Below, piece by piece: positions 1-64,000 of a DNA stretch of 64,000 bases. The DNA lies in the NCBI GenBank assembly GCA_015486615.1, contig WFRI01000090.1, positions 1,608-65,607 of the forward strand. Reading direction: 5' to 3'. The notes beneath the pieces were generated by a model. That model saw only the letters and a program-made list of their open reading frames with translations, did not search any database and had not been told where the DNA came from. A program made the translations under genes and the position numbers. How positions within the stretch are numbered: position 1 is the stretch's first letter; each line of letters begins with the position of its first letter. Source of the DNA: Candidatus Omnitrophota bacterium (GTDB lineage Bacteria > Omnitrophota > Gorgyraeia > Duberdicusellales > Duberdicusellaceae).

Positions 1-457
1 CTAAATAAGTTAAAGTATAAGATTCTTCCACAGAAGAAGGCGCAAGCACTATTGTCCGGTAATCGCCATGGCCTCCGCCCCGGGTTGCCTGGAAATAATC
101 CGACTGAGACGGCCCGATATTGCCCAGGCCGGGGCCTCCTCTTTGAACATTTACAATCACTGCCGGCAGCATAGCACCGGCTAAATAAGATATGCCTTCC
201 TGTTTAAGCGATATGCCCGGGCTGGAAGACGAAGTCATTGCTCTGGCCCCGGCAGCTGATGCGCCAAAAACCATATTAATAGCAGCAAGTTCCGATTCTG
301 CCTGAATAAAAACCCTGCGGTTTGCCGGCATATTTTTCGCCATAAACGCTGTAAGTTCATTCTGGGGAGTAATAGGATAACCGGCATAAAACTGACATCC
401 GGCATCTATTGCGGCGCGGCCAACAGCGTTATTACCGGCAAGTAATTCTCTCTTCAT
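1..457 (-). CDS. 2-oxoacid (pyruvate/2-oxoglutarate):ferredoxin oxidoreductase alpha subunit, N-terminal part (truncated by window edge)
   Basis: Hand translation of the minus strand gives [34 protein letters not shown]...[12 protein letters not shown], which matches the PorA/KorA N-terminus. Its ATG overlaps the stop of the delta-subunit ferredoxin (ATGA). It is absent from the ORF track because it runs off the window edge. Confidence 0.6.
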
Positions 458-663
458 TTCTCCTCCCTGATCTCTATTGCCGTATCCGGGCAGACCTGGA
501 AACATAAACCGCAGCCTTTGCATTCTCTGTCTTGTTTCTTGCGGATAAATTTATAGCCTTTTTGGTTAAATTCACTACCCTGTTCCAACACTCCAAAAGG
601 GCAGGCTTTAACACATAAAAGGCAGGCTTTACACTTTTCCCGGTCAATAATTATTTTTGCCAT
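454..663 (-). CDS. 4Fe-4S ferredoxin (delta subunit of 2-oxoacid:ferredoxin oxidoreductase)
   Basis: Two CxxCxxCxxxCP motifs ([12 protein letters not shown] and [12 protein letters not shown]); 69 aa; sits immediately upstream of the alpha subunit. Confidence 0.7.
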
Positions 664-2531
664 AATTGGAATTTACACCTGTCCCATTCCTGCATTATTC
701 GGTTAAATATCTTCTCTTCAGAAAGTCCGGCTTTATCCAAAAGAATATTCCGTCTGCCAAAAGTAACAAACTGAGACGGAATACCCAGTCTTACTATCTT
801 CAATTCGCCAAACAATCCCTTCTGCTGAAAAAATTCCAAGACCGCCGAGCCAAAACCGCCTTCTAAAACACCCTCTTCTAAAGTAAAAATAAGTTTTGTT
901 TTTTTGGCAACCTCTTCAAGCAAAAACTCATCCAGAGGTTTAACAAAACGGGCATTAACAATCATTGGATAAATATCCTGCTTATGGAACTTTTCTTTTA
1001 TATTAACAACTTTCTCCACCATTGAGCCTAAAGCCAAAATAGCGAAATCTTTGCCGGGCTCTAATGTTTCTGCTTTTGCCAATTTAATATCCTCAGCCGG
1101 GCCATAATTCCAGGCAGTCTGCTTAGGAAACCGGATAAAGACTGCTCCTTTATATCCTATGGCGAATTCCAGGCTTTTTTCCATCTCGTATCTATCTTTA
1201 GGACAAAGTATTACAGCATCAGGCAAATGTCTTATACAGGCTATATCAAACAAGCCATGGTGCGTAGGTCCGTCTTCACCAACAATTCCTGCTCTGTCCA
1301 CGACAAAAACCGCCTCTGCCTTCTGTAAAAGTATATCCTCTATAATTTGGTCATAAGCCCTTTGCATAAAAGTAGAGTAAAGACAGACAACCGGCTTTAA
1401 TCCCTGCTTAGCCAACCCCCCGGCAAAACTTACCAAATGCTGTTCAGCAATACCGACGTCAAAAACCCTCTCAGGAAATTCCTGTTTTAACTTATCCAGG
1501 CCTGTGCCTTTAGCCATAGCCGCAGTAAGGCAGACTATCTTTTTATCCTCTCTGGCCAAAGCAGTTATTTTTCGGCTGAAAACATCCGTATAGGACTCCT
1601 GAGACGCCGGAATAATCTTCCCCTGTTGAGGAATAAACCGCGGAGCGCTGTGGAAAGTTTCCGGATCCTCTTCAGCCGAAGTATAACCTTTGCCTTTTTT
1701 AGTAATTATATGCAGAAGTTTAGGTCCTTTTAACTTGGCTATGTTTTGCAAAGCCGGCACCAAAATATCTATATTATGGCCGTCTAACGGGCCAAAATAC
1801 CTAAAACCAATTTCTTCAAAAAATATTCCCGGCACAAGCAAGCCTTTCATAATTTCCTCAATGCGCTTAATCCACGGGACTATTTTTTTCCCTAAATGCG
1901 GGACTTTTTCTAAAATAGTATCCACACCTTCTTTTGTGCGGTTATATACAGGCAGGGAAATCAGTTTGCTTAAATAATTGCTTAGCGCTCCCACTGAACG
2001 GGAAATGGACATTTCATTGTGGTTAAATACCACTAAAATATCGCTCTGCAGATGCCCGGCGTTGTTCAACCCTTCAAAACATTCTCCGGAAGAAAGACTT
2101 CCGTCGCCAATCACAGCCACAACTTTTGCCTCTTTATTCTGCAAACGCAAAGCCTCTGCCGCACCCAAGGCTAAAGAAACGGCATTGCCCGCATGGCCAA
2201 CAGCAAAAGTATCGTATTCGGATTCCGGAGGATAAGGAAATCCTGAGATACCTTTATATTCCCTTAATTTATGAAAAACGTTTTTCCTGCCGGTTAAAAG
2301 CTTATGAGCATAAGCCTGGTGCCCGACATCAAAGACTATCAAATCTTCAGGAGTATTGAAAACATAATGCAGAGCCACACATAGCTCCACCGCGCCTAAA
2401 CTGGAAGCAAGATGCCCGCCTTTTTGGGAAATTACATTGATTATTTCCCGGCGGATATCTTCACATAAAACCCTTAAGTCCGGCAAAGGCAGCCTTTTTA
2501 AATCCGCAGGCAGATTGACTTTTTCCAACAT
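651..2531 (-). CDS. dxs: 1-deoxy-D-xylulose-5-phosphate synthase
   Basis: 626 aa; N-terminal LPADLKRLPLPDLRVLCEDIRREII, a GDG...TPP-binding region and a transketolase-like C-terminus. Confidence 0.9.
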   Translation of the reverse strand: MLEKVNLPADLKRLPLPDLRVLCEDIRREIINVISQKGGHLASSLGAVELCVALHYVFNTPEDLIVFDVGHQAYAHKLLTGRKNVFHKLREYKGISGFPYPPESEYDTFAVGHAGNAVSLALGAAEALRLQNKEAKVVAVIGDGSLSSGECFEGLNNAGHLQSDILVVFNHNEMSISRSVGALSNYLSKLISLPVYNRTKEGVDTILEKVPHLGKKIVPWIKRIEEIMKGLLVPGIFFEEIGFRYFGPLDGHNIDILVPALQNIAKLKGPKLLHIITKKGKGYTSAEEDPETFHSAPRFIPQQGKIIPASQESYTDVFSRKITALAREDKKIVCLTAAMAKGTGLDKLKQEFPERVFDVGIAEQHLVSFAGGLAKQGLKPVVCLYSTFMQRAYDQIIEDILLQKAEAVFVVDRAGIVGEDGPTHHGLFDIACIRHLPDAVILCPKDRYEMEKSLEFAIGYKGAVFIRFPKQTAWNYGPAEDIKLAKAETLEPGKDFAILALGSMVEKVVNIKEKFHKQDIYPMIVNARFVKPLDEFLLEEVAKKTKLIFTLEEGVLEGGFGSAVLEFFQQKGLFGELKIVRLGIPSQFVTFGRRNILLDKAGLSEEKIFNRIMQEWDRCKFQLWQK

Positions 2532-2617
2532 TTTACTTGGATTATGTAATGCCTATTTGAAACCATAAGGAAAACTGCAAAACAATTTTTTCTGTCATTT
2601 AAAATCCAGTGTATAAA

Positions 2618-3406
2618 TTACCCCTTTAAACTAACCCGCTTAATACTTTCTGCCCTGCCAGAACTTTCATCAATATTTACCACCACTGCCTGCATAATTA
2701 CATTGCCCTCAGCTACGTTTAACCTGACCGGGACATTAGTGGTAAACTTCTCCAAAACCTCTTCTTTCCTACGCCCCAGAACAGAATCTTCCACACCAGT
2801 CATTCCCACATCAGTAATATAAGCGGTATAACCTTCTAATATTTTTTCATCCGCTGTAGGAATATGCGTATGAGTTCCTAATACCGCTGAAACCTTCCCT
2901 GCAAGAAAAAACCCCATAGCGGCTTTCTCCGAAGTAGCCTCAGCGTGGAAATCCACAATTATAATCTTACTCTGTCTGCGTAAATCTTCAAGGATATTTT
3001 TTACTGCGGAGAAAGGATTATCCAAAGGCTGCATAAAAATCCTGCCCTGCAGATTTACTGCACTTATTTTAACTTCCCTGCCGGCCAAAATCTTAACCTT
3101 AGTAATTATTCCCCTGCCCGGAGCAAACGGTCCGTAATTCAACGGCCGGATTGCATCCATTGAAGCCAAAACATTGCGCACATCTGTTTTCTTAAAAGTG
3201 TGATCGCCTAAGGTAATTATATCCACACCGGCAAGAAAAATTTCCCGGGCAGTTTTTTCAGTAAGGCTGGAACCGCCCGCAGCATTCTCTGCGTTGGCGA
3301 TAGTAAAGTCTATTCTCTCCTGCTTTAAAAAATCCGGCAACCTTTCTTTTAAAAATACCCGGGCCGGCTTGCCCACAATATCGCCGATAAATAATATCCT
3401 CAACAT
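2618..3406 (-). CDS. ymdB: YmdB-family metallophosphoesterase (2',3'-cyclic-nucleotide phosphodiesterase-like)
   Basis: MLRILFIGDIVGKPAR...GDHTF...GTHTH motifs; immediately downstream of rny, as in Bacillus. Confidence 0.8.
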   Translation of the reverse strand: MLRILFIGDIVGKPARVFLKERLPDFLKQERIDFTIANAENAAGGSSLTEKTAREIFLAGVDIITLGDHTFKKTDVRNVLASMDAIRPLNYGPFAPGRGIITKVKILAGREVKISAVNLQGRIFMQPLDNPFSAVKNILEDLRRQSKIIIVDFHAEATSEKAAMGFFLAGKVSAVLGTHTHIPTADEKILEGYTAYITDVGMTGVEDSVLGRRKEEVLEKFTTNVPVRLNVAEGNVIMQAVVVNIDESSGRAESIKRVSLKG

Positions 3407-3478
3407 AAAAACTGCCTTTTACCAAATTCACGTATTGCCAAAAATTCAATCACCAACAAAAAGCACTGCCGCACTTTT

Positions 3479-3550
3479 TAGATTTAGGTCAAGATTTAGG
3501 TCTGGAAGATTTCTTCAATCTTAATCTTAACCTTAACCTAAACCTAAAAT
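3479..3550. repeat. Family-1 REP-like imperfect palindrome (AGATTTAGGTC x2 ... AACCTAAACCTAAAAT)
   Basis: Lies between the rny stop and the ymdB start; related to the 8036 and 54766 copies. Confidence 0.5.
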
Positions 3551-3560
3551 ATATCAGCCA

Positions 3561-5123
3561 TCACCTCGCATAATCTACTGCCCGGGTTTCCCTGATAACT
3601 GTAATTTTAATCTGCCCTGGATAATCCATTTCATCTTCTATCTTCTTTTTAATATCCCTGGCTAAAACCGTAAGCGCGCTGTCGCCTATTTGGTCGGATT
3701 TAACCATAATCCTGATTTCCCTGCCTGCCTGAATAGCAAAACTCTTTTCCACGCCGGCAAAAGAATCTGCTATTGCTTCTAAACTCTTTAGCCTCTTTAT
3801 ATAGGTTGCTAAAGTTTCCCGCCTTGCCCCGGGCCGGGAAGCAGAAATAGCATCAGCAGCAGCAGCCAAAACAGCATAAATCGACTTAGGCTCAACTTCC
3901 TCGTGGTGAGCGGCAATAGCGTTTAAAACTATCTCTCTTTCTCCGTATTTTTTTGCCAAATCCGCTCCTAACAAAGCATGCGTGCCTTCTACCTGCTGGT
4001 CTATAGCCTTGCCAATATCATGCAAAAGTCCAATTCTTTTAGCCAGCCTGACATCCAGGCCCAACTCTGCAGCCAGGCCGGCCATAAGCAGAGCGACTTC
4101 TTTGGAATGCTGCAAGGCATTCTGGCCAAAACTTGTCCGGTATTTCAACTTGCCTAAAAGCCGCACTAATTCCGGATTTAAATTATGCACATCTACGTCA
4201 AAGCACAGATTTTTGCCTTCTTCCATTATCGACTTTTCAAATTCCTTTTTAACTTTTTCCACAGTTTCCTCAATCCTCGCCGGATGAATCCTTCCGTCAG
4301 AAACCAGTTTTTCCAAAGTTACCCGGGCAATTTCTCTTCTAATAGGGTCAAACCCCGAGATAGTAACTGCTTCTGGAGTATCATCAATAATAATATCCAC
4401 TCCCGTAGCCATTTCCAAAGCACGGATATTCCTGCCTTCCCTTCCAATAATTCTGCCTTTCATCTCGTCGTTAGGCAAAGCCACAACACTGACAGTAGTA
4501 TCCTGCGTATGCTCAACAGCACACCTTTTTATCGCCAGAGATATAATATCCTGAGCGATTTTGTCCGACTCCTGCTTGATTTCTTCAGACCGGCGTTTTA
4601 ATATCTCGGCTTTTTCCTCAACCATTTCAGAGTCTATACGTTTAAGCAAAAGTTCCCTGGCCTGGTCTATATTAAGGTAGGCTATTTCCTGCAGGCGTTT
4701 TTTCTCCTCAGCCAAGAGTTCGTTTAACTGATGGTTTTTCTTTTCTAACGTCTGCTCCGCATCTTTTAACTGGACACGTACCCGTTCTACTTCCGATTCT
4801 TTCTGCTGAAAAAACTCAACCCTTTTTTCCAAATTTTCTTCTCTCTGCAAAATTCTCTTTTCCAGAGCATCCAGATCTTTCCTCTTCTTTTCAGTCTGAG
4901 CCTCAAAATCCACCCGCAGTTTATAAAGCATCTCTTTAGCGTCCAGTTCAGCCTTTCTCTTAATATCCTCTGCCTTCCCCTGTGCCTGCTTTATCAAAGA
5001 CCCTGCTTCTTCTTTTTCCCTTTTCCGGGCTTTTTCCGAGGATTTTGCCCCGAAGAAAAAGCCACAGCCTGCGCCTAAACCTAAAGACGCCAGGATAAAT
5101 ATAATCCCTGCTGCACTGAGCAT
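3561..5123 (-). CDS. rny: Ribonuclease Y
   Basis: 520 aa; N-terminal TM segment, long coiled-coil, KH domain ([16 protein letters not shown]) and HD domain (LHDIGKA). Confidence 0.9.
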
Positions 5124-5150
5124 AAAATCCCTCCTTTTTAGCGAATCTTT

Positions 5151-5735
5151 TTAAGAACTAACTACGATGTTTACAGGTTCGTCAAATTGCGGTTCTTTAG
5201 GCAGGCCTTTTTGGAGTTGAAACGCAAAACAAATTCCTAATTTTACCGTAGGCTTTTTTATCCTTTTCAAAAGCCGGTCATAATAACCCTTACCCCGGCC
5301 TAAACGCCAGCCTTGCTCGTCAAAAGCAAGGCCGGGAACAAGAATTAAATCCACCTGCTTTAAATCCATAAGTTCAGCCGCATTAACATCCGGCTGTTTT
5401 ATTCCCCATGGTCCGTAAACTAAGTTATCAAGCCCTTTTATCCGGTAAAACTTTAAATCTCCGGACTGCTGGTTCACTACCGGCAGCCCGACGGACTTTC
5501 CTTCTCCAATAGCCTGCAGCAACACCTCTCTTATATCAACTTCTTCTGCTAAAGGGTAATAACCGGCAATTGTTTTCGCTTTCTTATATACCGGCAAAGA
5601 CTTAATTTTACCGCAAACATCTTTACTCCTCCTTTTTAATTCCTCTTTAGAAATACGGGATAAAATCTGCACAATCTTTCGGCGTAAAAACTGTTTCTGC
5701 TCCCGAATATTTTCCTGCTCTATTAACCGCTTCAT
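5151..5735 (-). CDS. 5-formyltetrahydrofolate cyclo-ligase
   Basis: 194 aa; GRGKGYYDRLL signature of the 5-FCL family. Confidence 0.7.
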   Translation of the reverse strand: MKRLIEQENIREQKQFLRRKIVQILSRISKEELKRRSKDVCGKIKSLPVYKKAKTIAGYYPLAEEVDIREVLLQAIGEGKSVGLPVVNQQSGDLKFYRIKGLDNLVYGPWGIKQPDVNAAELMDLKQVDLILVPGLAFDEQGWRLGRGKGYYDRLLKRIKKPTVKLGICFAFQLQKGLPKEPQFDEPVNIVVSS

Positions 5736-5738
5736 AAG

Positions 5739-6470
5739 TTAAACAACATTTGCCTTCACAGACGCCGGATAAAACTGTTTAGAATAATCCCCTGCCGGCA
5801 AAATCCTTTGTAAATTACCAGCTGTGCCTAAACGCTCATATATTCTAACCCATACACAATCTCTCTCAGGATATACTTCACACTTTCCGTCTTTCACCCC
5901 GCCGCAAGGCCCGTTTAACATGCCCTTAGGGCACAAAGCCTTGGGGCATAAGCCTGCTGTTTCAGCCAAAACACAGTCTCCACACAAAAGACAGGCTTTA
6001 TTAATATCTCCCTTAGATGTAGTTACTCCGGCAAAAACCGTATTGCATCCAGGGATAACAGGGATATTCACTCTTAAATTATCTCCGGCCGACTGAACTC
6101 CCAAGCCGCAGGAAAAAACTAAGACTGCCTGACTTTGTTTTAAAGCCGGCATATTTTTGGCAAATGCCCTGCGCACCGACGCAGCATTACAGCCAACATC
6201 CGGCACACAAGAACCTGTTATCTGCCAGCCGTCTGCTTCTAAAATCCCCTGCCACTGCTCTAAAGCCTGTTCTGAGCCTGTTCCGCAAACCGTAGCACAA
6301 TCCCCGCAGCCGCAGAGAAAAACCCGTTTTACCCCTGACAAAGATTTCTCTATCTCATTTTTATCCTTAAACTGCGTAACTATCATAATTAAAAACCTCA
6401 GGTATAAGTTTATAACAAAAATCCAAAAATACAAGGCTTTTGTTGAGAGGTATAACAACTTGACAGCCAA
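5739..6470 (-). CDS. Cys-rich protein resembling the methylene-tetrahydrofolate reductase C-terminal (MetV-like) domain
   Basis: Several CxxC clusters and an LNGPCGG motif. The true start is probably the internal MIVTQFKD near 6386. It lies next to 5-FCL, giving a folate-related context. Confidence 0.45.
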   Translation of the reverse strand: MAVKLLYLSTKALYFWIFVINLYLRFLIMIVTQFKDKNEIEKSLSGVKRVFLCGCGDCATVCGTGSEQALEQWQGILEADGWQITGSCVPDVGCNAASVRRAFAKNMPALKQSQAVLVFSCGLGVQSAGDNLRVNIPVIPGCNTVFAGVTTSKGDINKACLLCGDCVLAETAGLCPKALCPKGMLNGPCGGVKDGKCEVYPERDCVWVRIYERLGTAGNLQRILPAGDYSKQFYPASVKANVV

Positions 6471-6501
6471 ATAGTTAGATCGTAAGAATATAAATCTTGA
6501 A

Positions 6502-7779
6502 TTAAGGCTGGTAATATTTCTTTTTAGACTTCCTATATTCCTGATATACCCCCTGAGAGTAATTATGCGGGTATTTGTAGCCTTTGCCTCTGCCTAATTT
6601 TTCTGCAGATTTATAATGGCTGTCCTGTAAATGCTGAGGCACTTCTTCTGTCAAGCCAGACTGCACATCCTCCATAGCAGACTCTATTGCTTTGTAAGCA
6701 GCGTTAGACTTTGGCGCTTTTGCCAGGTAAATAGTTATTTCTGATAAAACAATCCTGGCCTCCGGCATACCTATATACTCTACTGCCTGATAAGCAGCGT
6801 TTGCCAACACCAAAGCCGCCGTATCAGCCAGACCAATGTCTTCAGCAGATAAGATAACCAGTCTGCGGCAAATAAACCTGGGGTCTTCGCCGGCAGTAAG
6901 CATTTTTGCCAGCCAATACAAAGCGCTGTCAACATCCGAACCCCGCACAGATTTAATAAAAGCCGAAATAGTGTCGTAATGGTAATCGCCTTTGCGGTCA
7001 TAAACAATATTTTTCTGAGCCAAACAATTCCTAATTGTATCTAAAGTAATCTTAACTCTGCCTTCCCGGGGTTTTGTAGTCATTGCGGCTATTTCTAAAG
7101 CAGTCAAAGCTGTCCGGGCATCCCCTGAACTTTCCAGAGCAATAAAATCCAAAACTTCCGGGGCCACTTCAATTGCCAGCATGCCCAAACCTTTTTCTTT
7201 ATCTGCCAATGCCCGGAGCAAAATCTCTTTTATGTCTTCCGCATAAAGAGGTTTTAGTTCGCAAATAGCTGAACGGGAAGTCAAGGCCGGGCTGATAAAA
7301 AAGAATGGATTATTAGTCGTAGCCCCTACTAAAACAATTGTCCCGGTTTCTGTATCCGGAATTAAAACATCCTGCTGGCTGCGGGTTAAACGGTGAAACT
7401 CGTCTATAAACAAAACTGTTTTTTTGCCCCCTGCCTTCAAACGCGCCCGCGCCTGGCTGATTTCTTTTTTTATTTCACTAACATTAGAAAATGCGGCATT
7501 CAAGATAACAAAATGCGCATTAGTGGTTTTAGAAATTACAAAACCTAAAGAAGTTTTGCCTACTCCGGGAGGGCCGTAAAGGATTAAAGAAGACAACCTG
7601 TCTGCTTCTATGCTGCGCCGCAGGAATTTATCAGGACCTAAAAGATGTTTTTGCCCGGAGAAATCCTGCAAAGATTCCGGCCGCATCCTGACAGCCAAAG
7701 GCAATTTCTGTTTATGAGAAACATTTTCTAAAAATAAATCCTGCATAATAGACCAAATAGCCAAAGCGGGAATAAACAC
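6502..7779 (-). CDS. rarA: Replication-associated recombination protein A (AAA ATPase)
   Basis: LYGPPGVGKTSL Walker A, IDEFHR Walker B, and a MgsA C-terminal domain. Confidence 0.85.
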   Translation of the reverse strand: MFIPALAIWSIMQDLFLENVSHKQKLPLAVRMRPESLQDFSGQKHLLGPDKFLRRSIEADRLSSLILYGPPGVGKTSLGFVISKTTNAHFVILNAAFSNVSEIKKEISQARARLKAGGKKTVLFIDEFHRLTRSQQDVLIPDTETGTIVLVGATTNNPFFFISPALTSRSAICELKPLYAEDIKEILLRALADKEKGLGMLAIEVAPEVLDFIALESSGDARTALTALEIAAMTTKPREGRVKITLDTIRNCLAQKNIVYDRKGDYHYDTISAFIKSVRGSDVDSALYWLAKMLTAGEDPRFICRRLVILSAEDIGLADTAALVLANAAYQAVEYIGMPEARIVLSEITIYLAKAPKSNAAYKAIESAMEDVQSGLTEEVPQHLQDSHYKSAEKLGRGKGYKYPHNYSQGVYQEYRKSKKKYYQP

Positions 7780-8035
7780 TTCCTGCGGTAAAAATCCCCG
7801 CCAAACGCCCGAAATAGAGAGCTCTTTTTAAGTCCTGTCCTCACACACGTGGGCGCCTGTCTCTTCTGCCGCAGCAAAAGAAAATTCCGGCTCCCTCTAA
7901 ATTGATGTTGGCTTAAAAGTTCATCTCTATTTCGCAGCAGGCAGGGATTATTTTTCTCAACAACAACGTTAAGTTATCTTACCCCAATTAATAAAAAAAT
8001 CAAGCCGCCGTTAAAAAGCGCTTTAGCGATTCTTA

Positions 8036-8086
8036 AGATTTAGGTCGAGGATTGGGTCTAAATTCCCTCAACCTTCACCTAAATCT
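8036..8086. repeat. Family-1 REP-like palindrome AGATTTAGGTCGAGG-(21 nt)-CCTTCACCTAAATCT
   Basis: 10-15-bp inverted arms immediately after the pheT stop. Confidence 0.55.
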
Positions 8087-8097
8087 ACCCCGTCGGG

Positions 8098-10077
8098 TTA
8101 ACGCAAAATAACCCCGGGCAGGGCCATTAAAGCCCGGCGGACTTTTTCGTGGACAGAATCGACTTCTTCAGAAGTCAATGTCCGGCTGGGATGCTGGTAG
8201 GACAGCCGCAAAGTCATACCCAAAAACCCTGCGGGTAGTTTTTTCCCGGAATAAAAATCTATTGCCTGCCAATTTCGGCAAAGCCCTGCAGCAGTCTTAT
8301 TTATCATCTCTTCTATGGCGGAAAATTCCTGCTGTCTGCTCAAAGCAAAACTAATATCTCGGAAAACCTGAGGGAGCAAGGAAACCGGTCTATATTTAGC
8401 CGGCCCGGCCAAAGTGCAAATCTTTTCAACTTCCATCTCGCATAAAAATACTTCCTGGGAAAAACCGTATTTATCCTTTAACAAGGAATTTAATGCCGCC
8501 AGAAAACCCAGAGATTGGCCCTGGCAGATAATGCCGGCACAGGAAACAAAACCGGGCTTTTCTATTTTTTTAAACTCAGGCTCTATACCTGTTTTTTCAA
8601 GCAAGGTGTGAATTGCTGCTTTCATCCGCAGTATATCTAAAGCCTGAGAAGAAGTCGTGCCTAAACATAAAGATTGGACTTCTCTATGCCGGTTGTTCTG
8701 GCTGAAAAATATGCGGCCCAATTCAAAAAACTTTAGGCCCTCCTGTTTATGGCTTAAGTTGTAATTTAATGCCTTTACCATTCCCAAACAAAGGCTGGTG
8801 CGCAAAACCCCTTCTTCTCTACGCAAAGCATTGGCAAGAAAAACAGGTTCTTTTAAAGAGAAATCTTTTGCCTCGGTCTGTTGGACCAAAGAATAAGTTA
8901 TTATTTCCTGAAACCCGCAGGCATTAAGTTTTCGGCGCAAAAGGTTGTCAAACCTAAACTCCGGGCTGGAACTCTTGCGGGAAAGCAGAGGAAGATTAAC
9001 CGGAATTTTACCATAGCCGTAAATACGGGCAATTTCTTCAAACACATCTTCTTTCGCCTGCAAATCCCTGCGGAAAGCCGGCGGGGTAAATACAATTCTG
9101 CCGGCACTGCTTTTTACTTTACCGCCTAAAGAACGCAGGATTTTTTTAATTCTGCCTGCAGGCACATTCAGGCCTAAATGCCGGACAACCTGCCGGGGAG
9201 AAAAAGATATTGTTTTAGACTTAGGAACAGATATTATTCCGGACTTTACCCAGCTGGCCACCTTGCCATGGCAGAGGATGCCAAACATTTCGCAAGCCTG
9301 CCTAAATGCCTCAAAAGTATATAAAGGGTAAACATAGCGCTCAAACCTATAAGAAGAATCTGTGCTTAAGCCCGCTATTCTTGCGCCCCTGCGCACGACC
9401 AAAGGGTTAAATATGGCGGCCTCTAAAAATATATTCCGGGTATCAGAAGAAATCTCTGTTTCCTTACCGCCCATTATGCCTGCCAGAGCTATAGGCTTTT
9501 GCGAGTCTGCTATTACTAAAACTTCTTTTGCCAATTTCCTCTCTCTGCCGTCTAAAGTAATTATTTTCTCCCCGTGCTCTGCCCTGCGCACAAAGATTTT
9601 TCCAAAAGAAATTTTATTATAATCAAAAGCGTGTAGAGGCTGCCCCCATTTAAGCATACAATAGTTAGTAATATCCACAGCATTGCTGACAGGGTTAATT
9701 CCACAGCCTAAAAGACACTTCTTTAGCCAGCCGGGCGAATCCTGAATTTTTACTCCCTCTATTAAAGCGCCCAAATAAAGCGGGCAGTCTTTTCTGTCAG
9801 TTACAGAAACTCCGGAATAAACAGATTTAGGAAGTCGTATTCTTGCCGGCTTAAGTCTGACCTTTTTGTCCAGCAAAGCCGCTGTTTCATAAGCCAGGCC
9901 AGCCAAAGAAAGCCAGTCGTAACGGTTAGTAGTTACCTCTGTTTCTAAAGAAACTGCCTGAGATGTTTCCTCTATATTAACCACTTCTAAACCGGCCAGG
10001 GTTAATTTATCCGCCAGTTCCCGGGCACTGATATTTATATCCACAAACTCTTTTAAAAATTCAAAACTAAACTTCAT
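8098..10077 (-). CDS. pheT: Phenylalanine--tRNA ligase beta subunit
   Basis: 659 aa; N-terminal MKFSFEFLKEF..LAGLEV; B3/B4 and B5 regions present. Confidence 0.85.
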   Translation of the reverse strand: MKFSFEFLKEFVDINISARELADKLTLAGLEVVNIEETSQAVSLETEVTTNRYDWLSLAGLAYETAALLDKKVRLKPARIRLPKSVYSGVSVTDRKDCPLYLGALIEGVKIQDSPGWLKKCLLGCGINPVSNAVDITNYCMLKWGQPLHAFDYNKISFGKIFVRRAEHGEKIITLDGRERKLAKEVLVIADSQKPIALAGIMGGKETEISSDTRNIFLEAAIFNPLVVRRGARIAGLSTDSSYRFERYVYPLYTFEAFRQACEMFGILCHGKVASWVKSGIISVPKSKTISFSPRQVVRHLGLNVPAGRIKKILRSLGGKVKSSAGRIVFTPPAFRRDLQAKEDVFEEIARIYGYGKIPVNLPLLSRKSSSPEFRFDNLLRRKLNACGFQEIITYSLVQQTEAKDFSLKEPVFLANALRREEGVLRTSLCLGMVKALNYNLSHKQEGLKFFELGRIFFSQNNRHREVQSLCLGTTSSQALDILRMKAAIHTLLEKTGIEPEFKKIEKPGFVSCAGIICQGQSLGFLAALNSLLKDKYGFSQEVFLCEMEVEKICTLAGPAKYRPVSLLPQVFRDISFALSRQQEFSAIEEMINKTAAGLCRNWQAIDFYSGKKLPAGFLGMTLRLSYQHPSRTLTSEEVDSVHEKVRRALMALPGVILR

Positions 10078-11122
10078 AAAACTGCCTCAAAAACTTTTTA
10101 TGGTTAGAAAAAAACAAACGGATATCGCTGATTCCGTATTTAAGCATTGCTATTCTTTCTACTCCCATGCCAAAAGCAAACCCCTGGAATTTTGCGGGGT
10201 TAATCTTTACTGCCCTTAAAACATTGGGATGAATCATTCCACAGCCTAAAATCTCCAGCCAGCCGCTGTGTTTACATACAGGACAGCCTTTTCCTGAACA
10301 GAGCAAACAGGATATATCCACCTCTGCCGAAGGTTCAGTAAATGGAAAGAAGTGCGGCCTAAACCGCAAACGGGTATCAGCAGAAAAAACCCTGCGGCCA
10401 AATTCCACAAGCACGCCTTTTAAGTGGGAAAAATTAATCTCCCTGTCCACTGCAAAACCTTCAATCTGGTGAAACATAAACGAATGCGAAGCATCAACAT
10501 TGTCCGGCCGGTAAACTTTTCCCGGCACAACAACCGCTAAAGGCGGTTTTCTTTTTTCCATAATTCTTATCTGCGAAGGCGAAGTATGACTGCGCAGGAG
10601 GTATCTGCCCTGAGTCCTATCTGCAGGGAGCTGCAAATAAAAAGTATCAAAAGCATCCCGCGATGGATGGTCCAAAGGAATATTTAACGCCTGAAAATTA
10701 TATTTCTCAGTTTCAATCTCACTGCCCTGCTGAACCTCAAAACCCAAATCTTCAAAAACCCGGCAAATCTCATTGATAACATTTGTTAAAGGATGGCTGC
10801 CGGCAATTTCTACAGGAAAACCCGGCAAACTAATATCTATACCCTGTTCCTGTTTTTGCAGACTTTTTTGCTTCTCCTCTAAAAGGCTGAAAATTTCCTT
10901 TTTTACGCTGTTTAAAGTTTTGCCGGCTAAAGGTCTCTGCTCCGGGGCAAGCGAAGCAATACTTTGAGAAGCATTTGCCAGGAAGGATTTTCTGCCTAAA
11001 AACCGCGTCTGCAAATCCCGAATCTGCTGGATAGTCTGGACAGAATTTATTGCTTGTCTTGCCTGTTCTGAAATTTCTTTTAATTTATTCAGCATTTTTC
11101 CTGCCTCCCTTGGCCAAAACAA
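10067..11122 (-). CDS. pheS: Phenylalanine--tRNA ligase alpha subunit
   Basis: FTEPSAEVD and GWLEILGCGMIHPNV class II aaRS motifs; overlaps pheT by 11 nt. Confidence 0.9.
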   Translation of the reverse strand: MFWPREAGKMLNKLKEISEQARQAINSVQTIQQIRDLQTRFLGRKSFLANASQSIASLAPEQRPLAGKTLNSVKKEIFSLLEEKQKSLQKQEQGIDISLPGFPVEIAGSHPLTNVINEICRVFEDLGFEVQQGSEIETEKYNFQALNIPLDHPSRDAFDTFYLQLPADRTQGRYLLRSHTSPSQIRIMEKRKPPLAVVVPGKVYRPDNVDASHSFMFHQIEGFAVDREINFSHLKGVLVEFGRRVFSADTRLRFRPHFFPFTEPSAEVDISCLLCSGKGCPVCKHSGWLEILGCGMIHPNVLRAVKINPAKFQGFAFGMGVERIAMLKYGISDIRLFFSNHKKFLRQFYEV

Positions 11123-11573
11123 ATATTAAGGCGCAGGCAAGAAAAGAAGCAAAAAGCACCAGGGCAGTATTTTTTTCCCGGAGCAAGACTTTATCTGCAA
11201 ACCTGCAGCCAGGTTTTACCCGCTCAATCACTTTGGCTGTTACTACCGGGCCTGTATTTTTCTTAAAGTCCCGGGTTAATATCCCCTTTACTTCAATTGT
11301 ATCACCGATTGTATTATACCCGCCTTTATATTTTACCGGGGGTATCTTCACCCCTTTGGGTGCCCATACGCTAACCAGCCTGTCTTTAACCAATAAATTT
11401 ATCCAGGAACCTTTGGCCCTGGAGAAAATGTCTAAGACCTCCCCGGAAAATGAGATTTCCCTGGGAATTACTGCCTTGCTCTTACCGAAAATCGGCGCAG
11501 GAAAAGAAGAAGACATAGGCAAAAGGAATACTCCTAATAAAACCAGCGAAAATATATATTTTGGCTTAAACAT
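11085..11573 (-). CDS. Hypothetical secreted/membrane-anchored protein
   Basis: The likely start is the internal MFKPKYIFSLVLLGVFLL (signal-peptide-like), whose ATG overlaps the trkH stop. It has a C-terminal hydrophobic segment. Confidence 0.35.
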   Translation of the reverse strand: MFKPKYIFSLVLLGVFLLPMSSSFPAPIFGKSKAVIPREISFSGEVLDIFSRAKGSWINLLVKDRLVSVWAPKGVKIPPVKYKGGYNTIGDTIEVKGILTRDFKKNTGPVVTAKVIERVKPGCRFADKVLLREKNTALVLFASFLACALIFVLAKGGRKNAE

Positions 11574-13069
11574 TATCTCCTGCGGAAAACCGAAATTAAA
11601 AGCCCTAAAGAAATCACTACAGCCACGAATTCCAGCCGGCCCAGCCACATCTGGATAATATAAGTTATTTTTAATCCTGCAGGCATAGCCGGGCAGGTAA
11701 TCCCCAAAGACAGGCCTACATTTGCCGCGGCTGAAGTAGATTCAAACAAAGCCGGCAGGAATTTATATCCATAAAACATCCCAATAATCCCCCCGGCTAA
11801 ATAACTTAACAAATAAAGAAGAAAAATAAAAAATGCTGCCTTGATTCTTTTGTCGTCTAAAACGGCATCTGAAAGATGGTGGTATTTTGCCGCAAGTCTG
11901 GCATTAGAAGGATATATTTTCTCCCGTATCTCCCAGACAACTCCCTTAAACAAAAAAGCCAAACGCATAAGTTTTATTCCGCCGGTTGTAGAACACACTC
12001 CGCCGCCAATAGCCATAGCAATGATTAAAACCACCAGCCCTCCCTGAGGCCAGGAATCAAGCCATCCGGGGTATAAATTACTGAACCCGCAGCCGCTGTG
12101 AGCAGAAATTAACTGGTATATTCCCTGCCTAAACCCCTCGCTTAGGCTTAAATGGCCAAGATTTACCAAAAACACAGTCATTAAAACGGTTAGAGTGGTA
12201 AACGAAAAAAAGAAAGCCCGCATCTCTATATTTTGCCAGGCTTCTTTTTTCTTCCTCAGCCACAGATAATAATGCAGGTTAAAATTCAAAGAGCCTAAAA
12301 ACATCAAAACCAAAGTAGCAATTTCCAGAGCAAAACTGTGATAATAAAAAATCCCGCCAGAGCGGGGAGTAAAACCTCCAGTATCAAACCCGGCCATAAA
12401 CAGAAAAACTCCGTGCAAAACAGATTTAAGCAAAGGCACTCCCTGCCAGAAAAGAATTCCTGCCAAAACCGCTGTACCTAAAATTAAATACACAAAACTT
12501 ACTGCCCAGATAAACCGCGCCGTGTCTATAACATTAGGCAGAATTTTTTCGTCCCTGGCCTCGCCCCAATACAAGCCCACAGCCGTAGAAGTAGCCTTAA
12601 TCAAAAAAGACAAAGCAATAATCACTATACCCTGGCCGCCTAAAAACATAGTCAAATGCCGCCAGGCATTGACTGAAAAAGACATATGGTCTATATCTCT
12701 GACTAAACTCAAACCCGTAGTAGCAAATCCGCTCATAGCCTCAAAAAAAGCATCTAAAAAACCGCCAAAATGCCCGGACATCCACAAAGGCAAAGCGCCG
12801 AATAGAGAAGCCACCAGCCAGGACAAAGAAACAATTACAAAAGCCAAAGCCGGACGAATGTCTTTTTTTAACGGGAACACTATCATTAACAAAAAACCTG
12901 CCAGCCCAGTAAAAGAAAGCGACAAGAGAAAATCCCAAAAAGGCTTTTGCTCTCTCAAGGCAAAAGCAATCACTAAAGGGATAACCATAGCCAGAGTTAA
13001 CCCCAATAAAAGCCTGCCTAAAATATGCAGGATACCAGCAAACTCTTCTTTATCCGGGGAAAAAATCAT
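11573..13069 (-). CDS. trkH: TrkH/KtrB-family potassium uptake membrane protein
   Basis: 498 aa, polytopic; GGVCSTTGGIK selectivity-filter-like repeats. Confidence 0.8.
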   Translation of the reverse strand: MIFSPDKEEFAGILHILGRLLLGLTLAMVIPLVIAFALREQKPFWDFLLSLSFTGLAGFLLMIVFPLKKDIRPALAFVIVSLSWLVASLFGALPLWMSGHFGGFLDAFFEAMSGFATTGLSLVRDIDHMSFSVNAWRHLTMFLGGQGIVIIALSFLIKATSTAVGLYWGEARDEKILPNVIDTARFIWAVSFVYLILGTAVLAGILFWQGVPLLKSVLHGVFLFMAGFDTGGFTPRSGGIFYYHSFALEIATLVLMFLGSLNFNLHYYLWLRKKKEAWQNIEMRAFFFSFTTLTVLMTVFLVNLGHLSLSEGFRQGIYQLISAHSGCGFSNLYPGWLDSWPQGGLVVLIIAMAIGGGVCSTTGGIKLMRLAFLFKGVVWEIREKIYPSNARLAAKYHHLSDAVLDDKRIKAAFFIFLLYLLSYLAGGIIGMFYGYKFLPALFESTSAAANVGLSLGITCPAMPAGLKITYIIQMWLGRLEFVAVVISLGLLISVFRRR

Positions 13070-13076
13070 TTTGCGG

Positions 13077-13175
13077 CTAAAAGATAAATGCGGTAATTAA
13101 TATCACCAGCCAGCCCCAAATCAAAAACGCCAGGCCAAAACTTACTTCCAGCAATATGCCCAAAAAGATTTTCAT
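13077..13175 (-). CDS. Unannotated 32-aa hydrophobic peptide (MKIFLGILLEVSFGLAFLIWGWLVILITAFIF)
   Basis: Its ATG overlaps the trkA stop (ATGA), and its stop lies 6 nt before the trkH ATG. It has a single predicted TM helix. It is too short for the ORF track. Confidence 0.4.
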   Translation of the reverse strand: MKIFLGILLEVSFGLAFLIWGWLVILITAFIF

Positions 13176-13834
13176 AATTTCCCTACTAACAAGTCAATCA
13201 AGTCTTTTTCTTTGTCTATGCTGGTCAAAGCAATTATTTCGTCCCCGGAAGAAATCTTCGTATCTCCGCGGGGGATAATTACATCCGCAGCCCTTAATAT
13301 AGACACAAGCACAGAATCCTGCGGCAGTTTAATATCTTTTATAAGTTTATTAATCACCGGCGAATTTTCCGGTATATCCACCCGGACAATGGACAAACGG
13401 CCTCTTTTAATGCTTAACAAGTTGATAAAATCCGTAAAAGAAGCCTCTTCTTCCACTACTCTGGCTAAAATAGAAGTGGAATCAATGGGCACATCTATGC
13501 CTAAAGATGAAAAGACTTTAATATTCTGCGGGTTGTTAACTTTAGCGATTGTCCGTTTAACCCCGAAAACTTCCCTGGCAATCTGGCAGATAACTATATT
13601 GTCTTCATCCTGCGGGGTCAAAGCTACAACAACATCAGCCTTGCCAGCCCGGGCATTTTTCAAAACATCCGGCCGGCTGCCGTCACCCTGCAGCACAGTC
13701 AGTGAAGAATTCTGTGCAACCTCACCACACACAGCAGGGTTCTTCTCCACCAAAGCCACAATGTGGCTGTCAGCGGTTAACTTTTTGGAGAGAAAAAAAC
13801 CAACTTTGCCTGCTCCTACAATTATAATATACAT
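13172..13834 (-). CDS. trkA: TrkA/KtrA potassium uptake regulatory protein (TrkA-N plus TrkA-C)
   Basis: MYIIIVGAGKVG Rossmann motif and a C-terminal TrkA-C fold. Confidence 0.8.
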   Translation of the reverse strand: MYIIIVGAGKVGFFLSKKLTADSHIVALVEKNPAVCGEVAQNSSLTVLQGDGSRPDVLKNARAGKADVVVALTPQDEDNIVICQIAREVFGVKRTIAKVNNPQNIKVFSSLGIDVPIDSTSILARVVEEEASFTDFINLLSIKRGRLSIVRVDIPENSPVINKLIKDIKLPQDSVLVSILRAADVIIPRGDTKISSGDEIIALTSIDKEKDLIDLLVGKL

Positions 13835-14217
13835 TTTTTAAATTCGCCTAAAAACAAATTGCTGCGGTTGATAACAGTAATTCCCTTATTTTTGACTAAA
13901 ACGGTTTTGCTGTCGTCGTAAACCTGAATAACTATTTTTTTAACCTTAAAAATCTTCTGCGCTATCTGGGCAGCAACTAAGTTTAAATTGTCATTACCGG
14001 TAACCCCGTAAACCGCATCGGCCTGCTGAAGGTTTGCTTTGTCTAAAACTTCTAAACTAAGGCCTTCACCCTGCAAAGCAATACCGTTAAACCGGTCAGA
14101 CAAAACGTTTAAAGCCCGCGGGTTTCTGTCCACCACCACGATATTGTGCCGCTGGGAAGAAAACTCCTCAGCCAAACGGCTGCCTAATTTTCCACAGCCA
14201 ATAATAACAATATACAT
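13822..14217 (-). CDS. TrkA-N (NAD-binding) domain protein, short
   Basis: MYIVIIGCGKLGSRLA Rossmann motif; 131 aa with no TrkA-C domain. Confidence 0.65.
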   Translation of the reverse strand: MYIVIIGCGKLGSRLAEEFSSQRHNIVVVDRNPRALNVLSDRFNGIALQGEGLSLEVLDKANLQQADAVYGVTGNDNLNLVAAQIAQKIFKVKKIVIQVYDDSKTVLVKNKGITVINRSNLFLGEFKKCIL

Positions 14218-14220
14218 TAC

Positions 14221-14571
14221 TCAGACTTTTTTTGCAGTTTCTGCCAACTTATCAAAAACTTCCGGCTCTTCCACTGCTATCTGGGCTAAAATATCCCGGG
14301 AAATCTCAACCTTGGCTTTTTTCAGCCCAGCAATAAATTCCCGGTAAGTCAAGCCGCGTTCTCTGGCCGCAGCATTAACCCGCATTATCCACAAGGACCT
14401 ATACTGGCGTTTCTTCTGTTTTCTGTGCTGGTAAGCATAAGTCAACCCTTTAGTTAAAGTTTCCTTGGCCCGGCGTAAACGTTTAGAACGTTCGCCCCTT
14501 GCGCCTTTTACCTGTTTTAAGACTTTTTTCCTCCTTTGTCTGGATGCTACAGCATTTCTTGCTCTGGCCAT
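14221..14571 (-). CDS. rplT: 50S ribosomal protein L20
   Basis: MARARNAVASRQRRKKVLK...YAYQHRKQKKR. Confidence 0.95.
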   Translation of the reverse strand: MARARNAVASRQRRKKVLKQVKGARGERSKRLRRAKETLTKGLTYAYQHRKQKKRQYRSLWIMRVNAAARERGLTYREFIAGLKKAKVEISRDILAQIAVEEPEVFDKLAETAKKV

Positions 14572-14630
14572 TGATTTACCCTCCTGTTTTCTCCAACTGC
14601 CCCATTGCCCGGCAGCAGATTAATTTAATC

Positions 14631-14837
14631 TTAAGCGCCGTAAGGCAGGGCGCGTTTAACCATTTTCTTATAAGGACCTGCTATCTCTGTTGTTTTTCTA
14701 AGCCGCCTTTTTCTACTGGACGTTTTTGAAGACAACAGATGCGACTTGCCGGCTTTTTTTCTTAAAACTTTGCCGGTCCTGCTTATTTTAACCCGTTTTA
14801 ACAGGGATTTTTTTGTTTTAAGTTTCTTAACTGCCAT
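14631..14837 (-). CDS. rpmI: 50S ribosomal protein L35
   Basis: MAVKKLKTKKSLLKRVKISRTGKV; 68 aa. Confidence 0.9.
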   Translation of the reverse strand: MAVKKLKTKKSLLKRVKISRTGKVLRKKAGKSHLLSSKTSSRKRRLRKTTEIAGPYKKMVKRALPYGA

Positions 14838-14838
14838 C

Positions 14839-15354
14839 TCACTCCTTTCCCTTCGGCGACAAAACCATTACCAAATAACGACCTAACATCTGAGGTTGTT
14901 TGTCAATTTTTCCTATATCGTTTACATCCTGCGTTAATTTCTTAATAACAGCCTGCCCGATTTCCTTGTGAGCCATTTCCCGGCCTAAAAACAGCATTCT
15001 AATTCGGACTTTATCCCCCTTAGCCAGAAACTCTCTGGCCTTTTTAAGTTTAATCTGGTAATCATGCAGGCCTATATTAGGCCTAAGCCTTATTCCTTTA
15101 GTTCTTAGCCCCTTGCGGTGTTTTTTTGCTTCCCTTTCTTTTTTCTCCTGCTCATATTTATATTTGGAAAAATCCATAATCCGGCAAACCGGCGGGTTAA
15201 CCTGTGCGGCAACTTCTACTAAATCCAAATCATACTCTACAGCTTTAGCCAATCCTTCTTTCAAAGAAACAATACCTAACTGCTCACCTTCCGGACCGAT
15301 AAGCCTGATAGTAGATGCCCTAATTGCCCGGTTAATTCTCAACTGTTTAATAAT
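14839..15354 (-). CDS. infC: Translation initiation factor IF-3, probably initiating at an AUU codon
   Basis: The IF3 core is INRAIRASTIRLIGPEGEQLGIV...PPVCRIMDFSKY. The frame is open back to 15498 but has no ATG near the expected N-terminus. A strong SD (AGGAGGTG) lies 4 nt upstream of ATT ATT at 15354. Confidence 0.75.
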   Translation of the reverse strand: MIKQLRINRAIRASTIRLIGPEGEQLGIVSLKEGLAKAVEYDLDLVEVAAQVNPPVCRIMDFSKYKYEQEKKEREAKKHRKGLRTKGIRLRPNIGLHDYQIKLKKAREFLAKGDKVRIRMLFLGREMAHKEIGQAVIKKLTQDVNDIGKIDKQPQMLGRYLVMVLSPKGKE

Positions 15355-15462
15355 GCTCCACCTCCTGTTTAAATAAAATCTTAATTTCCCGAAGTTTACC
15401 CGTTTTCTTTTGGCAGGGAAATTCCGGTAAATTATGCCTACGCTAAAACCGGCCGCCATTAA

Positions 15463-15530
15463 AAAAACGCTGGCGCGTTTTTGGACACCTCGGGGCACAC
15501 TTTAAAAAATTAAAAATCAAAATGTTTGGA
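15463..15530 (+). repeat. Family-2 intergenic element, copy A
   Basis: AAAAACGCTGGCGCGTTTTT (perfect hairpin) followed by GGACACCTCGGGG and TTTAAA..ATCAAAATGT, shared with copies at 19033, 45297 and 61441. Confidence 0.7.
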
Positions 15531-15611
15531 CAATTCTTCAAATCTGCCAAATCTTATTGAAAAATTAAAATTGTAATATATCTTGAATCATTTTGAATTT
15601 TTACATTAATT

Positions 15612-17396
15612 TCAATATTTAGGAATCTGGCTTTCCTGCAATTCCTGCCGGAAAATGTTCAAAAATTCCGCTATCGGCATACTGCCTAAAACTTTCCTGC
15701 CAAAAGCCCGGACATTTATTTCCCCCGCTGCCTGTTCTTTTTTGCCTACGACGATTATATAAAACGCTTTTTCTTTCTCTGCGCTGCGAATCTTTTTAGA
15801 TAAGGTCTCTTCTTCATAAGACACCTCAACCCGCACAGAGTTCTTCTCTAACTCTCTTTTAATCTCTTCGGCATAAGGCAGAAAATCCCTGCTGACCGGC
15901 ACAACCTTTACCTGTAAAGGGCAGAGCCAAAGAGGAAACCGCGCCTTATAATGCTCAGTCAAAGTAGCAATAAACCTTTCCAAACTGCCCAAAATTACCC
16001 GGTGAACCATAACTGGCTGTTGTTTCCGGCCCTGCTCGTCTATATAATACAAACCAAAACGCTGAGGCAGAGAGAAATCCAGCTGCACAGTGGCGCACTG
16101 CCATTTGCGTCCTAAAGCATCCTCCAATTTTATGTCAATCTTCGGACCATAAAAAGCCCCTTCCTGCGGATTTACAGAAAATTGTATCTTCCCTTTTTTT
16201 AACACATTTTCTAATATAGCCTCAGCCTTATCCCATAAAGCGGCCTCGCCGATAAATTTCTCCGGCCGGGTGCTTAATTCCGCCTCAAACTTACCAAAAC
16301 CAAAAACCTGCATTGCTTCTTTGACAAACACCAAAACTTTTTCTATCTCTTCTTCTAACTGTCCGGGCCGGCAGAAAATATGGGCGTCGTCCTGAGTGAA
16401 CCCCCGTACTCTTAACAGGCCGTGCAGAACTCCGCTTTTCTCATACCTATATACTGTTCCTAACTCAAAAATCTTCAAAGGCAGGTCCCTATAACTGCGG
16501 ATTTTCGTTTTATAAATCAGCATATGGCCGGGGCAATTCATCGGCTTTACACAAAAATCGCCTTCCGGAGTATTTATCAAATACATATATTCCCGGTAAA
16601 AATCCAAATGCCCGCTCTTCTGCCACAGGCCTGCGGCCATAATCTGAGGTGTGTTGACCATAATATAGCCGCGCTTTAAATGCTCCTTTATTTCCCAGTC
16701 TTCAATTATCCTTTTTAACACTGCTCCGCGTTTCAAGTAAAAAACAAGTCCCGGGCCTGCTTGTTCCGGGAAAAAATCAAACAACTCAGTTTCAACTCCT
16801 AATTTTCTGTGATCCCGTTTCTTTGCTTCTTCTCTCGCCGCCAAATAACTTTCCAACTCTTTTTGGCTGAAAAACGCTGTCCCGTATATTCTCTGCATCA
16901 TAGGGTTTCCTTCTTTCCCCCGCCAATAAGCGCCGGACACCGTCAATAATCTAAAAGCCTTCACCTGTCCGGTATTGTTTATATGCGGCCCCCGGCATAA
17001 ATCCGAAAAACCTCCGTTGGAATAGAAAGAAACCTCTTTGTCTGGAATGTCCTTTAATAATTCCAATTTGAACGGTTCATCTTTCAATAATTCCCCTGCT
17101 TGTTCTTTAGAAAGAACTTTCTTTTCAAAAGGTTCGGCACGGTCAATAATCTCCTGCATTTTCCGGGAAATTTTTTCTAAATCATCGGGGCTAAAACCTT
17201 TCTCCCAAAGAAAATCGTAATAAAATCCCTCCTTAATTGCCGGCCCAATGCCTAACTTAACCTGCGGATAAAGTTCTTTTACGGACGCAGCCAAAATATG
17301 TGCGCAACTGTGCCTTAATGTTTCTAATGAAAAGGGGTTACTCATTATCGTCAGAAAAAATTGATTCGTCAAGCAAGCCTTCTCTCTGGAAAGCAT
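15612..17396 (-). CDS. thrS: Threonine--tRNA ligase (lacks the N-terminal TGS domain)
   Basis: HSCAHIL editing-domain motif, class II core and an anticodon-binding C-terminus. The start may be the internal MSNPF at 17345. Confidence 0.85.
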   Translation of the reverse strand: MLSREKACLTNQFFLTIMSNPFSLETLRHSCAHILAASVKELYPQVKLGIGPAIKEGFYYDFLWEKGFSPDDLEKISRKMQEIIDRAEPFEKKVLSKEQAGELLKDEPFKLELLKDIPDKEVSFYSNGGFSDLCRGPHINNTGQVKAFRLLTVSGAYWRGKEGNPMMQRIYGTAFFSQKELESYLAAREEAKKRDHRKLGVETELFDFFPEQAGPGLVFYLKRGAVLKRIIEDWEIKEHLKRGYIMVNTPQIMAAGLWQKSGHLDFYREYMYLINTPEGDFCVKPMNCPGHMLIYKTKIRSYRDLPLKIFELGTVYRYEKSGVLHGLLRVRGFTQDDAHIFCRPGQLEEEIEKVLVFVKEAMQVFGFGKFEAELSTRPEKFIGEAALWDKAEAILENVLKKGKIQFSVNPQEGAFYGPKIDIKLEDALGRKWQCATVQLDFSLPQRFGLYYIDEQGRKQQPVMVHRVILGSLERFIATLTEHYKARFPLWLCPLQVKVVPVSRDFLPYAEEIKRELEKNSVRVEVSYEEETLSKKIRSAEKEKAFYIIVVGKKEQAAGEINVRAFGRKVLGSMPIAEFLNIFRQELQESQIPKY

Positions 17397-18411
17397 TAAA
17401 AAACAAAGGATACATCCTCATTGAAGGCTTAAGGTATCCTAAAATTTTGCCGTTTTCATCCCGGCCTTTCTTACGAAATTTAAACAAATCCTGTAAAACT
17501 ATTTCTCCTCTTTCTGTACCCCGCACTTCTGAAATATAAGTAATATGCCGAGTTCCGTCATCAAATTTTTCCTGCTGGACAATTATGTTTATAGTATCCG
17601 CTATCATTCTGCGAATATCCGGCAGGGAAAGTTTTATCCCGCTGCTCAAAATTAAAGCCTCCAGCCGGGCTAAAACCTGCAAAGGCGAGTTGCCATGAAC
17701 AGCCGCCAGTGTCCCTTTGTGGCCGGTAGACATTGCCTGAATCATATCTAAAGACTCCGCCCCCCTGACTTCTCCGATAATCAGCCTGTCCGGCCGCATA
17801 CGCAGGGAATTGCGGATAAGGTCAGAAAGAGACACGCCTCCTTTACCCTGCTCGTCGGGATCTTTTGTCTCCAAAGAAATCAAATTGCTATGATGCAGTT
17901 TTAACTCCGCGGTATCCTCAATAGTAATTACCCTTTCCTGCTCCGGGATGTAGTAAGAAAGCATTTCCAAAGTCGTAGTCTTTCCGGTGCCTGTGCCTCC
18001 GGAAAAAATAATATTCAGTTTTCCTTTAATGCAGGCGATTAAAAAATCCGCAGCTTTGCGGCTAAGCGAACCCAACTTTACCAAATCGTCTAAGGAACGA
18101 ATATTTTGAGAGAACTTTCGGATAGTAACTGCAACCCCCTGCAGAACAGAAGGCGGAATTATCACATTAACCCGGGAGCCGTCTTCTAAACAAACATCCC
18201 CGTAAGGCCGGTTTTCATTTACCCTTTTTTCCCTTTTTGAAAAAATCTCATTAATCATAGATAAGATATCTTCATTGCCCGCAAACTTTATGTCGGTTAA
18301 GGTTTTAACCCCTCCCTTTTCTACAAATACCTTATCCGGCCCGTTAATCATAATTTCTGTAATATCGGGGTCCTCTAAAAGTTTATCTAAAATTTCTCTT
18401 GCAGCCGGCAT
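17338..18411 (-). CDS. cpaF: CpaF/TadA-family type IV (Tad) pilus secretion ATPase
   Basis: GGTGTGKTTTL Walker A, RPDRLIIGEVRG Walker B/Asp box, and a conserved His box. The start is trimmed to the internal MPAAREIL because the upstream frame overlaps tRNA-Val. Confidence 0.8.
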   Translation of the reverse strand: MPAAREILDKLLEDPDITEIMINGPDKVFVEKGGVKTLTDIKFAGNEDILSMINEIFSKREKRVNENRPYGDVCLEDGSRVNVIIPPSVLQGVAVTIRKFSQNIRSLDDLVKLGSLSRKAADFLIACIKGKLNIIFSGGTGTGKTTTLEMLSYYIPEQERVITIEDTAELKLHHSNLISLETKDPDEQGKGGVSLSDLIRNSLRMRPDRLIIGEVRGAESLDMIQAMSTGHKGTLAAVHGNSPLQVLARLEALILSSGIKLSLPDIRRMIADTINIIVQQEKFDDGTRHITYISEVRGTERGEIVLQDLFKFRKKGRDENGKILGYLKPSMRMYPLFFNAFQREGLLDESIFSDDNE

Positions 18412-18453
18412 ATACTCTTTGTCTTTCTTCTTTCGCCTTAGATAAATGCTGAC

Positions 18454-18527
18454 TGGGCGCAAGAGGAGTCGAACCTCTGGCCTCAACGATGTCAACGTTG
18501 CGCTCTAACCAACTGAGCTATGCGCCC
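18454..18527 (-). tRNA. tRNA-Val (anticodon GAC)
   Basis: Hand-folded cloverleaf: acceptor GGGCGCA/TGCGCCC, D-arm GCTC-AGTTGGTTA-GAGC, anticodon loop TTGACAT, T-arm AGAGG-TTCGACT-CCTCT. No CCA is encoded. Confidence 0.8.
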
Positions 18528-18582
18528 ATTTATACATATACGCATCTCGTTGTTAAGAAACCAGCGCAAAATAATTAAATAA

Positions 18583-18668
18583 TGCCGGGGAAGGGACTCG
18601 AACCCTTACGTTCCTCACGGAACATGGGATTTTAAGTCCCAGGCGTCTGCCAATTCCGCCACCCCGGC
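18583..18668 (-). tRNA. tRNA-Leu (anticodon TAA)
   Basis: Acceptor GCCGGGG/CCCCGGC, anticodon stem-loop TGGGA-CTTAAAA-TCCCA, long variable arm, T-arm TAAGGG-TTCGAGT-CCCTT. Confidence 0.8.
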
Positions 18669-18672
18669 ATTA

Positions 18673-18894
18673 TTATTTCTTCTTTTTTTTGCTGCTAACA
18701 AATTTAACCAGCCCCAAGCGGGCCTCTTCAATCGCTATAGTGATTGGCTTATCTTCATTAACTGCCCCATCCACAAGAGGCCTGCTCCCCGCATCTATTT
18801 CCTGCGCCCGCATGGCAATGCCTACAATTAATTTGTACAAAGACCCGCCGGCTTTATCTAATAATTCTTCCAAAGAAATATAACCCGTTTTCAT
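18673..18894 (-). CDS. rpoZ: DNA-directed RNA polymerase subunit omega
   Basis: YISLEELLDKAGGSLYKLIVGIAMRAQEI; lies downstream of gmk in a conserved arrangement. Confidence 0.75.
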   Translation of the reverse strand: MKTGYISLEELLDKAGGSLYKLIVGIAMRAQEIDAGSRPLVDGAVNEDKPITIAIEEARLGLVKFVSSKKKKK

Positions 18895-19032
18895 ATAGCC
18901 CCCTTGGTATAATTTTCATTAAAAACACTGCTTGAACTGGCTAAAATCAACATTATAACAAAATAACCAAATTCAAATATTCAAGCAAGAATACAGCAAT
19001 GTTTGATTATTACCACTACGCCTTTTTACCAG

Positions 19033-19100
19033 CACCCACCTCGGGGATGAAAAAATTCCACCCCCGAGAGGTTAAAAAGCGCGTCAGCGTTTTTTAAGTG
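19033..19100 (-). repeat. Family-2 intergenic element, copy B (inverted orientation, immediately after the gmk stop)
   Basis: The reverse complement reads AAAAAACGCTGACGCGCTTTTT-AACCTCTCGGGGGTGGAA..., and it adds a second hairpin CCTCGGGG/CCCCGAGG. Confidence 0.7.
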
Positions 19101-19690
19101 GTACGCCTTAAACTCTCTACCTGAAGAATTTCCTTAAGCAGTTTTTTCGCCCGGGACACTGTTTTATTCTCTACCCAATAATGGTATTTTTGAGCATATT
19201 TTACTTCTTTTTTTGCCAAACGCAACCTCTTTTTCACTGTCTGGGCATCTTCTGTCGTTCTGGCAAGCAGGCGTCTTTCCAATTCCGCAAAAGACGGAGG
19301 AAAGACAAAAATCAAAACTGTCCTGTCCGGATATTGCCTTTGTATCTCCATAGCACCCCTAACATCAACACTGACTACAAAATGCTTGTTTTGAGCAAAA
19401 GCCTTCTGCAGAAATTCTTTAGGACTGCCATACAATCTGCCGGCCACATTTTTAGTTTCCAAGAAGTCTCCCTGTCTTCTCTTTGCCAAAAACTCTTTAG
19501 GGGAAAGAAACAAATAATCCCGGCCATGCTTTTCGCCTTCCCTCGGCCCGCGGGTTGTTGCAGTTATGCCCTTTAAAAAACTCTTTCTTATGCCCGCGTC
19601 CTTAAACAATTGTTTAAGCAGAGTGGTCTTGCCTGAGCCTGAGGGCCCGGACAAGATAAATATTTTCAGATTCTTACCCTTCGCCAGCAT
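19094..19690 (-). CDS. gmk: Guanylate kinase
   Basis: ILSGPSGSGKTTL P-loop and guanylate kinase fold; 198 aa. Confidence 0.9.
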   Translation of the reverse strand: MLAKGKNLKIFILSGPSGSGKTTLLKQLFKDAGIRKSFLKGITATTRGPREGEKHGRDYLFLSPKEFLAKRRQGDFLETKNVAGRLYGSPKEFLQKAFAQNKHFVVSVDVRGAMEIQRQYPDRTVLIFVFPPSFAELERRLLARTTEDAQTVKKRLRLAKKEVKYAQKYHYWVENKTVSRAKKLLKEILQVESLRRTT

Positions 19691-19922
19691 TTTCCTCTAC
19701 CCGTTCAATAATTGTCTGCGCCTGCAAAGAAGACAGGAAAATAAACCCGCTGTCAGTAATAACCACACTGCGAGTCTTACGGCCGCAGGTAACATCAACA
19801 ATTTTATTGCTTCTTTTTGCCTCTTCAATTAGTCTTTTCACAGGTTTAGCCCCCGCAGCAATTATGCCTACAACTCTTTGTTTAAGAACAACATTATTAA
19901 AGCCTAAATGCAATGCCTGCAC
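19674..19922 (-). CDS. remA: DUF370/RemA-like protein
   Basis: 82 aa; PVKRLIEEAK...VDVTCGRKTRSVVITDSGFIFLS resembles B. subtilis RemA (YlzA), and the remA-gmk-rpoZ synteny is present. Confidence 0.65.
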   Translation of the reverse strand: MQALHLGFNNVVLKQRVVGIIAAGAKPVKRLIEEAKRSNKIVDVTCGRKTRSVVITDSGFIFLSSLQAQTIIERVEENAGEG

Positions 19923-19927
19923 GCCTC

Positions 19928-20713
19928 TTACTCCAAATTCTGCGAGTGTTCCCTAATTCTTTCAATCGCTTCCTTTATATAAACCGTAAGCGCACAGCCG
20001 CGCCGGTCTCTAATTTTGGCCAAAATAGTATTAGATTCCCTGAGCATCTCCTGAGAAAAGAAGTCTAAAAGCTTGCCTATCCTTTGAGGCCTGCGCCTAA
20101 GCAGCCTTAAAACTTCCTCTATATAAAACAAAAGCAGGACGATTTCTTCATTAACATCCTTTGCCGCATCAGTATTTAAACGCCGGCTATGCTTCTTCAA
20201 TAAACCCGGCAGCTTCTCCACTTCTGTCTTTATGCTCTGCAACTGCCAGCGGATATCAGATAATATTACCCTGGCCTGTTTGTGTCTAAACGTCTCATAG
20301 TCTTTAAGTGTCCGGTCAAAAACCCGTTTGACTTTTACTGGATCGAGGCTGACTTTTGGCAAAAGACTGCTTCCCCTGCTATAATACAAATTTATGACTT
20401 CGTTTAAAGCCAAATCCCCGTTTAATCCTGCACTGCGTTTAAGCAGAAGCATTTGCCGGACAAATTGTCTAAACTCTTTATCCTGCTTTAACCCCAAGGC
20501 CTTGCTTATGGGAGAAGCGGATATTTTAACTTCTACGCGGCCCCGCTGAATAGACTTTAAAAGAGCATCTCTGATATATTGCTCTAAATTTACCGATAAA
20601 CTGTCAGGGTAAAAAAATATATTAACGTCCAGATATTTAGAGTTGACACTGCGCAAAGATACCGTTATTTCATAACCGGAAAAAACCGCCCGTTTGCTGG
20701 CATAGGCAGTCAT
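19928..20713 (-). CDS. YicC-family protein (YloC-like)
   Basis: The likely start is the internal MTAYASKR, because the annotated frame start overlaps ndk. N-terminal YicC motifs MTAYA...RSVNSKYLDV; DUF1732-like C-terminus. Confidence 0.65.
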   Translation of the reverse strand: MTAYASKRAVFSGYEITVSLRSVNSKYLDVNIFFYPDSLSVNLEQYIRDALLKSIQRGRVEVKISASPISKALGLKQDKEFRQFVRQMLLLKRSAGLNGDLALNEVINLYYSRGSSLLPKVSLDPVKVKRVFDRTLKDYETFRHKQARVILSDIRWQLQSIKTEVEKLPGLLKKHSRRLNTDAAKDVNEEIVLLLFYIEEVLRLLRRRPQRIGKLLDFFSQEMLRESNTILAKIRDRRGCALTVYIKEAIERIREHSQNLE

Positions 20714-20742
20714 TGTTTTAGAACATCCGGCTGTTTCTTCGC

Positions 20743-21249
20743 TCATGCCCATACTTTTTGCTCTACTTTTTCCAAAGTAATTACCTTGCAGGGATATAAA
20801 TTCACTACTACCTCTGAAGGAGCAAACCAAAGTTTAATTTCCTTCTCCGCATCTTCTGCTGAGGAAGAAGCGTGCACAACGTTTTCAAACAAACCTGTGG
20901 TAAGAATCCGGCCGTAAGCACCCCGCACAGATACAGGATCCGCCTCTTCCGGATTAGTTGCCCCAACTATCTGCCTGACTTGAGATATGGCAGATTCGCC
21001 GTAATAAACCATTGCCAAAACCCTGTTTTCGCCGTGTAGCTGGCCGGTAATATAACGCAGCAACTCCTTGAAAAATGGCCTGTCAGATAAATGCCCATAA
21101 TGCTTCTTAGCCAAAGATTCGGAAACCTTAACGGTTTTTGCAGCAATAATTTTCAGGCCGGCCTGAGAAAGCCGGGAAAGAATATCGCCGGTTAACGATT
21201 TTTTCAACCCGTCAGGCTTAATAATAACTAAAGTCGCTTCTCGTGCCAT
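20743..21249 (-). CDS. ndk: Nucleoside diphosphate kinase
   Basis: ERTLVIIKPDG-type N-terminus (EATLVIIKPDGL) and NxxHxS active-site region. Confidence 0.85.
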   Translation of the reverse strand: MAREATLVIIKPDGLKKSLTGDILSRLSQAGLKIIAAKTVKVSESLAKKHYGHLSDRPFFKELLRYITGQLHGENRVLAMVYYGESAISQVRQIVGATNPEEADPVSVRGAYGRILTTGLFENVVHASSSAEDAEKEIKLWFAPSEVVVNLYPCKVITLEKVEQKVWA

Positions 21250-21250
21250 A

Positions 21251-22138
21251 TCATTCCGCCTCCCACCCCAATAACTTTAACAAAGCCTCTAAATCTTCCT
21301 GTGAATAAAACTCCAAAACCACCTTGCCCCTCTTCCCTTTTTGAGCAATGCTAACCTTGCGGCCTAAACGTTCCTGGAGTTTAGTCTCTATATCAGAAAG
21401 GAAGATATCTCTGGATTTGACTTTTTTTGGCCTGGCCCGACTTACTTTTTTCTCCAATAAATTAACCGGTGTATTTTGCTGAAGAACATCCTGAAAAACC
21501 TGCAACATCTGTTGAGAGTCTTTTATCCCTAAAAGAGCACGGGCCTGAGTCTTAGAGACTTTACCTAGTTTGACTGCCTCCTGAATAGGTTCGGGCAAAG
21601 ATAACAGTCTTAGAGTATTAGTAATTGTTGACCGGTCTTTGCCTAATTTTTCAGAAATTTGCTGGTGAGAAAGATTAAACTCCTTAATCAATCTCTGCAG
21701 ACTCTTGGCTTCTTCTAAAGGGTTTAAATCCTGACGCTGGAGATTCTCCATAATAGAAACCAATAAAGCCTGCTGATCCCCTATTTTCTTAACTATTGCT
21801 GGTAACTTATTGATACCCAACAACTTGGCAGCCTTAAGCCTGCGGCTGCCTGCAATTACCTCAAAAAACCCTTTACTAATTTCTCTTACCAACAACGGCT
21901 GCAAAATCCCTTGCTGTTGAATAGACTGTTTTAATTCCTTTAATTCCTGCTCAGGAATTTGCTCCCTGCTTTGGAACGGGCTTAAACGCAGATTGTCAGT
22001 ATCAATATAGATGTATTCTTGATTCTGACTTTTCTCCGGGACTTGGGAAATCAAGCCTTGTTGAGACTGCGTTTTGACCTCTTTGTTCCGAGGGATCAAT
22101 GCTTCCAGGCCTCTGCCCAGCACTCTCTTCTCCATCAT
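21251..22138 (-). CDS. parB: Chromosome partitioning protein ParB/Spo0J
   Basis: N-terminal LGRGLEALIP; ParB box IAGSRRLKAAKLLGI; HTH. Confidence 0.9.
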   Translation of the reverse strand: MMEKRVLGRGLEALIPRNKEVKTQSQQGLISQVPEKSQNQEYIYIDTDNLRLSPFQSREQIPEQELKELKQSIQQQGILQPLLVREISKGFFEVIAGSRRLKAAKLLGINKLPAIVKKIGDQQALLVSIMENLQRQDLNPLEEAKSLQRLIKEFNLSHQQISEKLGKDRSTITNTLRLLSLPEPIQEAVKLGKVSKTQARALLGIKDSQQMLQVFQDVLQQNTPVNLLEKKVSRARPKKVKSRDIFLSDIETKLQERLGRKVSIAQKGKRGKVVLEFYSQEDLEALLKLLGWEAE

Positions 22139-22916
22139 ACACTCCCTGTATATCTTGCTTTAATATTTCCTTGGTTAAATTAAAGTATGCCCTAGCCCCA
22201 ATACAATGTTTATCGTATAAAACAATGGGTTTGCCGAAACTCGGAGCCTCAGACAACCGGACATTCCTGGGAATAATAGTCTTATAAGCCTTATCAGGGA
22301 AGAACCGTTTAACTTCATCAATAACCTGCAAAGTCAAACGAGTCCTGAAATCAGCCATAGTCAAAATAATTCCTTCTATTTCTAAATTCGAATTTAACCG
22401 TTCCTTGATTAGATTTACAGTATCTAAAAGCCGGCTTAAACCTTCTAAAGCATAATATTCACACTGAATAGGGATCACTACGCCCTGTGCCGCACAAAGA
22501 GCATTAAGCGTAAGCAAACTTAGAGACGGCGGAGAATCAATAAGAATAAAGTCAAAATTATCTTTTACTTTATCCAGAATCCGAGACAGAAAATATTCGC
22601 GAGAATCCGCTCCTACAAATTCTATTTCTGCACCGGCTAAATCCGGTTTAGCAGGCATAATATATAAATATCGGATATCCGTGGTAAAAATAGCCTTTTG
22701 TGGAATAACACTCTTATACAAAGCCTCATAAACTCCAACATCAACTTTATTTTTATCTACCCCTAAACCGCTGGTGGCATTAGCCTGAGGATCCAAATCT
22801 ATAACTAATACTTTTCTGCCAGCCAAAGCTAAAAAAGCCGCAACATTAATTAAACTGGTTGTCTTACCTGTGCCGCCTTTTTGATTGCAAAAACTTAATA
22901 CTTTCCCCATACTCAT
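22002..22916 (-). CDS. parA: Chromosome partitioning ATPase ParA/Soj (with an unusual 45-aa C-terminal extension overlapping parB)
   Basis: Deviant Walker A KGGTGKTT and VLVIDLDPQANAT. The frame continues 137 nt into parB. Confidence 0.85.
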   Translation of the reverse strand: MSMGKVLSFCNQKGGTGKTTSLINVAAFLALAGRKVLVIDLDPQANATSGLGVDKNKVDVGVYEALYKSVIPQKAIFTTDIRYLYIMPAKPDLAGAEIEFVGADSREYFLSRILDKVKDNFDFILIDSPPSLSLLTLNALCAAQGVVIPIQCEYYALEGLSRLLDTVNLIKERLNSNLEIEGIILTMADFRTRLTLQVIDEVKRFFPDKAYKTIIPRNVRLSEAPSFGKPIVLYDKHCIGARAYFNLTKEILKQDIQGVYDGEESAGQRPGSIDPSEQRGQNAVSTRLDFPSPGEKSESRIHLY

Positions 22917-22931
22917 TAATTCTTCTCTAAA

Positions 22932-22947
22932 TGTTTCATATGAAACA
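22932..22947. promoter_or_regulatory. parS-like 16-bp palindrome TGTTTCATATGAAACA (variant core)
   Basis: Matches the parS consensus TGTTTCACGTGAAACA except for the symmetric central CG to TA change; lies 16 bp upstream of the parA start. Confidence 0.5.
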
Positions 22948-23064
22948 TAGCAAAATTATAGAACAAAAAGAAATTTTGTCAAGAGGAATTACTTCCAATT
23001 ACTGACAACACGCCTTCTTGCCACTACCCGTGTAAAAAGCGCTAACGCGCTTTTTAGCGGTAGG

Positions 23065-23080
23065 TGTTTCATATGAAACA
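23065..23080. promoter_or_regulatory. Second parS-like palindrome TGTTTCATATGAAACA (inside the 22-bp palindrome AGGTGTTTCATATGAAACACCT)
   Basis: Identical to the 22932 site; lies next to the yidC stop and a hairpin AAAAAGCGCTAACGCGCTTTTT. Confidence 0.5.
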
Positions 23081-23081
23081 C

Positions 23082-24545
23082 CTAAACGAGTTGGGATTTA
23101 TTGATTTTATATTGATATGCAGCGGAAAGCACACTATTGGTAAGCCAGTATAAGGTTAAACCAGCAGGAAAATTGTAAAAAATAATTCCTAAAAATATAG
23201 GGAAAAACATAGTCATCATTTTCTGCTGGTCCGAAGAGACTGTTTTGGGCTGCGTAAATTTTTGTTGGGCAAACATTACCCCCGCCATTAAAACAGGCAA
23301 AAGATTGAAAGTTTTGCCAATAAACGGCAGGCTGGCAGGAAAAGTAAATAGAGCATCCGGTAAGGAAAGATCCTTTATCCACAGAAAATGCGCACCTTTA
23401 ATAGCAATAAACCGCATTAGAATTTGATAAAGCGCAAAAAATATAGGTATTTGCAAAAGCATAGGCAAACATCCGGACAGAGGGTTAACTTTATACTTCT
23501 TATATAAAAGCATAATTTCCTGATTCAACTTTTGTGGATTATCTTTATATTTTCTTTTCAATTCTTCCATCTGTGGCTGAATTGTCTGCATCATTTGCAT
23601 AGATTTTAAGCTTTTCTTGGTCAACGGAGAAAAAGCAAAGTAAATTAGAAGACTTAAAACAATAATACTTAAACCCCAATTGCGGAAAACTATATGCAGC
23701 ACCTTTAAGGTTTTCAACAACAATACAGCAACGGGATGGAATATTCCATAATTAACAACCTGGCCTAAATCATGTTTGGTCAAATATCCCAACTTCTCAG
23801 GACCGAGATATATACCAACTTTAAATCGCAACTCCTTGATAATACTAAAGATACAAGCGGAATTGTCCCAATGCCCTCCAACAAATATGCCTGTTTGCGG
23901 TATTTGCGCGGCTAAAAGAAAATACCTGCTCCTAAACCCGCTATTTTCTGCCTGCCATGTTAAAGAAGACTTTTTGAGCCTATTTAAATTTACCCATTTG
24001 ATTTTACCGGCTGCGGGTTGATAAAAAGCCTGTTGGTAACGGCCAGAAAAGCCTCTTGCCTGAGCAACTGTCCCTAAAAGAACATTGGAATTTTTAGCCC
24101 CAACAATTGTAACTCTTAACCAATAATCATCTGCCAAAGTAAGAGTTTTTACCCTGCCGGTTTCTTGTCCGGTTAGCAAAATTTTATTATTAAATTGTTT
24201 AATATTGTAATTTTCTTCATCGCCAACCAAGAGCAATAAATCGTGATAACCCGAATCTTCATTATATTCTTTCAAATACACATTTTTGATATATCCTCCT
24301 GGGTTGCATATAGTTAGTTCATAACGGCCAAAAGATACCGGCTGGCAGGATTCTGCAACCGTACGCTTTTCATTTTTCTGCAGGGGTAAAGACTGTGTTT
24401 TCTGAGTAGAAGACGCAACCTGTTGAGACTGAACATTATTGGTCAATATTGTTTTTCTAGGCGAAGGTGTAAATTTTGCCTGCCAAAGCAAAATAATCAA
24501 CAAAGATAAAGTAAAGGCTAAAAATAAACGTTTTTCCTGGTTCAT
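23082..24545 (-). CDS. yidC: Membrane protein insertase YidC
   Basis: 487 aa; large periplasmic domain and a 60KD_IMP core (GCLPMLLQIPIFFALYQ). Confidence 0.9.
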   Translation of the reverse strand: MNQEKRLFLAFTLSLLIILLWQAKFTPSPRKTILTNNVQSQQVASSTQKTQSLPLQKNEKRTVAESCQPVSFGRYELTICNPGGYIKNVYLKEYNEDSGYHDLLLLVGDEENYNIKQFNNKILLTGQETGRVKTLTLADDYWLRVTIVGAKNSNVLLGTVAQARGFSGRYQQAFYQPAAGKIKWVNLNRLKKSSLTWQAENSGFRSRYFLLAAQIPQTGIFVGGHWDNSACIFSIIKELRFKVGIYLGPEKLGYLTKHDLGQVVNYGIFHPVAVLLLKTLKVLHIVFRNWGLSIIVLSLLIYFAFSPLTKKSLKSMQMMQTIQPQMEELKRKYKDNPQKLNQEIMLLYKKYKVNPLSGCLPMLLQIPIFFALYQILMRFIAIKGAHFLWIKDLSLPDALFTFPASLPFIGKTFNLLPVLMAGVMFAQQKFTQPKTVSSDQQKMMTMFFPIFLGIIFYNFPAGLTLYWLTNSVLSAAYQYKINKSQLV

Positions 24546-24549
24546 AAAG

Positions 24550-24759
24550 TTATTTTAATTCGTCTATCCCTCCGGGATGAAACGGATGGCATTTCATTAT
24601 TCTTTTTAAACTAAGAATCAACCCTTTTACAAACCCGTATTTCTCAAAAGCCTGGCGGCTGTATTCTGAACAACTGGGATAAAAACGGCAGGAATGCGGC
24701 AAATAGGGCGAAATATATTTTTGGTAAAAGGCCAGAAAATACACTGCTAAATATTTCAT
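24550..24759 (-). CDS. yidD: Membrane protein insertion efficiency factor YidD
   Basis: [22 protein letters not shown] signature; 69 aa. Confidence 0.9.
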
Positions 24760-24896
24760 TAAACCGAGAGTTTTTTTCTGCCTTTTTTCCTGCGCCGGTT
24801 AAGAATTGCCCGGCCGGTTTTAGTCTGCATTCGTTTTCTAAATCCGTGTTTGTGCTTGCCTTTTAATTTTGTAGGAGTAGTATACCCTTTTTTCAT
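24759..24896 (-). CDS. rpmH: 50S ribosomal protein L34
   Basis: Hand-translated [45 protein letters not shown]. It is missing from the ORF track at 45 aa. Its stop shares one base with the yidD ATG. Confidence 0.85.
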
Positions 24897-25052
24897 AGCA
24901 AAAAGATTTTAGCCAAAGACTACCGAAGTGTCAAGGGTTATTACCAAAAATTTTGTTGCATTCGCTTCCGCCTGAGTTATAATTAAGTCTTAGTTGTGCC
25001 CTCTTTTTACTGTTTTTTCTTTTCCTGTTAATAAAAAGGTACTGCAAAGGTT

Positions 25053-26375
25053 ATGAATCTTTGGGAAAATATATTAAATCAATTAAGGCCCCATATCGGC
25101 AGCACTGCTTTAGAAACATGGTTTGCCCCGATTAAACTAAAAACCGCGGGAAAGACATCTTTGATAGCAGAGGTTCCGGATAAGTTTTTTAAAGACTGGA
25201 TTGAAGAACACTACGGAAGCCTGTTAAAAAATATTCTTTCTTCTTTAGGATATGAACGGGATTCTTTGGTTTTAGAAATCAACCCTGGGCTTTTGCACAC
25301 AAAAACGCAAAGAGTTCTAAAGAAAATCGGCGCTCGATTTAAAAATCCGCCGGCCAATGTAGAACACACTAATTCCCGGTTTACTTTTGAAAACTTTGTT
25401 GTCGGCCCGTCTAACCGTATGGCTCATGCGGCAGCAGTAGCAGTATCCGAATCTCCGGGCAAAATCTACAATCCTTTGTTTATCTACGGCAATGTAGGCT
25501 TGGGCAAAACCCATTTAATGCAGGCAGTTGCCCATGCTGCAGCAAAAAGAGCCGAAGTAAAAATACAGTACATATCTTCAGAGAATTTTACCAATGAATT
25601 GATAAGCGCTATCCAGAAAAGAAGCACCCAAAAATTCCGGGAAAAATACCGCAATATAGACATTTTATTAATAGACGATATTCACTTTATTGCCGGAAAG
25701 GAATCTACTCAGGAAGAATTTTTTCATATGTTTAACGTGCTTTACGACAACCACAAACAAATTGTCCTCTCATCGGACCGGCCGCCTAAAGAAATCCAGC
25801 AATTGGAGGAAAGGTTAGTTTCGCGATTCTGCTGGGGGCTGATTGTAGACATTCAGCCGCCGCCGTTTGAAACCCGCATGGCAATTTTAAAAAAGAAAAT
25901 AGAAAAAGAAGTGGTGAAAGTAGATGATAATGTCTTGGCTTTTATTGCAGAAACTATTACCACAAATATTAGGGAATTAGAAGGCGCTCTAATAAGAGTC
26001 ATTGCCTACGGAGTAATAGAAAATAAACCTATTACTTTAGAAACAGCCCGCAATGTCTTAAAAGATATGGTCAAAGAACATACAGAAAAGATTGACACTA
26101 AACGGATTTTAAATAAAGTGAGCCTTTATTTTGGTGTTTCACCGGAAGAAATAAAATCAAAAAAACGCAGTAAAAATTTAGTCCTGCCCCGCCAGATTTC
26201 TATGTACCTTTTACGGGAATTAACTGATTTGTCTCTGCCGGAAATAGGAAATACTTTAGGTTCCAAACACCACACAACAATACTGTATGCGCATAAAAAA
26301 ATAAAGGAGGCATTAAAAAAGAATTTGCAGATGCAGAATGTTATTAACAGTATATTAAACGATATTCACAGTTAA
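25053..26375 (+). CDS. dnaA: Chromosomal replication initiator protein DnaA
   Basis: GNVGLGKTHLMQA Walker A, AAA+ sensor motifs, and a C-terminal DNA-binding domain. Confidence 0.95.
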   Translation: MNLWENILNQLRPHIGSTALETWFAPIKLKTAGKTSLIAEVPDKFFKDWIEEHYGSLLKNILSSLGYERDSLVLEINPGLLHTKTQRVLKKIGARFKNPPANVEHTNSRFTFENFVVGPSNRMAHAAAVAVSESPGKIYNPLFIYGNVGLGKTHLMQAVAHAAAKRAEVKIQYISSENFTNELISAIQKRSTQKFREKYRNIDILLIDDIHFIAGKESTQEEFFHMFNVLYDNHKQIVLSSDRPPKEIQQLEERLVSRFCWGLIVDIQPPPFETRMAILKKKIEKEVVKVDDNVLAFIAETITTNIRELEGALIRVIAYGVIENKPITLETARNVLKDMVKEHTEKIDTKRILNKVSLYFGVSPEEIKSKKRSKNLVLPRQISMYLLRELTDLSLPEIGNTLGSKHHTTILYAHKKIKEALKKNLQMQNVINSILNDIHS

Positions 26376-26382
26376 TATAAAA

Positions 26383-26391
26383 ATATCCACA
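26383..26391. promoter_or_regulatory. DnaA-box-like nonamer ATATCCACA in the AT-rich dnaA-dnaN spacer
   Basis: One mismatch to TTATCCACA; the surrounding 100 bp are very AT-rich (a candidate DUE/oriC segment). Confidence 0.35.
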
Positions 26392-26477
26392 GGTTGTTAT
26401 TATCAAAATATATTGATAAATAAAGAAACTTGGAAGTTTTACACAATATTCTAAACTCTTACTATTAAGGAGGCTAC

Positions 26478-27575
26478 ATGAAAATATTAATAAATAGAGA
26501 AGTATTAGAAGAGATGTTAGTTAGTTTGTCTGGAGGGGTCTCTACAAAGAATTTGCAGATACTTTCCTTTGTTTTAATTGAAGCATTAGATAAAAAAGTT
26601 CGTTTTACCGTTACCGACTTGGATATAACTATAACTCATACCAAAAATAGCAATATTCAAGAAAAAGGCAGTATTTGCGTGCCTTTTAAAAACATCGTTT
26701 CTATTGTAAAGTTTTTGCCCAACAGTGAAGTCGTTTTAGACGCACATGATAACAAACTGTGGATAAGGTGTGAAAGGTGTGAATATGTTTTGAATGGAGT
26801 TGGAAAGGAAAGTTTTCCTAAAATACCTCAAAGCAGAGAAAAACAGGCAGTAAAAATTTTGGCTGACGATTTAAGAGATATGGTTAATCTGACCAGTTTT
26901 TGTGTTCTTATGGGGGAGAGTAATTTTATGTTGAGTGGGGTTTTGTTTGAGTTTAACAAAGATGAGTTTAGTCTGGTTGCTACTGATGGAAAAAGGCTTG
27001 CTAAAGCCAGCCGAAAAATGGCTTCTGACCAGGCTGATTTGTCCGATAAAGTTGCTTTTATTCTGCCTTTGAAGACGGTTATGGAACTTAATCATAGCTT
27101 AAAAAAGCAGGAATATGTTTTTGTAGGGTTTGGTAAAAAGCAGGTTGAGTTTGATATGGGCGATATTTTAATTAATTCCCGGGTTATTGAAGGCGAGTTT
27201 CCGGATTACGAAAAATACATACCCCAGGAATCTGACAGCAAATTGTGTGTGGAAAAAGAAAATTTTTTGGCGGTTTTGCGCCGGGCTAATACTTTGAGCA
27301 CAGCTGATTATAAAGGTGTTAAGATTGAAATAAAGAAAGATTATTTAGTGATTTCTAAGTCCACTCCTGATTTGGGGGAGTATAGGGAAGATTTGGCAGG
27401 CGTGGAATATTCCGGCAGAGAAATTGTTTTGGGATTTAACCCTGAGTATTTAATTGATGTATTAAAAAATGCAAATCAGGCGAGGATTTGCCTGGATATT
27501 TACGGGCCTGAAAAACCTATAGTTTTACGCAGTGCGGGGTATTTGTATTTGGCTTTGCCTATGCGTTTAGACTAA
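26478..27575 (+). CDS. dnaN: DNA polymerase III beta sliding clamp
   Basis: 365 aa; three-domain beta-clamp pattern; lies downstream of dnaA. Confidence 0.9.
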   Translation: MKILINREVLEEMLVSLSGGVSTKNLQILSFVLIEALDKKVRFTVTDLDITITHTKNSNIQEKGSICVPFKNIVSIVKFLPNSEVVLDAHDNKLWIRCERCEYVLNGVGKESFPKIPQSREKQAVKILADDLRDMVNLTSFCVLMGESNFMLSGVLFEFNKDEFSLVATDGKRLAKASRKMASDQADLSDKVAFILPLKTVMELNHSLKKQEYVFVGFGKKQVEFDMGDILINSRVIEGEFPDYEKYIPQESDSKLCVEKENFLAVLRRANTLSTADYKGVKIEIKKDYLVISKSTPDLGEYREDLAGVEYSGREIVLGFNPEYLIDVLKNANQARICLDIYGPEKPIVLRSAGYLYLALPMRLD

Positions 27576-27579
27576 CTTT

Positions 27580-30193
<2,614 letters not shown>

Positions 30194-30198
30194 ATGTT

Positions 30199-32643
30199 AT
30201 GATTCAAAATAACAATTTACCCCAAAATATTGTCCCGCGGTATTTAGAAGAGGAGATGAAAGCCTCTTATATCACTTACGCTATGAGTGTAATTGTCGGA
30301 AGGGCTTTGCCGGATATTCGTGACGGCTTAAAGCCGGTGCATCGCAGGATTCTCTATGTAATGGACCAGTTGCATTTAAAGCATAACCAGCCGTTTAAAA
30401 AAAGTGCAAGGATTGTTGGTGAGTGCTTAGGTAAATACCATCCTCACGGAGACAGCGCGGTATACGATGCCTTGGTGCGTATGGCGCAGGAATTTTCTTT
30501 AAGGTATCCTTTGATAGACGGTCAGGGAAATTTTGGTTCCATAGACGGTGATTCTCCTGCTGCTATGCGTTATACAGAAGCCCGCTTAGCGTATATTGCC
30601 GAGACAATGCTTGCGGATTTAGACAAAGATACTGTAGATTTTGTCCCTAATTTTGACAATTCTCTAAAGGAGCCAGTTGTTTTGCCGGCAGTCCTGCCCA
30701 ATCTTTTAATTAATGGTGCATCGGGAATTGCCGTGGGGATGGCTACAAACATTCCCCCGCATAATTTAGGCGAGATCTGCGATGCTATTTGTTATGTAGT
30801 TGACAATCCTGAATGCCCGATTAAAGACTTGAAAAAATTCATCAAAGGCCCGGATTTTCCCACTGCCGGGGTTATTTGCGGGAAAAAAGAAATTCTGCGT
30901 TATTTTGAAGAGGGCCGCGGCAGGCTGACTGTGCGGGCTAAGGCTGTAATTGAGCAGGATAAAACCCGCAGTTATATTGTTATTACCCAGCTGCCCTATC
31001 AAGTTAATAAGGCTAATCTTTTGGAAACCATAGCCAATCTTATCAGCAGTAAAAAGATAGAAGGGGTTGCGGATTTAAGAGACGAGTCTGACCGGGATGG
31101 ACTAAGGATAGTTATTGATTTAAAACGCGATTCCCAGCCGAAGGTTATATTAAACCAGTTGTATAAACATACTCAGATGGAAATAACTTTTGGCGTGATA
31201 CTTCTGTCTTTAGTGAACAACAAACCAAGGGTGCTGAATTTAAAGCAAATGCTGCAGTATTACATCCAGCACCGCAAGGAAATTATTGTCCGGCGCACCC
31301 GATTTGAGCTGGAAAAAGCCCGCAGAAGGGCGCATATTTTAGAAGGTTTAAAAATTGCCTTAAAGCATTTGGACGAAGTTATAAACACGATAAAGAAATC
31401 CAAGTCTCCGCAGGACGCCAAGGAAAAGCTGATGAGGAAATTTAATCTTTCCGATGTGCAGGCTCAGGCTATTCTGGAAATGCAGTTGCAGCGCCTGACG
31501 GCTTTGGAGAGAGATAAAATAGACGCCGAATACAAAGAACTTCTTAAAAGGATTGCTTACCTGCAGGCTGTTTTAGAATCGGTAAAAAAGCAGAATGAAT
31601 TAATTAAAGAAGAAGTGAGGAATTTAAAGGAAAAATTTGGGGACGAACGCCGCACAGAAATTGTTTCCGAAAAGGAGGAAATAGAAATTGAAGATTTGGT
31701 TGTGGAGGAAAAAGTGGTAATTACTATTTCCGGCCAGGGCTATATTAAACGCCAGCCTTTGTCTTCTTACAGAAAGCAGGCCAGAGGGGGAAGGGGAATT
31801 ACTGCTATGGCAACCAAAGAGGAAGATTTTGTAGAACATTTGTTTGTTTGTTCCAGCAAAGACACGTTGCTTATTTTTACCAATAAAGGCAAGGTTTTTG
31901 GGGTCAAAGCCTATGAAGTTCCTGCAGGCAGCAGGGTGTCTAAAGGCAGAGCCATTGCTAATTTTCTGCATTTTTCTTCCGGAGAAAGGGTGGCGTCTGT
32001 CTTATCTGTCAAAGAATTTACTCCCGGACAGTTTGTGGTTATGACTACAGCCCGGGGTTTAATTAAACGGGTGGATTTGGACGCTTTTTCCAATATAAGA
32101 AGGACCGGGATTATCGGCATTACCTTAGACAGGGAAGATACTTTAATTGGTGTGGCTGGCGGAGAAAGTGAAAACGACGAGGTGCTTTTAAGCGCATCTT
32201 CAGGGAAATGTATCCGCTTCAAAGTTAAAGATGTGCGGTTGATGGGCAGGCAGGCTATGGGAGTAAAAGGCATCGCTATCGGCAAAAAAGATGCGGTATT
32301 GGGAATGGTTTTGATTAATTCTTATATCAGCCGCCAGGATTTTTCCGTTCTTGCTGTAACTGAAAAAGGGTTTGCTAAAAGGACTAAAATAAAGGAATAC
32401 CGCACTCAGTCCCGGGCAGGCAAAGGCGTTATTGGGATTAAAGTTTCCGGCAAAATAGGCAGTGTGGCGGCAGTAGTTTTGGTTACTGAGAACGACGAGG
32501 TGGTGGTTATTACACAAAAAGGTATTCTTATCCGCTGCAAAGCTAATGCTATTCGGCCTTCGGGCAGGAATACTCAGGGAGTGCGGCTTATTAAATTGGG
32601 CAAAGACGATTTAGTCGCTACTGCGGCTCGGGTTGTTGAATAG
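30199..32643 (+). CDS. gyrA: DNA gyrase subunit A
   Basis: 814 aa; catalytic Tyr region (AAMRYTE), GyrA box and beta-pinwheel repeats. Confidence 0.95.
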
Positions 32644-33142
32644 GATGCAGGGTAATCAAGATAGAGAAAATTCCTCTTTTGGCCGGCAGAAAGGTTCCGG
32701 CCGGCCTTTTATCCAGCCGTCAGACCTGCCTGGCAGGTTAAAAGCAATCAGTATAGTAAATATCGTCTTAGGACTTTTGGGAATAGCATCTTCTTTGGGG
32801 GTTTTTATGGACCCCAAAATAAAAAAAGGCTTGCTGAAACAGTTGAGCGGGCATTTTTCCCGGCCACAAGTCCCTGCTGAAAAAATTATTTTAGCCTTGG
32901 CCTGGACAAATTTAATTTTCTTTGGCCTGCTTTTGGTTGTAGCCGCGGGCATATTATTAAAAAGAGAAATTTTTCGCAAAATCGGGGTGTATTACGCTTT
33001 AATCGCAGCCGTGCTTACCGGATTTGGAATTTCCAGTGCGGTTTCGTCTGTGGACAGGGTTTTTAATCTGTTGTTTTTCATCTGGCTGGTATATATGTTT
33101 TTTACTTTTACCCGTTCGGATTTAAACAAAGTGTTTAAGTAG
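32633..33142 (+). CDS. Hypothetical small membrane protein (about 4 TM)
   Basis: Hydrophobic segments and a compact ORF between gyrA and glmS; no recognised motif. Confidence 0.3.
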
Positions 33143-33146
33143 AGTT

Positions 33147-34979
33147 ATGTGCGGGATTTTTGGCTATACAGGGAAAAGAAAACCCGCAGGGATTTTACTG
33201 GAAGGCCTGAAAAAGTTAGAATATAGAGGCTATGATTCCTGCGGCATAGCGCTGAATACAGGGCAGAGGCTGGCGGTTTTTAAAACAAAAGGCCCTGTAT
33301 CTAAGTTAGCCGGCATTTTGCGAGACAGGAAAATTCCGGCTTGCTGCTGTGGCATAGCCCATACCCGCTGGGCTACTCATGGCACTCCCACCCGAATAAA
33401 TGCTCATCCTCATCTGGACTGCTGGAAAAAACTTGCCTTGGTGCATAATGGAATTATTGAGAACTTTGCCGGGATTAAAAAGAAGATTGCTTCGGAGCAT
33501 AAAATAAAATCGTCCACGGATACAGAGATAATAGCCCACTTAATAGGAGGTTTTTTAAGAAAAGGCCTCAGCAAAAAACGCGCAATATTAAAAACAGCGG
33601 CTGTGCTAAGGGGCAGTTTTGCTTTAGGTATTTTATTTTCAGATGAGCCCGGGGTTATTTGGGGAGTTAAAAAAGAGTCGCCTTTAATGGCGGGATTGGG
33701 CCGGGGCGAATGCTTTTTGTCGTCGGATTCTGTAGCAATGCTTTCCTGGACCAAAAAAGCGGTTTACTTGAAAGACGAAGAAGTAGCGAGAATAAATCCA
33801 CAGGGCATAGAGGTATTTTCTTTTAGAGGCAAAAAAGTTTTTCCTCAGCCGGTTGTAATTAAACAAGAGGCTTTTTCTACAGAAAAAGGCAGGTTCCAGC
33901 ATTTTATGCTGAAAGAGATATTCGAACAGCCGAAAGTCTCAGCGGGGATTCTTTCCCGATATGCCGGCAGGTCAGAGGTTTGGTTTGGAAAGGGGTTTTT
34001 AAGCAGGCAGGCAGCAAATAAAATCCGGCGGATATTTATTGTTGCCTGCGGGACTGCTTACCATGCGGGGTTTAGCAGCAAGTACCTTTTTGAAAGAATT
34101 AAAGGTTTGTCTGTAGAAGCAGACGTATCTTCGGAATTCAGGTACAGGAAGGTTGATTTTAACAGAAATGATTTGGTTATTGCGATATCCCAGTCTGGGG
34201 AAACCGCTGATACTTTGGCTGCGGTTAATTTTGCCAAACAGCAGGGATGCAGAATTTTGGCAGTATGCAATGTTGAGAATTCTGCTTTGACCCGTGCAGC
34301 GGATTTTGTGGTTTATACGCTTGCAGGTCCTGAGATTGGCGTGGCTTCTACCAAGGCGTTTACTGCCCAGATGTTTTGCCTTTACCTTATATATTTATAC
34401 ATTGCCCGGGCAAGGGGCAGTATTGTTAAAGAGCAGGAAACTGTTTTTTTGGCAAAGGCAAAAAAGATCCCGCTTTTGCAGAATAAGATTTTAACCCAAA
34501 GTTTAAATCAGGTGCGTTCTATTGCCCGCCAATTTTCCCAATATGGGTGTTTTTTATTTCTTGGCAGGGGTATAAATTTCCCGCTGGCTTTGGAGGGGGC
34601 ATTGAAGTTAAAGGAGATTTCCTATATTCCGGCTGAAGGGTATGCTGCAGGGGAGATGAAGCACGGGCCTATTGCTTTAATAGACGAATATAGAGCAGTT
34701 GTCTGCCTTCTATCTTCGGACAGCCTGTTTGAAAAAATGGTTTCTAATATGCAGGAGATAAAAGCGAGAAAAGGCAAGGTTCTGGCTATAACTGACAGGC
34801 CTTCCGCTGTGCCTAAAGGTTTGGCTGACAAAGTTATTGCTTTGCCAAAAATAAGCCCGGAATTTTTTCCTTTGTTGGCGTCTCTGCCTTTGCAGTTGTT
34901 TGCTTATTTTGTGGCAAAAAATTTAGGCAGGGCAATAGACAAACCCCGCAATTTAGCCAAGTCAGTTACAGTAGAGTAA
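33147..34979 (+). CDS. glmS: Glutamine--fructose-6-phosphate aminotransferase
   Basis: MCGIFGY N-terminal nucleophile and two SIS domains; 610 aa. Confidence 0.95.
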   Translation: MCGIFGYTGKRKPAGILLEGLKKLEYRGYDSCGIALNTGQRLAVFKTKGPVSKLAGILRDRKIPACCCGIAHTRWATHGTPTRINAHPHLDCWKKLALVHNGIIENFAGIKKKIASEHKIKSSTDTEIIAHLIGGFLRKGLSKKRAILKTAAVLRGSFALGILFSDEPGVIWGVKKESPLMAGLGRGECFLSSDSVAMLSWTKKAVYLKDEEVARINPQGIEVFSFRGKKVFPQPVVIKQEAFSTEKGRFQHFMLKEIFEQPKVSAGILSRYAGRSEVWFGKGFLSRQAANKIRRIFIVACGTAYHAGFSSKYLFERIKGLSVEADVSSEFRYRKVDFNRNDLVIAISQSGETADTLAAVNFAKQQGCRILAVCNVENSALTRAADFVVYTLAGPEIGVASTKAFTAQMFCLYLIYLYIARARGSIVKEQETVFLAKAKKIPLLQNKILTQSLNQVRSIARQFSQYGCFLFLGRGINFPLALEGALKLKEISYIPAEGYAAGEMKHGPIALIDEYRAVVCLLSSDSLFEKMVSNMQEIKARKGKVLAITDRPSAVPKGLADKVIALPKISPEFFPLLASLPLQLFAYFVAKNLGRAIDKPRNLAKSVTVE

Positions 34980-35653
34980 TGTTATATATTCTTTCTACGC
35001 CTATCGGCAACTTAAAGGATATTAGTTTGCGGGCAGTAGAAGTTCTGCAAAAGGCAGATTTTATTCTGGCTGAGGATACCCGCAAGGCTAAATTTCTTCT
35101 CAAGAGAATTTCTGCCCGTCCCAGGCAAATAATTAGTTTTTACGAATATAACGAAGAAAGAAAAATCCCCCAAGTAATTGCTTTGCTAAAGCAGGGGCTA
35201 AAAGGGGCTTTGATTTCTTCAGCAGGCACTCCTCTTATTTCTGACCCGGGGTATAAATTAACCCGGCGGTGCATAGAAGAAGACTTGGAGGTTTTTAGCC
35301 TGCCCGGGCCTTCAGCAGTAATCTCCAGTTTGGTAGTTTCGGGCCTGCCCCCGGATAAATTTATGTTTTTGGGTTTTTTACCCCGCAGGCCAGGGAAGAG
35401 AAAGCAGGCATTGTCGCAAGTCAAGAATTTGCCGGCTACTTTGATTATTTTTGAATCTCCTTTACGGGTAAAAAAAACATTGGAAGATGTGCGGGAAATC
35501 TTAGGCCGGCGCCAGGTGGTTATTGTCCGGGAGCAGACCAAAGTTTTTGAAGAGAAAATACGAGGCAGTACAGAAGAAGTCTTGCGCCAAATTCCCGATA
35601 AAGGCCTGAAAGGGGAAGTGACATTGGTAGTTGCCGGCAGGCCGGATTCTTAA
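34979..35653 (+). CDS. rsmI: 16S rRNA (cytidine1402-2'-O)-methyltransferase
   Basis: MLYILSTPIGNLKDIS tetrapyrrole-methylase-like N-terminus; 224 aa. Confidence 0.8.
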   Translation: MLYILSTPIGNLKDISLRAVEVLQKADFILAEDTRKAKFLLKRISARPRQIISFYEYNEERKIPQVIALLKQGLKGALISSAGTPLISDPGYKLTRRCIEEDLEVFSLPGPSAVISSLVVSGLPPDKFMFLGFLPRRPGKRKQALSQVKNLPATLIIFESPLRVKKTLEDVREILGRRQVVIVREQTKVFEEKIRGSTEEVLRQIPDKGLKGEVTLVVAGRPDS

Positions 35654-35844
35654 ATATTTTATTCGGGATTCCTAAAAGTGAAGGATAGAACAATCTACGG
35701 TATAAGAGGACAGAAGTATTGTAAATACAGCAGTTATCTGAATAAACTGTGAAATTTGTGGATTAACTGTCCTGCGGCCAGTGTCTTTTATAAGGGCATA
35801 CAAATATTGTTGCAAACGGGGAGATTTTTGTTATATTTTTATCT

Positions 35845-37350
35845 ATGGATAAAACATTAATATCCGTTCATCACCGTCCCCAATGGAGGACTCATATTGG
35901 ATTTCTCTTAGCCACTATTGGCTCGGCTGTAGGCTTGGGCAATATTTGGCGGTTTCCTTACCTTTGTTATCAAAACGGCGGCGGGGCTTTTCTTATTCCT
36001 TATTTAATAGCCTTATTGCTTATTGGAATTCCTCTGATGATTTTGGAAATCGGGTTAGGCCATAAAGTCAGAGGGTCTGCGCCTGCGAGTTTTGCCAGTA
36101 TCAACAAGCATTGGGAATGGCTTGGCTGGTGGCAGGTTATTTTTGTGATGTTTGGCATAGTCCTTTATTATTCAGTAATTATATCCTGGTGTCTGAACTA
36201 TTTAGTTTTTTCCTTTAATCTTTCCTGGGGGGCTAACCCCGGGGATTTCTTCTTTAAACAGTTTCTGCATAAAAGCGCCCGGCCTTTTCCTTTAGGCAAT
36301 ATCCGCACCCAGGTTCTTTTTGCATTAGGAGCGGTTTGGTTTTTGAACTGGATTATTGTATTCAGGGGGGTTGAGAAGGGCCTGGAGAAGGCAAACAAGA
36401 TTTTTATGCCGCTGTTGTTTCTGCTTACTTTAATTATCACTATTTGGAGCCTTTTCCTGCCAGGGGCCAAACAAGGCATTCTGGTATATGTCAGGCCGGA
36501 TTTTTTTAAGTTAAAGGATATTACAGTCTGGATTGCGGCTTTTTCTCAAATATTCTTTACTTTAAGTTTGGGTTTTGGAATTATTATTGCTTATGCGTCT
36601 TACCTGCCCCGCAAAAGCGCGATAGTAAAGGACGCAATAGCGGTTAGTTTTGCCAACAGCCTGTTTTCCATAATTGCCGGCTTTGGAGTCTTTGCGGTTT
36701 TAGGGTATATGTCTTATACTACAGGCAGGCCTATTAATCAGGTAGTTGACAAGGCTATTGGTTTGTCCTTTGTAGTATATCCTAAGGCTATAAGCATGCT
36801 GCCGGCGTTATCACAGGTTTTTGGAGTTATATTCTTTGGTATTTTATTTATTGCCGGGCTTTCTTCGTCTATTTCCATTATTGAGGCTTTTACTTCAGGG
36901 ATAGTGGATAAATTTGGATATTCGCGCAGAAGCGTAGTGTCTTATCTGTGCGTGGCAGGATTTTTGGGCAGTTTAATTTTTGCTACAGAAGCGGGGTTGG
37001 TTCTACTGGACATAGTTGACCATTTTTTAACTCAATACGGCCTGGTGATTGGTGCGATTTTGGAATGTATACTTTTAGGCTGGGTTTATAAGCCTAAGAT
37101 GTTACGCGGCCATATTAACAGCGCTTCTCATTTACATCTTCCTCGATGGTGGGATTTTCTGATTAAGGTAGTTGCCCCGGGAGTTTTAATTGTGCTTTTG
37201 TCCCGGGCTTTAATTCAGGAGTTCTCTTCTCCTTACCAAAATTATCCTGCCGTGGCTTTGATTCTTGTTGGCCGGGATTGGCTTGTTTATACCCTGTTTG
37301 CTGCTTTTATTGTTGCTTCCCGGCCCTGGCAGAGAAAATTGTCCATTTAA
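35845..37350 (+). CDS. Sodium-dependent transporter, SNF/NSS family
   Basis: GNIWRFPYLCYQNGGGAFLIPY signature; 12 TM. Confidence 0.85.
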   Translation: MDKTLISVHHRPQWRTHIGFLLATIGSAVGLGNIWRFPYLCYQNGGGAFLIPYLIALLLIGIPLMILEIGLGHKVRGSAPASFASINKHWEWLGWWQVIFVMFGIVLYYSVIISWCLNYLVFSFNLSWGANPGDFFFKQFLHKSARPFPLGNIRTQVLFALGAVWFLNWIIVFRGVEKGLEKANKIFMPLLFLLTLIITIWSLFLPGAKQGILVYVRPDFFKLKDITVWIAAFSQIFFTLSLGFGIIIAYASYLPRKSAIVKDAIAVSFANSLFSIIAGFGVFAVLGYMSYTTGRPINQVVDKAIGLSFVVYPKAISMLPALSQVFGVIFFGILFIAGLSSSISIIEAFTSGIVDKFGYSRRSVVSYLCVAGFLGSLIFATEAGLVLLDIVDHFLTQYGLVIGAILECILLGWVYKPKMLRGHINSASHLHLPRWWDFLIKVVAPGVLIVLLSRALIQEFSSPYQNYPAVALILVGRDWLVYTLFAAFIVASRPWQRKLSI

Positions 37351-37357
37351 CTTCTTG

Positions 37358-38830
37358 ATGAAACCAGCCAGCCGGCAGATTGTTAAATTAATTCGCAGAG
37401 AGTATAGGAAGAATCCGGGTTTTGGCTGCAGGCTTTTGTCTAAAACCGTTCAGGAAAAATACGGACTCTCAATTTCCAAAAGTTCTGTCCAGCGCATTCT
37501 AACAAAGCAGGGAGTTTCTTTATCCGCGGGCAGAAAGGAGAAAATACTTTTGCTTTCCCGCAGGGACAAACAATACGCGGGGTTAATTTTTCTAAAGGCT
37601 GCCTGGGATTTAATCGGAATAGACAATATATGCCGGCAGGCCCGCAGGCGGTTTGGAGTGAATGCCATACGTGCAAAAAAAACAATTCTATACTATTTTT
37701 TAACAGATATTGCCGGGATTAGAGATTTTGACAATCCGGATCTCCAGGATATTCTCAGGGAATTTTTTGCCTTGCCTTCAAAATCAAGATTGCCGGGCAA
37801 GCCCCCGGGTACAGATATAGAAATAGGTATTCCGCATTATGCGATTGAGCCAATGCCGGCTTACAAAATCACTTTTGCCAATGGCTTTTATTTTTACCTG
37901 GATCCTTATTTTAAAAGTTTGTGGGGCAGTTATGACAGTATTCCCTGGCAATATGTTTGTTTTTCCCCGGCAGTGCAAACATACTGGCAGCAGATATTTA
38001 CCCGCGGCAGTTTGCCTGTGCTGAGCCTGCCTTGTTTTGGTAATGTTTCTGCTCTTGTTTTCCGCGTTTTGGAAGGTTTTAGCAAAAGCAGGATTTTAAA
38101 AATAGAAGGTATATCCCGGGACGGCAGAGTTGTAGAAGAAATTAAACCTTTGGGCTTAATTTCAGAGATATCTATAGGTTATCATCCCAGACAGATTCAG
38201 ACAGAGCATAAGAGGAAATTAAGCACTGCAAGCCTGCGGTTTGCCGGCAGGCAGATAAAAGTTGTTTTATTCACAGCAAAAATATCTTTAAACAAATCTT
38301 ATTTAGAACTGCCCCTTGTTGATATTTTTGACAGAGAGGGCAGCCTTTTGTGGAAGGTGATTTTTTCCGGTTCGGCCATATTAAAAGATTTACCTTCAGC
38401 CGTCAAAGAGTATCTATTGCGGCATATAAATCCGCAGTCAGGGTTAAATGCCCACTGGAAGGTTTTAGAAAGAGCCAGTTTTAGCGAAGACTCTATTGGT
38501 TTCGTGCGGCAGTATTTCAAGATTAAACAACAGCGCTTTATGTCTGTTCCCAGCCTGATTAGGTTATTAGAACTTGTCTTGATTAATAAATTCGGCCTGA
38601 CCGGTGCAGACTTAAAAACAATCCTGGTTTTGCCCGGCGATGTATTTAGATTGGGAGGCTTTTACAAAAAAATTGTTTTTCCTGAGAGCAGCAAAGTAAG
38701 GCCGGTTATAGAGATTTTTAACCAAATGCCGATTTTTTACTGTGGCAAAAGAGTGATTTTATCCCTTGGCCGGCAGGCGTTTCAGGAAAACGTTTTCATG
38801 GCCAAAAAGGAAAAGGCACATAAGGCTTGA
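37358..38830 (+). CDS. Hypothetical protein with an N-terminal helix-turn-helix-like segment
   Basis: IVKLIRREYRKNPGFGCRLLSKTVQEKYGLSISKSSVQRILTKQG looks like a transposase or regulator HTH. The remaining roughly 430 aa have no recognised motif. The start is trimmed because the upstream frame overlaps the NSS transporter. Confidence 0.3.
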   Translation: MKPASRQIVKLIRREYRKNPGFGCRLLSKTVQEKYGLSISKSSVQRILTKQGVSLSAGRKEKILLLSRRDKQYAGLIFLKAAWDLIGIDNICRQARRRFGVNAIRAKKTILYYFLTDIAGIRDFDNPDLQDILREFFALPSKSRLPGKPPGTDIEIGIPHYAIEPMPAYKITFANGFYFYLDPYFKSLWGSYDSIPWQYVCFSPAVQTYWQQIFTRGSLPVLSLPCFGNVSALVFRVLEGFSKSRILKIEGISRDGRVVEEIKPLGLISEISIGYHPRQIQTEHKRKLSTASLRFAGRQIKVVLFTAKISLNKSYLELPLVDIFDREGSLLWKVIFSGSAILKDLPSAVKEYLLRHINPQSGLNAHWKVLERASFSEDSIGFVRQYFKIKQQRFMSVPSLIRLLELVLINKFGLTGADLKTILVLPGDVFRLGGFYKKIVFPESSKVRPVIEIFNQMPIFYCGKRVILSLGRQAFQENVFMAKKEKAHKA

Positions 38831-38929
38831 AACTCTGCATACGAATGTGATATAGTTTATATGGATTAATTGTCTAAGGGAGGCAGATAATAATCAACAC
38901 AAACACGGCGTGTTGGGAAAGCTAAGAAT

Positions 38930-39085
38930 ATGTGCAGGAATATTAAAAGCCAGGTGTTTTTAGAGTATGTTGTAATATTTGCCGCTTTTATTTTGGCTGT
39001 GCTGGCGGCAGGCAATTTTTTAGGGAAGGTTCATAAAGGGTTTAATACCGGCTTTAACGAAGCAGTAGAGGAAATCTTATGGTAG
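38930..39085 (+). CDS. Flp-family prepilin, 51 aa (candidate major pilin)
   Basis: MCRNIKSQVFLEYVVIFAAFILAVLAAGNFLGKVHKGF: a class-III-signal-like N-terminus (SQVFLEY) plus a hydrophobic helix. It is missing from the ORF track. Its stop overlaps the next paralog's start. Confidence 0.5.
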   Translation: MCRNIKSQVFLEYVVIFAAFILAVLAAGNFLGKVHKGFNTGFNEAVEEILW

Positions 39086-39432
39086 GGGAAAAAGCCCAAA
39101 GTTTTTTAGAATACGCTTTTTTGTGGGCGATAATTGCTGTTGCTTTGTCAGGAATGTGGATATATATGCGCAACAGTGTTACGGCTAAGGCTGAAGATAT
39201 GCGCCAGGATGTTGATTTGAGTTTTCGCAGTCATGAGGAAACCACGCCTTTTGGGTATGAGCATGCTGACGCCAATGTTGTTAATTGGCAGGAAGTTGTT
39301 AATAACGTGAATAGAAATATACTCAGCCGGTATGAGGGCAGGATTGATTCTCTGCCGCCGGGTATAGATATAGATAGTTTTCATAACATAATGGACAATA
39401 GTATTTCGGTTGATTCCGAAGATAAGAATTAA
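39079..39432 (+). CDS. Flp-family prepilin paralog (117 aa) with a C-terminal extension
   Basis: MVGEKAQSFLEYAFLWAIIAVALSG..YMRNSVTAKAEDM core shared with the other paralogs. Confidence 0.7.
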   Translation: MVGEKAQSFLEYAFLWAIIAVALSGMWIYMRNSVTAKAEDMRQDVDLSFRSHEETTPFGYEHADANVVNWQEVVNNVNRNILSRYEGRIDSLPPGIDIDSFHNIMDNSISVDSEDKN

Positions 39433-39454
39433 GAAGTTAAGAGGCGGACTAATT

Positions 39455-39841
39455 ATGGCAGACAGAAAAGCCCAGAGTTTTTTGGAGTATGTAGCAGTGG
39501 TTATGGTTACTAGCCTTGCTTTGTCGGCAATGAGTCTTTATTTTAACCGGGCAATAAATTCTGTTTCCAGAGAGCAGTTAGAAATGCGCAGCGAGAATTT
39601 AAGGGACAAATCCAATGTAGTCCCTGCTATTTCGCTTCCCCGGCAAGATAATAATACCGGTGATATAGACAGCCTAAAGCAGAGAGTAGATGAGTTGTTT
39701 AGGGTGGTTGACAATAACAGGAAACAGGTTGAGGCGGAATTCGCCCCGGAAAATCTTGTGAATTTACAAACGGACCAGGCAGGCGCTACGGAAAACTTTT
39801 TTAAAACAACCGGCAGCGCCGTTGTTAACAATGAGGACTAA
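39455..39841 (+). CDS. Flp-family prepilin paralog (about 128 aa)
   Basis: MADRKAQSFLEYVAVVMVTSLALSAMSLYFNRAINS; SD GAGGCGG lies upstream of this ATG. The track's longer N-terminus is probably spurious. Confidence 0.7.
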   Translation: MADRKAQSFLEYVAVVMVTSLALSAMSLYFNRAINSVSREQLEMRSENLRDKSNVVPAISLPRQDNNTGDIDSLKQRVDELFRVVDNNRKQVEAEFAPENLVNLQTDQAGATENFFKTTGSAVVNNED

Positions 39842-39856
39842 CGATAGGAGGTGTTT

Positions 39857-40066
39857 ATGTTTTTGCCTAAAAAAGCCCAGAGCACATTGGAATACACTTT
39901 GATTGTAGCAGCTATTGTAGCGGCAGTAATCGCTGCAGCCGGACATATTCAAACCAAGGTTACTAACAGTATAAATTCAGCAGGCGATACTTTGGAAAAT
40001 GCGGCAAATCATATTAGCGATTTGCTTGATGATATCCCACAGTCGGGGTCGGCACAACAGCAGTAG
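39857..40066 (+). CDS. Flp-family prepilin paralog (about 69 aa)
   Basis: MFLPKKAQSTLEYTLIVAAIVAAVIAAAGHIQTKV; SD AGGAGG lies 5 nt upstream. Confidence 0.75.
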   Translation: MFLPKKAQSTLEYTLIVAAIVAAVIAAAGHIQTKVTNSINSAGDTLENAANHISDLLDDIPQSGSAQQQ

Positions 40067-40106
40067 AATTTAGAGGACGTTGAAATAAAATAAAGGAGGA
40101 GAGAGT

Positions 40107-40448
40107 ATGTTGATAAAAATGAAAAAAGCCCAGTCAACCGCAGAGTATGCTATCCTGTTTTCCGTTGTTTTGGCGGCTTTGGCCGGTATGCAGGTTTATA
40201 TGAAAAGGTCGTTTAACGCCAAGTTAAAAGACTCAGCGGATTTGCTTACTAAAGTGACAGGTTCAGTAGGAGGCGTTCAATTAGGCACGACCAACCAATA
40301 CGAGCCATACTATACTAACCAGCATATTAATACTACCTATACTCAGGATGATACAACTAAGAAATACCAAAACTATGCTGAAAATTATGAGCATACTCAG
40401 CAATATAACGCGAGTTCGTCCTATAGGCAGGAGGGTGTTTCGGAATAA
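40107..40448 (+). CDS. Flp-family prepilin paralog (113 aa) with a Thr/Tyr/Gln/Asn-rich tail
   Basis: MLIKMKKAQSTAEYAILFSVVLAALAGMQVYMKRSFNAKLKDSAD; tail TNQYEPYYTNQHINTTYTQDDTTKKYQNY. Confidence 0.75.
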   Translation: MLIKMKKAQSTAEYAILFSVVLAALAGMQVYMKRSFNAKLKDSADLLTKVTGSVGGVQLGTTNQYEPYYTNQHINTTYTQDDTTKKYQNYAENYEHTQQYNASSSYRQEGVSE

Positions 40449-40482
40449 CCTATTTATGGAGTTGTATTCAAAAGGGGGTTTT

Positions 40483-40797
40483 ATGTTCATAAAAATTAAG
40501 AAGGCACAAAGCACATTAGAGTATGCCGGGCTTATAGCGATTGTGATTGCTTCTGTTATTACTATGCAAAGTTTTGTGCGCAACCATATCCAGGGCAAAA
40601 TTAAGAGCAGTGCAGACAATATCAGCGATACAAGTTTTGACCCCGGAAGAACGGATACGGAGCAGAGCACAAATTTACTGGGCGACAAGACAGAATACAG
40701 TTCAGTTGTAAACGGCGTATCGGAAACAAACGCTGCGGACTATCGCTACAAAGAAGAGACCACAGTTAATACTACTTACGACTCCAGTAAGTTTTAA
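40483..40797 (+). CDS. Flp-family prepilin paralog (about 104 aa)
   Basis: MFIKIKKAQSTLEYAGLIAIVIASVITMQSFVRNHIQGKIKSSADN; polar tail. Confidence 0.7.
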   Translation: MFIKIKKAQSTLEYAGLIAIVIASVITMQSFVRNHIQGKIKSSADNISDTSFDPGRTDTEQSTNLLGDKTEYSSVVNGVSETNAADYRYKEETTVNTTYDSSKF

Positions 40798-40832
40798 GAA
40801 AAGCAGTTTCACCAGGCACCGCAGGAGTTAAA

Positions 40833-41120
40833 ATGAAGAATGCTCAGACAAGCATAGAATATGGAGGATTATGGATACTGCTGGCAGGAGTGTTGATTAC
40901 TATGGCCGTTTTTGTGCGCGGTCATATTCAGGCCAGGCAGAAGCAGGAAGGTGAGAAAATCTCCCAATTTTTATATATTCCCGGAAAGACTACAATTAAC
41001 CAGCATACAACAACTATTAGTAATACCAGCAGTCTCTCGGATGATATCCACAGTGAATCTAATTCAAAGGTTGATACAACGAGCTCTTTGGATATGACGA
41101 CGGATGTTAATCCTAAATAG
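40833..41120 (+). CDS. Flp-family prepilin paralog (95 aa)
   Basis: MKNAQTSIEYGGLWILLAGVLITMAVFVRGHIQARQK; Thr/Ser-rich tail. Confidence 0.7.
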   Translation: MKNAQTSIEYGGLWILLAGVLITMAVFVRGHIQARQKQEGEKISQFLYIPGKTTINQHTTTISNTSSLSDDIHSESNSKVDTTSSLDMTTDVNPK

Positions 41121-41138
41121 AAAATAGAATAGGAGGCT

Positions 41139-41675
41139 TTGATGAAAAGGGCTCAGAGTTTAATTGACTATGGGATAATAGTAGGTGTAGCCGCAATAGC
41201 CTTGTCGGCAATGTCAGGGTATATGCAGAGAAGTTTGCAGGCGAAGACAAAAGACCTTGCAGATGTTTTTATTACCAGTAAGCAGAGAGTTGCAGTTAAT
41301 AAAAAAATGGTTTATAACAAGGGCGGGGCAGATGAGCAGGAATTGGCGCCTGCGAACATGTCCGTGTCTGAAACATCTCAGGACGATAGTATATTGGAGA
41401 ATGCCGGAAATCACCGGCATACAGTGAATACGAACAGCCATACCTCCGGAGCCAGTATCTCTCCCAACGAGGACCCGGACAAGGATATAAATACTGTGGA
41501 ACTGCTGGAAAACATTAAATCCGTTCAGAATGCGCAGGCTCAGACTGCTTCTGATGATTTTGCGGATTCCAGCCAGGGCGAGTCTGCGCAGGATAAGGTG
41601 AAAGGCGATTTTTATGCCAATGTCCAGGATAGGGACCAGAATTATATTCGTCCTAATCCTAATAGCCAGGAATGA
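41139..41675 (+). CDS. Flp-family prepilin paralog (178 aa) with a long polar acidic tail
   Basis: MMKRAQSLIDYGIIVGVAAIALSAMSGYMQRSLQAKTKDLADVF. Confidence 0.7.
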   Translation: MMKRAQSLIDYGIIVGVAAIALSAMSGYMQRSLQAKTKDLADVFITSKQRVAVNKKMVYNKGGADEQELAPANMSVSETSQDDSILENAGNHRHTVNTNSHTSGASISPNEDPDKDINTVELLENIKSVQNAQAQTASDDFADSSQGESAQDKVKGDFYANVQDRDQNYIRPNPNSQE

Positions 41676-42388
41676 GGCGGACGGTGGATATTTTAGGTAA
41701 TAAGAATAATGGATATATGTTTAGTAAGAAAAAAGCGCAGGCCGCTGTAGAAACCGCGATATTTTCGGTTATACTAATTACGCTGTTTGCTGGTGTGGTA
41801 AATTACGCGGAAGAGATGAATTATGCCCAGATGGGAGCAATGGAAGCATTCCGCAGGGGGTTAAGTTATGCTGATACAAATATTGGTGCTGTTTCTTATT
41901 CTCTGACCCGTCACCGGCGCAGCGCAGACTTAAGTTCTCCCGGCCTTGATTCCGGCCAGAGTGCGGTTTCTTCAGGCTCCGCGAACATTTATTGGCTGGT
42001 AAGCGCTGGTAAGATGACGCCGACAGAAGGAAGTTTTGTGGTTGAGAATAGAGACGGCGCAGAAAAAAACATAAATATGGATGAGTTGTCTAACAAAAAA
42101 GACGTCCGGAAAATGCATTCTACAACACGTCAGGAAAACACTTCTGTTGATTCCCGTTTCCAGACAGGCCAAGGAAGCACTATTGACGAAACATCTTCTG
42201 CCTTTGTGCAGGACAATATTCAGGATTCTTATACGATAGACGGGGTGAAGAAAGACTATCCCGCGCATTTAGAAGTCCAAAAAGGCATATATGATACCCA
42301 GCACACTTTTTATGTATATAAGCCCGGCTTGGGCCAGGGGAAAATAATAAAGCGGCAGCGGCATTGGAATACCCGGGTGGAAAAGTAA
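41672..42388 (+). CDS. TadE/TadF-like pseudopilin
   Basis: MFSKKKAQAAVETAIFSVILITLFAGVVNYAEE resembles the TadE N-terminal (PF07811-like) pattern. The true start may be the internal ATG at 41717. Confidence 0.6.
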   Translation: MRRTVDILGNKNNGYMFSKKKAQAAVETAIFSVILITLFAGVVNYAEEMNYAQMGAMEAFRRGLSYADTNIGAVSYSLTRHRRSADLSSPGLDSGQSAVSSGSANIYWLVSAGKMTPTEGSFVVENRDGAEKNINMDELSNKKDVRKMHSTTRQENTSVDSRFQTGQGSTIDETSSAFVQDNIQDSYTIDGVKKDYPAHLEVQKGIYDTQHTFYVYKPGLGQGKIIKRQRHWNTRVEK

Positions 42389-42398
42389 AGAGGCGGAT

Positions 42399-42665
42399 AT
42401 GTTTTTAAGAAAAAAATTTGGCCAGGCAGTTTTAGAAGTTTGTGTGATGTTTACTTTAGTGGTTATGCTTATGGTTTTGATGTTGAGAATTTGGAATTGG
42501 ACAATAGTGCCTATTGTCCAGCGCCAAGTGAATTACAATAATACCAGAGTGATTGCCGGCGCGCCCATAGTAGGCAGTTCTTCCAATATCCGCGAGCCGG
42601 TTATTTGGCCGGTATATATTACCCGGCCTTTAGACAAAGATTATTTATTTAAAGGACAGAAATAA
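42399..42665 (+). CDS. TadE-like pseudopilin (88 aa)
   Basis: MFLRKKFGQAVLEVCVMFTLVVMLMVLML: a canonical G-x4-E-type Flp/TadE prepilin motif with Gly. Confidence 0.6.
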   Translation: MFLRKKFGQAVLEVCVMFTLVVMLMVLMLRIWNWTIVPIVQRQVNYNNTRVIAGAPIVGSSSNIREPVIWPVYITRPLDKDYLFKGQK

Positions 42666-44150
42666 ATGTTTAGAACATTTTCTGCTGCTAAAGCCGGGCG
42701 CAGGGGGCAATTGACCCCTTTTTTTATTGTCTTGATAACCGCCTTAGTTATTGCGGCTTTAGTCACCATTAATATCGGCAAAGTGGCTTTGAATAAGACT
42801 TATGTGGCCAATGCTTCTGACGCCGGTTCTTTGGCCGGGGCCTCGGTTATGGCTTCGGTTTTTAACAATATCGCAACAGCCAACAGTCAGATGAAGGTTG
42901 CTTACCAGGATTTTGTAACTACTACAGCCGTGCTTTATGCAGCCGCTTTAGCGGCTTTAATAGTAAGCCATAAAACATCTTTGGCTTCTTTATCTTCAGC
43001 GAAAGCCGCTGCTACAAAAGCTTGCAAAGCGCCTTGTGTGGCAGCAGGCATGGTGGCCACAGCGATAGGTTCGTTAGGGAAAGCCTCTGCGTCTATGGGT
43101 ATATTTATAACTACTTTAAAGTCCATAGGTATAGCAATTACCAGTTTTTCAGTTGCTCAATTGTTTCTCTACAATATTATCAGGAAAATGGCCGCTAAAG
43201 GCAGGAAAGACGCTATTAAACTTGCTTACCGGTATTTGTTTATTAACAGCGGAATAACCAGCCGGTTAAACTCCGGGCAAAGAGATAAGTTTTCTGACTG
43301 GCTGGACTCTTCAGATGTTTCCAACGTTACTTTTGACAAAGCCTCGGCTATGTTTGCGGAGTTTAACCCTTTAATATCCCATATTAAGCAAAGATTTCCG
43401 GTTGCAGGCTCGGGCAGGAGGTATCACTGGAAGGACGGCTGGGAAAAAAATCATATTGTCCAGGGTTTTGTCAAAATAAACAAGGTGGATAAATTTATTG
43501 TCCGGATTACAGCTTTGCCTTATCCTGCTCAAATAGCTTTGTTGATAGGAATGGGGAAAATTGCTTCTGATATTTTGGCGCAGTGGGTAGCAGTGGGCGA
43601 TGGATATGGTTTAGCTGATGATTCCTTAATCGTAGCCTGTGGTTGTGATGATTGTTGCCCTCATCCCGCCTGTTGTGCTTGTAGATCTGCTGCTTGTGCG
43701 GGTGCGGAAGAGGAGTTGGGCATAGATACAGCGGCCCATAGCGCGGCAAATGCGCAAATTATTCGTTTTTTATACCCTCTGCTAACTGAGTCCGGAGTAG
43801 GCCTTGCTCCTGCAGCCTCGCTGCGCAGTTCTTCGGGCTTTAACTTGTCTTGGGCCACAATAGTCTGGATAGACGATGTTGTTCATGACCGCGGTGTGTA
43901 TGTTTTGTCGTTTCAACTTCACCAGGGCAAAGATTTGGGGCTTTGGCAGGAAAAATATCCTGTGCCTTTAAGCTTCTCAGTTGCTGATTTCCGGGGCTCG
44001 GGCAGAATTTCGCCGCCGAAGTTAGGGTTTGACGCCCGGATTGTCCGCACAGATATATCGGGGAAAGGCGCCTTAAGCGCCAGCCAAAGGTTTCCTTTGA
44101 AGATTTTAAGAGGCAATCTAAAACAAAAGGTGCAGGGAGGTGGAAAATGA
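42666..44150 (+). CDS. TadG-like pilus-assembly protein (494 aa) with a Cys-rich insert
   Basis: The N-terminus (GQLTPFFIVLITALVIAALVTINIGKVALNKTYVANASDAGSLAGA) matches the TadE/G-like (PF13400-type) pattern. It contains a CGCDDCCPHPACCACRSAACAG cluster. Confidence 0.55.
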   Translation: MFRTFSAAKAGRRGQLTPFFIVLITALVIAALVTINIGKVALNKTYVANASDAGSLAGASVMASVFNNIATANSQMKVAYQDFVTTTAVLYAAALAALIVSHKTSLASLSSAKAAATKACKAPCVAAGMVATAIGSLGKASASMGIFITTLKSIGIAITSFSVAQLFLYNIIRKMAAKGRKDAIKLAYRYLFINSGITSRLNSGQRDKFSDWLDSSDVSNVTFDKASAMFAEFNPLISHIKQRFPVAGSGRRYHWKDGWEKNHIVQGFVKINKVDKFIVRITALPYPAQIALLIGMGKIASDILAQWVAVGDGYGLADDSLIVACGCDDCCPHPACCACRSAACAGAEEELGIDTAAHSAANAQIIRFLYPLLTESGVGLAPAASLRSSSGFNLSWATIVWIDDVVHDRGVYVLSFQLHQGKDLGLWQEKYPVPLSFSVADFRGSGRISPPKLGFDARIVRTDISGKGALSASQRFPLKILRGNLKQKVQGGGK

Positions 44151-45079
44151 AGCGGTATTTTTTATGCCTTACCATTTTTTTAATGTTTAACACGGCCGGT
44201 GCTTCGATGCTGGATGATTTAAAAAATGTATTTAACCCTAAATCTTTCCCTTTGCCGGAACAGACAAAGGTTTTGAGAAAAGCCCGAACCATGCAGACAG
44301 GAGACATAACTGTTACCAGCACTATTTATACCAGTTCTTTGACGCAGAAGCAGGTCAAAGAATTTTTCCTGAAACATCTTCCCGGATACGGCTGGCAGTA
44401 TGTGGATATTCGGTCTAAATTAAAGGGAGTACAGCAGGCGTTTCCTAACCAAAAAATGGAAAAAATGGAGAATTCTATAACAAATTCACTTGATACTCTT
44501 GGCTCACAGTTGTATTTTACCAATTCCCGGGGCAATAGTTTAACAATAATGTTTATGGACCGCGGGCAAAATCCCTCCGGGGTTGATTTTGTAGTGAGTT
44601 TTTCGCAGGGAAAATCTTTATCTTTTATCAACCAGGAGTTAAACGAAGTTTTTCCGGTTGAGCCGCGGAAAATATCCGGTGTTCCTTTATATCCCAATGC
44701 CCGGCAGGTATATTTTCAAAAAGGCGGCAGTTCTATAACTGCAGGCTATACTACCTCTGACAGCATAGAGACGGTAGCCGGATTTTATGTTGAAAAAATG
44801 CCTAATTACGGCTGGGAATATTCGGATTTAACCGGCAGGATGAATGCGGCTTTGGACAAAGAGGCATTGAAAAAAAGTCTGGCCGCTGCAGAAGAGGATA
44901 ATTCCGGAAGCTGCCCGTCTTGTCCCGGAAAAGGAATTTCATCTCAAGCCGCACAGTATATAGACAATATGCGGATGAAAAGCATAGTTTTTCAAAAGGG
45001 AAAATCTCTCTGTGTTGTTTCCTTGTCCGGCATTGCCGGCGGCGAGACTAACATAACTGTTTTTTACCGGAATCCGTAA
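44147..45079 (+). CDS. Secreted protein with a tandem-duplicated domain of about 130 aa (pilus locus accessory)
   Basis: Signal-peptide-like MKRYFLCLTIFLMFNTAGASM. The internal repeat has halves LPGYGWQYVDIRSKL and MPNYGWEYSDLTGRM. Its start overlaps the tadG-like stop. Confidence 0.4.
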   Translation: MKRYFLCLTIFLMFNTAGASMLDDLKNVFNPKSFPLPEQTKVLRKARTMQTGDITVTSTIYTSSLTQKQVKEFFLKHLPGYGWQYVDIRSKLKGVQQAFPNQKMEKMENSITNSLDTLGSQLYFTNSRGNSLTIMFMDRGQNPSGVDFVVSFSQGKSLSFINQELNEVFPVEPRKISGVPLYPNARQVYFQKGGSSITAGYTTSDSIETVAGFYVEKMPNYGWEYSDLTGRMNAALDKEALKKSLAAAEEDNSGSCPSCPGKGISSQAAQYIDNMRMKSIVFQKGKSLCVVSLSGIAGGETNITVFYRNP

Positions 45080-45090
45080 AAAGGAGGAGC

Positions 45091-45297
45091 ATGCTTAGGA
45101 AAGCCCAGACATTTTTAGGTTATGTGGTTTTGACAGTGATAATAGTAGCAGCGTTTTACGCAATGAGCGTGTTTCTAAGAGGTGTCTTTGGCGGCAGATA
45201 TAAAAGCACTGCTGACACTATTGGCTCTGGCGAGCAGTTTGATATTCACAATATGGATAATTACTCAGATGACCAGATAGAGGTGATTAACCGATAA
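45091..45297 (+). CDS. Flp-family prepilin paralog (68 aa)
   Basis: MLRKAQTFLGYVVLTVIIVAAFYAMSVFLRGVFGGRYKSTAD; followed immediately by a family-2 terminator-like repeat. Confidence 0.7.
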   Translation: MLRKAQTFLGYVVLTVIIVAAFYAMSVFLRGVFGGRYKSTADTIGSGEQFDIHNMDNYSDDQIEVINR

Positions 45298-45370
45298 AAA
45301 GACGCTGGCGCGTTTTTTAACACCTCGGGGGCGGAAGATTAAATGCAAAGTGCAAAATGGCCCCGAAAAA
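45297..45370 (+). repeat. Family-2 intergenic element, copy C (after the last Flp paralog)
   Basis: AAAAGACGCTGGCGCGTTTTTT-AACACCTCGGGGGCGGAAGATTAAATGCAAAGTGCAAAATG. Confidence 0.7.
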
Positions 45371-45430
45371 AATGTTTCGCAATTTAACCCCTATTCCTTT
45401 TTCTCTGCCGTGTGGTAAAATAAGTCCGTT

Positions 45431-46276
45431 ATGGTTGGATTAATGTTATTATGCCTTTTTGGTCTGGTTTTTCTGACGGCTTACTTTGGAGTTCCCTGGA
45501 TTGTTAAGACCTGGAAAGAGGCTGAGCAGGAAAGGGCTGCGGAAGACAAGGCGGATTTGGAGAATATGTTTATTTTTGGCCGGCAGAAAATTTTAGCCCT
45601 GCTTTATATTATTATCCCTGTTGTCTTAGGAGCAGCATTATATTTTGTTTATAAGAACACCTGGTTTATTGTGGTTGGGATTATTGCCGGGTTTGCTGCG
45701 CCTTTATCTGCTATACGGGTAAAAAAATCCCTGCGCAGGAAGGCTTTTCATAATCAGTTGATAGATGCTTTGCTTATAATGAATAGTTGTTTGAAAGGAG
45801 GCTTGAGTTTAATCCAGGCGTTTGAAGTTTTAGCCGAAGAAATGCCTTCGCCTATGCATGATGAGATAACTTTGCTTTTAAGAGAGCACAAGTTGGGCGT
45901 TCCTATAGAAGAGGCATTAGAGAGGTTTAACAGCCGTATGTATTCAGAAGAATTAGGCCTTATTGTGAGTGCAATTTTAGTTGCCAGGGAAACAGGCGGG
46001 GATTTGACCCGGGTTTTTTCGCGGCTAATCACTACTATCCGGGACAGGTTCAAATTAAAAGAGATGATAAATACCCTTAGCCTGCAAGGCCGGCTTCAGG
46101 GTATTATTATGGCTGTTATTCCTTTTCTTTTTGCCTGGTTTGTCTTCAGGACCAATCCGCACCATTTTGATATAATGTTTGAAACCGACATAGGCAGAAT
46201 TCTCTTAGGAGTGGCAGTTTTTCTGAATATTTTAGGGGCATTTTTAATCAGGAAGTTTAGTATAATAAAAGCATAA
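45431..46276 (+). CDS. tadB: TadB-like pilus assembly membrane protein (T2SSF domain)
   Basis: 281 aa; T2SSF-type region LIDALLIMNSCLKGGLSLIQAFEVLAEEMPSP flanked by TM segments. Confidence 0.75.
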   Translation: MVGLMLLCLFGLVFLTAYFGVPWIVKTWKEAEQERAAEDKADLENMFIFGRQKILALLYIIIPVVLGAALYFVYKNTWFIVVGIIAGFAAPLSAIRVKKSLRRKAFHNQLIDALLIMNSCLKGGLSLIQAFEVLAEEMPSPMHDEITLLLREHKLGVPIEEALERFNSRMYSEELGLIVSAILVARETGGDLTRVFSRLITTIRDRFKLKEMINTLSLQGRLQGIIMAVIPFLFAWFVFRTNPHHFDIMFETDIGRILLGVAVFLNILGAFLIRKFSIIKA

Positions 46277-46280
46277 AATT

Positions 46281-47147
46281 ATGGAAACCCTTTTGTTGTT
46301 TTTAATATCTGCTGCCGCCATATACTTTGTTTTGTTAAGTATGGGCGGGAAAGAAGAGGATGTCTCTTTGGCCGAGAGGATAGCCCCCGGCGGCGGGCCG
46401 CCGGAGAAAAAGAAAGAATCTCTGCTTTCAGTTTTTGCGCCGGTTAACGAAGTAATTCTTAAAAAGTTAAGGCTTAAGCCTTATTATCAGCAGAGGCTTT
46501 ACTTTTTGAGGAAGAGGTATAACTGGACTCCTGCGGAATTCTTTGCTTTGAAGTTTTTAAGTGCAGCAGGTTTTGTTGCCATATCTTTAACTTTAGGCTT
46601 AAGAATCGGACCGTTGTTTTGGCTGGGATTTGTTATTTTCTTTTTTCTGCCGGATTTTTGGCTGAATGCCCAGGTTAAGAAAAACAAAGAAGCCATTAGG
46701 CGCTGGCTTCCTGAAACTGTGGATCTTTTATATCTTTGTGTAAGCGCCGGCCTGGATTTTCTTTCGGCTTTAAAATGGATTCTGCGTAAAAGCCGCACCA
46801 ATCCTATGCTTGAGGAATTAAAAGTTGTTTTAGATGAGATTAATGTCGGCAAAGGCAGGGTTCAAACATTGAGAGATATGAGTAAACGTATAGGCATACC
46901 AGATGTATCTTCTTTTGTGCAGGGGATTATTCAGGCAGAGAGAATGGGGACACCTGTTGCCGAAGCGTTTACGATTATTTCCGAAGATTCCCGTTACCGC
47001 CGTCTGCAGAGAGGCGAGCGTCAGGCGTATAAATCGCCTTTGAAAATATTAATTCCGCTTATTTTCTGTATCCTGCCCACGGTTTTAATAGTAGTTGCCG
47101 GGCCTATTTTTATTCGTTTTATGCAGGGAGGATTTCCGAAATTTTAA
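46281..47147 (+). CDS. tadC: TadC-like pilus assembly membrane protein (T2SSF domain)
   Basis: 288 aa; VDLLYLCVSAGLDFLSALKWI...MGTPVAEAF T2SSF pattern; C-terminal TM. Confidence 0.75.
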   Translation: METLLLFLISAAAIYFVLLSMGGKEEDVSLAERIAPGGGPPEKKKESLLSVFAPVNEVILKKLRLKPYYQQRLYFLRKRYNWTPAEFFALKFLSAAGFVAISLTLGLRIGPLFWLGFVIFFFLPDFWLNAQVKKNKEAIRRWLPETVDLLYLCVSAGLDFLSALKWILRKSRTNPMLEELKVVLDEINVGKGRVQTLRDMSKRIGIPDVSSFVQGIIQAERMGTPVAEAFTIISEDSRYRRLQRGERQAYKSPLKILIPLIFCILPTVLIVVAGPIFIRFMQGGFPKF

Positions 47148-47193
47148 ACAAAATAACTTGCCAAATCTGTTAAAACCACTATAATTTGCTCTT

Positions 47194-48834
47194 ATGGAAA
47201 ATGTACTTTTTCTTATAGGCTTGGCTTTAGTATTGGGTGTTTTTGGGGGGAGGATCTTTAGATTTTTCCGTATTCCTCAAGTAGTAGGCTACATTATAAT
47301 AGGTGTTCTCATTGGCAGGAGCGGGTTTAATCTTTGGCCGGTATCTTTTACCCATACTCTCTCACCTTTAATTCAGTTCATTTTGGGCCTTATAGGCTTT
47401 TTAATCGGCGGCGAACTAAAAGGAGAAGTTTTTAAAAAGTACGGCAGGACCATTTACACTATTTTGATAAGCGAAGGAGTTGCAGCCTTTCTATTCGTTG
47501 CCGCTGCGGTTTTTCTACTGACCAAAGATTTGTATTTAGGTCTGCTTTTAGGCGCGATTGCTTCTGCTACTGACCCGGCTTCAACTGTAAGTGTGCTCTG
47601 GGAATATAAATCCCGCGGGCCTCTTACCACTACTTTAACTTCAATTGTAGCCTTAGATGATGCGTTAGCACTTATCCTTTATGGGTTTACTTTGGTATTC
47701 TGTAAATCTATGCTTGGCAAAGGCAGTTTTTCTTTATCTCATTCTATAATAGATCCGGTTGTTGAGATTGTTAAATCTTGTATTATAGGCGGCAGTATCG
47801 GGTATGCGCTTTCATGGGTAGTTAAAAAATCAAAAGATGAGGATGTAGTTTTTTCTTTTTGTTTAGGCGGCATACTTGCAGTAGTCGGTATATCGCTTGT
47901 CCTCAATCTGGACTTAATACTTTCCAGTATGATGATGGGTTTTGTTTTGGTGAATACAGTCCCGCAGTTGAGTCGGAAATTGTTTGATTTGGTTAAAAAA
48001 ACGTCCGAGCCGTTATATGTACTTTTCTTTATTTTTATCGGCGCTGAGCTTAATATGGCGGTTTTTCTCAAAACAACAGTTATTTTTGTAGTGTTAGGAT
48101 ATTTAGTTGCCAGAAGCACCGGGAAAATAATCGGTGCTACTTTCGGTGCGGCAGTATCTAAGGCCAAAAAAGCAGTTGTCCGCTGGACAGGTATTTGCTT
48201 GTTTACTCAGGGAGGAGTGGCTATTGGCCTGGCTATGTCCATAAGCCATAGTTTGTCTTATATGGGCAAAGAAGGCGCATTTTTGGGTCCGACTATTGTT
48301 GCTATTGTTGCTGCGACTACTATTGTTGTTCAGCTTTTAGGCCCGGTTTTGGTTAAAGTAGGTATTAATAAGGCAGGCGAGATTGGCAGGAATGTTACTG
48401 AAGATGACGTGATGTCTTCGTTAAAAGTTAAAGATGTAATGGACAAAGACTTTCCTTCTATACAGAAAGACGCGACTTTGGACAAGATTATGGAGGTTAT
48501 AAAGAATACAGACGTTTACCATTACCCTGTTGTCAGCAAATCTGGGGATTTAGTCGGAGTTATTTCGTTGGGAGAACTGAGGAAATCGTTTTTGGAGGCC
48601 CAGTTGAGCAAACTGATAGTTGCTGAAGATGTTGCGGAGTTGCCGGTGGAAGTTTTATCGGAAGAAGTGCCTCTTATATCTGCGCAGGAGATTTTTGAAA
48701 AGCGGGGGGTGGATTTTCTGCCGGTTGTAAAATCTCCAGGGTCTTTAAAAATCACCGGCATTTTGCATTCGCGTGTTTTAAGGGATACTATTCACAGAAG
48801 ACTTGTAGAAATCCAGACCAGCATTGACTCTTGA
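47194..48834 (+). CDS. Monovalent cation:proton antiporter (CPA family) with a C-terminal CBS pair
   Basis: 546 aa; Na_H exchanger membrane domain followed by tandem CBS motifs (DVYHYPVVSKSGDLVGVIS). Confidence 0.7.
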   Translation: MENVLFLIGLALVLGVFGGRIFRFFRIPQVVGYIIIGVLIGRSGFNLWPVSFTHTLSPLIQFILGLIGFLIGGELKGEVFKKYGRTIYTILISEGVAAFLFVAAAVFLLTKDLYLGLLLGAIASATDPASTVSVLWEYKSRGPLTTTLTSIVALDDALALILYGFTLVFCKSMLGKGSFSLSHSIIDPVVEIVKSCIIGGSIGYALSWVVKKSKDEDVVFSFCLGGILAVVGISLVLNLDLILSSMMMGFVLVNTVPQLSRKLFDLVKKTSEPLYVLFFIFIGAELNMAVFLKTTVIFVVLGYLVARSTGKIIGATFGAAVSKAKKAVVRWTGICLFTQGGVAIGLAMSISHSLSYMGKEGAFLGPTIVAIVAATTIVVQLLGPVLVKVGINKAGEIGRNVTEDDVMSSLKVKDVMDKDFPSIQKDATLDKIMEVIKNTDVYHYPVVSKSGDLVGVISLGELRKSFLEAQLSKLIVAEDVAELPVEVLSEEVPLISAQEIFEKRGVDFLPVVKSPGSLKITGILHSRVLRDTIHRRLVEIQTSIDS

Positions 48835-48976
48835 TATATGATAGAGGGTAAGATTTTTGGCATGGTGAAATTTATTTGGGGATTTAATTTATTCAAATTA
48901 CGCTTTAACTGCCGTTTAGAGATATAGTTAAATCAAAATTTAAAAAGATTTTTGATTTTCTCTACCAGGAGGCGGT

Positions 48977-50011
48977 ATGAATATTATTCTGTCTGATTTT
49001 AAACACGGCCTGCTTATTACGGTTTTTGTTTTTGTGATGATGATATTTGTTGATTATTTAGAAGTAGTAAGCAGAGGAGGGCTAAGCAGGTTTATTAAGG
49101 GCAGTAAATCCCGGCAGTATGTTACTGCTTCTTTTTTAGGCGCTTTGCCGGGATGTTTAGGCTCTTTTATGAATGTTTCTTTTTATATCCATGGGCTTAT
49201 TAGTTTTGGGGCTATAGTAGCCGGTATGGTGGCTACTTGTGGAGATGAGGCGTTTGTTATGCTGGCAATGTTTCCCCAAAAAGCGTTATTCTTGTTTGGG
49301 GTATTGTTTATGTTAGGTATAGTTTCAGGCTATGGGTCTGATGCTTTGATTAAATTATTTAAAATCCAGACTTGTAAAAACTGCCAATTGCCTTCAGATA
49401 TGCATCATGATCCTGTTATTTGCCACCCTTTAGGCTGGAGGGAGATTTTGGGAAATTTTCAAAAATTGTCTTTTTCCAGATTTTTGCTTCTGTTAATTCT
49501 CATTGGGGCGTTTGTTGGGATTATAACCGGCAATATAGGCCCGGGCTGTTGGGATTGGAAAAGATGGACTTTTCTGAGTTTAGTCGGCCTTGGATTATTT
49601 ATCGTTGTCAGCGTAAACGACCATTATTTAGAGACGCATATTTGGCAGCATATTGCTAAAAAACACCTTTTGCGGATTTTTCTGTGGAGTTTTGGAGCCT
49701 TGCTGGCAGTGGATTTAGGCCTTAAAGGCTGGAATTTGGAAGGATTTATTAAGGCCCATATGGTATGGGTGGTTTTTCTTGCCGGGCTTCTGGGGATTAT
49801 TCCTGAATCCGGGCCCCACCTTATTTTTGTTATGATGTTTGCCCGGGGACTGATACCCTTTTCTGTGCTGCTTGCCAGTTCTATTGTCCAGGACGGTCAT
49901 GGAATGCTGCCGCTTTTTTCTTATTCTTTAAAAGATTCTCTGCTGGTAAAACTTTTTAATTTGATTTTTGGCTTAGGGATAGGGCTGGGCCTTTATGCGC
50001 TGGGCTTTTAA
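48977..50011 (+). CDS. Polytopic membrane protein, possible permease/metal transporter
   Basis: About 10 TM and a central CKNCQLPSDMHHDPVICHP Cys/His patch. No prepilin-peptidase GGDVK motif. Confidence 0.3.
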   Translation: MNIILSDFKHGLLITVFVFVMMIFVDYLEVVSRGGLSRFIKGSKSRQYVTASFLGALPGCLGSFMNVSFYIHGLISFGAIVAGMVATCGDEAFVMLAMFPQKALFLFGVLFMLGIVSGYGSDALIKLFKIQTCKNCQLPSDMHHDPVICHPLGWREILGNFQKLSFSRFLLLLILIGAFVGIITGNIGPGCWDWKRWTFLSLVGLGLFIVVSVNDHYLETHIWQHIAKKHLLRIFLWSFGALLAVDLGLKGWNLEGFIKAHMVWVVFLAGLLGIIPESGPHLIFVMMFARGLIPFSVLLASSIVQDGHGMLPLFSYSLKDSLLVKLFNLIFGLGIGLGLYALGF

Positions 50012-50339
50012 GCAGGGTGTAAAAGACAATAAAAAACTTGCATTATTGCCAATGTATGTATAATAAATACCGGAGTGTTTTTTGAGTTTTTGGATTTTGG
50101 GGAGTTTTTGACTAACAAGCATATTTCCGCTTTTCGCACTTGCCCTGCTCTGCTGTATGTCCTGCGAATTCCCCCGATGTTGAGATTAAATACTTAAATG
50201 CATTTAAAAACATATTGTTGAATATATCTGCGTCTTGCGGGGAAGTTGTAAGTTTTTTAGAAAGGAGGAATTGTATGAGTGGTTGATGTGTAATATGGGG
50301 AGAATTTTAGCGATAACAATATTCAGAAAGGAAAGAAAA

Positions 50340-50654
50340 ATGGAAGAAAAAAACAAAGTTTATGTGGGCAATTTAGAGTATGGTGTAACTGAAGAAAGTT
50401 TAAAAGAAGCGTTTGAGTCTAAAGGTATCCAGATCAGCGAGGCAAAAATTATCAAAGATAAATTTACCGGCAAGTCTAAAGGCTTTGGTTTTGTGGAAGT
50501 GCCTTCGGAAGAGGATATTCAAAAAGCCATAGATGGTTTGGACGGCCAGGATTTAAACGGCCGTAAATTAAAGGTCAGCAAGGCACGCAGGCCCAGGTCA
50601 AATTTTGACCGGCCTAACAGAGGCATGCATTCTGGTAACAGGTTTGGCTATTAA
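50340..50654 (+). CDS. RRM-type RNA-binding protein with a Gly/Arg tail
   Basis: RNP2 VYVGNL and RNP1 KGFGFVEV motifs; the start is taken at MEEKNKVYVGNL. Confidence 0.8.
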   Translation: MEEKNKVYVGNLEYGVTEESLKEAFESKGIQISEAKIIKDKFTGKSKGFGFVEVPSEEDIQKAIDGLDGQDLNGRKLKVSKARRPRSNFDRPNRGMHSGNRFGY

Positions 50655-50675
50655 TTAAAATTGCCGGCGGAAAGC

Positions 50676-50706
50676 AAAAAGGGCGGTTTATCCGCCCTTT
50701 TTATTT
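50676..50706 (+). terminator. Rho-independent terminator (GGGCGG-TTTAT-CCGCCC followed by a T-tract)
   Basis: Perfect 6-bp GC stem followed by TTTTTATTT, immediately after the RRM gene stop. Confidence 0.7.
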
Positions 50707-50819
50707 CTTGACAAAGAACCGACAGTGATTATAATCTCTCTGTGATTTTATCCTGCGTTCCCCTTTTAATTTAGCAGACGGGATCACTGACAGTTCAGAG
50801 ATAATTTTATTATTTTTTT

Positions 50820-51950
50820 ATGCCTAACAAGATATTAAAATCCAGTGCCCGGGTTCTGTCTGTTTTATTCTTTCTTTATACATTTTTAGTCAGCATCGGC
50901 CTTATGGCCGCGGCTTTTAAAGGCTTTGGCCGGGAATTTGCCGGGAATTTGCTGAATACTACCTCTAACCCTTTTGCCGGGCTTTTTATAGGTATTCTTG
51001 CTACAAGCATTGTCCAAAGTTCTTCAACTATAACTTCTATTGTTGTGGGTATGGTTGGCTCAGGAGTTATGACAATACCTAATGCTGTGCCTATTGTTAT
51101 GGGTGCTAATATAGGCACTACGGTTACCAACACTTTAGTGTCTCTGGGTCATGTAACCAGGCGGGAAGAATTCAGAAGAGCGGTAAGCGGGGCTACTGTC
51201 CATGATTTCTTTAACATAATGTGCGTATTAGTAATGTTTCCTTTGGAAATTACCACGCATTTTTTAAGCAAAGCCGCCTCTTTTATGAGCGGGTTGTTTG
51301 CTAATATTGGAGGCATAAAGTTTACCAGCCCTATTAAACTTGCGACTAAGCCGGCTGTCCATTGGTTAAAAGATGCAGTGTTAAAGATTTGCTCTTTTTC
51401 TGCGCATTTTGGCTATGGAGTAGTTTTGGGTTTTTCTGTAGTCCTGCTTTTTTTGTCTTTATATTTTATCGTCCGGATAATGCGGTCAGTTGTTGCTTCC
51501 CGGGCAGAGATTGTAATTAACAATGTAGTAGGCCAGGCCGGAGTTTTGGGAATCTTTGCGGGTTTTTTGTTTACGGTTTTTGTCCAAAGCAGTTCTATAA
51601 CTACCTCTTTACTTGTGCCTTTGGTTGCCGCAGGAATACTTACAGTAGAGACGATATTTCCGATTACTTTAGGTGCAAACATAGGCACAACAACTACAGC
51701 AATACTTGCCTCGTTTGCTACGGGAAATTTGTCCGCAGTAACAATAGCGTTTGTCCACTTCTTGTTTAATTTTATCGGAGTAATTTTTATTTACCCGTCT
51801 AAGTTCCTCAGAAATATTCCTATAAGCCTTGCGAAAGGCCTGGGTAATTTAGCTTTCAAAAAGAGGAGGATTGCCATCCTTTATGTGTTAAGCGTGTTTT
51901 TTTTACTGCCGTTTATATTGATTTTTATTTCCAATATGTTGAAGAAATGA
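50820..51950 (+). CDS. Na+/phosphate cotransporter (NptA-like, Na_Pi_cotrans repeats)
   Basis: Duplicated GANIGTTVTN / GANIGTTTTA motifs. Confidence 0.75.
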   Translation: MPNKILKSSARVLSVLFFLYTFLVSIGLMAAAFKGFGREFAGNLLNTTSNPFAGLFIGILATSIVQSSSTITSIVVGMVGSGVMTIPNAVPIVMGANIGTTVTNTLVSLGHVTRREEFRRAVSGATVHDFFNIMCVLVMFPLEITTHFLSKAASFMSGLFANIGGIKFTSPIKLATKPAVHWLKDAVLKICSFSAHFGYGVVLGFSVVLLFLSLYFIVRIMRSVVASRAEIVINNVVGQAGVLGIFAGFLFTVFVQSSSITTSLLVPLVAAGILTVETIFPITLGANIGTTTTAILASFATGNLSAVTIAFVHFLFNFIGVIFIYPSKFLRNIPISLAKGLGNLAFKKRRIAILYVLSVFFLLPFILIFISNMLKK

Positions 51951-51980
51951 CGATAAAGGCTTTTAAATCAGGGGGCGGGT

Positions 51981-52658
51981 ATGTTTAAAAATCTCTTACA
52001 GTTTTGGAAAGGCAAAGATTTTTTAACGCAGGTTTTAGAGCAGTTTAAGCAAATGCTGGACGATTCTCAGATTATGTTTGAGGCGGTCTGCCGCCGGATT
52101 ATTGATAACCAAAAGGAAGAGGGTCTGGAAGAAAAGATTTACTCTATAGACAAGAGTATTAATGACCTGGAAAGGAATATCCGGAAAAGAATTATTGAAC
52201 ATCTTTCTGTTCAGCCCTCGGTAGATATGTCCACGTCTTTGCTCCTTATGAGCGTGGTAAAAGACGCTGAAAGGCTTGGGGATTATGCAAAAAATTTATC
52301 AGAGATATCCCGTCTTTTAACTGCGCCTTTAGATAAAGAGAAATATACCCGGTTGTTTGGTCATGCGGAGGATAAGATAAAAGCCTTGTTTGCCTGTGCG
52401 AAGGATGCTTTTATTGAGATTGATGAAAACAAAGCGTCTCAGGCGTGGGAATATGAAAGGGAAGTAGTGCGGCGCTGCGATTCGATTGTTGAGCATCTTG
52501 CCAAAAGCGATTTTTCAGTTAATGAGGCTGTATGTATGGCGCTTATGGCGAGGTATTTCAAGCGGATAGCCGCTCATCTTACTAACATCGCTACTTCAGT
52601 AGTTGTCCCTTTAAGCGACCTTGATTATTATAATGACAAAAGAGAGAAAAATCCTTAA
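51981..52658 (+). CDS. PhoU-domain protein
   Basis: 225 aa helical protein downstream of the Na/Pi cotransporter, an arrangement typical of PhoU-like regulators. Confidence 0.5.
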   Translation: MFKNLLQFWKGKDFLTQVLEQFKQMLDDSQIMFEAVCRRIIDNQKEEGLEEKIYSIDKSINDLERNIRKRIIEHLSVQPSVDMSTSLLLMSVVKDAERLGDYAKNLSEISRLLTAPLDKEKYTRLFGHAEDKIKALFACAKDAFIEIDENKASQAWEYEREVVRRCDSIVEHLAKSDFSVNEAVCMALMARYFKRIAAHLTNIATSVVVPLSDLDYYNDKREKNP

Positions 52659-52889
52659 AGACCTTTCTATTCAGCGCACAGGAGCGTTTTTTGCCTTTTG
52701 GCGGTTAGACAGTATTTGCTGTCAACCCTGAGCGGCCGAAGGAAAGTCCTGAGATTGTCAAAGGACAAAGTCGAAAGGTTGATTTATCCTAATAATTCCC
52801 TGCGGCTTGCCGCAGGGTTTTCATTTTATTGGTGGATACCGGGCGTTCGTTCAGAAAGAGCGCTCAGAAAAAAAGAAGTCAGGTAAATA

Positions 52890-53603
52890 ATGCTGTCCAT
52901 AAAAAACCTTTCAGTTAAAGCCGGCAAAAACTTAATTCTTCAGAATATAAATTTAGATATCGGTAAAAATGAGGTTATGGTTTTATTCGGGCCTAATGGC
53001 AGCGGCAAGTCTACGCTTTTACGGAGCATTATGGGATTTAACGGGTATCAGATTGTTTCCGGAGGGATTATTTTTAAAGGCCGGCCTTTGAAAAACCTTT
53101 CTGTTGAAACCCGGGTAAAACAGGGATTAGGAATTATGTATCAGTCTCCGCCAAAAATAAGAGGAGTGAAATTGTCCCAGATTGCAGATTTTCTCTGTCC
53201 GGATAAAGCCAAGATTTGTAAGTTAGCGGAAATATTGGCGTTAACCCAGCACTTATCCCGGGATATAAACGTTGATTTTTCCGGCGGGGAGATGAAGCGG
53301 GCAGAGATATTCCAGTTAATTCTGCAAAATCCTGATATGCTGCTTTTAGACGAGCCTGAGTCTGGAGTTGATTTAGAAAATATTTCCCTTATGGGCGGGG
53401 TTTTGAATGGCTTCTTGCAGCAAGAAGGCAAGTCTGCTTTGATTATTACCCATACTGGTTATATTTTAGACTATGTTCCGGCAGAAAAAGGCTGTATAAT
53501 GCTGGATGGGAAGATTTGGTGTTTAGGAAGCCCTAAAGAAATGTTTGAGAATATCCGGTCAAAAGGTTATGAAAAATGCAGGGAGTGCACCTTTCGTGGA
53601 TAA
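52890..53603 (+). CDS. sufC: Fe-S cluster assembly ATPase SufC
   Basis: GPNGSGKSTLL, FSGGEMKR, LLLDEPESGVD and HTGYILDYV motifs; 237 aa. Confidence 0.8.
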   Translation: MLSIKNLSVKAGKNLILQNINLDIGKNEVMVLFGPNGSGKSTLLRSIMGFNGYQIVSGGIIFKGRPLKNLSVETRVKQGLGIMYQSPPKIRGVKLSQIADFLCPDKAKICKLAEILALTQHLSRDINVDFSGGEMKRAEIFQLILQNPDMLLLDEPESGVDLENISLMGGVLNGFLQQEGKSALIITHTGYILDYVPAEKGCIMLDGKIWCLGSPKEMFENIRSKGYEKCRECTFRG

Positions 53604-54687
53604 AAGATTAAACGTTTCCGCTTCTGATAAGGATAAAATAATTTCTGCGGGGATAGACTGGTCGCAGGAGCAGCGTTCCGGAAGTTTTTTTCAGCAGGGC
53701 GCAGACGTTTTGTTTTCACAGTCCTTTACTAAAGAGGCGGAAATTTTAAGTACGGACCGGGCTTTGGAGAAATTCCCGGAAGTTAGAAAATATAAAGGCC
53801 GGGCGTTTTCTTTAATCAGCAAAAGCATTCCCGGAGATACCCAAGGCGGGTATTTTATCCGAGTGAGAAAAGGCCGGACAGTGGAATTGCCTATACAGGC
53901 CTGTTTATTTATTAAAAGTAAAAAGACCCGGCAGAGGGTTCACAACATAATTATTGTTGAAGAAGGAGCAAGGGTTTACATTATTACCGGATGCGCTTCG
54001 GCTGAATCTGCCGATAAAAGTTTTCATTTAGGGCTGTCCGAGTTTTTTGTAGAAAAGGGCGGGTATTTGAATTTTACTATGATTCATTCCTGGAAGGATG
54101 ACACAGTTGCCCGGCCTGTAAGTGCGGCTGTTTTGGAAGAAGGGGCGTCTTTTGTGTCTAACTACATTTGCCTAAAGCCAGTTAGGGAAATTAAAATGTA
54201 TCCCGTTGCTGTTATTCAGGGCAGGGGCGCCCGGGCAAGTTTTAATTCTTTATTAATGGCTCATCCCGGCTCAGTGCAGGATGTCGGTGCCAGAGTTATT
54301 TTTCGGCGGGCCGGCCGCGCCGAAATTATTTCCCGGGCAGTAAGTTTAGGCGGCAGAATAATAGCCCGCGGCCATTTGAAAGCAGAAGCGGAAAAAGTCA
54401 GGGCTCATTTGGAATGCCGGGGTTTGGTTCTGGCAAAAAAAGGCGTAATTCACGCTGTCCCGGAGCTGGAGACAGAGTTTCAGAATGTAGATTTGTCTCA
54501 TGAGGCTGCCATTGGAAAAATAAGCCGTGAAGAAATAGAATACCTTTGTTCCCGAGGGCTTTCACAGCAACAGGCTCAGTCAGTAATTATCCGCGGTTTT
54601 ATGGATATAGAGATTTTGTCCCTTCCGGAAATTATTAAACAGCAAATCCGGGATTTGGAAAATACTAACTTTCAGGGCTCTCTTTGA
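53545..54687 (+). CDS. SufB/SufD-family Fe-S assembly protein
   Basis: C-terminal SufBD beta-helix region with SHEAAIGKI; the start is probably the internal MKNAG. Confidence 0.75.
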   Translation: MRISGQKVMKNAGSAPFVDKRLNVSASDKDKIISAGIDWSQEQRSGSFFQQGADVLFSQSFTKEAEILSTDRALEKFPEVRKYKGRAFSLISKSIPGDTQGGYFIRVRKGRTVELPIQACLFIKSKKTRQRVHNIIIVEEGARVYIITGCASAESADKSFHLGLSEFFVEKGGYLNFTMIHSWKDDTVARPVSAAVLEEGASFVSNYICLKPVREIKMYPVAVIQGRGARASFNSLLMAHPGSVQDVGARVIFRRAGRAEIISRAVSLGGRIIARGHLKAEAEKVRAHLECRGLVLAKKGVIHAVPELETEFQNVDLSHEAAIGKISREEIEYLCSRGLSQQQAQSVIIRGFMDIEILSLPEIIKQQIRDLENTNFQGSL

Positions 54688-54765
54688 TTTTAGCATTCCT
54701 TCTAACTTATCAACTTAAATTTAAACTGGTGCCTGTTGTTTTGGTGGCTATGTGTTCTTAGTCTC

Positions 54766-54787
54766 AACCTAAACCTTCACCTCGACC
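54766..54787. repeat. Family-1 partial copy AACCTAAACCTTCACCTCGACC
   Basis: Matches the right arm plus the reverse complement of the GGTCGAGG core of the 8036 copy. Lies in the sufBD / beta-PGM fusion intergenic region. Confidence 0.4.
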
Positions 54788-54949
54788 TTGACTCGCTCCT
54801 ATGGCCTTGAGCCTATATCTTTAACCTGTGCAACTTTTTGAGACAGTCTCATTTTGTCGCAGAACATTTTTTCTGGCGGAATCCGGTTTTTTCTGTATAA
54901 TAAAATCAGCATATTTTTATGTAAGTATTGCTTAAAAGCAAGGAGGTGT

Positions 54950-56572
54950 ATGGAAAGGTTGTTACGAGCTGTTATTTTTGATTTAGACGGGGTTGTTACC
55001 AAAACTGCTATTGTGCATTTTTATGCATGGAAAGCCGTTTTTGAGGAATATTTGCGCTTGCGGGAAAAGGAAGGCCGCGGGCCTTTCCGGGAATTTACTC
55101 ACGAAAAAGATTATCTGCCTTATGTTGACGGCAAGCCCCGCTATGAAGGAGTAAAAAGTTTTCTTGAGTCGCGTAATATCCGTCTGCCTTTTGGCAGTCC
55201 TTCAGACCCTCCGGATAAAGAAACAGTTTGCGGAATAGGCAACAGGAAGAATATCCAGTTTAGAAAAGTCCTGCAGGAAAAAGGTGTGGAAGTTTACCCT
55301 TCTACTGTTGAGTTTATCAGAAAATTAAAAGAAAAAGGGATAAAAATCGGGGTTGCCTCTTCTTCTAAAAACTGCCGGTATATTCTTCAGGCCGCCGGAA
55401 TAGAAGACTTATTTGAGACCCGGGTTGATGGGGTTGTATCAGTTGAACTGGGGCTTAAAGGTAAACCTGAAGGCGATATTTTTGTCCGGGCAGCGTTTAA
55501 TTTGGGGGTTTTGCCTAAGAACGCTGTGGTTGTAGAAGATGCTGCTTCCGGAGTAGAAGCAGGCAGAAACGGAGGTTTTGGCCTGGTTTTGGGCGTTGCC
55601 CGTAAAGGCAATGAAGACTCTCTGTTTAAACATTATGCAGATGTTGTGGTGCGGGATTTGGCTGATATTGACATTGCCTGGATTGAGAATTGGTTTTTAA
55701 AAGAACCTGCTGATTTTTTTGAATATTGGCAAAAAACCCCCGGTAGTATATCTATCTATGGCAGGGAAGTTTCTCTATCTGAGAGAGTTAAGGTTAACCC
55801 TGCTTATTTCAAGCGAACCAGCGAAGTATTTTCTTCTTCGGCAAAACCCGTATTCTTCTTAGATTATGACGGGACGTTGACTCCCATAGTTTCCCGGCCG
55901 GAATTGGCTGTTTTGTCTTCAGAGATGAAAGATATTCTTAAACATCTGTGCAAAAAATATCCCGTGGCTATAGTCAGCGGCAGGGCGAGGCCGGATGTGG
56001 AGAATTTAGCCGGCATTGAGGGCATTTTTTATGCCGGCAGCCACGGTTTTGATATTAAAGGTCCGGAAGTTTCTTTAATTCATCCGGATGCTGAGAAGAT
56101 AATACCTTTGATCCGGCAGGTGGTGAGTGAAGTTAACCCGGCTGTATCCGGCATAGAGGGAGTAATTATTGAGGAAAAGCAATTTAGCCTTGCTGTGCAT
56201 TACCGCCTGGTAAAAAATCCTGAAGATTTTAGCCGAATAAAAACAGCAGTAGAAACCGCTGTTGCCGGGAAGAAAGAACTGCGGCTTATGCAGGGCAAAA
56301 AAGTTTACGAGATTCTTCCTAATGTGGATTGGAATAAAGGCAAGGCTGTGTGCTGGATAATGCAGGCGTTGAATTTGTCCTGGGACAATGATTTGATTGT
56401 GTATATCGGCGATGATACTACGGACGAAGACGCTTTTAGGATTGTGCGCTGCAGAGGTGTGGGGATTTTGGTGGCAGAAGAAATTAGGCCTTCCTGTGCT
56501 GATTTTTGGGTCAGATCTCCGGATGAAATAGGAAAGATTTTTAAAGCGGTCTTAAACAATAATAATGGCTGA
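54950..56572 (+). CDS. Fusion protein: beta-phosphoglucomutase-like HAD domain plus trehalose-6-phosphate phosphatase-like domain
   Basis: The N-terminus has AVIFDLDGVV (HAD motif I) and VEDAASGVEAG (beta-PGM-like). The C-terminus has FFLDYDGTLTPIV and YIGDDTTDEDAF (T6PP/OtsB-like). Confidence 0.65.
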   Translation: MERLLRAVIFDLDGVVTKTAIVHFYAWKAVFEEYLRLREKEGRGPFREFTHEKDYLPYVDGKPRYEGVKSFLESRNIRLPFGSPSDPPDKETVCGIGNRKNIQFRKVLQEKGVEVYPSTVEFIRKLKEKGIKIGVASSSKNCRYILQAAGIEDLFETRVDGVVSVELGLKGKPEGDIFVRAAFNLGVLPKNAVVVEDAASGVEAGRNGGFGLVLGVARKGNEDSLFKHYADVVVRDLADIDIAWIENWFLKEPADFFEYWQKTPGSISIYGREVSLSERVKVNPAYFKRTSEVFSSSAKPVFFLDYDGTLTPIVSRPELAVLSSEMKDILKHLCKKYPVAIVSGRARPDVENLAGIEGIFYAGSHGFDIKGPEVSLIHPDAEKIIPLIRQVVSEVNPAVSGIEGVIIEEKQFSLAVHYRLVKNPEDFSRIKTAVETAVAGKKELRLMQGKKVYEILPNVDWNKGKAVCWIMQALNLSWDNDLIVYIGDDTTDEDAFRIVRCRGVGILVAEEIRPSCADFWVRSPDEIGKIFKAVLNNNNG

Positions 56573-58976
56573 CCATTTTTCCTGGAAACTTACTTATTAC
56601 GGATTTGACCCTTCAGAAGAAGGCTTAAGAGAGGCTTTATGCACTTTAGCCAACGGTTATATGGGGGTGCGGGGCGCTGCCTACGAGTCTGCGGCTTCAA
56701 AGATACATTACCCTGCTGTTTATATCGCAGGAGTATATAATAAACTGGCTACGCATATTGCCGGCAAAATAGTTTACAATGAAGATTTAGTCAATTGTCC
56801 TAATTGGACTTTTATCCGTTTTAAGGCCGGTGAGGGGGAATATATTTGCCCTTCTTCAACCCGTCTGCTTATGTACCGCCAGGAATTGAATATGTTAGAA
56901 GGAGTTTTATCGCGAAGGGTCCGGGTTCAAGACAAACACGGCCGCAGGACATTAATAGAAACTCAGCGTATAGTCAGTATGGCCAGTCCCCATTTAGCGG
57001 CCCTCAGGTATGTGATTACTCCGGAAAATTACAACGGCTGGATAACTGTCCAGTCTTTGCTGGACGGAGCAGTTATTAACTCCGGAGTAGAAAGGTATAG
57101 ACAGTTAAATTCCAAACACCTTGTTCCGGTATCTTTGGGGAATTTCAGCAAGAACGGGATATACTTAATAGTCAGGACTAACCAGTCAAAAATTGAGGTT
57201 GCTCAGTCTGCGCGGCTGAGGGTGTTTGTTGAAGGAGAAGAAAAGAAACCTTCTATCCATACTATTACCCGCGGCAGGGAGAGAATAGAACAGAGTTTTA
57301 AGATGTTTGTGGTCAAAGGCCGTTCTTATGCTGTAGAGAAAACAGTGGCTGTTTATACCAGCCGGGACAAAGGTATAAAATCTCCGGCGAATTCGTCTAT
57401 AGGAGACTTAAAGAAACCTCAACGGTTTATTAATATTTACAAAGAGCATATTTCTGCATGGGAAGACTTATGGCGCAAAGCCGATATAAAAATAGACGGT
57501 GATATTTTTGCCCAGAAGGCGGTGCGTCTGCATATTTTTCACATTTTGCAGACTGCCTCGCCGCATATTAGCCAAATAGATGCAGGTTTTCCTGCCCGGG
57601 GCCTGCATGGCGAGGCATACCGCGGCCATATTTTCTGGGATGAAGTTTACGCTATGCCGTTTTTTGACTACCATTTTCCGGAAATAAGTAAAGCGTTGCT
57701 ATTATATAGGTATAGGCGGCTGGTTAAAGCGCGGCAATATGCCCGTAAAAACGGGTATAAAGGTGCAATGTTTCCCTGGCAAAGTGCCTCAACCGGCGAA
57801 GAAGAGACCCAGATTCTTCACCTTAACCCGCTTTCCGGGGAATGGGGTCCGGATTACAGCCGTTACCAAAGACATGTTTCTTTTGCTATTGCTTATAATG
57901 TCTGGCAGTATTATTTTCATACTGAGGACAAAGATTTCCTCTGCCAATACGGCGCAGAAATGCTTTTATCAATTGCCAGATTCGCTGCCAGTTTGACTAT
58001 CTATGATCCAAAAACCAGCCGCTATCATACAGAAAAAGTTATGGGGCCTGATGAATTCCACGAAAAATATCCGGATTCAGAAACCCCTGGCCTAAAGGAC
58101 AATACTTATACCAATCTTTTAATAGTCTGGGTTTTACTGAAAGCCATGCAGGCCTTAAATATTATTCCAGATTCTTGCAAGAATAAACTTTTAAGAAAAT
58201 TAAATATCTCCCCGCAGGATTTAAGCCTTTGGCAGGATATAACTTATAAAATGAATATTCTTATTGATGAAAAAGGCATAATTGCTCAATTTCAGGGGTA
58301 TTTTGATTTGAAGGAACTGGACTGGAATAAATACCGCCAGCGCTATGAAAAGATAGAAAGGATGGACAGGATCCTTAAGGCTGAAGGTAAATCTCCGGAT
58401 GAATATAAGGTTTCCAAACAAGCAGATGCTTTAATGATTTTCTACCTGCTGCCTTTAAATGAAGTTCGGGATATTTTCAGGCGGCTGGGTTATTATTTAG
58501 ATAAGGATATTTTGAAAAGGAATTACGAGTATTATGTAAAAAGGACATCTCACGGTTCAAGTTTGAGCAAGGTTGTGCATTGCTACCTTGCGCAAATCCT
58601 TAAACGGCCCAAAGAAACTATAAAATGGCTTTTAGAAGTTTTACAGTCAGATATGTTTGATACCCAAGGCGGCACAACCCCTGAAGGTATTCATTCCGGG
58701 GTTATGGCTGGCTCTTTGGATATTATCAGCCGGGGGGTTGCCGGAATACAGGTTTTGGAAGACAGAATTAAAATAGAGCCGTTTTTGCCTAGGAAGTGGC
58801 AGGGTGTAAGTTTGAAGTTTTGTTATAAAGGCAGGTGGTTTTTTGTTTCTGTGCGGCATAAGCATATTAGCCTGTTTATCCAGGGCCGGCGCTATGAATT
58901 ATACAACATTCCTATATGGATAAACAACCGCCTGCATTATTTACTGCAGGGCAAAAGGTATAATTTTACCTATTAA
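56565..58976 (+). CDS. Glycoside hydrolase family 65 phosphorylase (trehalose/maltose/kojibiose-type)
   Basis: 803 aa; GH65 N-terminal beta-sandwich, (alpha/alpha)6 catalytic domain with the GEA/GHIFWDE region, and a C-terminal domain. Confidence 0.8.
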   Translation: MADHFSWKLTYYGFDPSEEGLREALCTLANGYMGVRGAAYESAASKIHYPAVYIAGVYNKLATHIAGKIVYNEDLVNCPNWTFIRFKAGEGEYICPSSTRLLMYRQELNMLEGVLSRRVRVQDKHGRRTLIETQRIVSMASPHLAALRYVITPENYNGWITVQSLLDGAVINSGVERYRQLNSKHLVPVSLGNFSKNGIYLIVRTNQSKIEVAQSARLRVFVEGEEKKPSIHTITRGRERIEQSFKMFVVKGRSYAVEKTVAVYTSRDKGIKSPANSSIGDLKKPQRFINIYKEHISAWEDLWRKADIKIDGDIFAQKAVRLHIFHILQTASPHISQIDAGFPARGLHGEAYRGHIFWDEVYAMPFFDYHFPEISKALLLYRYRRLVKARQYARKNGYKGAMFPWQSASTGEEETQILHLNPLSGEWGPDYSRYQRHVSFAIAYNVWQYYFHTEDKDFLCQYGAEMLLSIARFAASLTIYDPKTSRYHTEKVMGPDEFHEKYPDSETPGLKDNTYTNLLIVWVLLKAMQALNIIPDSCKNKLLRKLNISPQDLSLWQDITYKMNILIDEKGIIAQFQGYFDLKELDWNKYRQRYEKIERMDRILKAEGKSPDEYKVSKQADALMIFYLLPLNEVRDIFRRLGYYLDKDILKRNYEYYVKRTSHGSSLSKVVHCYLAQILKRPKETIKWLLEVLQSDMFDTQGGTTPEGIHSGVMAGSLDIISRGVAGIQVLEDRIKIEPFLPRKWQGVSLKFCYKGRWFFVSVRHKHISLFIQGRRYELYNIPIWINNRLHYLLQGKRYNFTY

Positions 58977-58980
58977 TTTA

Positions 58981-59379
58981 ATGGCAGGGCTGAGGAATAT
59001 ATTTAAAGCAGTTTTACTGCTGGTTTTGATTTTGCCGTGCCCGGCTTATTCCCAGCCGGCCGGCAAAATTGACATCCTGCCGGATTTCCAAAATAATATA
59101 CTGCATATAAAAATAAAACATTTAACCAGCAACCCTTTCAGGTATTATATAAGAATGGTAGATATTATTATTGACGATTTGCCTATGATAAGAAAGTTTT
59201 ACCTCAGCCAGCCAATAACCCGCGGCGGGTATGTTTATATAGATATACCGGTGGATAAATTAAGCCGGCATAAAACAGTTATTATCAAAGCCTATCCTAA
59301 ACAGGGAGTTATGAAAGAAAAAACCTTTAACCTGGACGATTTTAAAAAGTCCGGGCAGAAACCAGAGGAGGCAAAATGA
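58981..59379 (+). CDS. Hypothetical secreted protein
   Basis: Signal peptide LLLVLILPCPAYSQPAG; 132 aa. Confidence 0.35.
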   Translation: MAGLRNIFKAVLLLVLILPCPAYSQPAGKIDILPDFQNNILHIKIKHLTSNPFRYYIRMVDIIIDDLPMIRKFYLSQPITRGGYVYIDIPVDKLSRHKTVIIKAYPKQGVMKEKTFNLDDFKKSGQKPEEAK

Positions 59380-61400
59380 AAAAGGTTATAGGTATTTTGC
59401 TGGCTGTTGTTGTTACTGCGGCGGGAGTTTTGTATTTTATTTCCCAAAAAAAAGAAAAAGATATTGCGTCTCTGCTCCCGGAGAGTACTTTTATGTTTAT
59501 CAATTTTAAAGCCCATACCCCGGAAGAAGCGGCTGGTTATACCCGGAAAATAAAAGATTTCCAGTCAGCATTGCAGGATATAGACTGGGAGACTTTGGCA
59601 GAAAAATTTATAACTGACCAGCGGACCCGGGCCCAGTTTGATGCCTTTAAAGAAAAAGCCGGGCAGTTATGGGATACATTGCGGCTGTCATCTTTATTTA
59701 AAAGCATAACACTCTTAGGCCAGATAACTGTAGCAAGGAATACTTTTACTAGCCTTTTAGAATTATTGAATGCGCAGTTGGAGAATTTGTTTTTGGTTAT
59801 AGAGGATACCGATGGGGACATAATAAATAAAATAGCCAAAAATGCAGAGACGGAGTTTAACTTAAAGTTAAGTATTTCAAACATCCGATACCGGGGCCGG
59901 AAAATAGTCAGTTTGGGCATATCCGGCAGAGATTTAGGGTATAAGTTGTATTATGCCAGCCTAGGCAAATTTACTGTGGCAGGTTTGAGCCGGGATGTTA
60001 TTGAGAAGTTTATAGATGTGTCTGCCGGCAGGAGAAAGTCTTTACTGGCATCCCGGGACTACCTTCTTGCTAAGGATAAAATTAAAAAGAATGGCAAGGG
60101 CTGGCAGGTAGTTGGGTATGTAAGCGGCCATGGTCTTTATGGACAGGCCAATATTTTTGAACAGATGCTGACTGCTGGTATTCCGGAAAAACAGGCTGAG
60201 GCTGTTGATGAGCAACTAAAGACTGTTAACGGGTTTCTCCGCGGAATTAACGCTATAGCCAGCGGGATTTTTTTGGGGGATAATGAGATTAAACAGAGGA
60301 CCTATCTACTTTTTGACCAGGATAAGTTTTCTACTCAGGTAAGGGACGATATTTCCAATGAAATATTTTCTCTTTCCGGAAATCCCCAATTTGTTAAATA
60401 TTTGCCGCAGGATTTTATTGTCTGCTATTGGACGAAATTAAGGAGTTTATCTAAAATCTGGAACGATATGGCTGAACAGATGAGTAAAGAATCCGGCAAA
60501 TCCGCTGCTGAAATAGAGAATGACATTAAGACACAAACAGGTCTTAGCGTGCAGGATGTAATTTCTGCTTTTGGCAATGAGACCGCAGTATTTTTAGAAG
60601 ATGTGAATATATCTATGTTTCCTTTGCCTAAAGTAGCGGTTTTTATTAAAATTAAAGACAGGGCTTCAGCGGAAAATATAGTCCAGTCTCTTTTGCGCCA
60701 TCTGCCTCAAAATGTTCTTGCGAAAAAGACATATAAGAATACAAATGTATCCTTAATAAGCATAGGCCCTGTCCAGATTAGCGTATGTTTTATGAAAGAT
60801 TTCTTGGTAATAGGTTTGCCTGTAGATACTATAAGGGACATTATAGATATATCTGAAGGTAAAAATCCCGCTGTTTTATCTGCAGTAAAGTCTGCTTCTG
60901 TAAAGGCCGCTCTTGTTGACAAACGGAATCTTAATTTTATTTTGGTAAACGGACAGGAGTTATTAGATAAAATAGAAGACATTGTTAACTGGGGGTCTGG
61001 TACATACTCAGCATTTTTTGCCAAAAGCCAGAATTTTAAAAAGGAATATTTAGAAAAACTCAACGCGCAAAAATCCGCATTAGAGGATGAATTGGCTGGC
61101 ATTGAGAAACAGAAAGGTGAAATTACCTCCCGGGAAGGAGGTGCTGAGAGTCCGGAATACCAGCAGGCGGATAAACATGAGCGGGATATAAAACAACAGT
61201 TAAACCAGATAAACGGGAAGATGGCGGAAATTAGCAAGCCTTCAACCGTTGTCTTAACTCCTCAATTGGTAAGGGCGGCTGTTAATAATTTGGTTTCTCC
61301 TTTTATAGATGCTTTAAGATACATAACCGGAGTTTCGCTGAACAGGGTTTTTGTAGAAAAAGACTGCTTTGTCAGTGAAAATATAGTGAGTTATAAATAA
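59376..61400 (+). CDS. Hypothetical N-terminally anchored protein with a C-terminal coiled coil (DUF3352-like?)
   Basis: 674 aa; N-terminal TM MKKVIGILLAVVVTAAG. Translationally coupled to the previous ORF. Confidence 0.35.
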   Translation: MKKVIGILLAVVVTAAGVLYFISQKKEKDIASLLPESTFMFINFKAHTPEEAAGYTRKIKDFQSALQDIDWETLAEKFITDQRTRAQFDAFKEKAGQLWDTLRLSSLFKSITLLGQITVARNTFTSLLELLNAQLENLFLVIEDTDGDIINKIAKNAETEFNLKLSISNIRYRGRKIVSLGISGRDLGYKLYYASLGKFTVAGLSRDVIEKFIDVSAGRRKSLLASRDYLLAKDKIKKNGKGWQVVGYVSGHGLYGQANIFEQMLTAGIPEKQAEAVDEQLKTVNGFLRGINAIASGIFLGDNEIKQRTYLLFDQDKFSTQVRDDISNEIFSLSGNPQFVKYLPQDFIVCYWTKLRSLSKIWNDMAEQMSKESGKSAAEIENDIKTQTGLSVQDVISAFGNETAVFLEDVNISMFPLPKVAVFIKIKDRASAENIVQSLLRHLPQNVLAKKTYKNTNVSLISIGPVQISVCFMKDFLVIGLPVDTIRDIIDISEGKNPAVLSAVKSASVKAALVDKRNLNFILVNGQELLDKIEDIVNWGSGTYSAFFAKSQNFKKEYLEKLNAQKSALEDELAGIEKQKGEITSREGGAESPEYQQADKHERDIKQQLNQINGKMAEISKPSTVVLTPQLVRAAVNNLVSPFIDALRYITGVSLNRVFVEKDCFVSENIVSYK

Positions 61401-61440
61401 CTCCGTAAATCTTTGCCACGGGGCAGGCCCCCCTACTACT

Positions 61441-61505
61441 ACTAAAAAACGTTGGCACGTTTTTGGATACCTCAGGGGTGGAAGGTTTAAATCAAAATGT
61501 AAAAT
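61441..61505 (+). repeat. Family-2 intergenic element, copy D (after the 59376-61400 ORF)
   Basis: AAAAAACGTTGGCACGTTTTT-GGATACCTCAGGGGTGGAAGGTTTAAATCAAAATGTAAAATG. Confidence 0.7.
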
Positions 61506-61869
61506 GAAAAAATTTAAGTTTAGATTAGTTTTATTGGTTGGATTGTTTTTTTAACTTACGACATTCGACATTCGACGTTGGACATTGGACCTTCGACATA
61601 GTAATTGTTAGGCGGAAAAGTAGATCAATTGCGAACAAAATAGAAATATGGTATTCTTTATAAATGAAAGTAAGAGATACCATTAAAATGCTTACAACTG
61701 AGAGGAAAAAAATGGTCTTGACAAACTTGGCTATCTTACCTTTCTGGTGGAAAAATATCTAAACCTAAATTAAGTCTTCCAACTCATAACTAACAAGAAA
61801 CAGATTGACAAACTGAGTAAGTATGTTAATATCGTTTCAGGAGGTAGACAATAATGTCTATTAAGTGGA

Positions 61870-62478
61870 ATGGAGTTTAATAACCTTTTGCAGGTCCTGC
61901 AAAAAAACAGGTTTTATCTTTTTTCCCTGGACGAACTCAGGGTTTTTTATCCTAATGAATCAAGTGCCAACCTGAAGAAGGAATTGTATCGCTGGAGAAG
62001 CAAAGGCTTGATTGTGCGCCTGAAAAAAGGGCTTTACGAACTGGCATTTCCTCAGGATATGGCTATTCCTGATATGGTAATTGCCAATAAACTTTATGAG
62101 CCTTCTTATGTTTCGCTTGAGACGGCGTTGTCTTATTACAGTATAATTCCTGAAGTTGCTATGGCGGTTACTTCAATTACCACTAAGCCCACGCGGCGAT
62201 TTAAAAATAAACATGGATTATTCCTTTATCATACGGTAAAATATGCCTCCTTTACGGGGTATTACTTAGAAAAGATGAGCGGTTTTGAAGTAATGCTGGC
62301 TGAGCCAGAGAAAGCAGCAGCAGATTATCTTTATTTTAAGGAGCGGCGCGGTGAAAATGTTGATTTTGAAGCAGAGCGTTTTGATAAAAAGATAATTTCT
62401 AAAATGAATAAAAAGAAATTAGAAAAATATGCCAGGGGATTTAAGTTAAACTTAGAAAGTTTCTATGCTTACTTATGA
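61870..62478 (+). CDS. abiEi: AbiEi-family antitoxin / transcriptional regulator (type IV toxin-antitoxin)
   Basis: YRWRSKGLIVRLKKGLYEL...YEPSYVSLETALSYYSIIPE matches the AbiEi_4 pattern. Overlaps the downstream AbiEii gene. Confidence 0.7.
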   Translation: MEFNNLLQVLQKNRFYLFSLDELRVFYPNESSANLKKELYRWRSKGLIVRLKKGLYELAFPQDMAIPDMVIANKLYEPSYVSLETALSYYSIIPEVAMAVTSITTKPTRRFKNKHGLFLYHTVKYASFTGYYLEKMSGFEVMLAEPEKAAADYLYFKERRGENVDFEAERFDKKIISKMNKKKLEKYARGFKLNLESFYAYL

Positions 62479-63277
62479 GGCGCTTTTAGCAGAGGCGAAA
62501 GCCCGGCAGATGCCGGTTTCAAAAATGCGGGGGATTCTGCGGGAATACCTGCAAACGATTATTCTTAAAGCCTTGTATAAAACTGAAGCCGGCAGGAAGC
62601 TTTATTTTACCGGCGGGACATATTTGCGGTTTGTGCATAGGACAAAAAGGTTTTCTGAAGATTTGGATTTTAATACCGATTCTTTGACAAAAACAGATTT
62701 CGAAACAACGGTGCGGACGGCGGCAAGGGAACTTAAAAGAATAAATCTAAACTGTGTTGTGGATTTCAGGTATTTTAAGAGAATATATGCTGCGGATATA
62801 ATATTTCCCGATATTGAGAAGTTATACGGCGTTGTTTCTGAGCATACGAAGAAATCAGGATTACTAATCAAGGTAGAAACCAACATACCGCGCTGGAAGA
62901 TTATTGCAGAAACCCGGGTAATTTCCGGCTTTGGCGAATTATACCCCTGCTTTTGCACTCAAATAGGCGCTCTTTTTGCTGATAAAATCGAGGCGTTAAT
63001 TAAGAAAACAAGGGCAAGGCATCTTTATGACATTATATTTATGCTTTCACAAGGGTATCTCATTGATAAGAATGCCCTGCGGGTTTTAGGGATTAAGGAG
63101 GAGCCTTTAGAGGCAATCAGAAAAAGGGTTGAAAGTTTTAGCCCGGCCGAGCTTATTAAACAGGCAGAAATCTTAAGGCCGTTTTTATTTGAGGAATCCG
63201 ATGCGGATATGATTACTAACGCTCGCCGGCTAATCCCCGCATTAATTGAAGGGTATAAGAGGAAACTTGACAACTAA
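62465..63277 (+). CDS. abiEii: AbiEii/AbiGii-family nucleotidyltransferase toxin (DUF1814)
   Basis: REYLQ...LYFTGGTYLRF...RFSEDLDFNTD nucleotidyltransferase motifs. Confidence 0.75.
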   Translation: MLTYEALLAEAKARQMPVSKMRGILREYLQTIILKALYKTEAGRKLYFTGGTYLRFVHRTKRFSEDLDFNTDSLTKTDFETTVRTAARELKRINLNCVVDFRYFKRIYAADIIFPDIEKLYGVVSEHTKKSGLLIKVETNIPRWKIIAETRVISGFGELYPCFCTQIGALFADKIEALIKKTRARHLYDIIFMLSQGYLIDKNALRVLGIKEEPLEAIRKRVESFSPAELIKQAEILRPFLFEESDADMITNARRLIPALIEGYKRKLDN

Positions 63278-63311
63278 GGTTGAACCTTAAGTGTAAAGTT
63301 AGGTAGGAGGG

Positions 63312-64000
63312 ATGAAGAAAGAGATATTTTCATACCGAAGAAAAATTATTCAGGCAGGAGAGATTTATCATATTACCCAGCGTGCCCCGGGCAAAGAAAT
63401 AATCTTTGTTGAAGATGCAGATTATTTAAATATGCTCTCTCTTTTGAAAGAATGGGTAAAAGAATTTGATATAGAAATTTTTTCCTTATGTCTTATGCCC
63501 AACCACTATCATCTTCTTCTAAGGATAAATAAACCAAATTTATCTCAAGCAATGCAATCTTTAAATACTACTTATGCTATGAGGTTTAATACAAAATATA
63601 AAAGGAAGGGACATGTTTTTTGCGGAGTTTATAGGGCTTCTATGTGTTTAGACGATCTCCATTTCTTAGGCAGTTCCCTTTACATTCATCTTAACCCTCA
63701 AAAGGCACATCTGGTAGAAAAGGCAGAGGATTATCGGTGGTCGTCAATAAATGTGTTTATTCATTCCGAGACAAAAAGTTTTGTGAATAAAGAATTTATT
63801 TTGCAAATGGTCAACGAAGATTTAGAAAAGGCTTCTTCTCTTTATAAAGAGATGCTGGAGAATTATTCCAAGATAAAGTATGATAGCATATTAGAAAATT
63901 CAAAAGCAGTAGTAGGTTTTTGTAAACAGATATTTAGAAATTTGCCAAAGTTTCTTTCAAAGAGATTGATTAATAAGGATTTTATTTCTAAAGAAGTGCA
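63312..64000 (+). mobile_element. REP-associated tyrosine transposase (RAYT / IS200-like Y1 HUH transposase), 3' truncated by window edge
   Basis: MPNHYHLLL HUH motif, GHVFCGVY and LNPQKAHLVEKAEDYRWSS matching RAYT conserved blocks. At least 229 aa are open with no stop before the window end. Confidence 0.7.

Follow-up and report, generated by a model that had tools for sequence, protein, structure and literature searches.

An ordered array of Flp-like prepilin genes in a Tad-type pilus locus, most probably from Omnitrophota

Organization of the locus

The window, i.e., the whole 64-kb stretch of DNA that was analyzed, contains on its plus strand nine Flp-like prepilin genes and two genes for TadE-like proteins, together eleven ORFs bearing the common signature [KR]x(A/G/S)↓Q-x3-E (the arrow denotes the putative processing site). 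A six-frame regular-expression scan of the 64 kb located all eleven motif ORFs within positions 38930-45297 and none in the remaining ~56 kb. Gene 1 (38930..39085) encodes a short, Flp-size prepilin of 51 aa (mature 44 aa; KS↓QVFLEY) and overlaps by 7 nt with gene 2 (39079..39432; 117 aa; KA↓QSFLEY), which resembles the short pilin of array position 2 and carries a polar C-terminal extension of ~70 aa. Gene 3 (39455..39841; 128 aa; KA↓QSFLEY) is another copy of position-2 type, likewise extended at the C terminus, and gene 4 (39857..40066; 69 aa, mature 62 aa; KA↓QSTLEY) encodes a short Flp-like prepilin. Three mid-size members follow, namely gene 5 (40107..40448; 113 aa; tail rich in T/S/N/Q), gene 6 (40483..40797; 104 aa) and gene 7 (40833..41120; 95 aa), and then gene 8 (41142..41675; 177 aa; RA↓QSLIDY), a larger pilin-like protein with a long acidic, polar tail. 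Gene 9 (or y; 45091..45297; 68 aa; KA↓QTFLGY) encodes a lone short prepilin just before tadB. The initial annotation had described nine consecutive small genes (51-178 aa) plus one at 45091; the latter was confirmed, whereas the run comprises eight genes, the supposed ninth being a TadE-like protein of 223-238 aa. Intergenic spacing within the array ranges from -7 to 41 nt, and Shine-Dalgarno sequences of the GGAG type precede most of the pilin genes.

The TadE/TadF-like pseudopilin E (41717..42388; 223 aa; KA↓QAAVE) is followed by a smaller one, e (42399..42665; 88 aa; FG↓QAVLE). E scores only 12.6 bits with TadE PF07811 and e has no Pfam match of its own, while TadE is matched by 15 of 70 homologs of the two proteins (E<=0.01). 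Orthologs of E cluster in 46 loci and homologs of e in 53, immediately after E wherever both were mapped. The next gene encodes a TadG-like protein (42666..44150; 494 aa; Cys-rich stretch at 43638-43703) which matches PF13400 Tad (E 8.9e-7; 29.6 bits, cut-off 22.3) and has homologs in 35-38 loci. It precedes S (44147..45079; 310 aa), a secreted accessory protein with an N-terminal signal-like sequence and two internal repeats (..LPGYGWQYVD / ..MPNYGWEYSD) whose place behind TadG is conserved in 24-35 loci. For S, a precomputed but weak match to PF27226 AF_1845 is on record, and no relative of it was found in the PDB. The platform proteins of TadB type (45431..46276; PF00482 71.4 bits) and TadC type (46281..47147; 52.2 bits) contain one T2SSF domain each, and the order S, lone pilin, TadB, TadC is recurrent in related loci. 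The earlier assignment of a Tad-type locus, with a TadG-like protein, a secreted protein and tadB/tadC downstream, was upheld, the TadG-like, TadB and TadC matches being above the Pfam cut-offs.

Upstream of the array lies U (37358..38830, plus strand), a conserved protein of ~490 aa with an N-terminal transposase-type HTH and an uncharacterized domain of ~400 aa, which may regulate the pilin operon. The public gene call for U (426 aa) omits the HTH. U itself scores 21.8 bits with HTH_Tnp_Tc3_2, below the cut-off, and 16 of 35 homologs match this model and 14 of 35 HTH_32. A homolog of U adjoins the array in 69 loci (window included), in most cases with the ATPase on one side and the pilins on the other; only 88 relatives occur among 1.84e9 representatives, the ten examined being unnamed or "hypothetical", and a profile search retrieved no PDB relative. 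The spacer between U and gene 1 contains a promoter-like site (38827..38856, plus strand; TTGAAA, 18 nt spacer, TG-TATAGT) with 10/12 consensus matches and TG ahead of the second hexamer; it is a consensus match only, and such sites are not clearly in excess in the region (28 vs 21.3, sd 5.0, in shuffles).

A short T2SSE ATPase (17338..18411, minus strand; ~357 aa; T2SSE 178.9 bits) is encoded ~19 kb from the pilin locus, across oriC; its start was reassigned, the long ORF being overlapped by two tRNA genes. This ATPase shares 58-62% identity with the short ATPases of loci L015, L048, L051, L059, L061 and five further loci (L066, L067, L072, L073 and L076) and 43-48% with TadZ-TadA fusions. 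Sequence similarity identifies it as orthologous to the second ATPase that related loci have between TadZ-TadA and U. Genes for a secretin, RcpC, TadZ-TadA and a prepilin peptidase are absent from the 64-kb window, which thus holds half a machine, the secretin/TadZ-TadA half being missing. The bacterial marker genes dnaA, dnaN and gyrBA are also present in the window.

Prepilin motif, family assignment and predicted structure

The N-termini encoded by genes 1-9 follow the pattern [KR]x0-3(A/S)Q-x3-(E/D/G)Y, then ~20 hydrophobic residues; for the family as a whole, the consensus reads [KR][KR](A/G)QSTLEYA, followed by a hydrophobic helix. The class-III-signal-like N-terminus and helix that had been ascribed to every gene were recovered throughout, except that gene 8 has D and gene 9 has G in place of E at position +5. 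A conserved post-helix block (Y.KR..Q.K.K..AD), likewise claimed for all members, stands out in genes 5, 6 and 8, can be traced in part in genes 2, 3, 7 and 9, and is missing from the two short ones, 1 and 4. The window pilins unite the Flp motif E5-Y6 with a Q+1 that Epd pilins and the Flp pilins of Gram-positive bacteria also have.

None of the window pilins passes the curated Pfam cut-offs. Scores were highest with the archaeal-type Class_IIIsignal model PF04021 (22.8 bits for gene 4 and 21.5 for gene 1; cut-off 23.7), and the highest Flp_Fap score, also that of gene 4, is 18.1 bits (cut-off 32.2); PF04021 is matched by 34 and Flp_Fap by 13 of 74 family members (E<=0.01). Among the HMM searches proposed in the initial annotation, PF13400 recognized the TadG-like protein, whereas Flp_Fap remained below cut-off and TadE gave only the low score of E. 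Searched against the PDB, the family profile touched solely archaellins and the Flp pilin 8u2b. Gene 4, the most Flp-like member, shares 35% identity across 40 ungapped residues with this solved Caulobacter pilin and is a candidate major pilin or adapter pilin.

AlphaFold2 modeling predicted a long N-terminal helix in both proteins modeled. For gene 4 the model is one unbroken helix (residues 10-59; mean pLDDT 73.6), in agreement with the solved Caulobacter Tad pilin, which consists of a helix only (PMC10710030). For gene 6, a helix (residues 7-48) is followed by a tail with pLDDT below 50; mid-size tails with such values may be disordered or simply unmodelled. These tails contain 26% Thr+Ser and are nearly Cys-free, and no enzyme or toxin domain was detected in any array member. 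Motif and models support the view that the small proteins are pilin-like, with a Flp-type processing motif and a long N-terminal helix.

Homologous loci and age of the paralogs

A scan of 185,579 species genomes yielded 80 homologous loci, nearly all of them in Omnitrophota, a phylum from which Tad systems were previously reported (PMC10066038). The gene order that they share comprises PpiC/SurA-like, RcpC, RcpA secretin, TadZ-TadA fusion, DUF192 or second ATPase, and U, followed by the pilin array, E, e, TadG, S, lone pilin, TadB and TadC. A TadB homolog is present in 57 loci and an ATPase homolog in 54 (window included), and the loci of at least 18 kb (n = 34) contain 7-14 pilin-like ORFs. 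The array had been regarded as atypical, which is true relative to model Tad loci; however, 7-14 genes are the rule in the homologous Omnitrophota loci, and the Kil Tad system of Myxococcus is also multi-pilin, with 15 pilins (PMC12075869). The pilin array is genuine, exceeds by far those of textbook Tad systems, and recurs in the same order across the phylum Omnitrophota. A crude screen by active-site motif and hydrophobicity gave no A24 peptidase candidate within 10 kb of the 80 loci. The window also lacks secretin, RcpC, TadZ-TadA and A24 genes, so that prepilin processing and a complete machine are putative in this genome.

The proposal that the paralogs are old and divergent at the nucleotide level proved correct. 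Nucleotide repeats among the pilin genes are limited to 29-45 nt coding for the signal motif (60-80% identity), and the encoded proteins are 14-42% identical across their first 55 aa. For 8 of the 11 window genes, closer relatives than any home paralog exist in 29-77 other loci, at the same array positions. Such relatives were found in 42 other loci for gene 1, the positional ortholog of array position 1 (mapping there in 9 related loci), in 77 for gene 5, the ortholog of position 4 (43-57% identity with position-4 genes of related loci), and in 49 for gene 9. The best matches of gene 2 are the 44-aa position-2 genes of loci L015, L019, L039, L044, L048 and L051, and gene 6 is the ortholog of position 5. 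Gene 7 matches window gene 6 best overall and position 5 in related loci, and by these matches is a lineage-specific duplicate of position 5. Orthologs at corresponding positions exist in dozens of genomes for most of the window paralogs, which are therefore ancient and specialized; judged by sequence relationships, the array is made up of old orthogroups that keep their positions rather than of recent copies or variation cassettes.

Comparison with known systems

The Aggregatibacter flp-tad-rcp and Caulobacter Cpa systems share with this locus split TadB and TadC proteins with one T2SSF domain each, as well as TadG-like and TadE-like proteins. As in canonical Tad systems, RcpC, RcpA secretin, TadZ and TadA are encoded in loci orthologous to the window, and the pilins combine a hydrophobic helix with E5-Y6 and a short leader; those of small size are Flp-sized and predicted helix-only like Caulobacter PilA. 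In contrast, canonical loci contain 1-3 flp genes plus tadE and tadF, against nine Flp-like and two TadE-like genes in the window, where the pilins have Gln+1, usually Ala-1, Ala instead of Gly at +7, and Pfam scores below cut-offs. Further differences are the polar tails of 50-130 aa on many members, the fusion of TadZ and TadA, with a second short ATPase in some lineages, the lack of a tadV-type peptidase in the locus, and the presence of the lineage-specific HTH protein U and the secreted S.

The predatory Tad-like pilus Kil of Myxococcus xanthus also combines one Tad-type machine with a large pilin repertoire, which includes a major pilin, two helix-only Flp adapters and four TadE/F/G-like tips (PMC12075869). 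Kil is linked to cell-cell attack, and Omnitrophota have likewise been proposed to be predators or parasites. However, Kil pilins are dispersed over several clusters, mostly as L/M/N (TadE/F/G-like) triplets rich in predicted disulfides, whereas the window has one E-e-G set and an expansion of the Flp-like class that is collinear, in one operon and nearly Cys-free. Bdellovibrio and like organisms (BALO) are predators with surplus flp genes (4-6), non-interchangeable and each needed; the four of Bdellovibrio were called the largest known complement in 2017 (PMC5430801). Omnitrophota TadB and TadC group with Bdellovibrionales proteins (Seymour et al.). The tad locus of BALO contains 2-3 flp genes, the rest being dispersed (PMC5430801), whereas the Omnitrophota arrays are ordered and ~two to three times larger.

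The Methanococcus Epd pili and DUF361 Class_IIIsignal proteins resemble the window pilins in Gln+1, Glu+5 and the short basic leader (PMC3875500, PMC6668835), and PF04021 is the top Pfam model for the window pilins. Methanococcus also has small pilins (54-63 aa) together with larger pilin-like paralogs, at least 10 pilin-like genes per genome, and split platform genes. Here, by contrast, the host is bacterial (dnaA, dnaN, gyrBA), orthologous loci encode a secretin, the pilins have Tyr+6 and the Flp motif, absent from Epd pilins, no EppA-type peptidase was seen, and the scores fall just under the PF04021 cut-off.

Proposed function and alternative explanations

The 38930-47147 region is likely the pilin and inner-membrane platform module of a diderm Tad (type IVc) pilus system, most probably, to judge from the homologous loci, of an uncultivated member of Omnitrophota. 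The nine Flp-like prepilins and the two pseudopilins of TadE/TadF type would be encoded by a single plus-strand operon, with the HTH protein U preceding it. The short basic leaders of all eleven would be cut between (A/G/S) and Gln+1 by an A24 prepilin peptidase with its gene in another part of the genome, and the TadB/TadC platform would extract the mature proteins from the membrane and polymerize them, driven by Tad ATPases (the short one at 17338-18411 and a TadZ-TadA fusion expected elsewhere in the genome), with an RcpA secretin, likewise encoded outside the window, as the exit of the filament. If roles are as in the Tad systems with solved structures or dissected genetics, the shaft would consist of one of the short helix-only members (gene 1 or 4) and the priming tip complex of E, e and TadG; the other short and mid-size paralogs could be adapter or minor pilins, or co-polymerizing subunits with Thr/Ser-rich tails decorating the surface. 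Kil provides a precedent for one Tad machine that serves a single major pilin together with Flp pilins as adapters and several TadE/F/G-like tips (PMC12075869). Functions that the initial annotation had suggested as possible are a diversified filament or adhesin repertoire and a family of secretion substrates.

It is conceivable, though rather doubtful, that several paralogs are major subunits, building a heteropolymeric shaft, with the Thr/Ser-rich tails as an outer, possibly glycosylated layer, or condition-specific filaments on one machine. At least five orthogroups are order-conserved across dozens of species, which exceeds the needs of a tip complex and an adapter, and the composition of the mid-size tails would suit this arrangement. 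Archaea offer similar cases with multiple archaellins or Epd pilins, several of the at least 10 EppA-type pilin-like genes of Methanococcus are dispensable for the known pilus (PMC3875500), and the Geobacter pilin is split into two polypeptides (PMC10710030). Nevertheless, solved Tad pili are homopolymers of a single Flp pilin (PMC10710030), and the tight spacing and the gene 1/2 overlap suggest co-transcription, which leaves no evident means of over-expressing several majors.

Archaeal class III signals also direct proteins other than pilins, a point touched on in PMC3875500, and the polar tails have no predicted fold; the mid-size proteins could be exported cargo of a T2SS-like machine, or form a short periplasmic pseudopilus instead of a surface fiber, an option already named in the initial annotation. 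This is improbable, as every member has a full hydrophobic alpha1 helix and most have E5-Y6, which are determinants of Flp assembly and not cargo features, related loci encode the pilus-type outer-membrane components RcpA and RcpC, and enzyme or toxin domains were not detected. The small size and tandem arrangement of the genes, and a C39-peptidase-like protein a few kb downstream of tadC in 10 related loci, might recall bacteriocin/RiPP precursors, i.e., leader-bearing small peptides unrelated to pili that adjoin Tad genes by chance. This candidate, which the initial annotation had named as a refutation, is disfavored, found no evidence in its support and is extremely unlikely: the window lacks a double-glycine leader, a modification enzyme and an ABC exporter, neither the window nor most loci have the C39-like gene, Q+1/E+5 mark the motif as a class III signal, and the linkage to TadB and ATPase genes is conserved. 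The Tad pilus module remains the preferred reading, and the locus is a known Tad theme in expanded form, with a collinear pilin repertoire typical of Omnitrophota.

Organization of the Locus

The window carries dnaA, dnaN and gyrBA, which identifies the genome as bacterial. It includes a probable chromosomal replication origin at 24546-25052 (flanks 21251-32643), with GC skew that flips sign near 25 kb and with minus-strand yidC and parAB diverging from plus-strand dnaA, dnaN, gyrB and gyrA. An AbiEi/AbiEii type IV toxin-antitoxin pair is found at 61870-63277.

The region 38930-47147, in which all genes lie on the plus strand, is with high confidence a genuine Tad-type (type IVc) pilin and platform module. 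Eight small ORFs carrying a class-III-like signal motif form the array: pilin genes 1 (38930-39085), 2 (39079-39432), 3 (39455-39841), 4 (39857-40066), 5 (40107-40448), 6 (40483-40797), 7 (40833-41120) and 8 (41142-41675). They are followed by two TadE-like pseudopilin genes, E (41717-42388) and e (42399-42665), a TadG-like gene (42666-44150), the gene for a secreted protein named S (44147-45079), a lone pilin gene 9 with the same signal motif (45091-45297), tadB (45431-46276) and tadC (46281-47147). Spacers within the array measure 9-41 nt, the first 7 nt of gene 2 lie within gene 1, and most of the array genes are preceded by a GGAG-type ribosome-binding site. Nine consecutive small genes of 51-178 aa had been described in the initial annotation; the array and the separate gene are real, but the consecutive members of that size class number eight. 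A six-frame search of the 64 kb with a regular expression for the motif returned 11 ORFs, all in the pilin locus and none beyond it, and in the vicinity of the array an Rfam scan detected neither a riboswitch nor any other RNA.

This DNA is also found in an 80-kb ENA metagenome scaffold (L001) and in GCA_027007805.1. A run of N at about 6350-6450 of the L001 scaffold (about 41540 of the window) falls inside pilin gene 8, which is why this gene was not called there; the window version of the region is contiguous and otherwise 99.9% identical to L001.

A Signal Motif Shared with Archaeal and Bacterial Pilins

All nine small genes encode a short basic leader, (A/S)-Gln, three further residues, (E/D/G)-Tyr and approximately 20 hydrophobic residues. 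The form (A/S)-Q(S/T/V)xxEY, where the hyphen marks the predicted cleavage site, occurs in seven of the nine; gene 8 has DY in place of EY, and gene 9 has GY. Since E and e carry the same Gln, with Glu four residues on, Gln at +1 is the sole invariant column across the eleven ORFs (11/11), and Glu at +5 is present in nine of them. The family consensus reads [KR][KR](A/G)-QSTLEYA, followed by the hydrophobic helix and then Y.(K/Q)R.(V/I)Q(G/A)(K/N)LK. A post-helix block had been attributed to all the pilins; it is missing from the two short genes 1 and 4.

The EppA-dependent pilins of Methanococcus are defined by a short leader followed by Gln at +1 and Glu at +5 (PMC3875500). The Flp motif, which consists of Thr/Ser2, Glu5, Tyr6 and the hydrophobic residues after them, builds the core of the Caulobacter Tad pilus, as its solved structure shows (PMC10710030). 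The window proteins unite both signatures and are best described as putative type IVc pilins of the Flp-like kind that have an Epd-like residue at +1; their signal motif is intermediate between those of archaeal Epd and bacterial Flp pilins. No report of this array or of its Q+1 motif was found in open-access papers.

Pilin Family and Predicted Structure

The best Pfam model for the window pilins is the archaeal-type Class_IIIsignal family (PF04021), also annotated on a few database relatives, with scores of 22.8, 21.5, 15.0 and 11.2 bits, all below the gathering cut-off of 23.7. For Flp_Fap (PF04964), with a cut-off of 32.2, the best score was the 18.1 bits of a single gene, so that none of the small window pilins passed a curated Pfam cut-off, and scanning them against NCBIfam yielded no meaningful match. 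At the level of the family, PF04021 matched 34 of 74 members and Flp_Fap 13 of 74 (E<=0.01). The HMM searches proposed in the initial annotation thus recovered the TadG-like protein above its cut-off (PF13400, 29.6 bits; cut-off 22.3), but left the pilins below that of PF04964 and the TadE-like proteins with a weak match: TadE (PF07811) scored 12.6 bits in E, an ORF of 238 aa, and did not match e, and 15 of 70 E/e homologs matched this model at E<=0.01. The TadG-like protein contains a Cys-rich stretch, CGCDDCCPHPACCACRSAAC, at 43638-43703 without domain assignment; its exact sequence gave no database match, since the public version deviates in one residue or in its start.

The pilins of the window differ in size. 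Genes 1, 4 and 9 encode mature proteins of 44, 62 and 63 aa and have the dimensions of Flp pilins (mature length about 45-60 aa, one helix, no globular domain), which the other six, at 91-173 aa, exceed. In AlphaFold2 modeling, also proposed at the outset, gene 4, with a 16-sequence alignment, was predicted as one continuous helix over residues 10-59 (mean pLDDT 73.6); in gene 6 a helix spans residues 7-48, and the pLDDT of the tail behind it is below 50. In its solved structure, the Caulobacter pilin forms a continuous 45-residue helix and lacks a globular domain, and a Flp homopolymer measures about 50 Å in diameter (PMC10710030). Gene 4 is 35% identical to this pilin (8u2b) over 40 ungapped residues. 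A search of the PDB with the family profile gave only two archaellins and the Caulobacter Flp pilin, all non-significant (E 0.4-0.9), and Foldseek with the single-helix pilin model gave no match, as a lone helix would lead one to expect. In 294 mid-size family members, Thr and Ser make up 26% of the tails, and only nine tails contain at least two Cys, so that these are not classical disulfide-bonded pilin heads.

An Ordered Set of Paralogs Conserved in Related Loci

Homologous loci were sought in one genome per species (185,579 species) by scanning for [KR][KR]AQSTLEY, with a 15-sequence subset as query alignment, which yielded 106 matches and 80 retained loci. Almost all are labeled Candidatus Omnitrophota, some bear "Planctomycetia" TPA labels, and one labeled Dehalococcoidia coincides with an Omnitrophota locus in its pilin-ORF coordinates. 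Wherever the flanking DNA suffices, ORFs with a class III signal form a tandem array on the plus strand; among the 34 loci that span 18 kb or more, the number of pilin-like ORFs ranges from 7 to 14 (median 8.5), compared with 11 in the window.

Clustering of ORFs together with Pfam scans of representatives gave a consensus gene order: a small membrane protein, a PpiC/SurA-like protein, RcpC/CpaB, the RcpA secretin with a TonB_C tail, a TadZ-TadA fusion of about 719 aa, DUF192 or a second short ATPase of about 355 aa, the helix-turn-helix (HTH) protein U, two to four short pilins (mature 40-60 aa), three to six mid-size pilins (mature 90-125 aa), a TadE-like protein (mature about 180-500 aa) with a second one usually of about 75 aa (about 250 aa in some loci), the TadG-like protein, S, one further short pilin, and TadB and TadC. 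Variants have TadB/TadC inside the array, or carry insertions of mobile and defence genes that separate U from the ATPases. The comparison of locus architecture suggested earlier bore out a conserved order, in 80 homologous loci. In 10 loci (e.g., L037:15894-16896, L026:19545-20141 and L021:19795-20144), the DNA 2-3 kb downstream of tadC encodes a protein with a Peptidase_C39-like domain that is absent from the window.

Sub-classification of pilin types by regular expressions left 506 of 657 unclassified and was replaced by positional orthology, assigned from the top BLAST matches in the nearest loci (L015, L019, L039, L044, L048 and L051). Gene 1 corresponds to array position 1 of related loci, genes 2 and 3, both with an extension of about 70 aa, to position 2, gene 4 to position 3 in most loci, gene 5 to position 4, and genes 6 and 7 to position 5; E, e and the lone pilin have their own counterparts, and gene 8 has no clear position. 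These correspondences show the array to be a conserved, ordered set in which two lineage-specific duplications have occurred.

Other origins were considered for such a series of small genes. Recent tandem duplication, or a set of phase-variation cassettes, is ruled out by the lack of long repeats and by deep orthology. The only DNA-level repeats among the pilin genes are stretches of 29-45 nt that encode the motif, at 60-80% identity, in agreement with the nucleotide divergence reported in the initial annotation, and eight of the 11 genes have relatives, in 29-77 other loci, that outscore the best paralog within the window. Bacteriocin precursors, another reading of the small genes, were also rejected.

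Platform, Motor and Components Absent from the Window

TadB (PF00482, 71.4 bits) and TadC (PF00482, 52.2 bits) are encoded by adjacent genes and have one T2SSF domain each; a platform split into single-T2SSF proteins is a Tad/Epd hallmark discussed by Denise et al. (PMC6668835). The secretin RcpA, RcpC and TadZ-TadA are absent from the 64-kb window. In 43-46 orthologous loci, genes for RcpA and RcpC, whose products have Secretin, T2SS-T3SS_pil_N and RcpC domains, lie upstream of the ATPase gene, and most orthologous loci have the TadZ-TadA fusion of about 719 aa (ATPase cluster of 54 loci, median 719 aa).

The sole such ATPase in the window is a short T2SSE protein encoded on the minus strand at 17338-18411, about 19 kb from the array and across oriC. 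It is 58-62% identical to the second short ATPases of related loci and 43-48% to the TadZ-TadA fusions. Its true start is placed at about 18411 (357 aa) because the longest ORF runs into tRNA-Val; the minus-strand genes for tRNA-Val(GAC) (18453-18528) and tRNA-Leu(TAA) (18582-18669) adjoin that of the ATPase and follow the rpoZ-like and gmk genes. Two tandem ATPases occur in a subset of the Omnitrophota Tad loci, namely L015, L048, L059, L061, L066, L067, L072, L073, L076 and L084. The first is the TadZ-TadA fusion and the second a T2SSE protein of about 355 aa without an N-terminal domain, in a slot that elsewhere holds DUF192. A dedicated second motor, which might serve retraction, would be uncommon among Tad systems.

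No candidate ORF for an A24 prepilin peptidase is present in the window, and a crude screen for the GxGD active-site motif and hydrophobicity revealed no A24-type membrane ORF within 10 kb of the 80 loci; the peptidase is therefore probably encoded elsewhere in these genomes.

The Conserved Proteins U and S

Both proteins are conserved, U in most loci and S in many. U is encoded by a 490-aa ORF (37358-38830) upstream of the array, and its homologs adjoin the array in 69 loci including the window, usually in the gap between ATPase and pilin genes and in inverted orientation in six. Only an N-terminal HTH is recognizable. A HMMER search of 1.84 billion representatives gave 88 relatives, of which the ten checked were unnamed or "hypothetical"; two word-indexed homology searches returned only U itself, and a profile search of the PDB only chance-level 14-3-3 matches. 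The public gene call (426 aa, P0072) starts at 37550 and loses the HTH at 37358-37549; the N-terminal domain aligns with homologs from about residue 7 of the 490-aa ORF. The possibility that U is a DDE transposase was rejected, as it has one nearly invariant acidic column and a fixed position in the locus. Our guess is that U regulates the pilin operon; a promoter-like site is found at 38827-38856.

IS200-like Y1 transposase genes adjoin U in 20 loci (e.g., L070:5359-5925, L026:6803-7423 and L084:6526-7041), and in L084 toxin-antitoxin genes (AbiEii, ParE) lie between the ATPases and U. The U junction appears to be a hotspot for insertion and rearrangement.

S, a protein of 310 aa, is conserved after TadG in about 35 loci. 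It has two internal repeats ending in (L/M)P.YGW(Q/E)Y.D and a weak precomputed match to PF27226 (AF_1845), and phmmer gave no match in the PDB.

Biological Significance

Omnitrophota are widespread, mostly ultra-small and uncultivated, and are thought to be predators or parasites. Their Tad systems have been suggested to be the means by which they attach or attack. TadB, TadC and RcpA of these systems were analyzed by Seymour et al., who proposed a role in predation or parasitism, and the passages on pilins of that article contain no analysis of the pilin genes of the Tad locus (PMC10066038). A 2026 preprint mentions Tad cassettes adjoining giant genes. In 2017 the four flp genes of Bdellovibrio were described as the largest complement known (PMC5430801), and the Kil Tad system of Myxococcus was shown in 2025 to use 15 pilins, which include a single major pilin, two Flp adapters that consist of the helix alone and four tips of the TadE/F/G-like kind (PMC12075869). 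The Omnitrophota locus follows the trend that Kil represents, but in a different form: it has one E-e-G set and its expansion lies in the Flp-like class; moreover, its pilin genes are collinear in one operon, an arrangement conserved across the phylum. The pilin side of the Omnitrophota Tad system is thus a conserved ordered array of 7-14 pilin-like genes, and this phylum joins Myxococcus, with its Kil system, as a second lineage whose Tad machine works with a very large set of pilins.

By analogy, we infer that the paralogs may divide labor among themselves. A speculative model, which we consider rather unlikely, is that Omnitrophota Tad pili would be composite and not simple Flp homopolymers. 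They would be built from at least five ancient Flp-like orthogroups, phylum-conserved and collinear, with the short helix-only subunits as core and with mid-size subunits whose Thr/Ser-rich tails, perhaps glycosylated, would form an outer sheath or a brush for host binding; U would control the set and a peptidase accepting Gln at +1 would mature it.

The array, U and S are targets for metaproteomics, cryo-ET and AlphaFold-multimer modeling, and should be of moderate interest to specialists of type IV filaments and of Omnitrophota. The hybrid Q+1/E5-Y6 motif may bear on the proposal that Tad passed from archaea to bacteria. If the composite model were true, it would represent an undescribed type IV filament architecture with which ultra-small bacteria attach to or attack host cells.

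Follow-up and report, generated by a model that had tools for sequence, protein, structure and literature searches.

Interchange of alanine, glycine and serine at the −1 position of predicted prepilin cleavage sites in Tad-type pilus loci of Candidatus Omnitrophota

Introduction

The Flp/Fap pilins (PF04964) of Tad pili are cleaved by the peptidases TadV/CpaA/FppA at G/XXXXEY, and in this family the glycine at the −1 position is nearly fixed. Published motifs for prepilin cleavage sites allow alanine at this position. The PilFind motif for bacteria reads [GAS]-x4-[DE], and PilD is described to cut at glycine or alanine (PMC3244431); the FlaFind motif for archaea is [KRDE][GA][ALIFQMVED][ILMVTAS] (PMC4307647). 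Alanine at −1 is considered an acceptable substitute in a review, although model enzymes prefer glycine (PMC2913515). Published mutagenesis shows a strong preference for glycine.

A second group of pilins relevant to this study are the archaeal Class_IIIsignal proteins (PF04021/DUF361/UPF0333), among them Epd of M. maripaludis with the peptidase EppA. EppA needs a glutamine at +1, and the glutamate at +5 is conserved (PMC3875500, PMC4390842). An invariant +1 glutamine and a conserved +5 glutamate are regarded as typical both of the substrates of prepilin peptidases and of the assembly of pili (PMC3875500, PMC4187195). An Epd-like pilus of archaea has been put forward as the ancestor of the Tad system itself (PMC6668835).

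Here we have analysed a 64-kb stretch of DNA, referred to as the window, from a genome of Candidatus Omnitrophota. The original prediction held that a conserved alanine at −1 in the pilin-like proteins encoded there implies that either the prepilin peptidase has changed its specificity or another enzyme carries out the processing.

Results

The pilin-like genes form an array of eleven tandem ORFs on the plus strand, which covers positions 38930–42665 and has a further member at 45091. The array is held by a Tad-type pilus locus adjoining the chromosomal origin, in which TadE-like, TadG-like, TadB and TadC genes are detected by Pfam scans. The TadG-like protein (494 aa; 42666..44150, + strand) matches PF13400 Tad with 29.6 bits (cutoff 22.3), and the TadB-like (45431..46276, +) and TadC-like (46281..47147, +) inner-membrane platform proteins match T2SSF with 71.4 and 52.2 bits, respectively. 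A conserved secreted- or lipoprotein-like protein of 310 aa (44147..45079, +) without significant Pfam match is also part of the locus and has homologs at the equivalent place of 17 loci. The TadA/CpaF-type secretion ATPase (17338..18495, −; T2SSE, 178.9 bits) has the TadA family as its top NCBIfam match (TIGR03819, 261 bits, under the cutoff of that model). Its gene is located 21 kb from the pilin locus, across the origin; synteny places the ATPase gene of relatives immediately 5′ of the pilin array and of the gene preceding it. The latter, called as a 426-aa gene on a matching contig, is found at 37550..38830 (+) and encodes a conserved protein without family assignment whose HTH-like N-terminus gives weak HTH_Tnp_Tc3_2 and HTH_32 matches. 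Its homologs are present at the same position in 36 loci, including three contigs from the window's own genome, and in relatives come after the ATPase and before the pilin array. The product is a putative regulator of the Tad locus.

Two single-domain T2SSF genes (tadB and tadC) combined with a TadA/CpaF ATPase, by which a Tad system is recognized, are therefore all encoded in the window, together with pseudopilins of the TadE/TadF/TadG type: PF13400 is matched above its cutoff, and ORF P9 resembles TadE weakly (E 0.14), its ortholog in the complete related locus L035 more strongly (E 0.0045). Pfam scans of the window detect no secretin (RcpA/CpaC), RcpC/CpaB or TadZ/CpaE. Related Omnitrophota loci, L035 among them, do have these genes; their full set consists of RcpC, RcpA as secretin, a fusion TadZ::TadA, a second ATPase, the pilin array and TadBC. 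This gene context supports the view that the array encodes Flp-like prepilins of a Tad locus.

Translations and alignments bring the eleven ORFs into a single register, in which all of them display the class III layout of a short positive leader and a cleavage site before a hydrophobic stretch: a basic leader of 4–8 residues is followed by a small residue at −1, glutamine at +1 and a hydrophobic helix about 20 residues long. The −1 residue is alanine in nine ORFs, serine in one and glycine in one (codons GCC five times, GCT twice, and GCA, GCG, AGC and GGC). P1 (51 aa; 38930..39085), a called gene, carries the serine (IK-S|QVFLEY). It is followed by P2 (117 aa; 39079..39432; EK-A|QSFLEY; identical to the public protein P0002), P3 (128 aa; 39455..39841; RK-A|QSFLEY), P4 (69 aa; 39857..40066; KK-A|QSTLEY), P5 (113 aa; 40107..40448; KK-A|QSTAEY), P6 (104 aa; 40483..40797; KK-A|QSTLEY), which belongs to a large orthologous subfamily, P7 (95 aa; 40833..41120; MKN-A|QTSIEY), with a leader of only four residues, and P8 (177 aa; 41142..41675; KR-A|QSLIDY; identical to P0021). 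The TadE-like pseudopilin P9 (223 aa; 41717..42388; KK-A|QAAVET), the small pseudopilin-like P10 (88 aa; 42399..42665; KF-G|QAVLEV) and P11 (68 aa; 45091..45297; RK-A|QTFLGY; identical to P0004) complete the set, all on the plus strand. Alanine in most paralogs, as originally proposed, is thus confirmed, with seven Ala-type genes within 39079–41180 and P9 and P11 (alanine), P1 (serine) and P10 (glycine) outside this interval. It also holds that glycine occurs solely in the gene at 42399, but the label TadE-like given to this gene belongs to P9 at 41717, which has the weak TadE match and carries alanine, and P10 is without Pfam match.

Glutamine at +1 is found in 11/11 ORFs and in 149/149 scored homologs. 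An acidic residue occupies +5 in ten of the eleven (glutamate, but aspartate in P8), while in P11 it is replaced by glycine; +6 is tyrosine except for threonine in P9 and valine in P10. E-Y at +5/+6 is accordingly present in seven ORFs, or eight if the D-Y of P8 is included, and at the DNA level the pattern K-A-Q-xxx-E-Y was observed five times in the window, while shuffled sequences lead one to expect 0.01 occurrences. Glycine, alanine or serine at −1 coincides with an acidic +5 residue throughout, P11 with its +5 glycine excepted. The sites of the window fit the PilFind and the FlaFind motif (KAQS, for instance, fits the latter), with only the +5 glycine of P11 falling outside [DE], and at the level of the motif the high proportion of alanine is the sole trait that is unusual compared to model systems. 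The Flp/Fap signature G/XXXXEY with glycine at −1 does not occur among the eleven, since the lone glycine of P10 comes with E-V. An alternative register placing glycine at −1 was considered and rejected: most leaders are devoid of glycine (MKKAQ, MKNAQ, MKRAQ), and no shift yields it. The predicted cut directly before Q(S/T)xxEY is supported.

The −1 residue was surveyed for the window together with 77 related loci, counting all paralogs per locus. Over these 78 loci and 561 sites it is alanine 350 times (62%), glycine 163, serine 39 and threonine six times; the seed pattern of the locus search contained alanine, but the counts use all paralogs per locus as well as full-length profile searches, and in the latter glycine is the majority residue. 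Alanine and glycine paralogs occur together in 65/78 loci, at variance with the idea that alanine is a conserved trait of the family. Even orthologs of 87–94% identity differ at −1 (A/G, G/A and S/A pairs). In the orthologous P6 subfamily (122 proteins) glycine prevails with 66 cases over 56 for alanine, although +1 and +3 to +6 of QSTLEY are invariant and +2 is serine in 120/122. The −1 residue toggles in every orthologous slot, including those of P9 (A 13, G 12, S 3, T 2) and P10 (A 13, S 10, G 9). Among the one-nucleotide neighbours of the alanine codons, glycine, serine and, rarely, threonine are seen, valine, aspartate and glutamate never, and proline once in 561 sites; judged from the sequences, this spectrum points to selection on side-chain size. 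The family comprises 2709 cluster representatives at E ≤ 1e-3, and the site context [KR][KR]-[AGS]-Q-x3-E-Y is strictly conserved in thousands of homologs.

In agreement with the original prediction, no gene for an A24 peptidase was detected in the window. Pfam finds no Peptidase_A24 domain among its 60 principal ORFs, which include every ORF of at least 200 aa, the GxGDxK motif is absent from all six frames, and none of the multi-TM ORFs is A24-like. The same holds for the 5.8 kb by which the scaffold extends past the window start, for A24/TadV in 78 related loci (about 1.1 Mb in total) and, by Pfam, for A24 in the complete locus L035. A relaxed scan of 83 loci for [GAS]x[GA]D and GxHyD motifs combined with a TM filter yielded nothing either, and no EppA-like gene was identified. 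Two proteins of the locus were considered as candidate proteases and rejected, the HTH protein as soluble, and the 310-aa protein with its L035 paralogs as secreted or of lipoprotein type and without polytopic membrane domains. The failure to detect a peptidase gene of this genome in the window, the 5.8 kb of scaffold and the 78 loci was counted against the explanation favoured below. The gene of a TadV/CpaA-type peptidase may lie in another part of the genome, or PilD may be shared with another pilus system. Prepilin peptidases are described as promiscuous and may process pilins of unlinked systems (PMC12075869), and a part of the supplement of one study gives PF01478 (Peptidase_A24) and K02654 (PilD) for at least two Omnitrophota genomes (PMC10066038).

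Discussion

The explanation that best fits these data, to which we assign a probability of about 0.8, is that an ordinary A24 aspartyl prepilin peptidase cuts at [A/G/S]|Q and that alanine at −1 represents neutral variation and not new enzymology. [quoted passage not shown] After entering the inner membrane, these would be cleaved at its cytoplasmic face, between the small residue and glutamine, by a TadV/CpaA-, PilD- or EppA-like A24 peptidase encoded elsewhere, and the mature subunits would then be assembled by the TadB/TadC platform and the TadA-type ATPase. Variation at −1 would be neutral because the −1 pocket of the enzyme would require only a small side chain, for which alanine should serve as well as glycine. 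Since paralogs of the A, G and S types coexist in the arrays, a single cell has to process every type. Efficient cutting of Ala-type sites would thus be needed, which by our analysis does not exceed what A24 peptidases are known to do. The Omnitrophota enzyme may nevertheless be more tolerant of alanine than model enzymes, because alanine is in the majority at −1 whereas published mutagenesis favours glycine.

The pilins of the window have much in common with Flp/Fap, namely the +5 glutamate and +6 tyrosine ahead of the hydrophobic helix and the arrangement of tandem paralogs beside TadE-, TadG-, TadB- and TadC-like genes, with RcpA, RcpC, TadZ and TadA in related loci; some relatives carry the JGI label 'Flp pilus assembly pilin Flp'. 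They differ by alanine, glycine or serine in place of the near-fixed −1 glycine, by much shorter leaders, by the invariance of the +1 glutamine and by the absence from their loci of a linked counterpart to the tadV of Flp systems. Most members are also longer than Flp (95–180 aa) and have variable C-terminal regions. Only P1, P4 and P11 (51–69 aa) are of Flp size (about 50–80 aa), the others ranging from 88 to 223 aa. The best Flp_Fap score in the window is 18.2 bits (P4) against a threshold of 32.2, and 15/103 family members match weakly at E ≤ 0.01. Class_IIIsignal is the top Pfam match of the window pilins, with 21.5 (P1) to 22.7 bits (P4) just under the cutoff of 23.7, and is matched by 32/103 family members at E ≤ 0.01. 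The position of the pilins below both gathering thresholds was likewise counted against our explanation.

With the archaeal Epd-type proteins the pilins share a short basic leader (5–13 residues in the archaeal family), and the combination of +1 glutamine and +5 glutamate after such a leader (PMC3875500) is found in them as well; 'UPF0333 family' is the JGI label of some relatives. The Omnitrophota Tad pilins might therefore have kept an archaeal Epd-type signal peptide. An EppA-like or otherwise unusual peptidase requiring the +1 glutamine, or a lineage of Tad systems close to the proposed archaea-to-bacteria transfer, could follow, as the short leader, the obligatory +1 glutamine, the closer UPF0333/Class_IIIsignal match and the lack of TadV in the loci would suggest. 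Unlike the archaeal proteins, these pilins belong to a bacterium whose type of Tad locus includes a secretin; the leaders of M. maripaludis Epd end in glycine and are not followed by a +6 tyrosine (PMC3875500). We consider the reading that an archaeal signal peptide was kept, with these consequences, unlikely; if true, it would make the origin of the Tad pilus and the specificity determinants of the peptidase directly testable.

A peptidase of this lineage whose specificity has shifted towards alanine, co-evolving with its substrates, is what was originally proposed. Alanine is indeed the commonest −1 residue, at 62% of the 561 sites and 9/11 in the window, none of the 78 relatives has a linked TadV, and model enzymes prefer glycine (PMC2913515), all of which speaks for such an enzyme. 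Such a shift is difficult to reconcile with 65/78 arrays in which Gly-, Ser- and Ala-type paralogs stand together, with near-identical orthologs that exchange the three residues, with the glycine majority in the P6 subfamily and with published −1 motifs that already contain alanine and serine, and we regard it as quite improbable. An altered or different peptidase need not be invoked, because the residues interchange within loci, between paralogs and orthologs and inside the P6 subfamily, and because the [GAS] and [GA] motifs cover them.

It is very unlikely that the 4–8 residue leaders are simply retained and the proteins remain membrane or surface proteins anchored by their N-terminus. Leaders as short as MKNA and MKRA, the locus without linked peptidase and the long low-complexity C-terminal tails of several members, which are atypical of Flp, would fit such a scenario. 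However, the strict conservation of the site context across thousands of homologs would be expected only of a recognized site, the genes form part of loci for Tad assembly, and leaders of 3–4 residues are processed by archaeal PibD (PMC4307647). Removal of the leader by another class of enzyme, for example signal peptidase I acting after alanine, is extremely unlikely in spite of the superficial likeness of a −1 alanine to the AxA rule and of the lack of an A24 gene nearby. The predicted cut precedes the hydrophobic segment, in a class III and not a class I layout, −3 is lysine or arginine and not a small residue, and the invariant +1 glutamine and the conserved +5 glutamate (aspartate and glycine in two paralogs) are typical of substrates of prepilin peptidases and of pilus assembly (PMC3875500, PMC4187195).

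Alanine at −1 is by itself no pointer to new enzymology, and the value of the family lies rather in annotation. Its 2709 representatives from Omnitrophota and related metagenomes fall below the Flp_Fap and Class_IIIsignal thresholds, there is no NCBIfam model for them, and roughly 70% of the members would escape rules that admit only glycine at −1. Omnitrophota have been proposed to be predators or parasites using Tad pili for host contact (PMC10066038), and recognition of their large and variable pilin arrays should therefore help to interpret this lifestyle.

A PDB sequence search with the family profile gave no match. In the AF2 model of P6 a confident N-terminal helix (residues 11–48) is followed by a C-terminal half with a beta region of low confidence (pLDDT <50); as modelled, a helix with a small beta region would differ from the all-alpha Flp. 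A consensus scan places a promoter-like site (TTGAAA-18-TATAGT with extended TG; 38827..38856, +) about 75 nt 5′ of the first pilin gene, and by this pattern match it may be the promoter of the operon. The short, Flp-sized P4 is preceded by a strong Shine–Dalgarno sequence and is a candidate for the major pilin.

A pilin gene array with a common N-terminal design

Translation and alignment reveal eleven ORFs on the forward strand with a common N-terminal layout, ten of them (P1 to P10) within 38930–42665 and one (P11) at 45091. Their leaders consist of 4–8 residues with a Lys/Arg-rich end, followed by a single small residue at position −1 and an invariant Gln (+1), after which come three variable residues, then mostly Glu-Tyr and a hydrophobic stretch of ~20 residues. 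The exceptions to Glu-Tyr at +5/+6 are E-T and E-V in two pseudopilin-like members, D-Y in P8 and G-Y in P11. The original prediction that Ala stands in place of Gly at −1 is borne out, since the residue is Ala in nine of the eleven ORFs (P2–P9 and P11), Ser in P1 and Gly in P10, all in the same N-terminal register, and the pattern K-A-Q-xxx-E-Y is present five times in the window, where 0.01 occurrences would be expected. The codons used at −1 are GCC (five times), GCT (twice), GCA, GCG, AGC and GGC. No other register supplies a Gly at −1, because most leaders contain no Gly at all. Context and conservation give good support to reading these proteins as Tad prepilins, with a predicted cut before the Gln.

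A good Shine–Dalgarno sequence precedes every pilin gene, and a promoter-like site is present at 38827–38856. The P1 and P2 genes (38930–39085 and 39079–39432) share a 7-nt overlap, which suggests translational coupling, and most later pilin genes are separated by gaps of ~15–40 nt, four of the gaps being 22 nt or shorter. P11 (45091–45297, forward strand) lies isolated directly upstream of tadB and has Gly at +5, where Glu is usual (A/QTFLGY, with the slash at the predicted cut). Since a Glu at +5 is normally important in pilus assembly, P11 may have a role different from that of the other pilins.

The pilins fall between two Pfam families, under the threshold of both: P4 scores 22.7 bits with Class_IIIsignal, the archaeal DUF361/UPF0333 family (cutoff 23.7), and 18.2 bits with Flp_Fap (cutoff 32.2). 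Weak matches to the two models were found in 32 and 15, respectively, of 103 homologs. No NCBIfam model matches the pilins, and homologs are publicly annotated as 'Flp pilus assembly pilin Flp', 'UPF0333 family' or 'hypothetical protein'. An exhaustive profile search recovered 2709 cluster representatives at E ≤ 1e-3. In the AlphaFold model of P6 the N-terminal helix (residues 11–48) is confident and the beta region is of low confidence. The pilins form a new family, for the most part unannotated, within a known kind; its interest lies in its annotation and archaeal-like signal peptide and not in the alanine.

The residue at −1 and the prepilin peptidase

Among the best 150 matches to an N-terminal profile, itself biased to Ala, the −1 residue was Ala in 121, Gly in 19, Ser in 8 and Thr in 1, with Gln at +1 in all 149 scored. 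As the profile favours Ala, we also tallied all pilin-like N-termini of the related loci, with contigs from the genome of the window itself excluded. This comparison of Ala with Gly gave 350 Ala and 163 Gly in 561 sites, besides 39 Ser, 6 Thr and 3 others, and Ala- and Gly-type paralogs occur together in 65 of the 78 loci. Even close orthologs differ at −1 (A/G at 94%, G/A at 88% and S/A at 87% identity). In the P6 subfamily (QSTLEY), the 122 sequences collected with a full-length profile are split between Gly (66) and Ala (56), the profile consensus being Gly; +1 and +3 to +6 do not vary at all, and 120 sequences have Ser at +2. The slot of P10, the window's single Gly gene, is occupied in relatives by Ala (13), Ser (10) or Gly (9), and the TadE-like slot by Ala (13), Gly (12), Ser (3) or Thr (2). 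Among the residues one nucleotide change away from Ala codons, Gly, Ser and rarely Thr occur, Val, Asp and Glu are absent from the 561 sites and Pro is found once, a pattern characteristic of a size constraint. As far as the sequences tell, the −1 residue is under such a constraint and Ala is not special in these pilins.

Accepted recognition rules already allow Ala and Ser at −1. PilD cuts at Gly or Ala, and PilFind uses the motif [GAS]-x4-[DE] (PMC3244431); the archaeal FlaFind motif, [KRDE][GA][ALIFQMVED][ILMVTAS] (PMC4307647), is satisfied by KAQS. According to a review of mutagenesis data, Gly is strongly preferred at −1 and Ala is acceptable (PMC2913515). The archaeal pilin peptidase EppA requires Gln at +1 (PMC4390842, PMC3875500, PMC4187195), and its substrates are similar to the window pilins with their invariant +1 Gln and short leader. 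This resemblance would agree with a proposed origin of Tad pili from an Epd-like system of archaea (PMC6668835).

The window contains no prepilin peptidase gene, so that its lack of an A24 family member, as first reported, still holds. Searches of a further 5.8 kb of the window's scaffold and of all 78 related loci found none either; hence in this phylum the peptidase gene is unlinked to the Tad locus. There are precedents for unlinked or shared prepilin peptidases: the enzyme that processes Myxococcus KilP, possibly PilD, probably comes from outside the kil clusters (PMC12075869). PF01478 and K02654 are listed for at least two Omnitrophota genomes in supplementary entries of PMC10066038, which show only that the A24 family is present in the phylum. 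A small ORF with four predicted transmembrane segments downstream of gyrA (32633–33142, forward strand) is not a candidate for the peptidase, having neither a Pfam match nor a GxGD motif.

Sites with Ala, Gly and Ser all have to be processed within one cell, and a single enzyme needing just a small −1 residue would be the most economical explanation. We favour, with a probability of about 0.8, the ordinary explanation that an A24 peptidase encoded elsewhere and tolerant of a small −1 residue would process the array. Ala at −1 had been taken to imply altered or different enzymology, a conclusion that is not supported, in view of the interchange of Ala, Gly and Ser in relatives and the place of Ala and Ser in published motifs. 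A peptidase genuinely shifted to Ala, as the nine Ala-type ORFs might suggest, is for these same reasons improbable. Processing by a non-A24 enzyme or no processing at all, to which the absence of an A24 gene from the window could point, are even taken together less probable still.

The Tad locus and its relatives

In the window the Tad locus is incomplete and divided in two, with a TadA/CpaF-type ATPase gene at 17338–18495 on the reverse strand, 21 kb from the pilin locus on the other replichore across the origin, versus the rest at 37550–47147 on the forward strand. Upstream of the array, a protein of ~426 aa (37550–38830, forward strand) has weak HTH matches only and belongs to no curated family; 36 loci keep such an HTH-like protein between ATPase and pilin array, and it is a possible regulator specific to the locus. 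The ten-gene array is immediately followed by a TadG-like gene (PF13400 above cutoff), a gene for a conserved 310-aa protein without assigned function and, downstream, tadB and tadC, both T2SSF. This 310-aa protein (44147–45079, forward strand), encoded between the TadG-like gene and tadB, is secreted or lipoprotein-like and has no Pfam family above threshold; in the related locus L035 it is present as up to three tandem paralogs (L035:14780–17237). RcpC, the RcpA secretin and TadZ::TadA are all absent from the window; in most relatives their genes and the ATPase gene form one block with the pilin array. An 80-kb metagenomic scaffold and the MAG GCA_027007805.1 both carry the window's Tad locus with identical proteins.

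The 78 related loci come from a scan that covered one genome per species. In most of them the gene order is lipoprotein, RcpC, RcpA secretin, TadZ::TadA fusion, second ATPase, HTH protein, pilin array, TadE-like, P10-like, TadG-like, unknown gene, pilin, and TadB plus TadC. In related Omnitrophota loci such as L035 the secretin is of RcpA type with a C-terminal TonB_C domain (L035:1260–2864), and a ParA/MinD-like (TadZ-type) domain is fused to a T2SSE ATPase in a 721-aa protein (L035:2920–5085), followed by a second, stand-alone T2SSE ATPase. The record titles name Candidatus Omnitrophota, Omnitrophica or Candidatus Gygaella in 49 cases and uncultured Planctomycetia or Planctomycetales in 23; the latter titles come from TPA records, and single records are titled Dehalococcoidia, Elusimicrobia and Eubacteriales. 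The non-Omnitrophota titles of MAGs with this locus type (L007, L014, L015 and L020 among others) may reflect coarse or mistaken taxonomic assignment. Omnitrophota Tad systems have already been described and tied to a proposed predatory or parasitic lifestyle (PMC10066038); the words 'prepilin', 'peptidase' and 'TadV' do not occur in the main text of that paper, whose few passages on pilins deal with conductive pili.

The origin region

The window covers the origin region of a bacterial chromosome, with a GC skew sign change (cumulative minimum) at ~24–26 kb. Around the origin (23082–32643), yidC and parA/parB lie on the reverse strand and dnaA, dnaN, gyrB and gyrA on the forward strand; the 0.5-kb yidC–dnaA spacer (intergenic, 24546–25052) is likely oriC. 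Further along the forward strand are a bacterial protein that carries an RNA recognition motif of eukaryotic type (RRM_1, 80 bits; 50235–50654) and an AbiEi antitoxin/AbiEii nucleotidyltransferase toxin pair (61870–63277), a type IV toxin–antitoxin or abortive-infection module.
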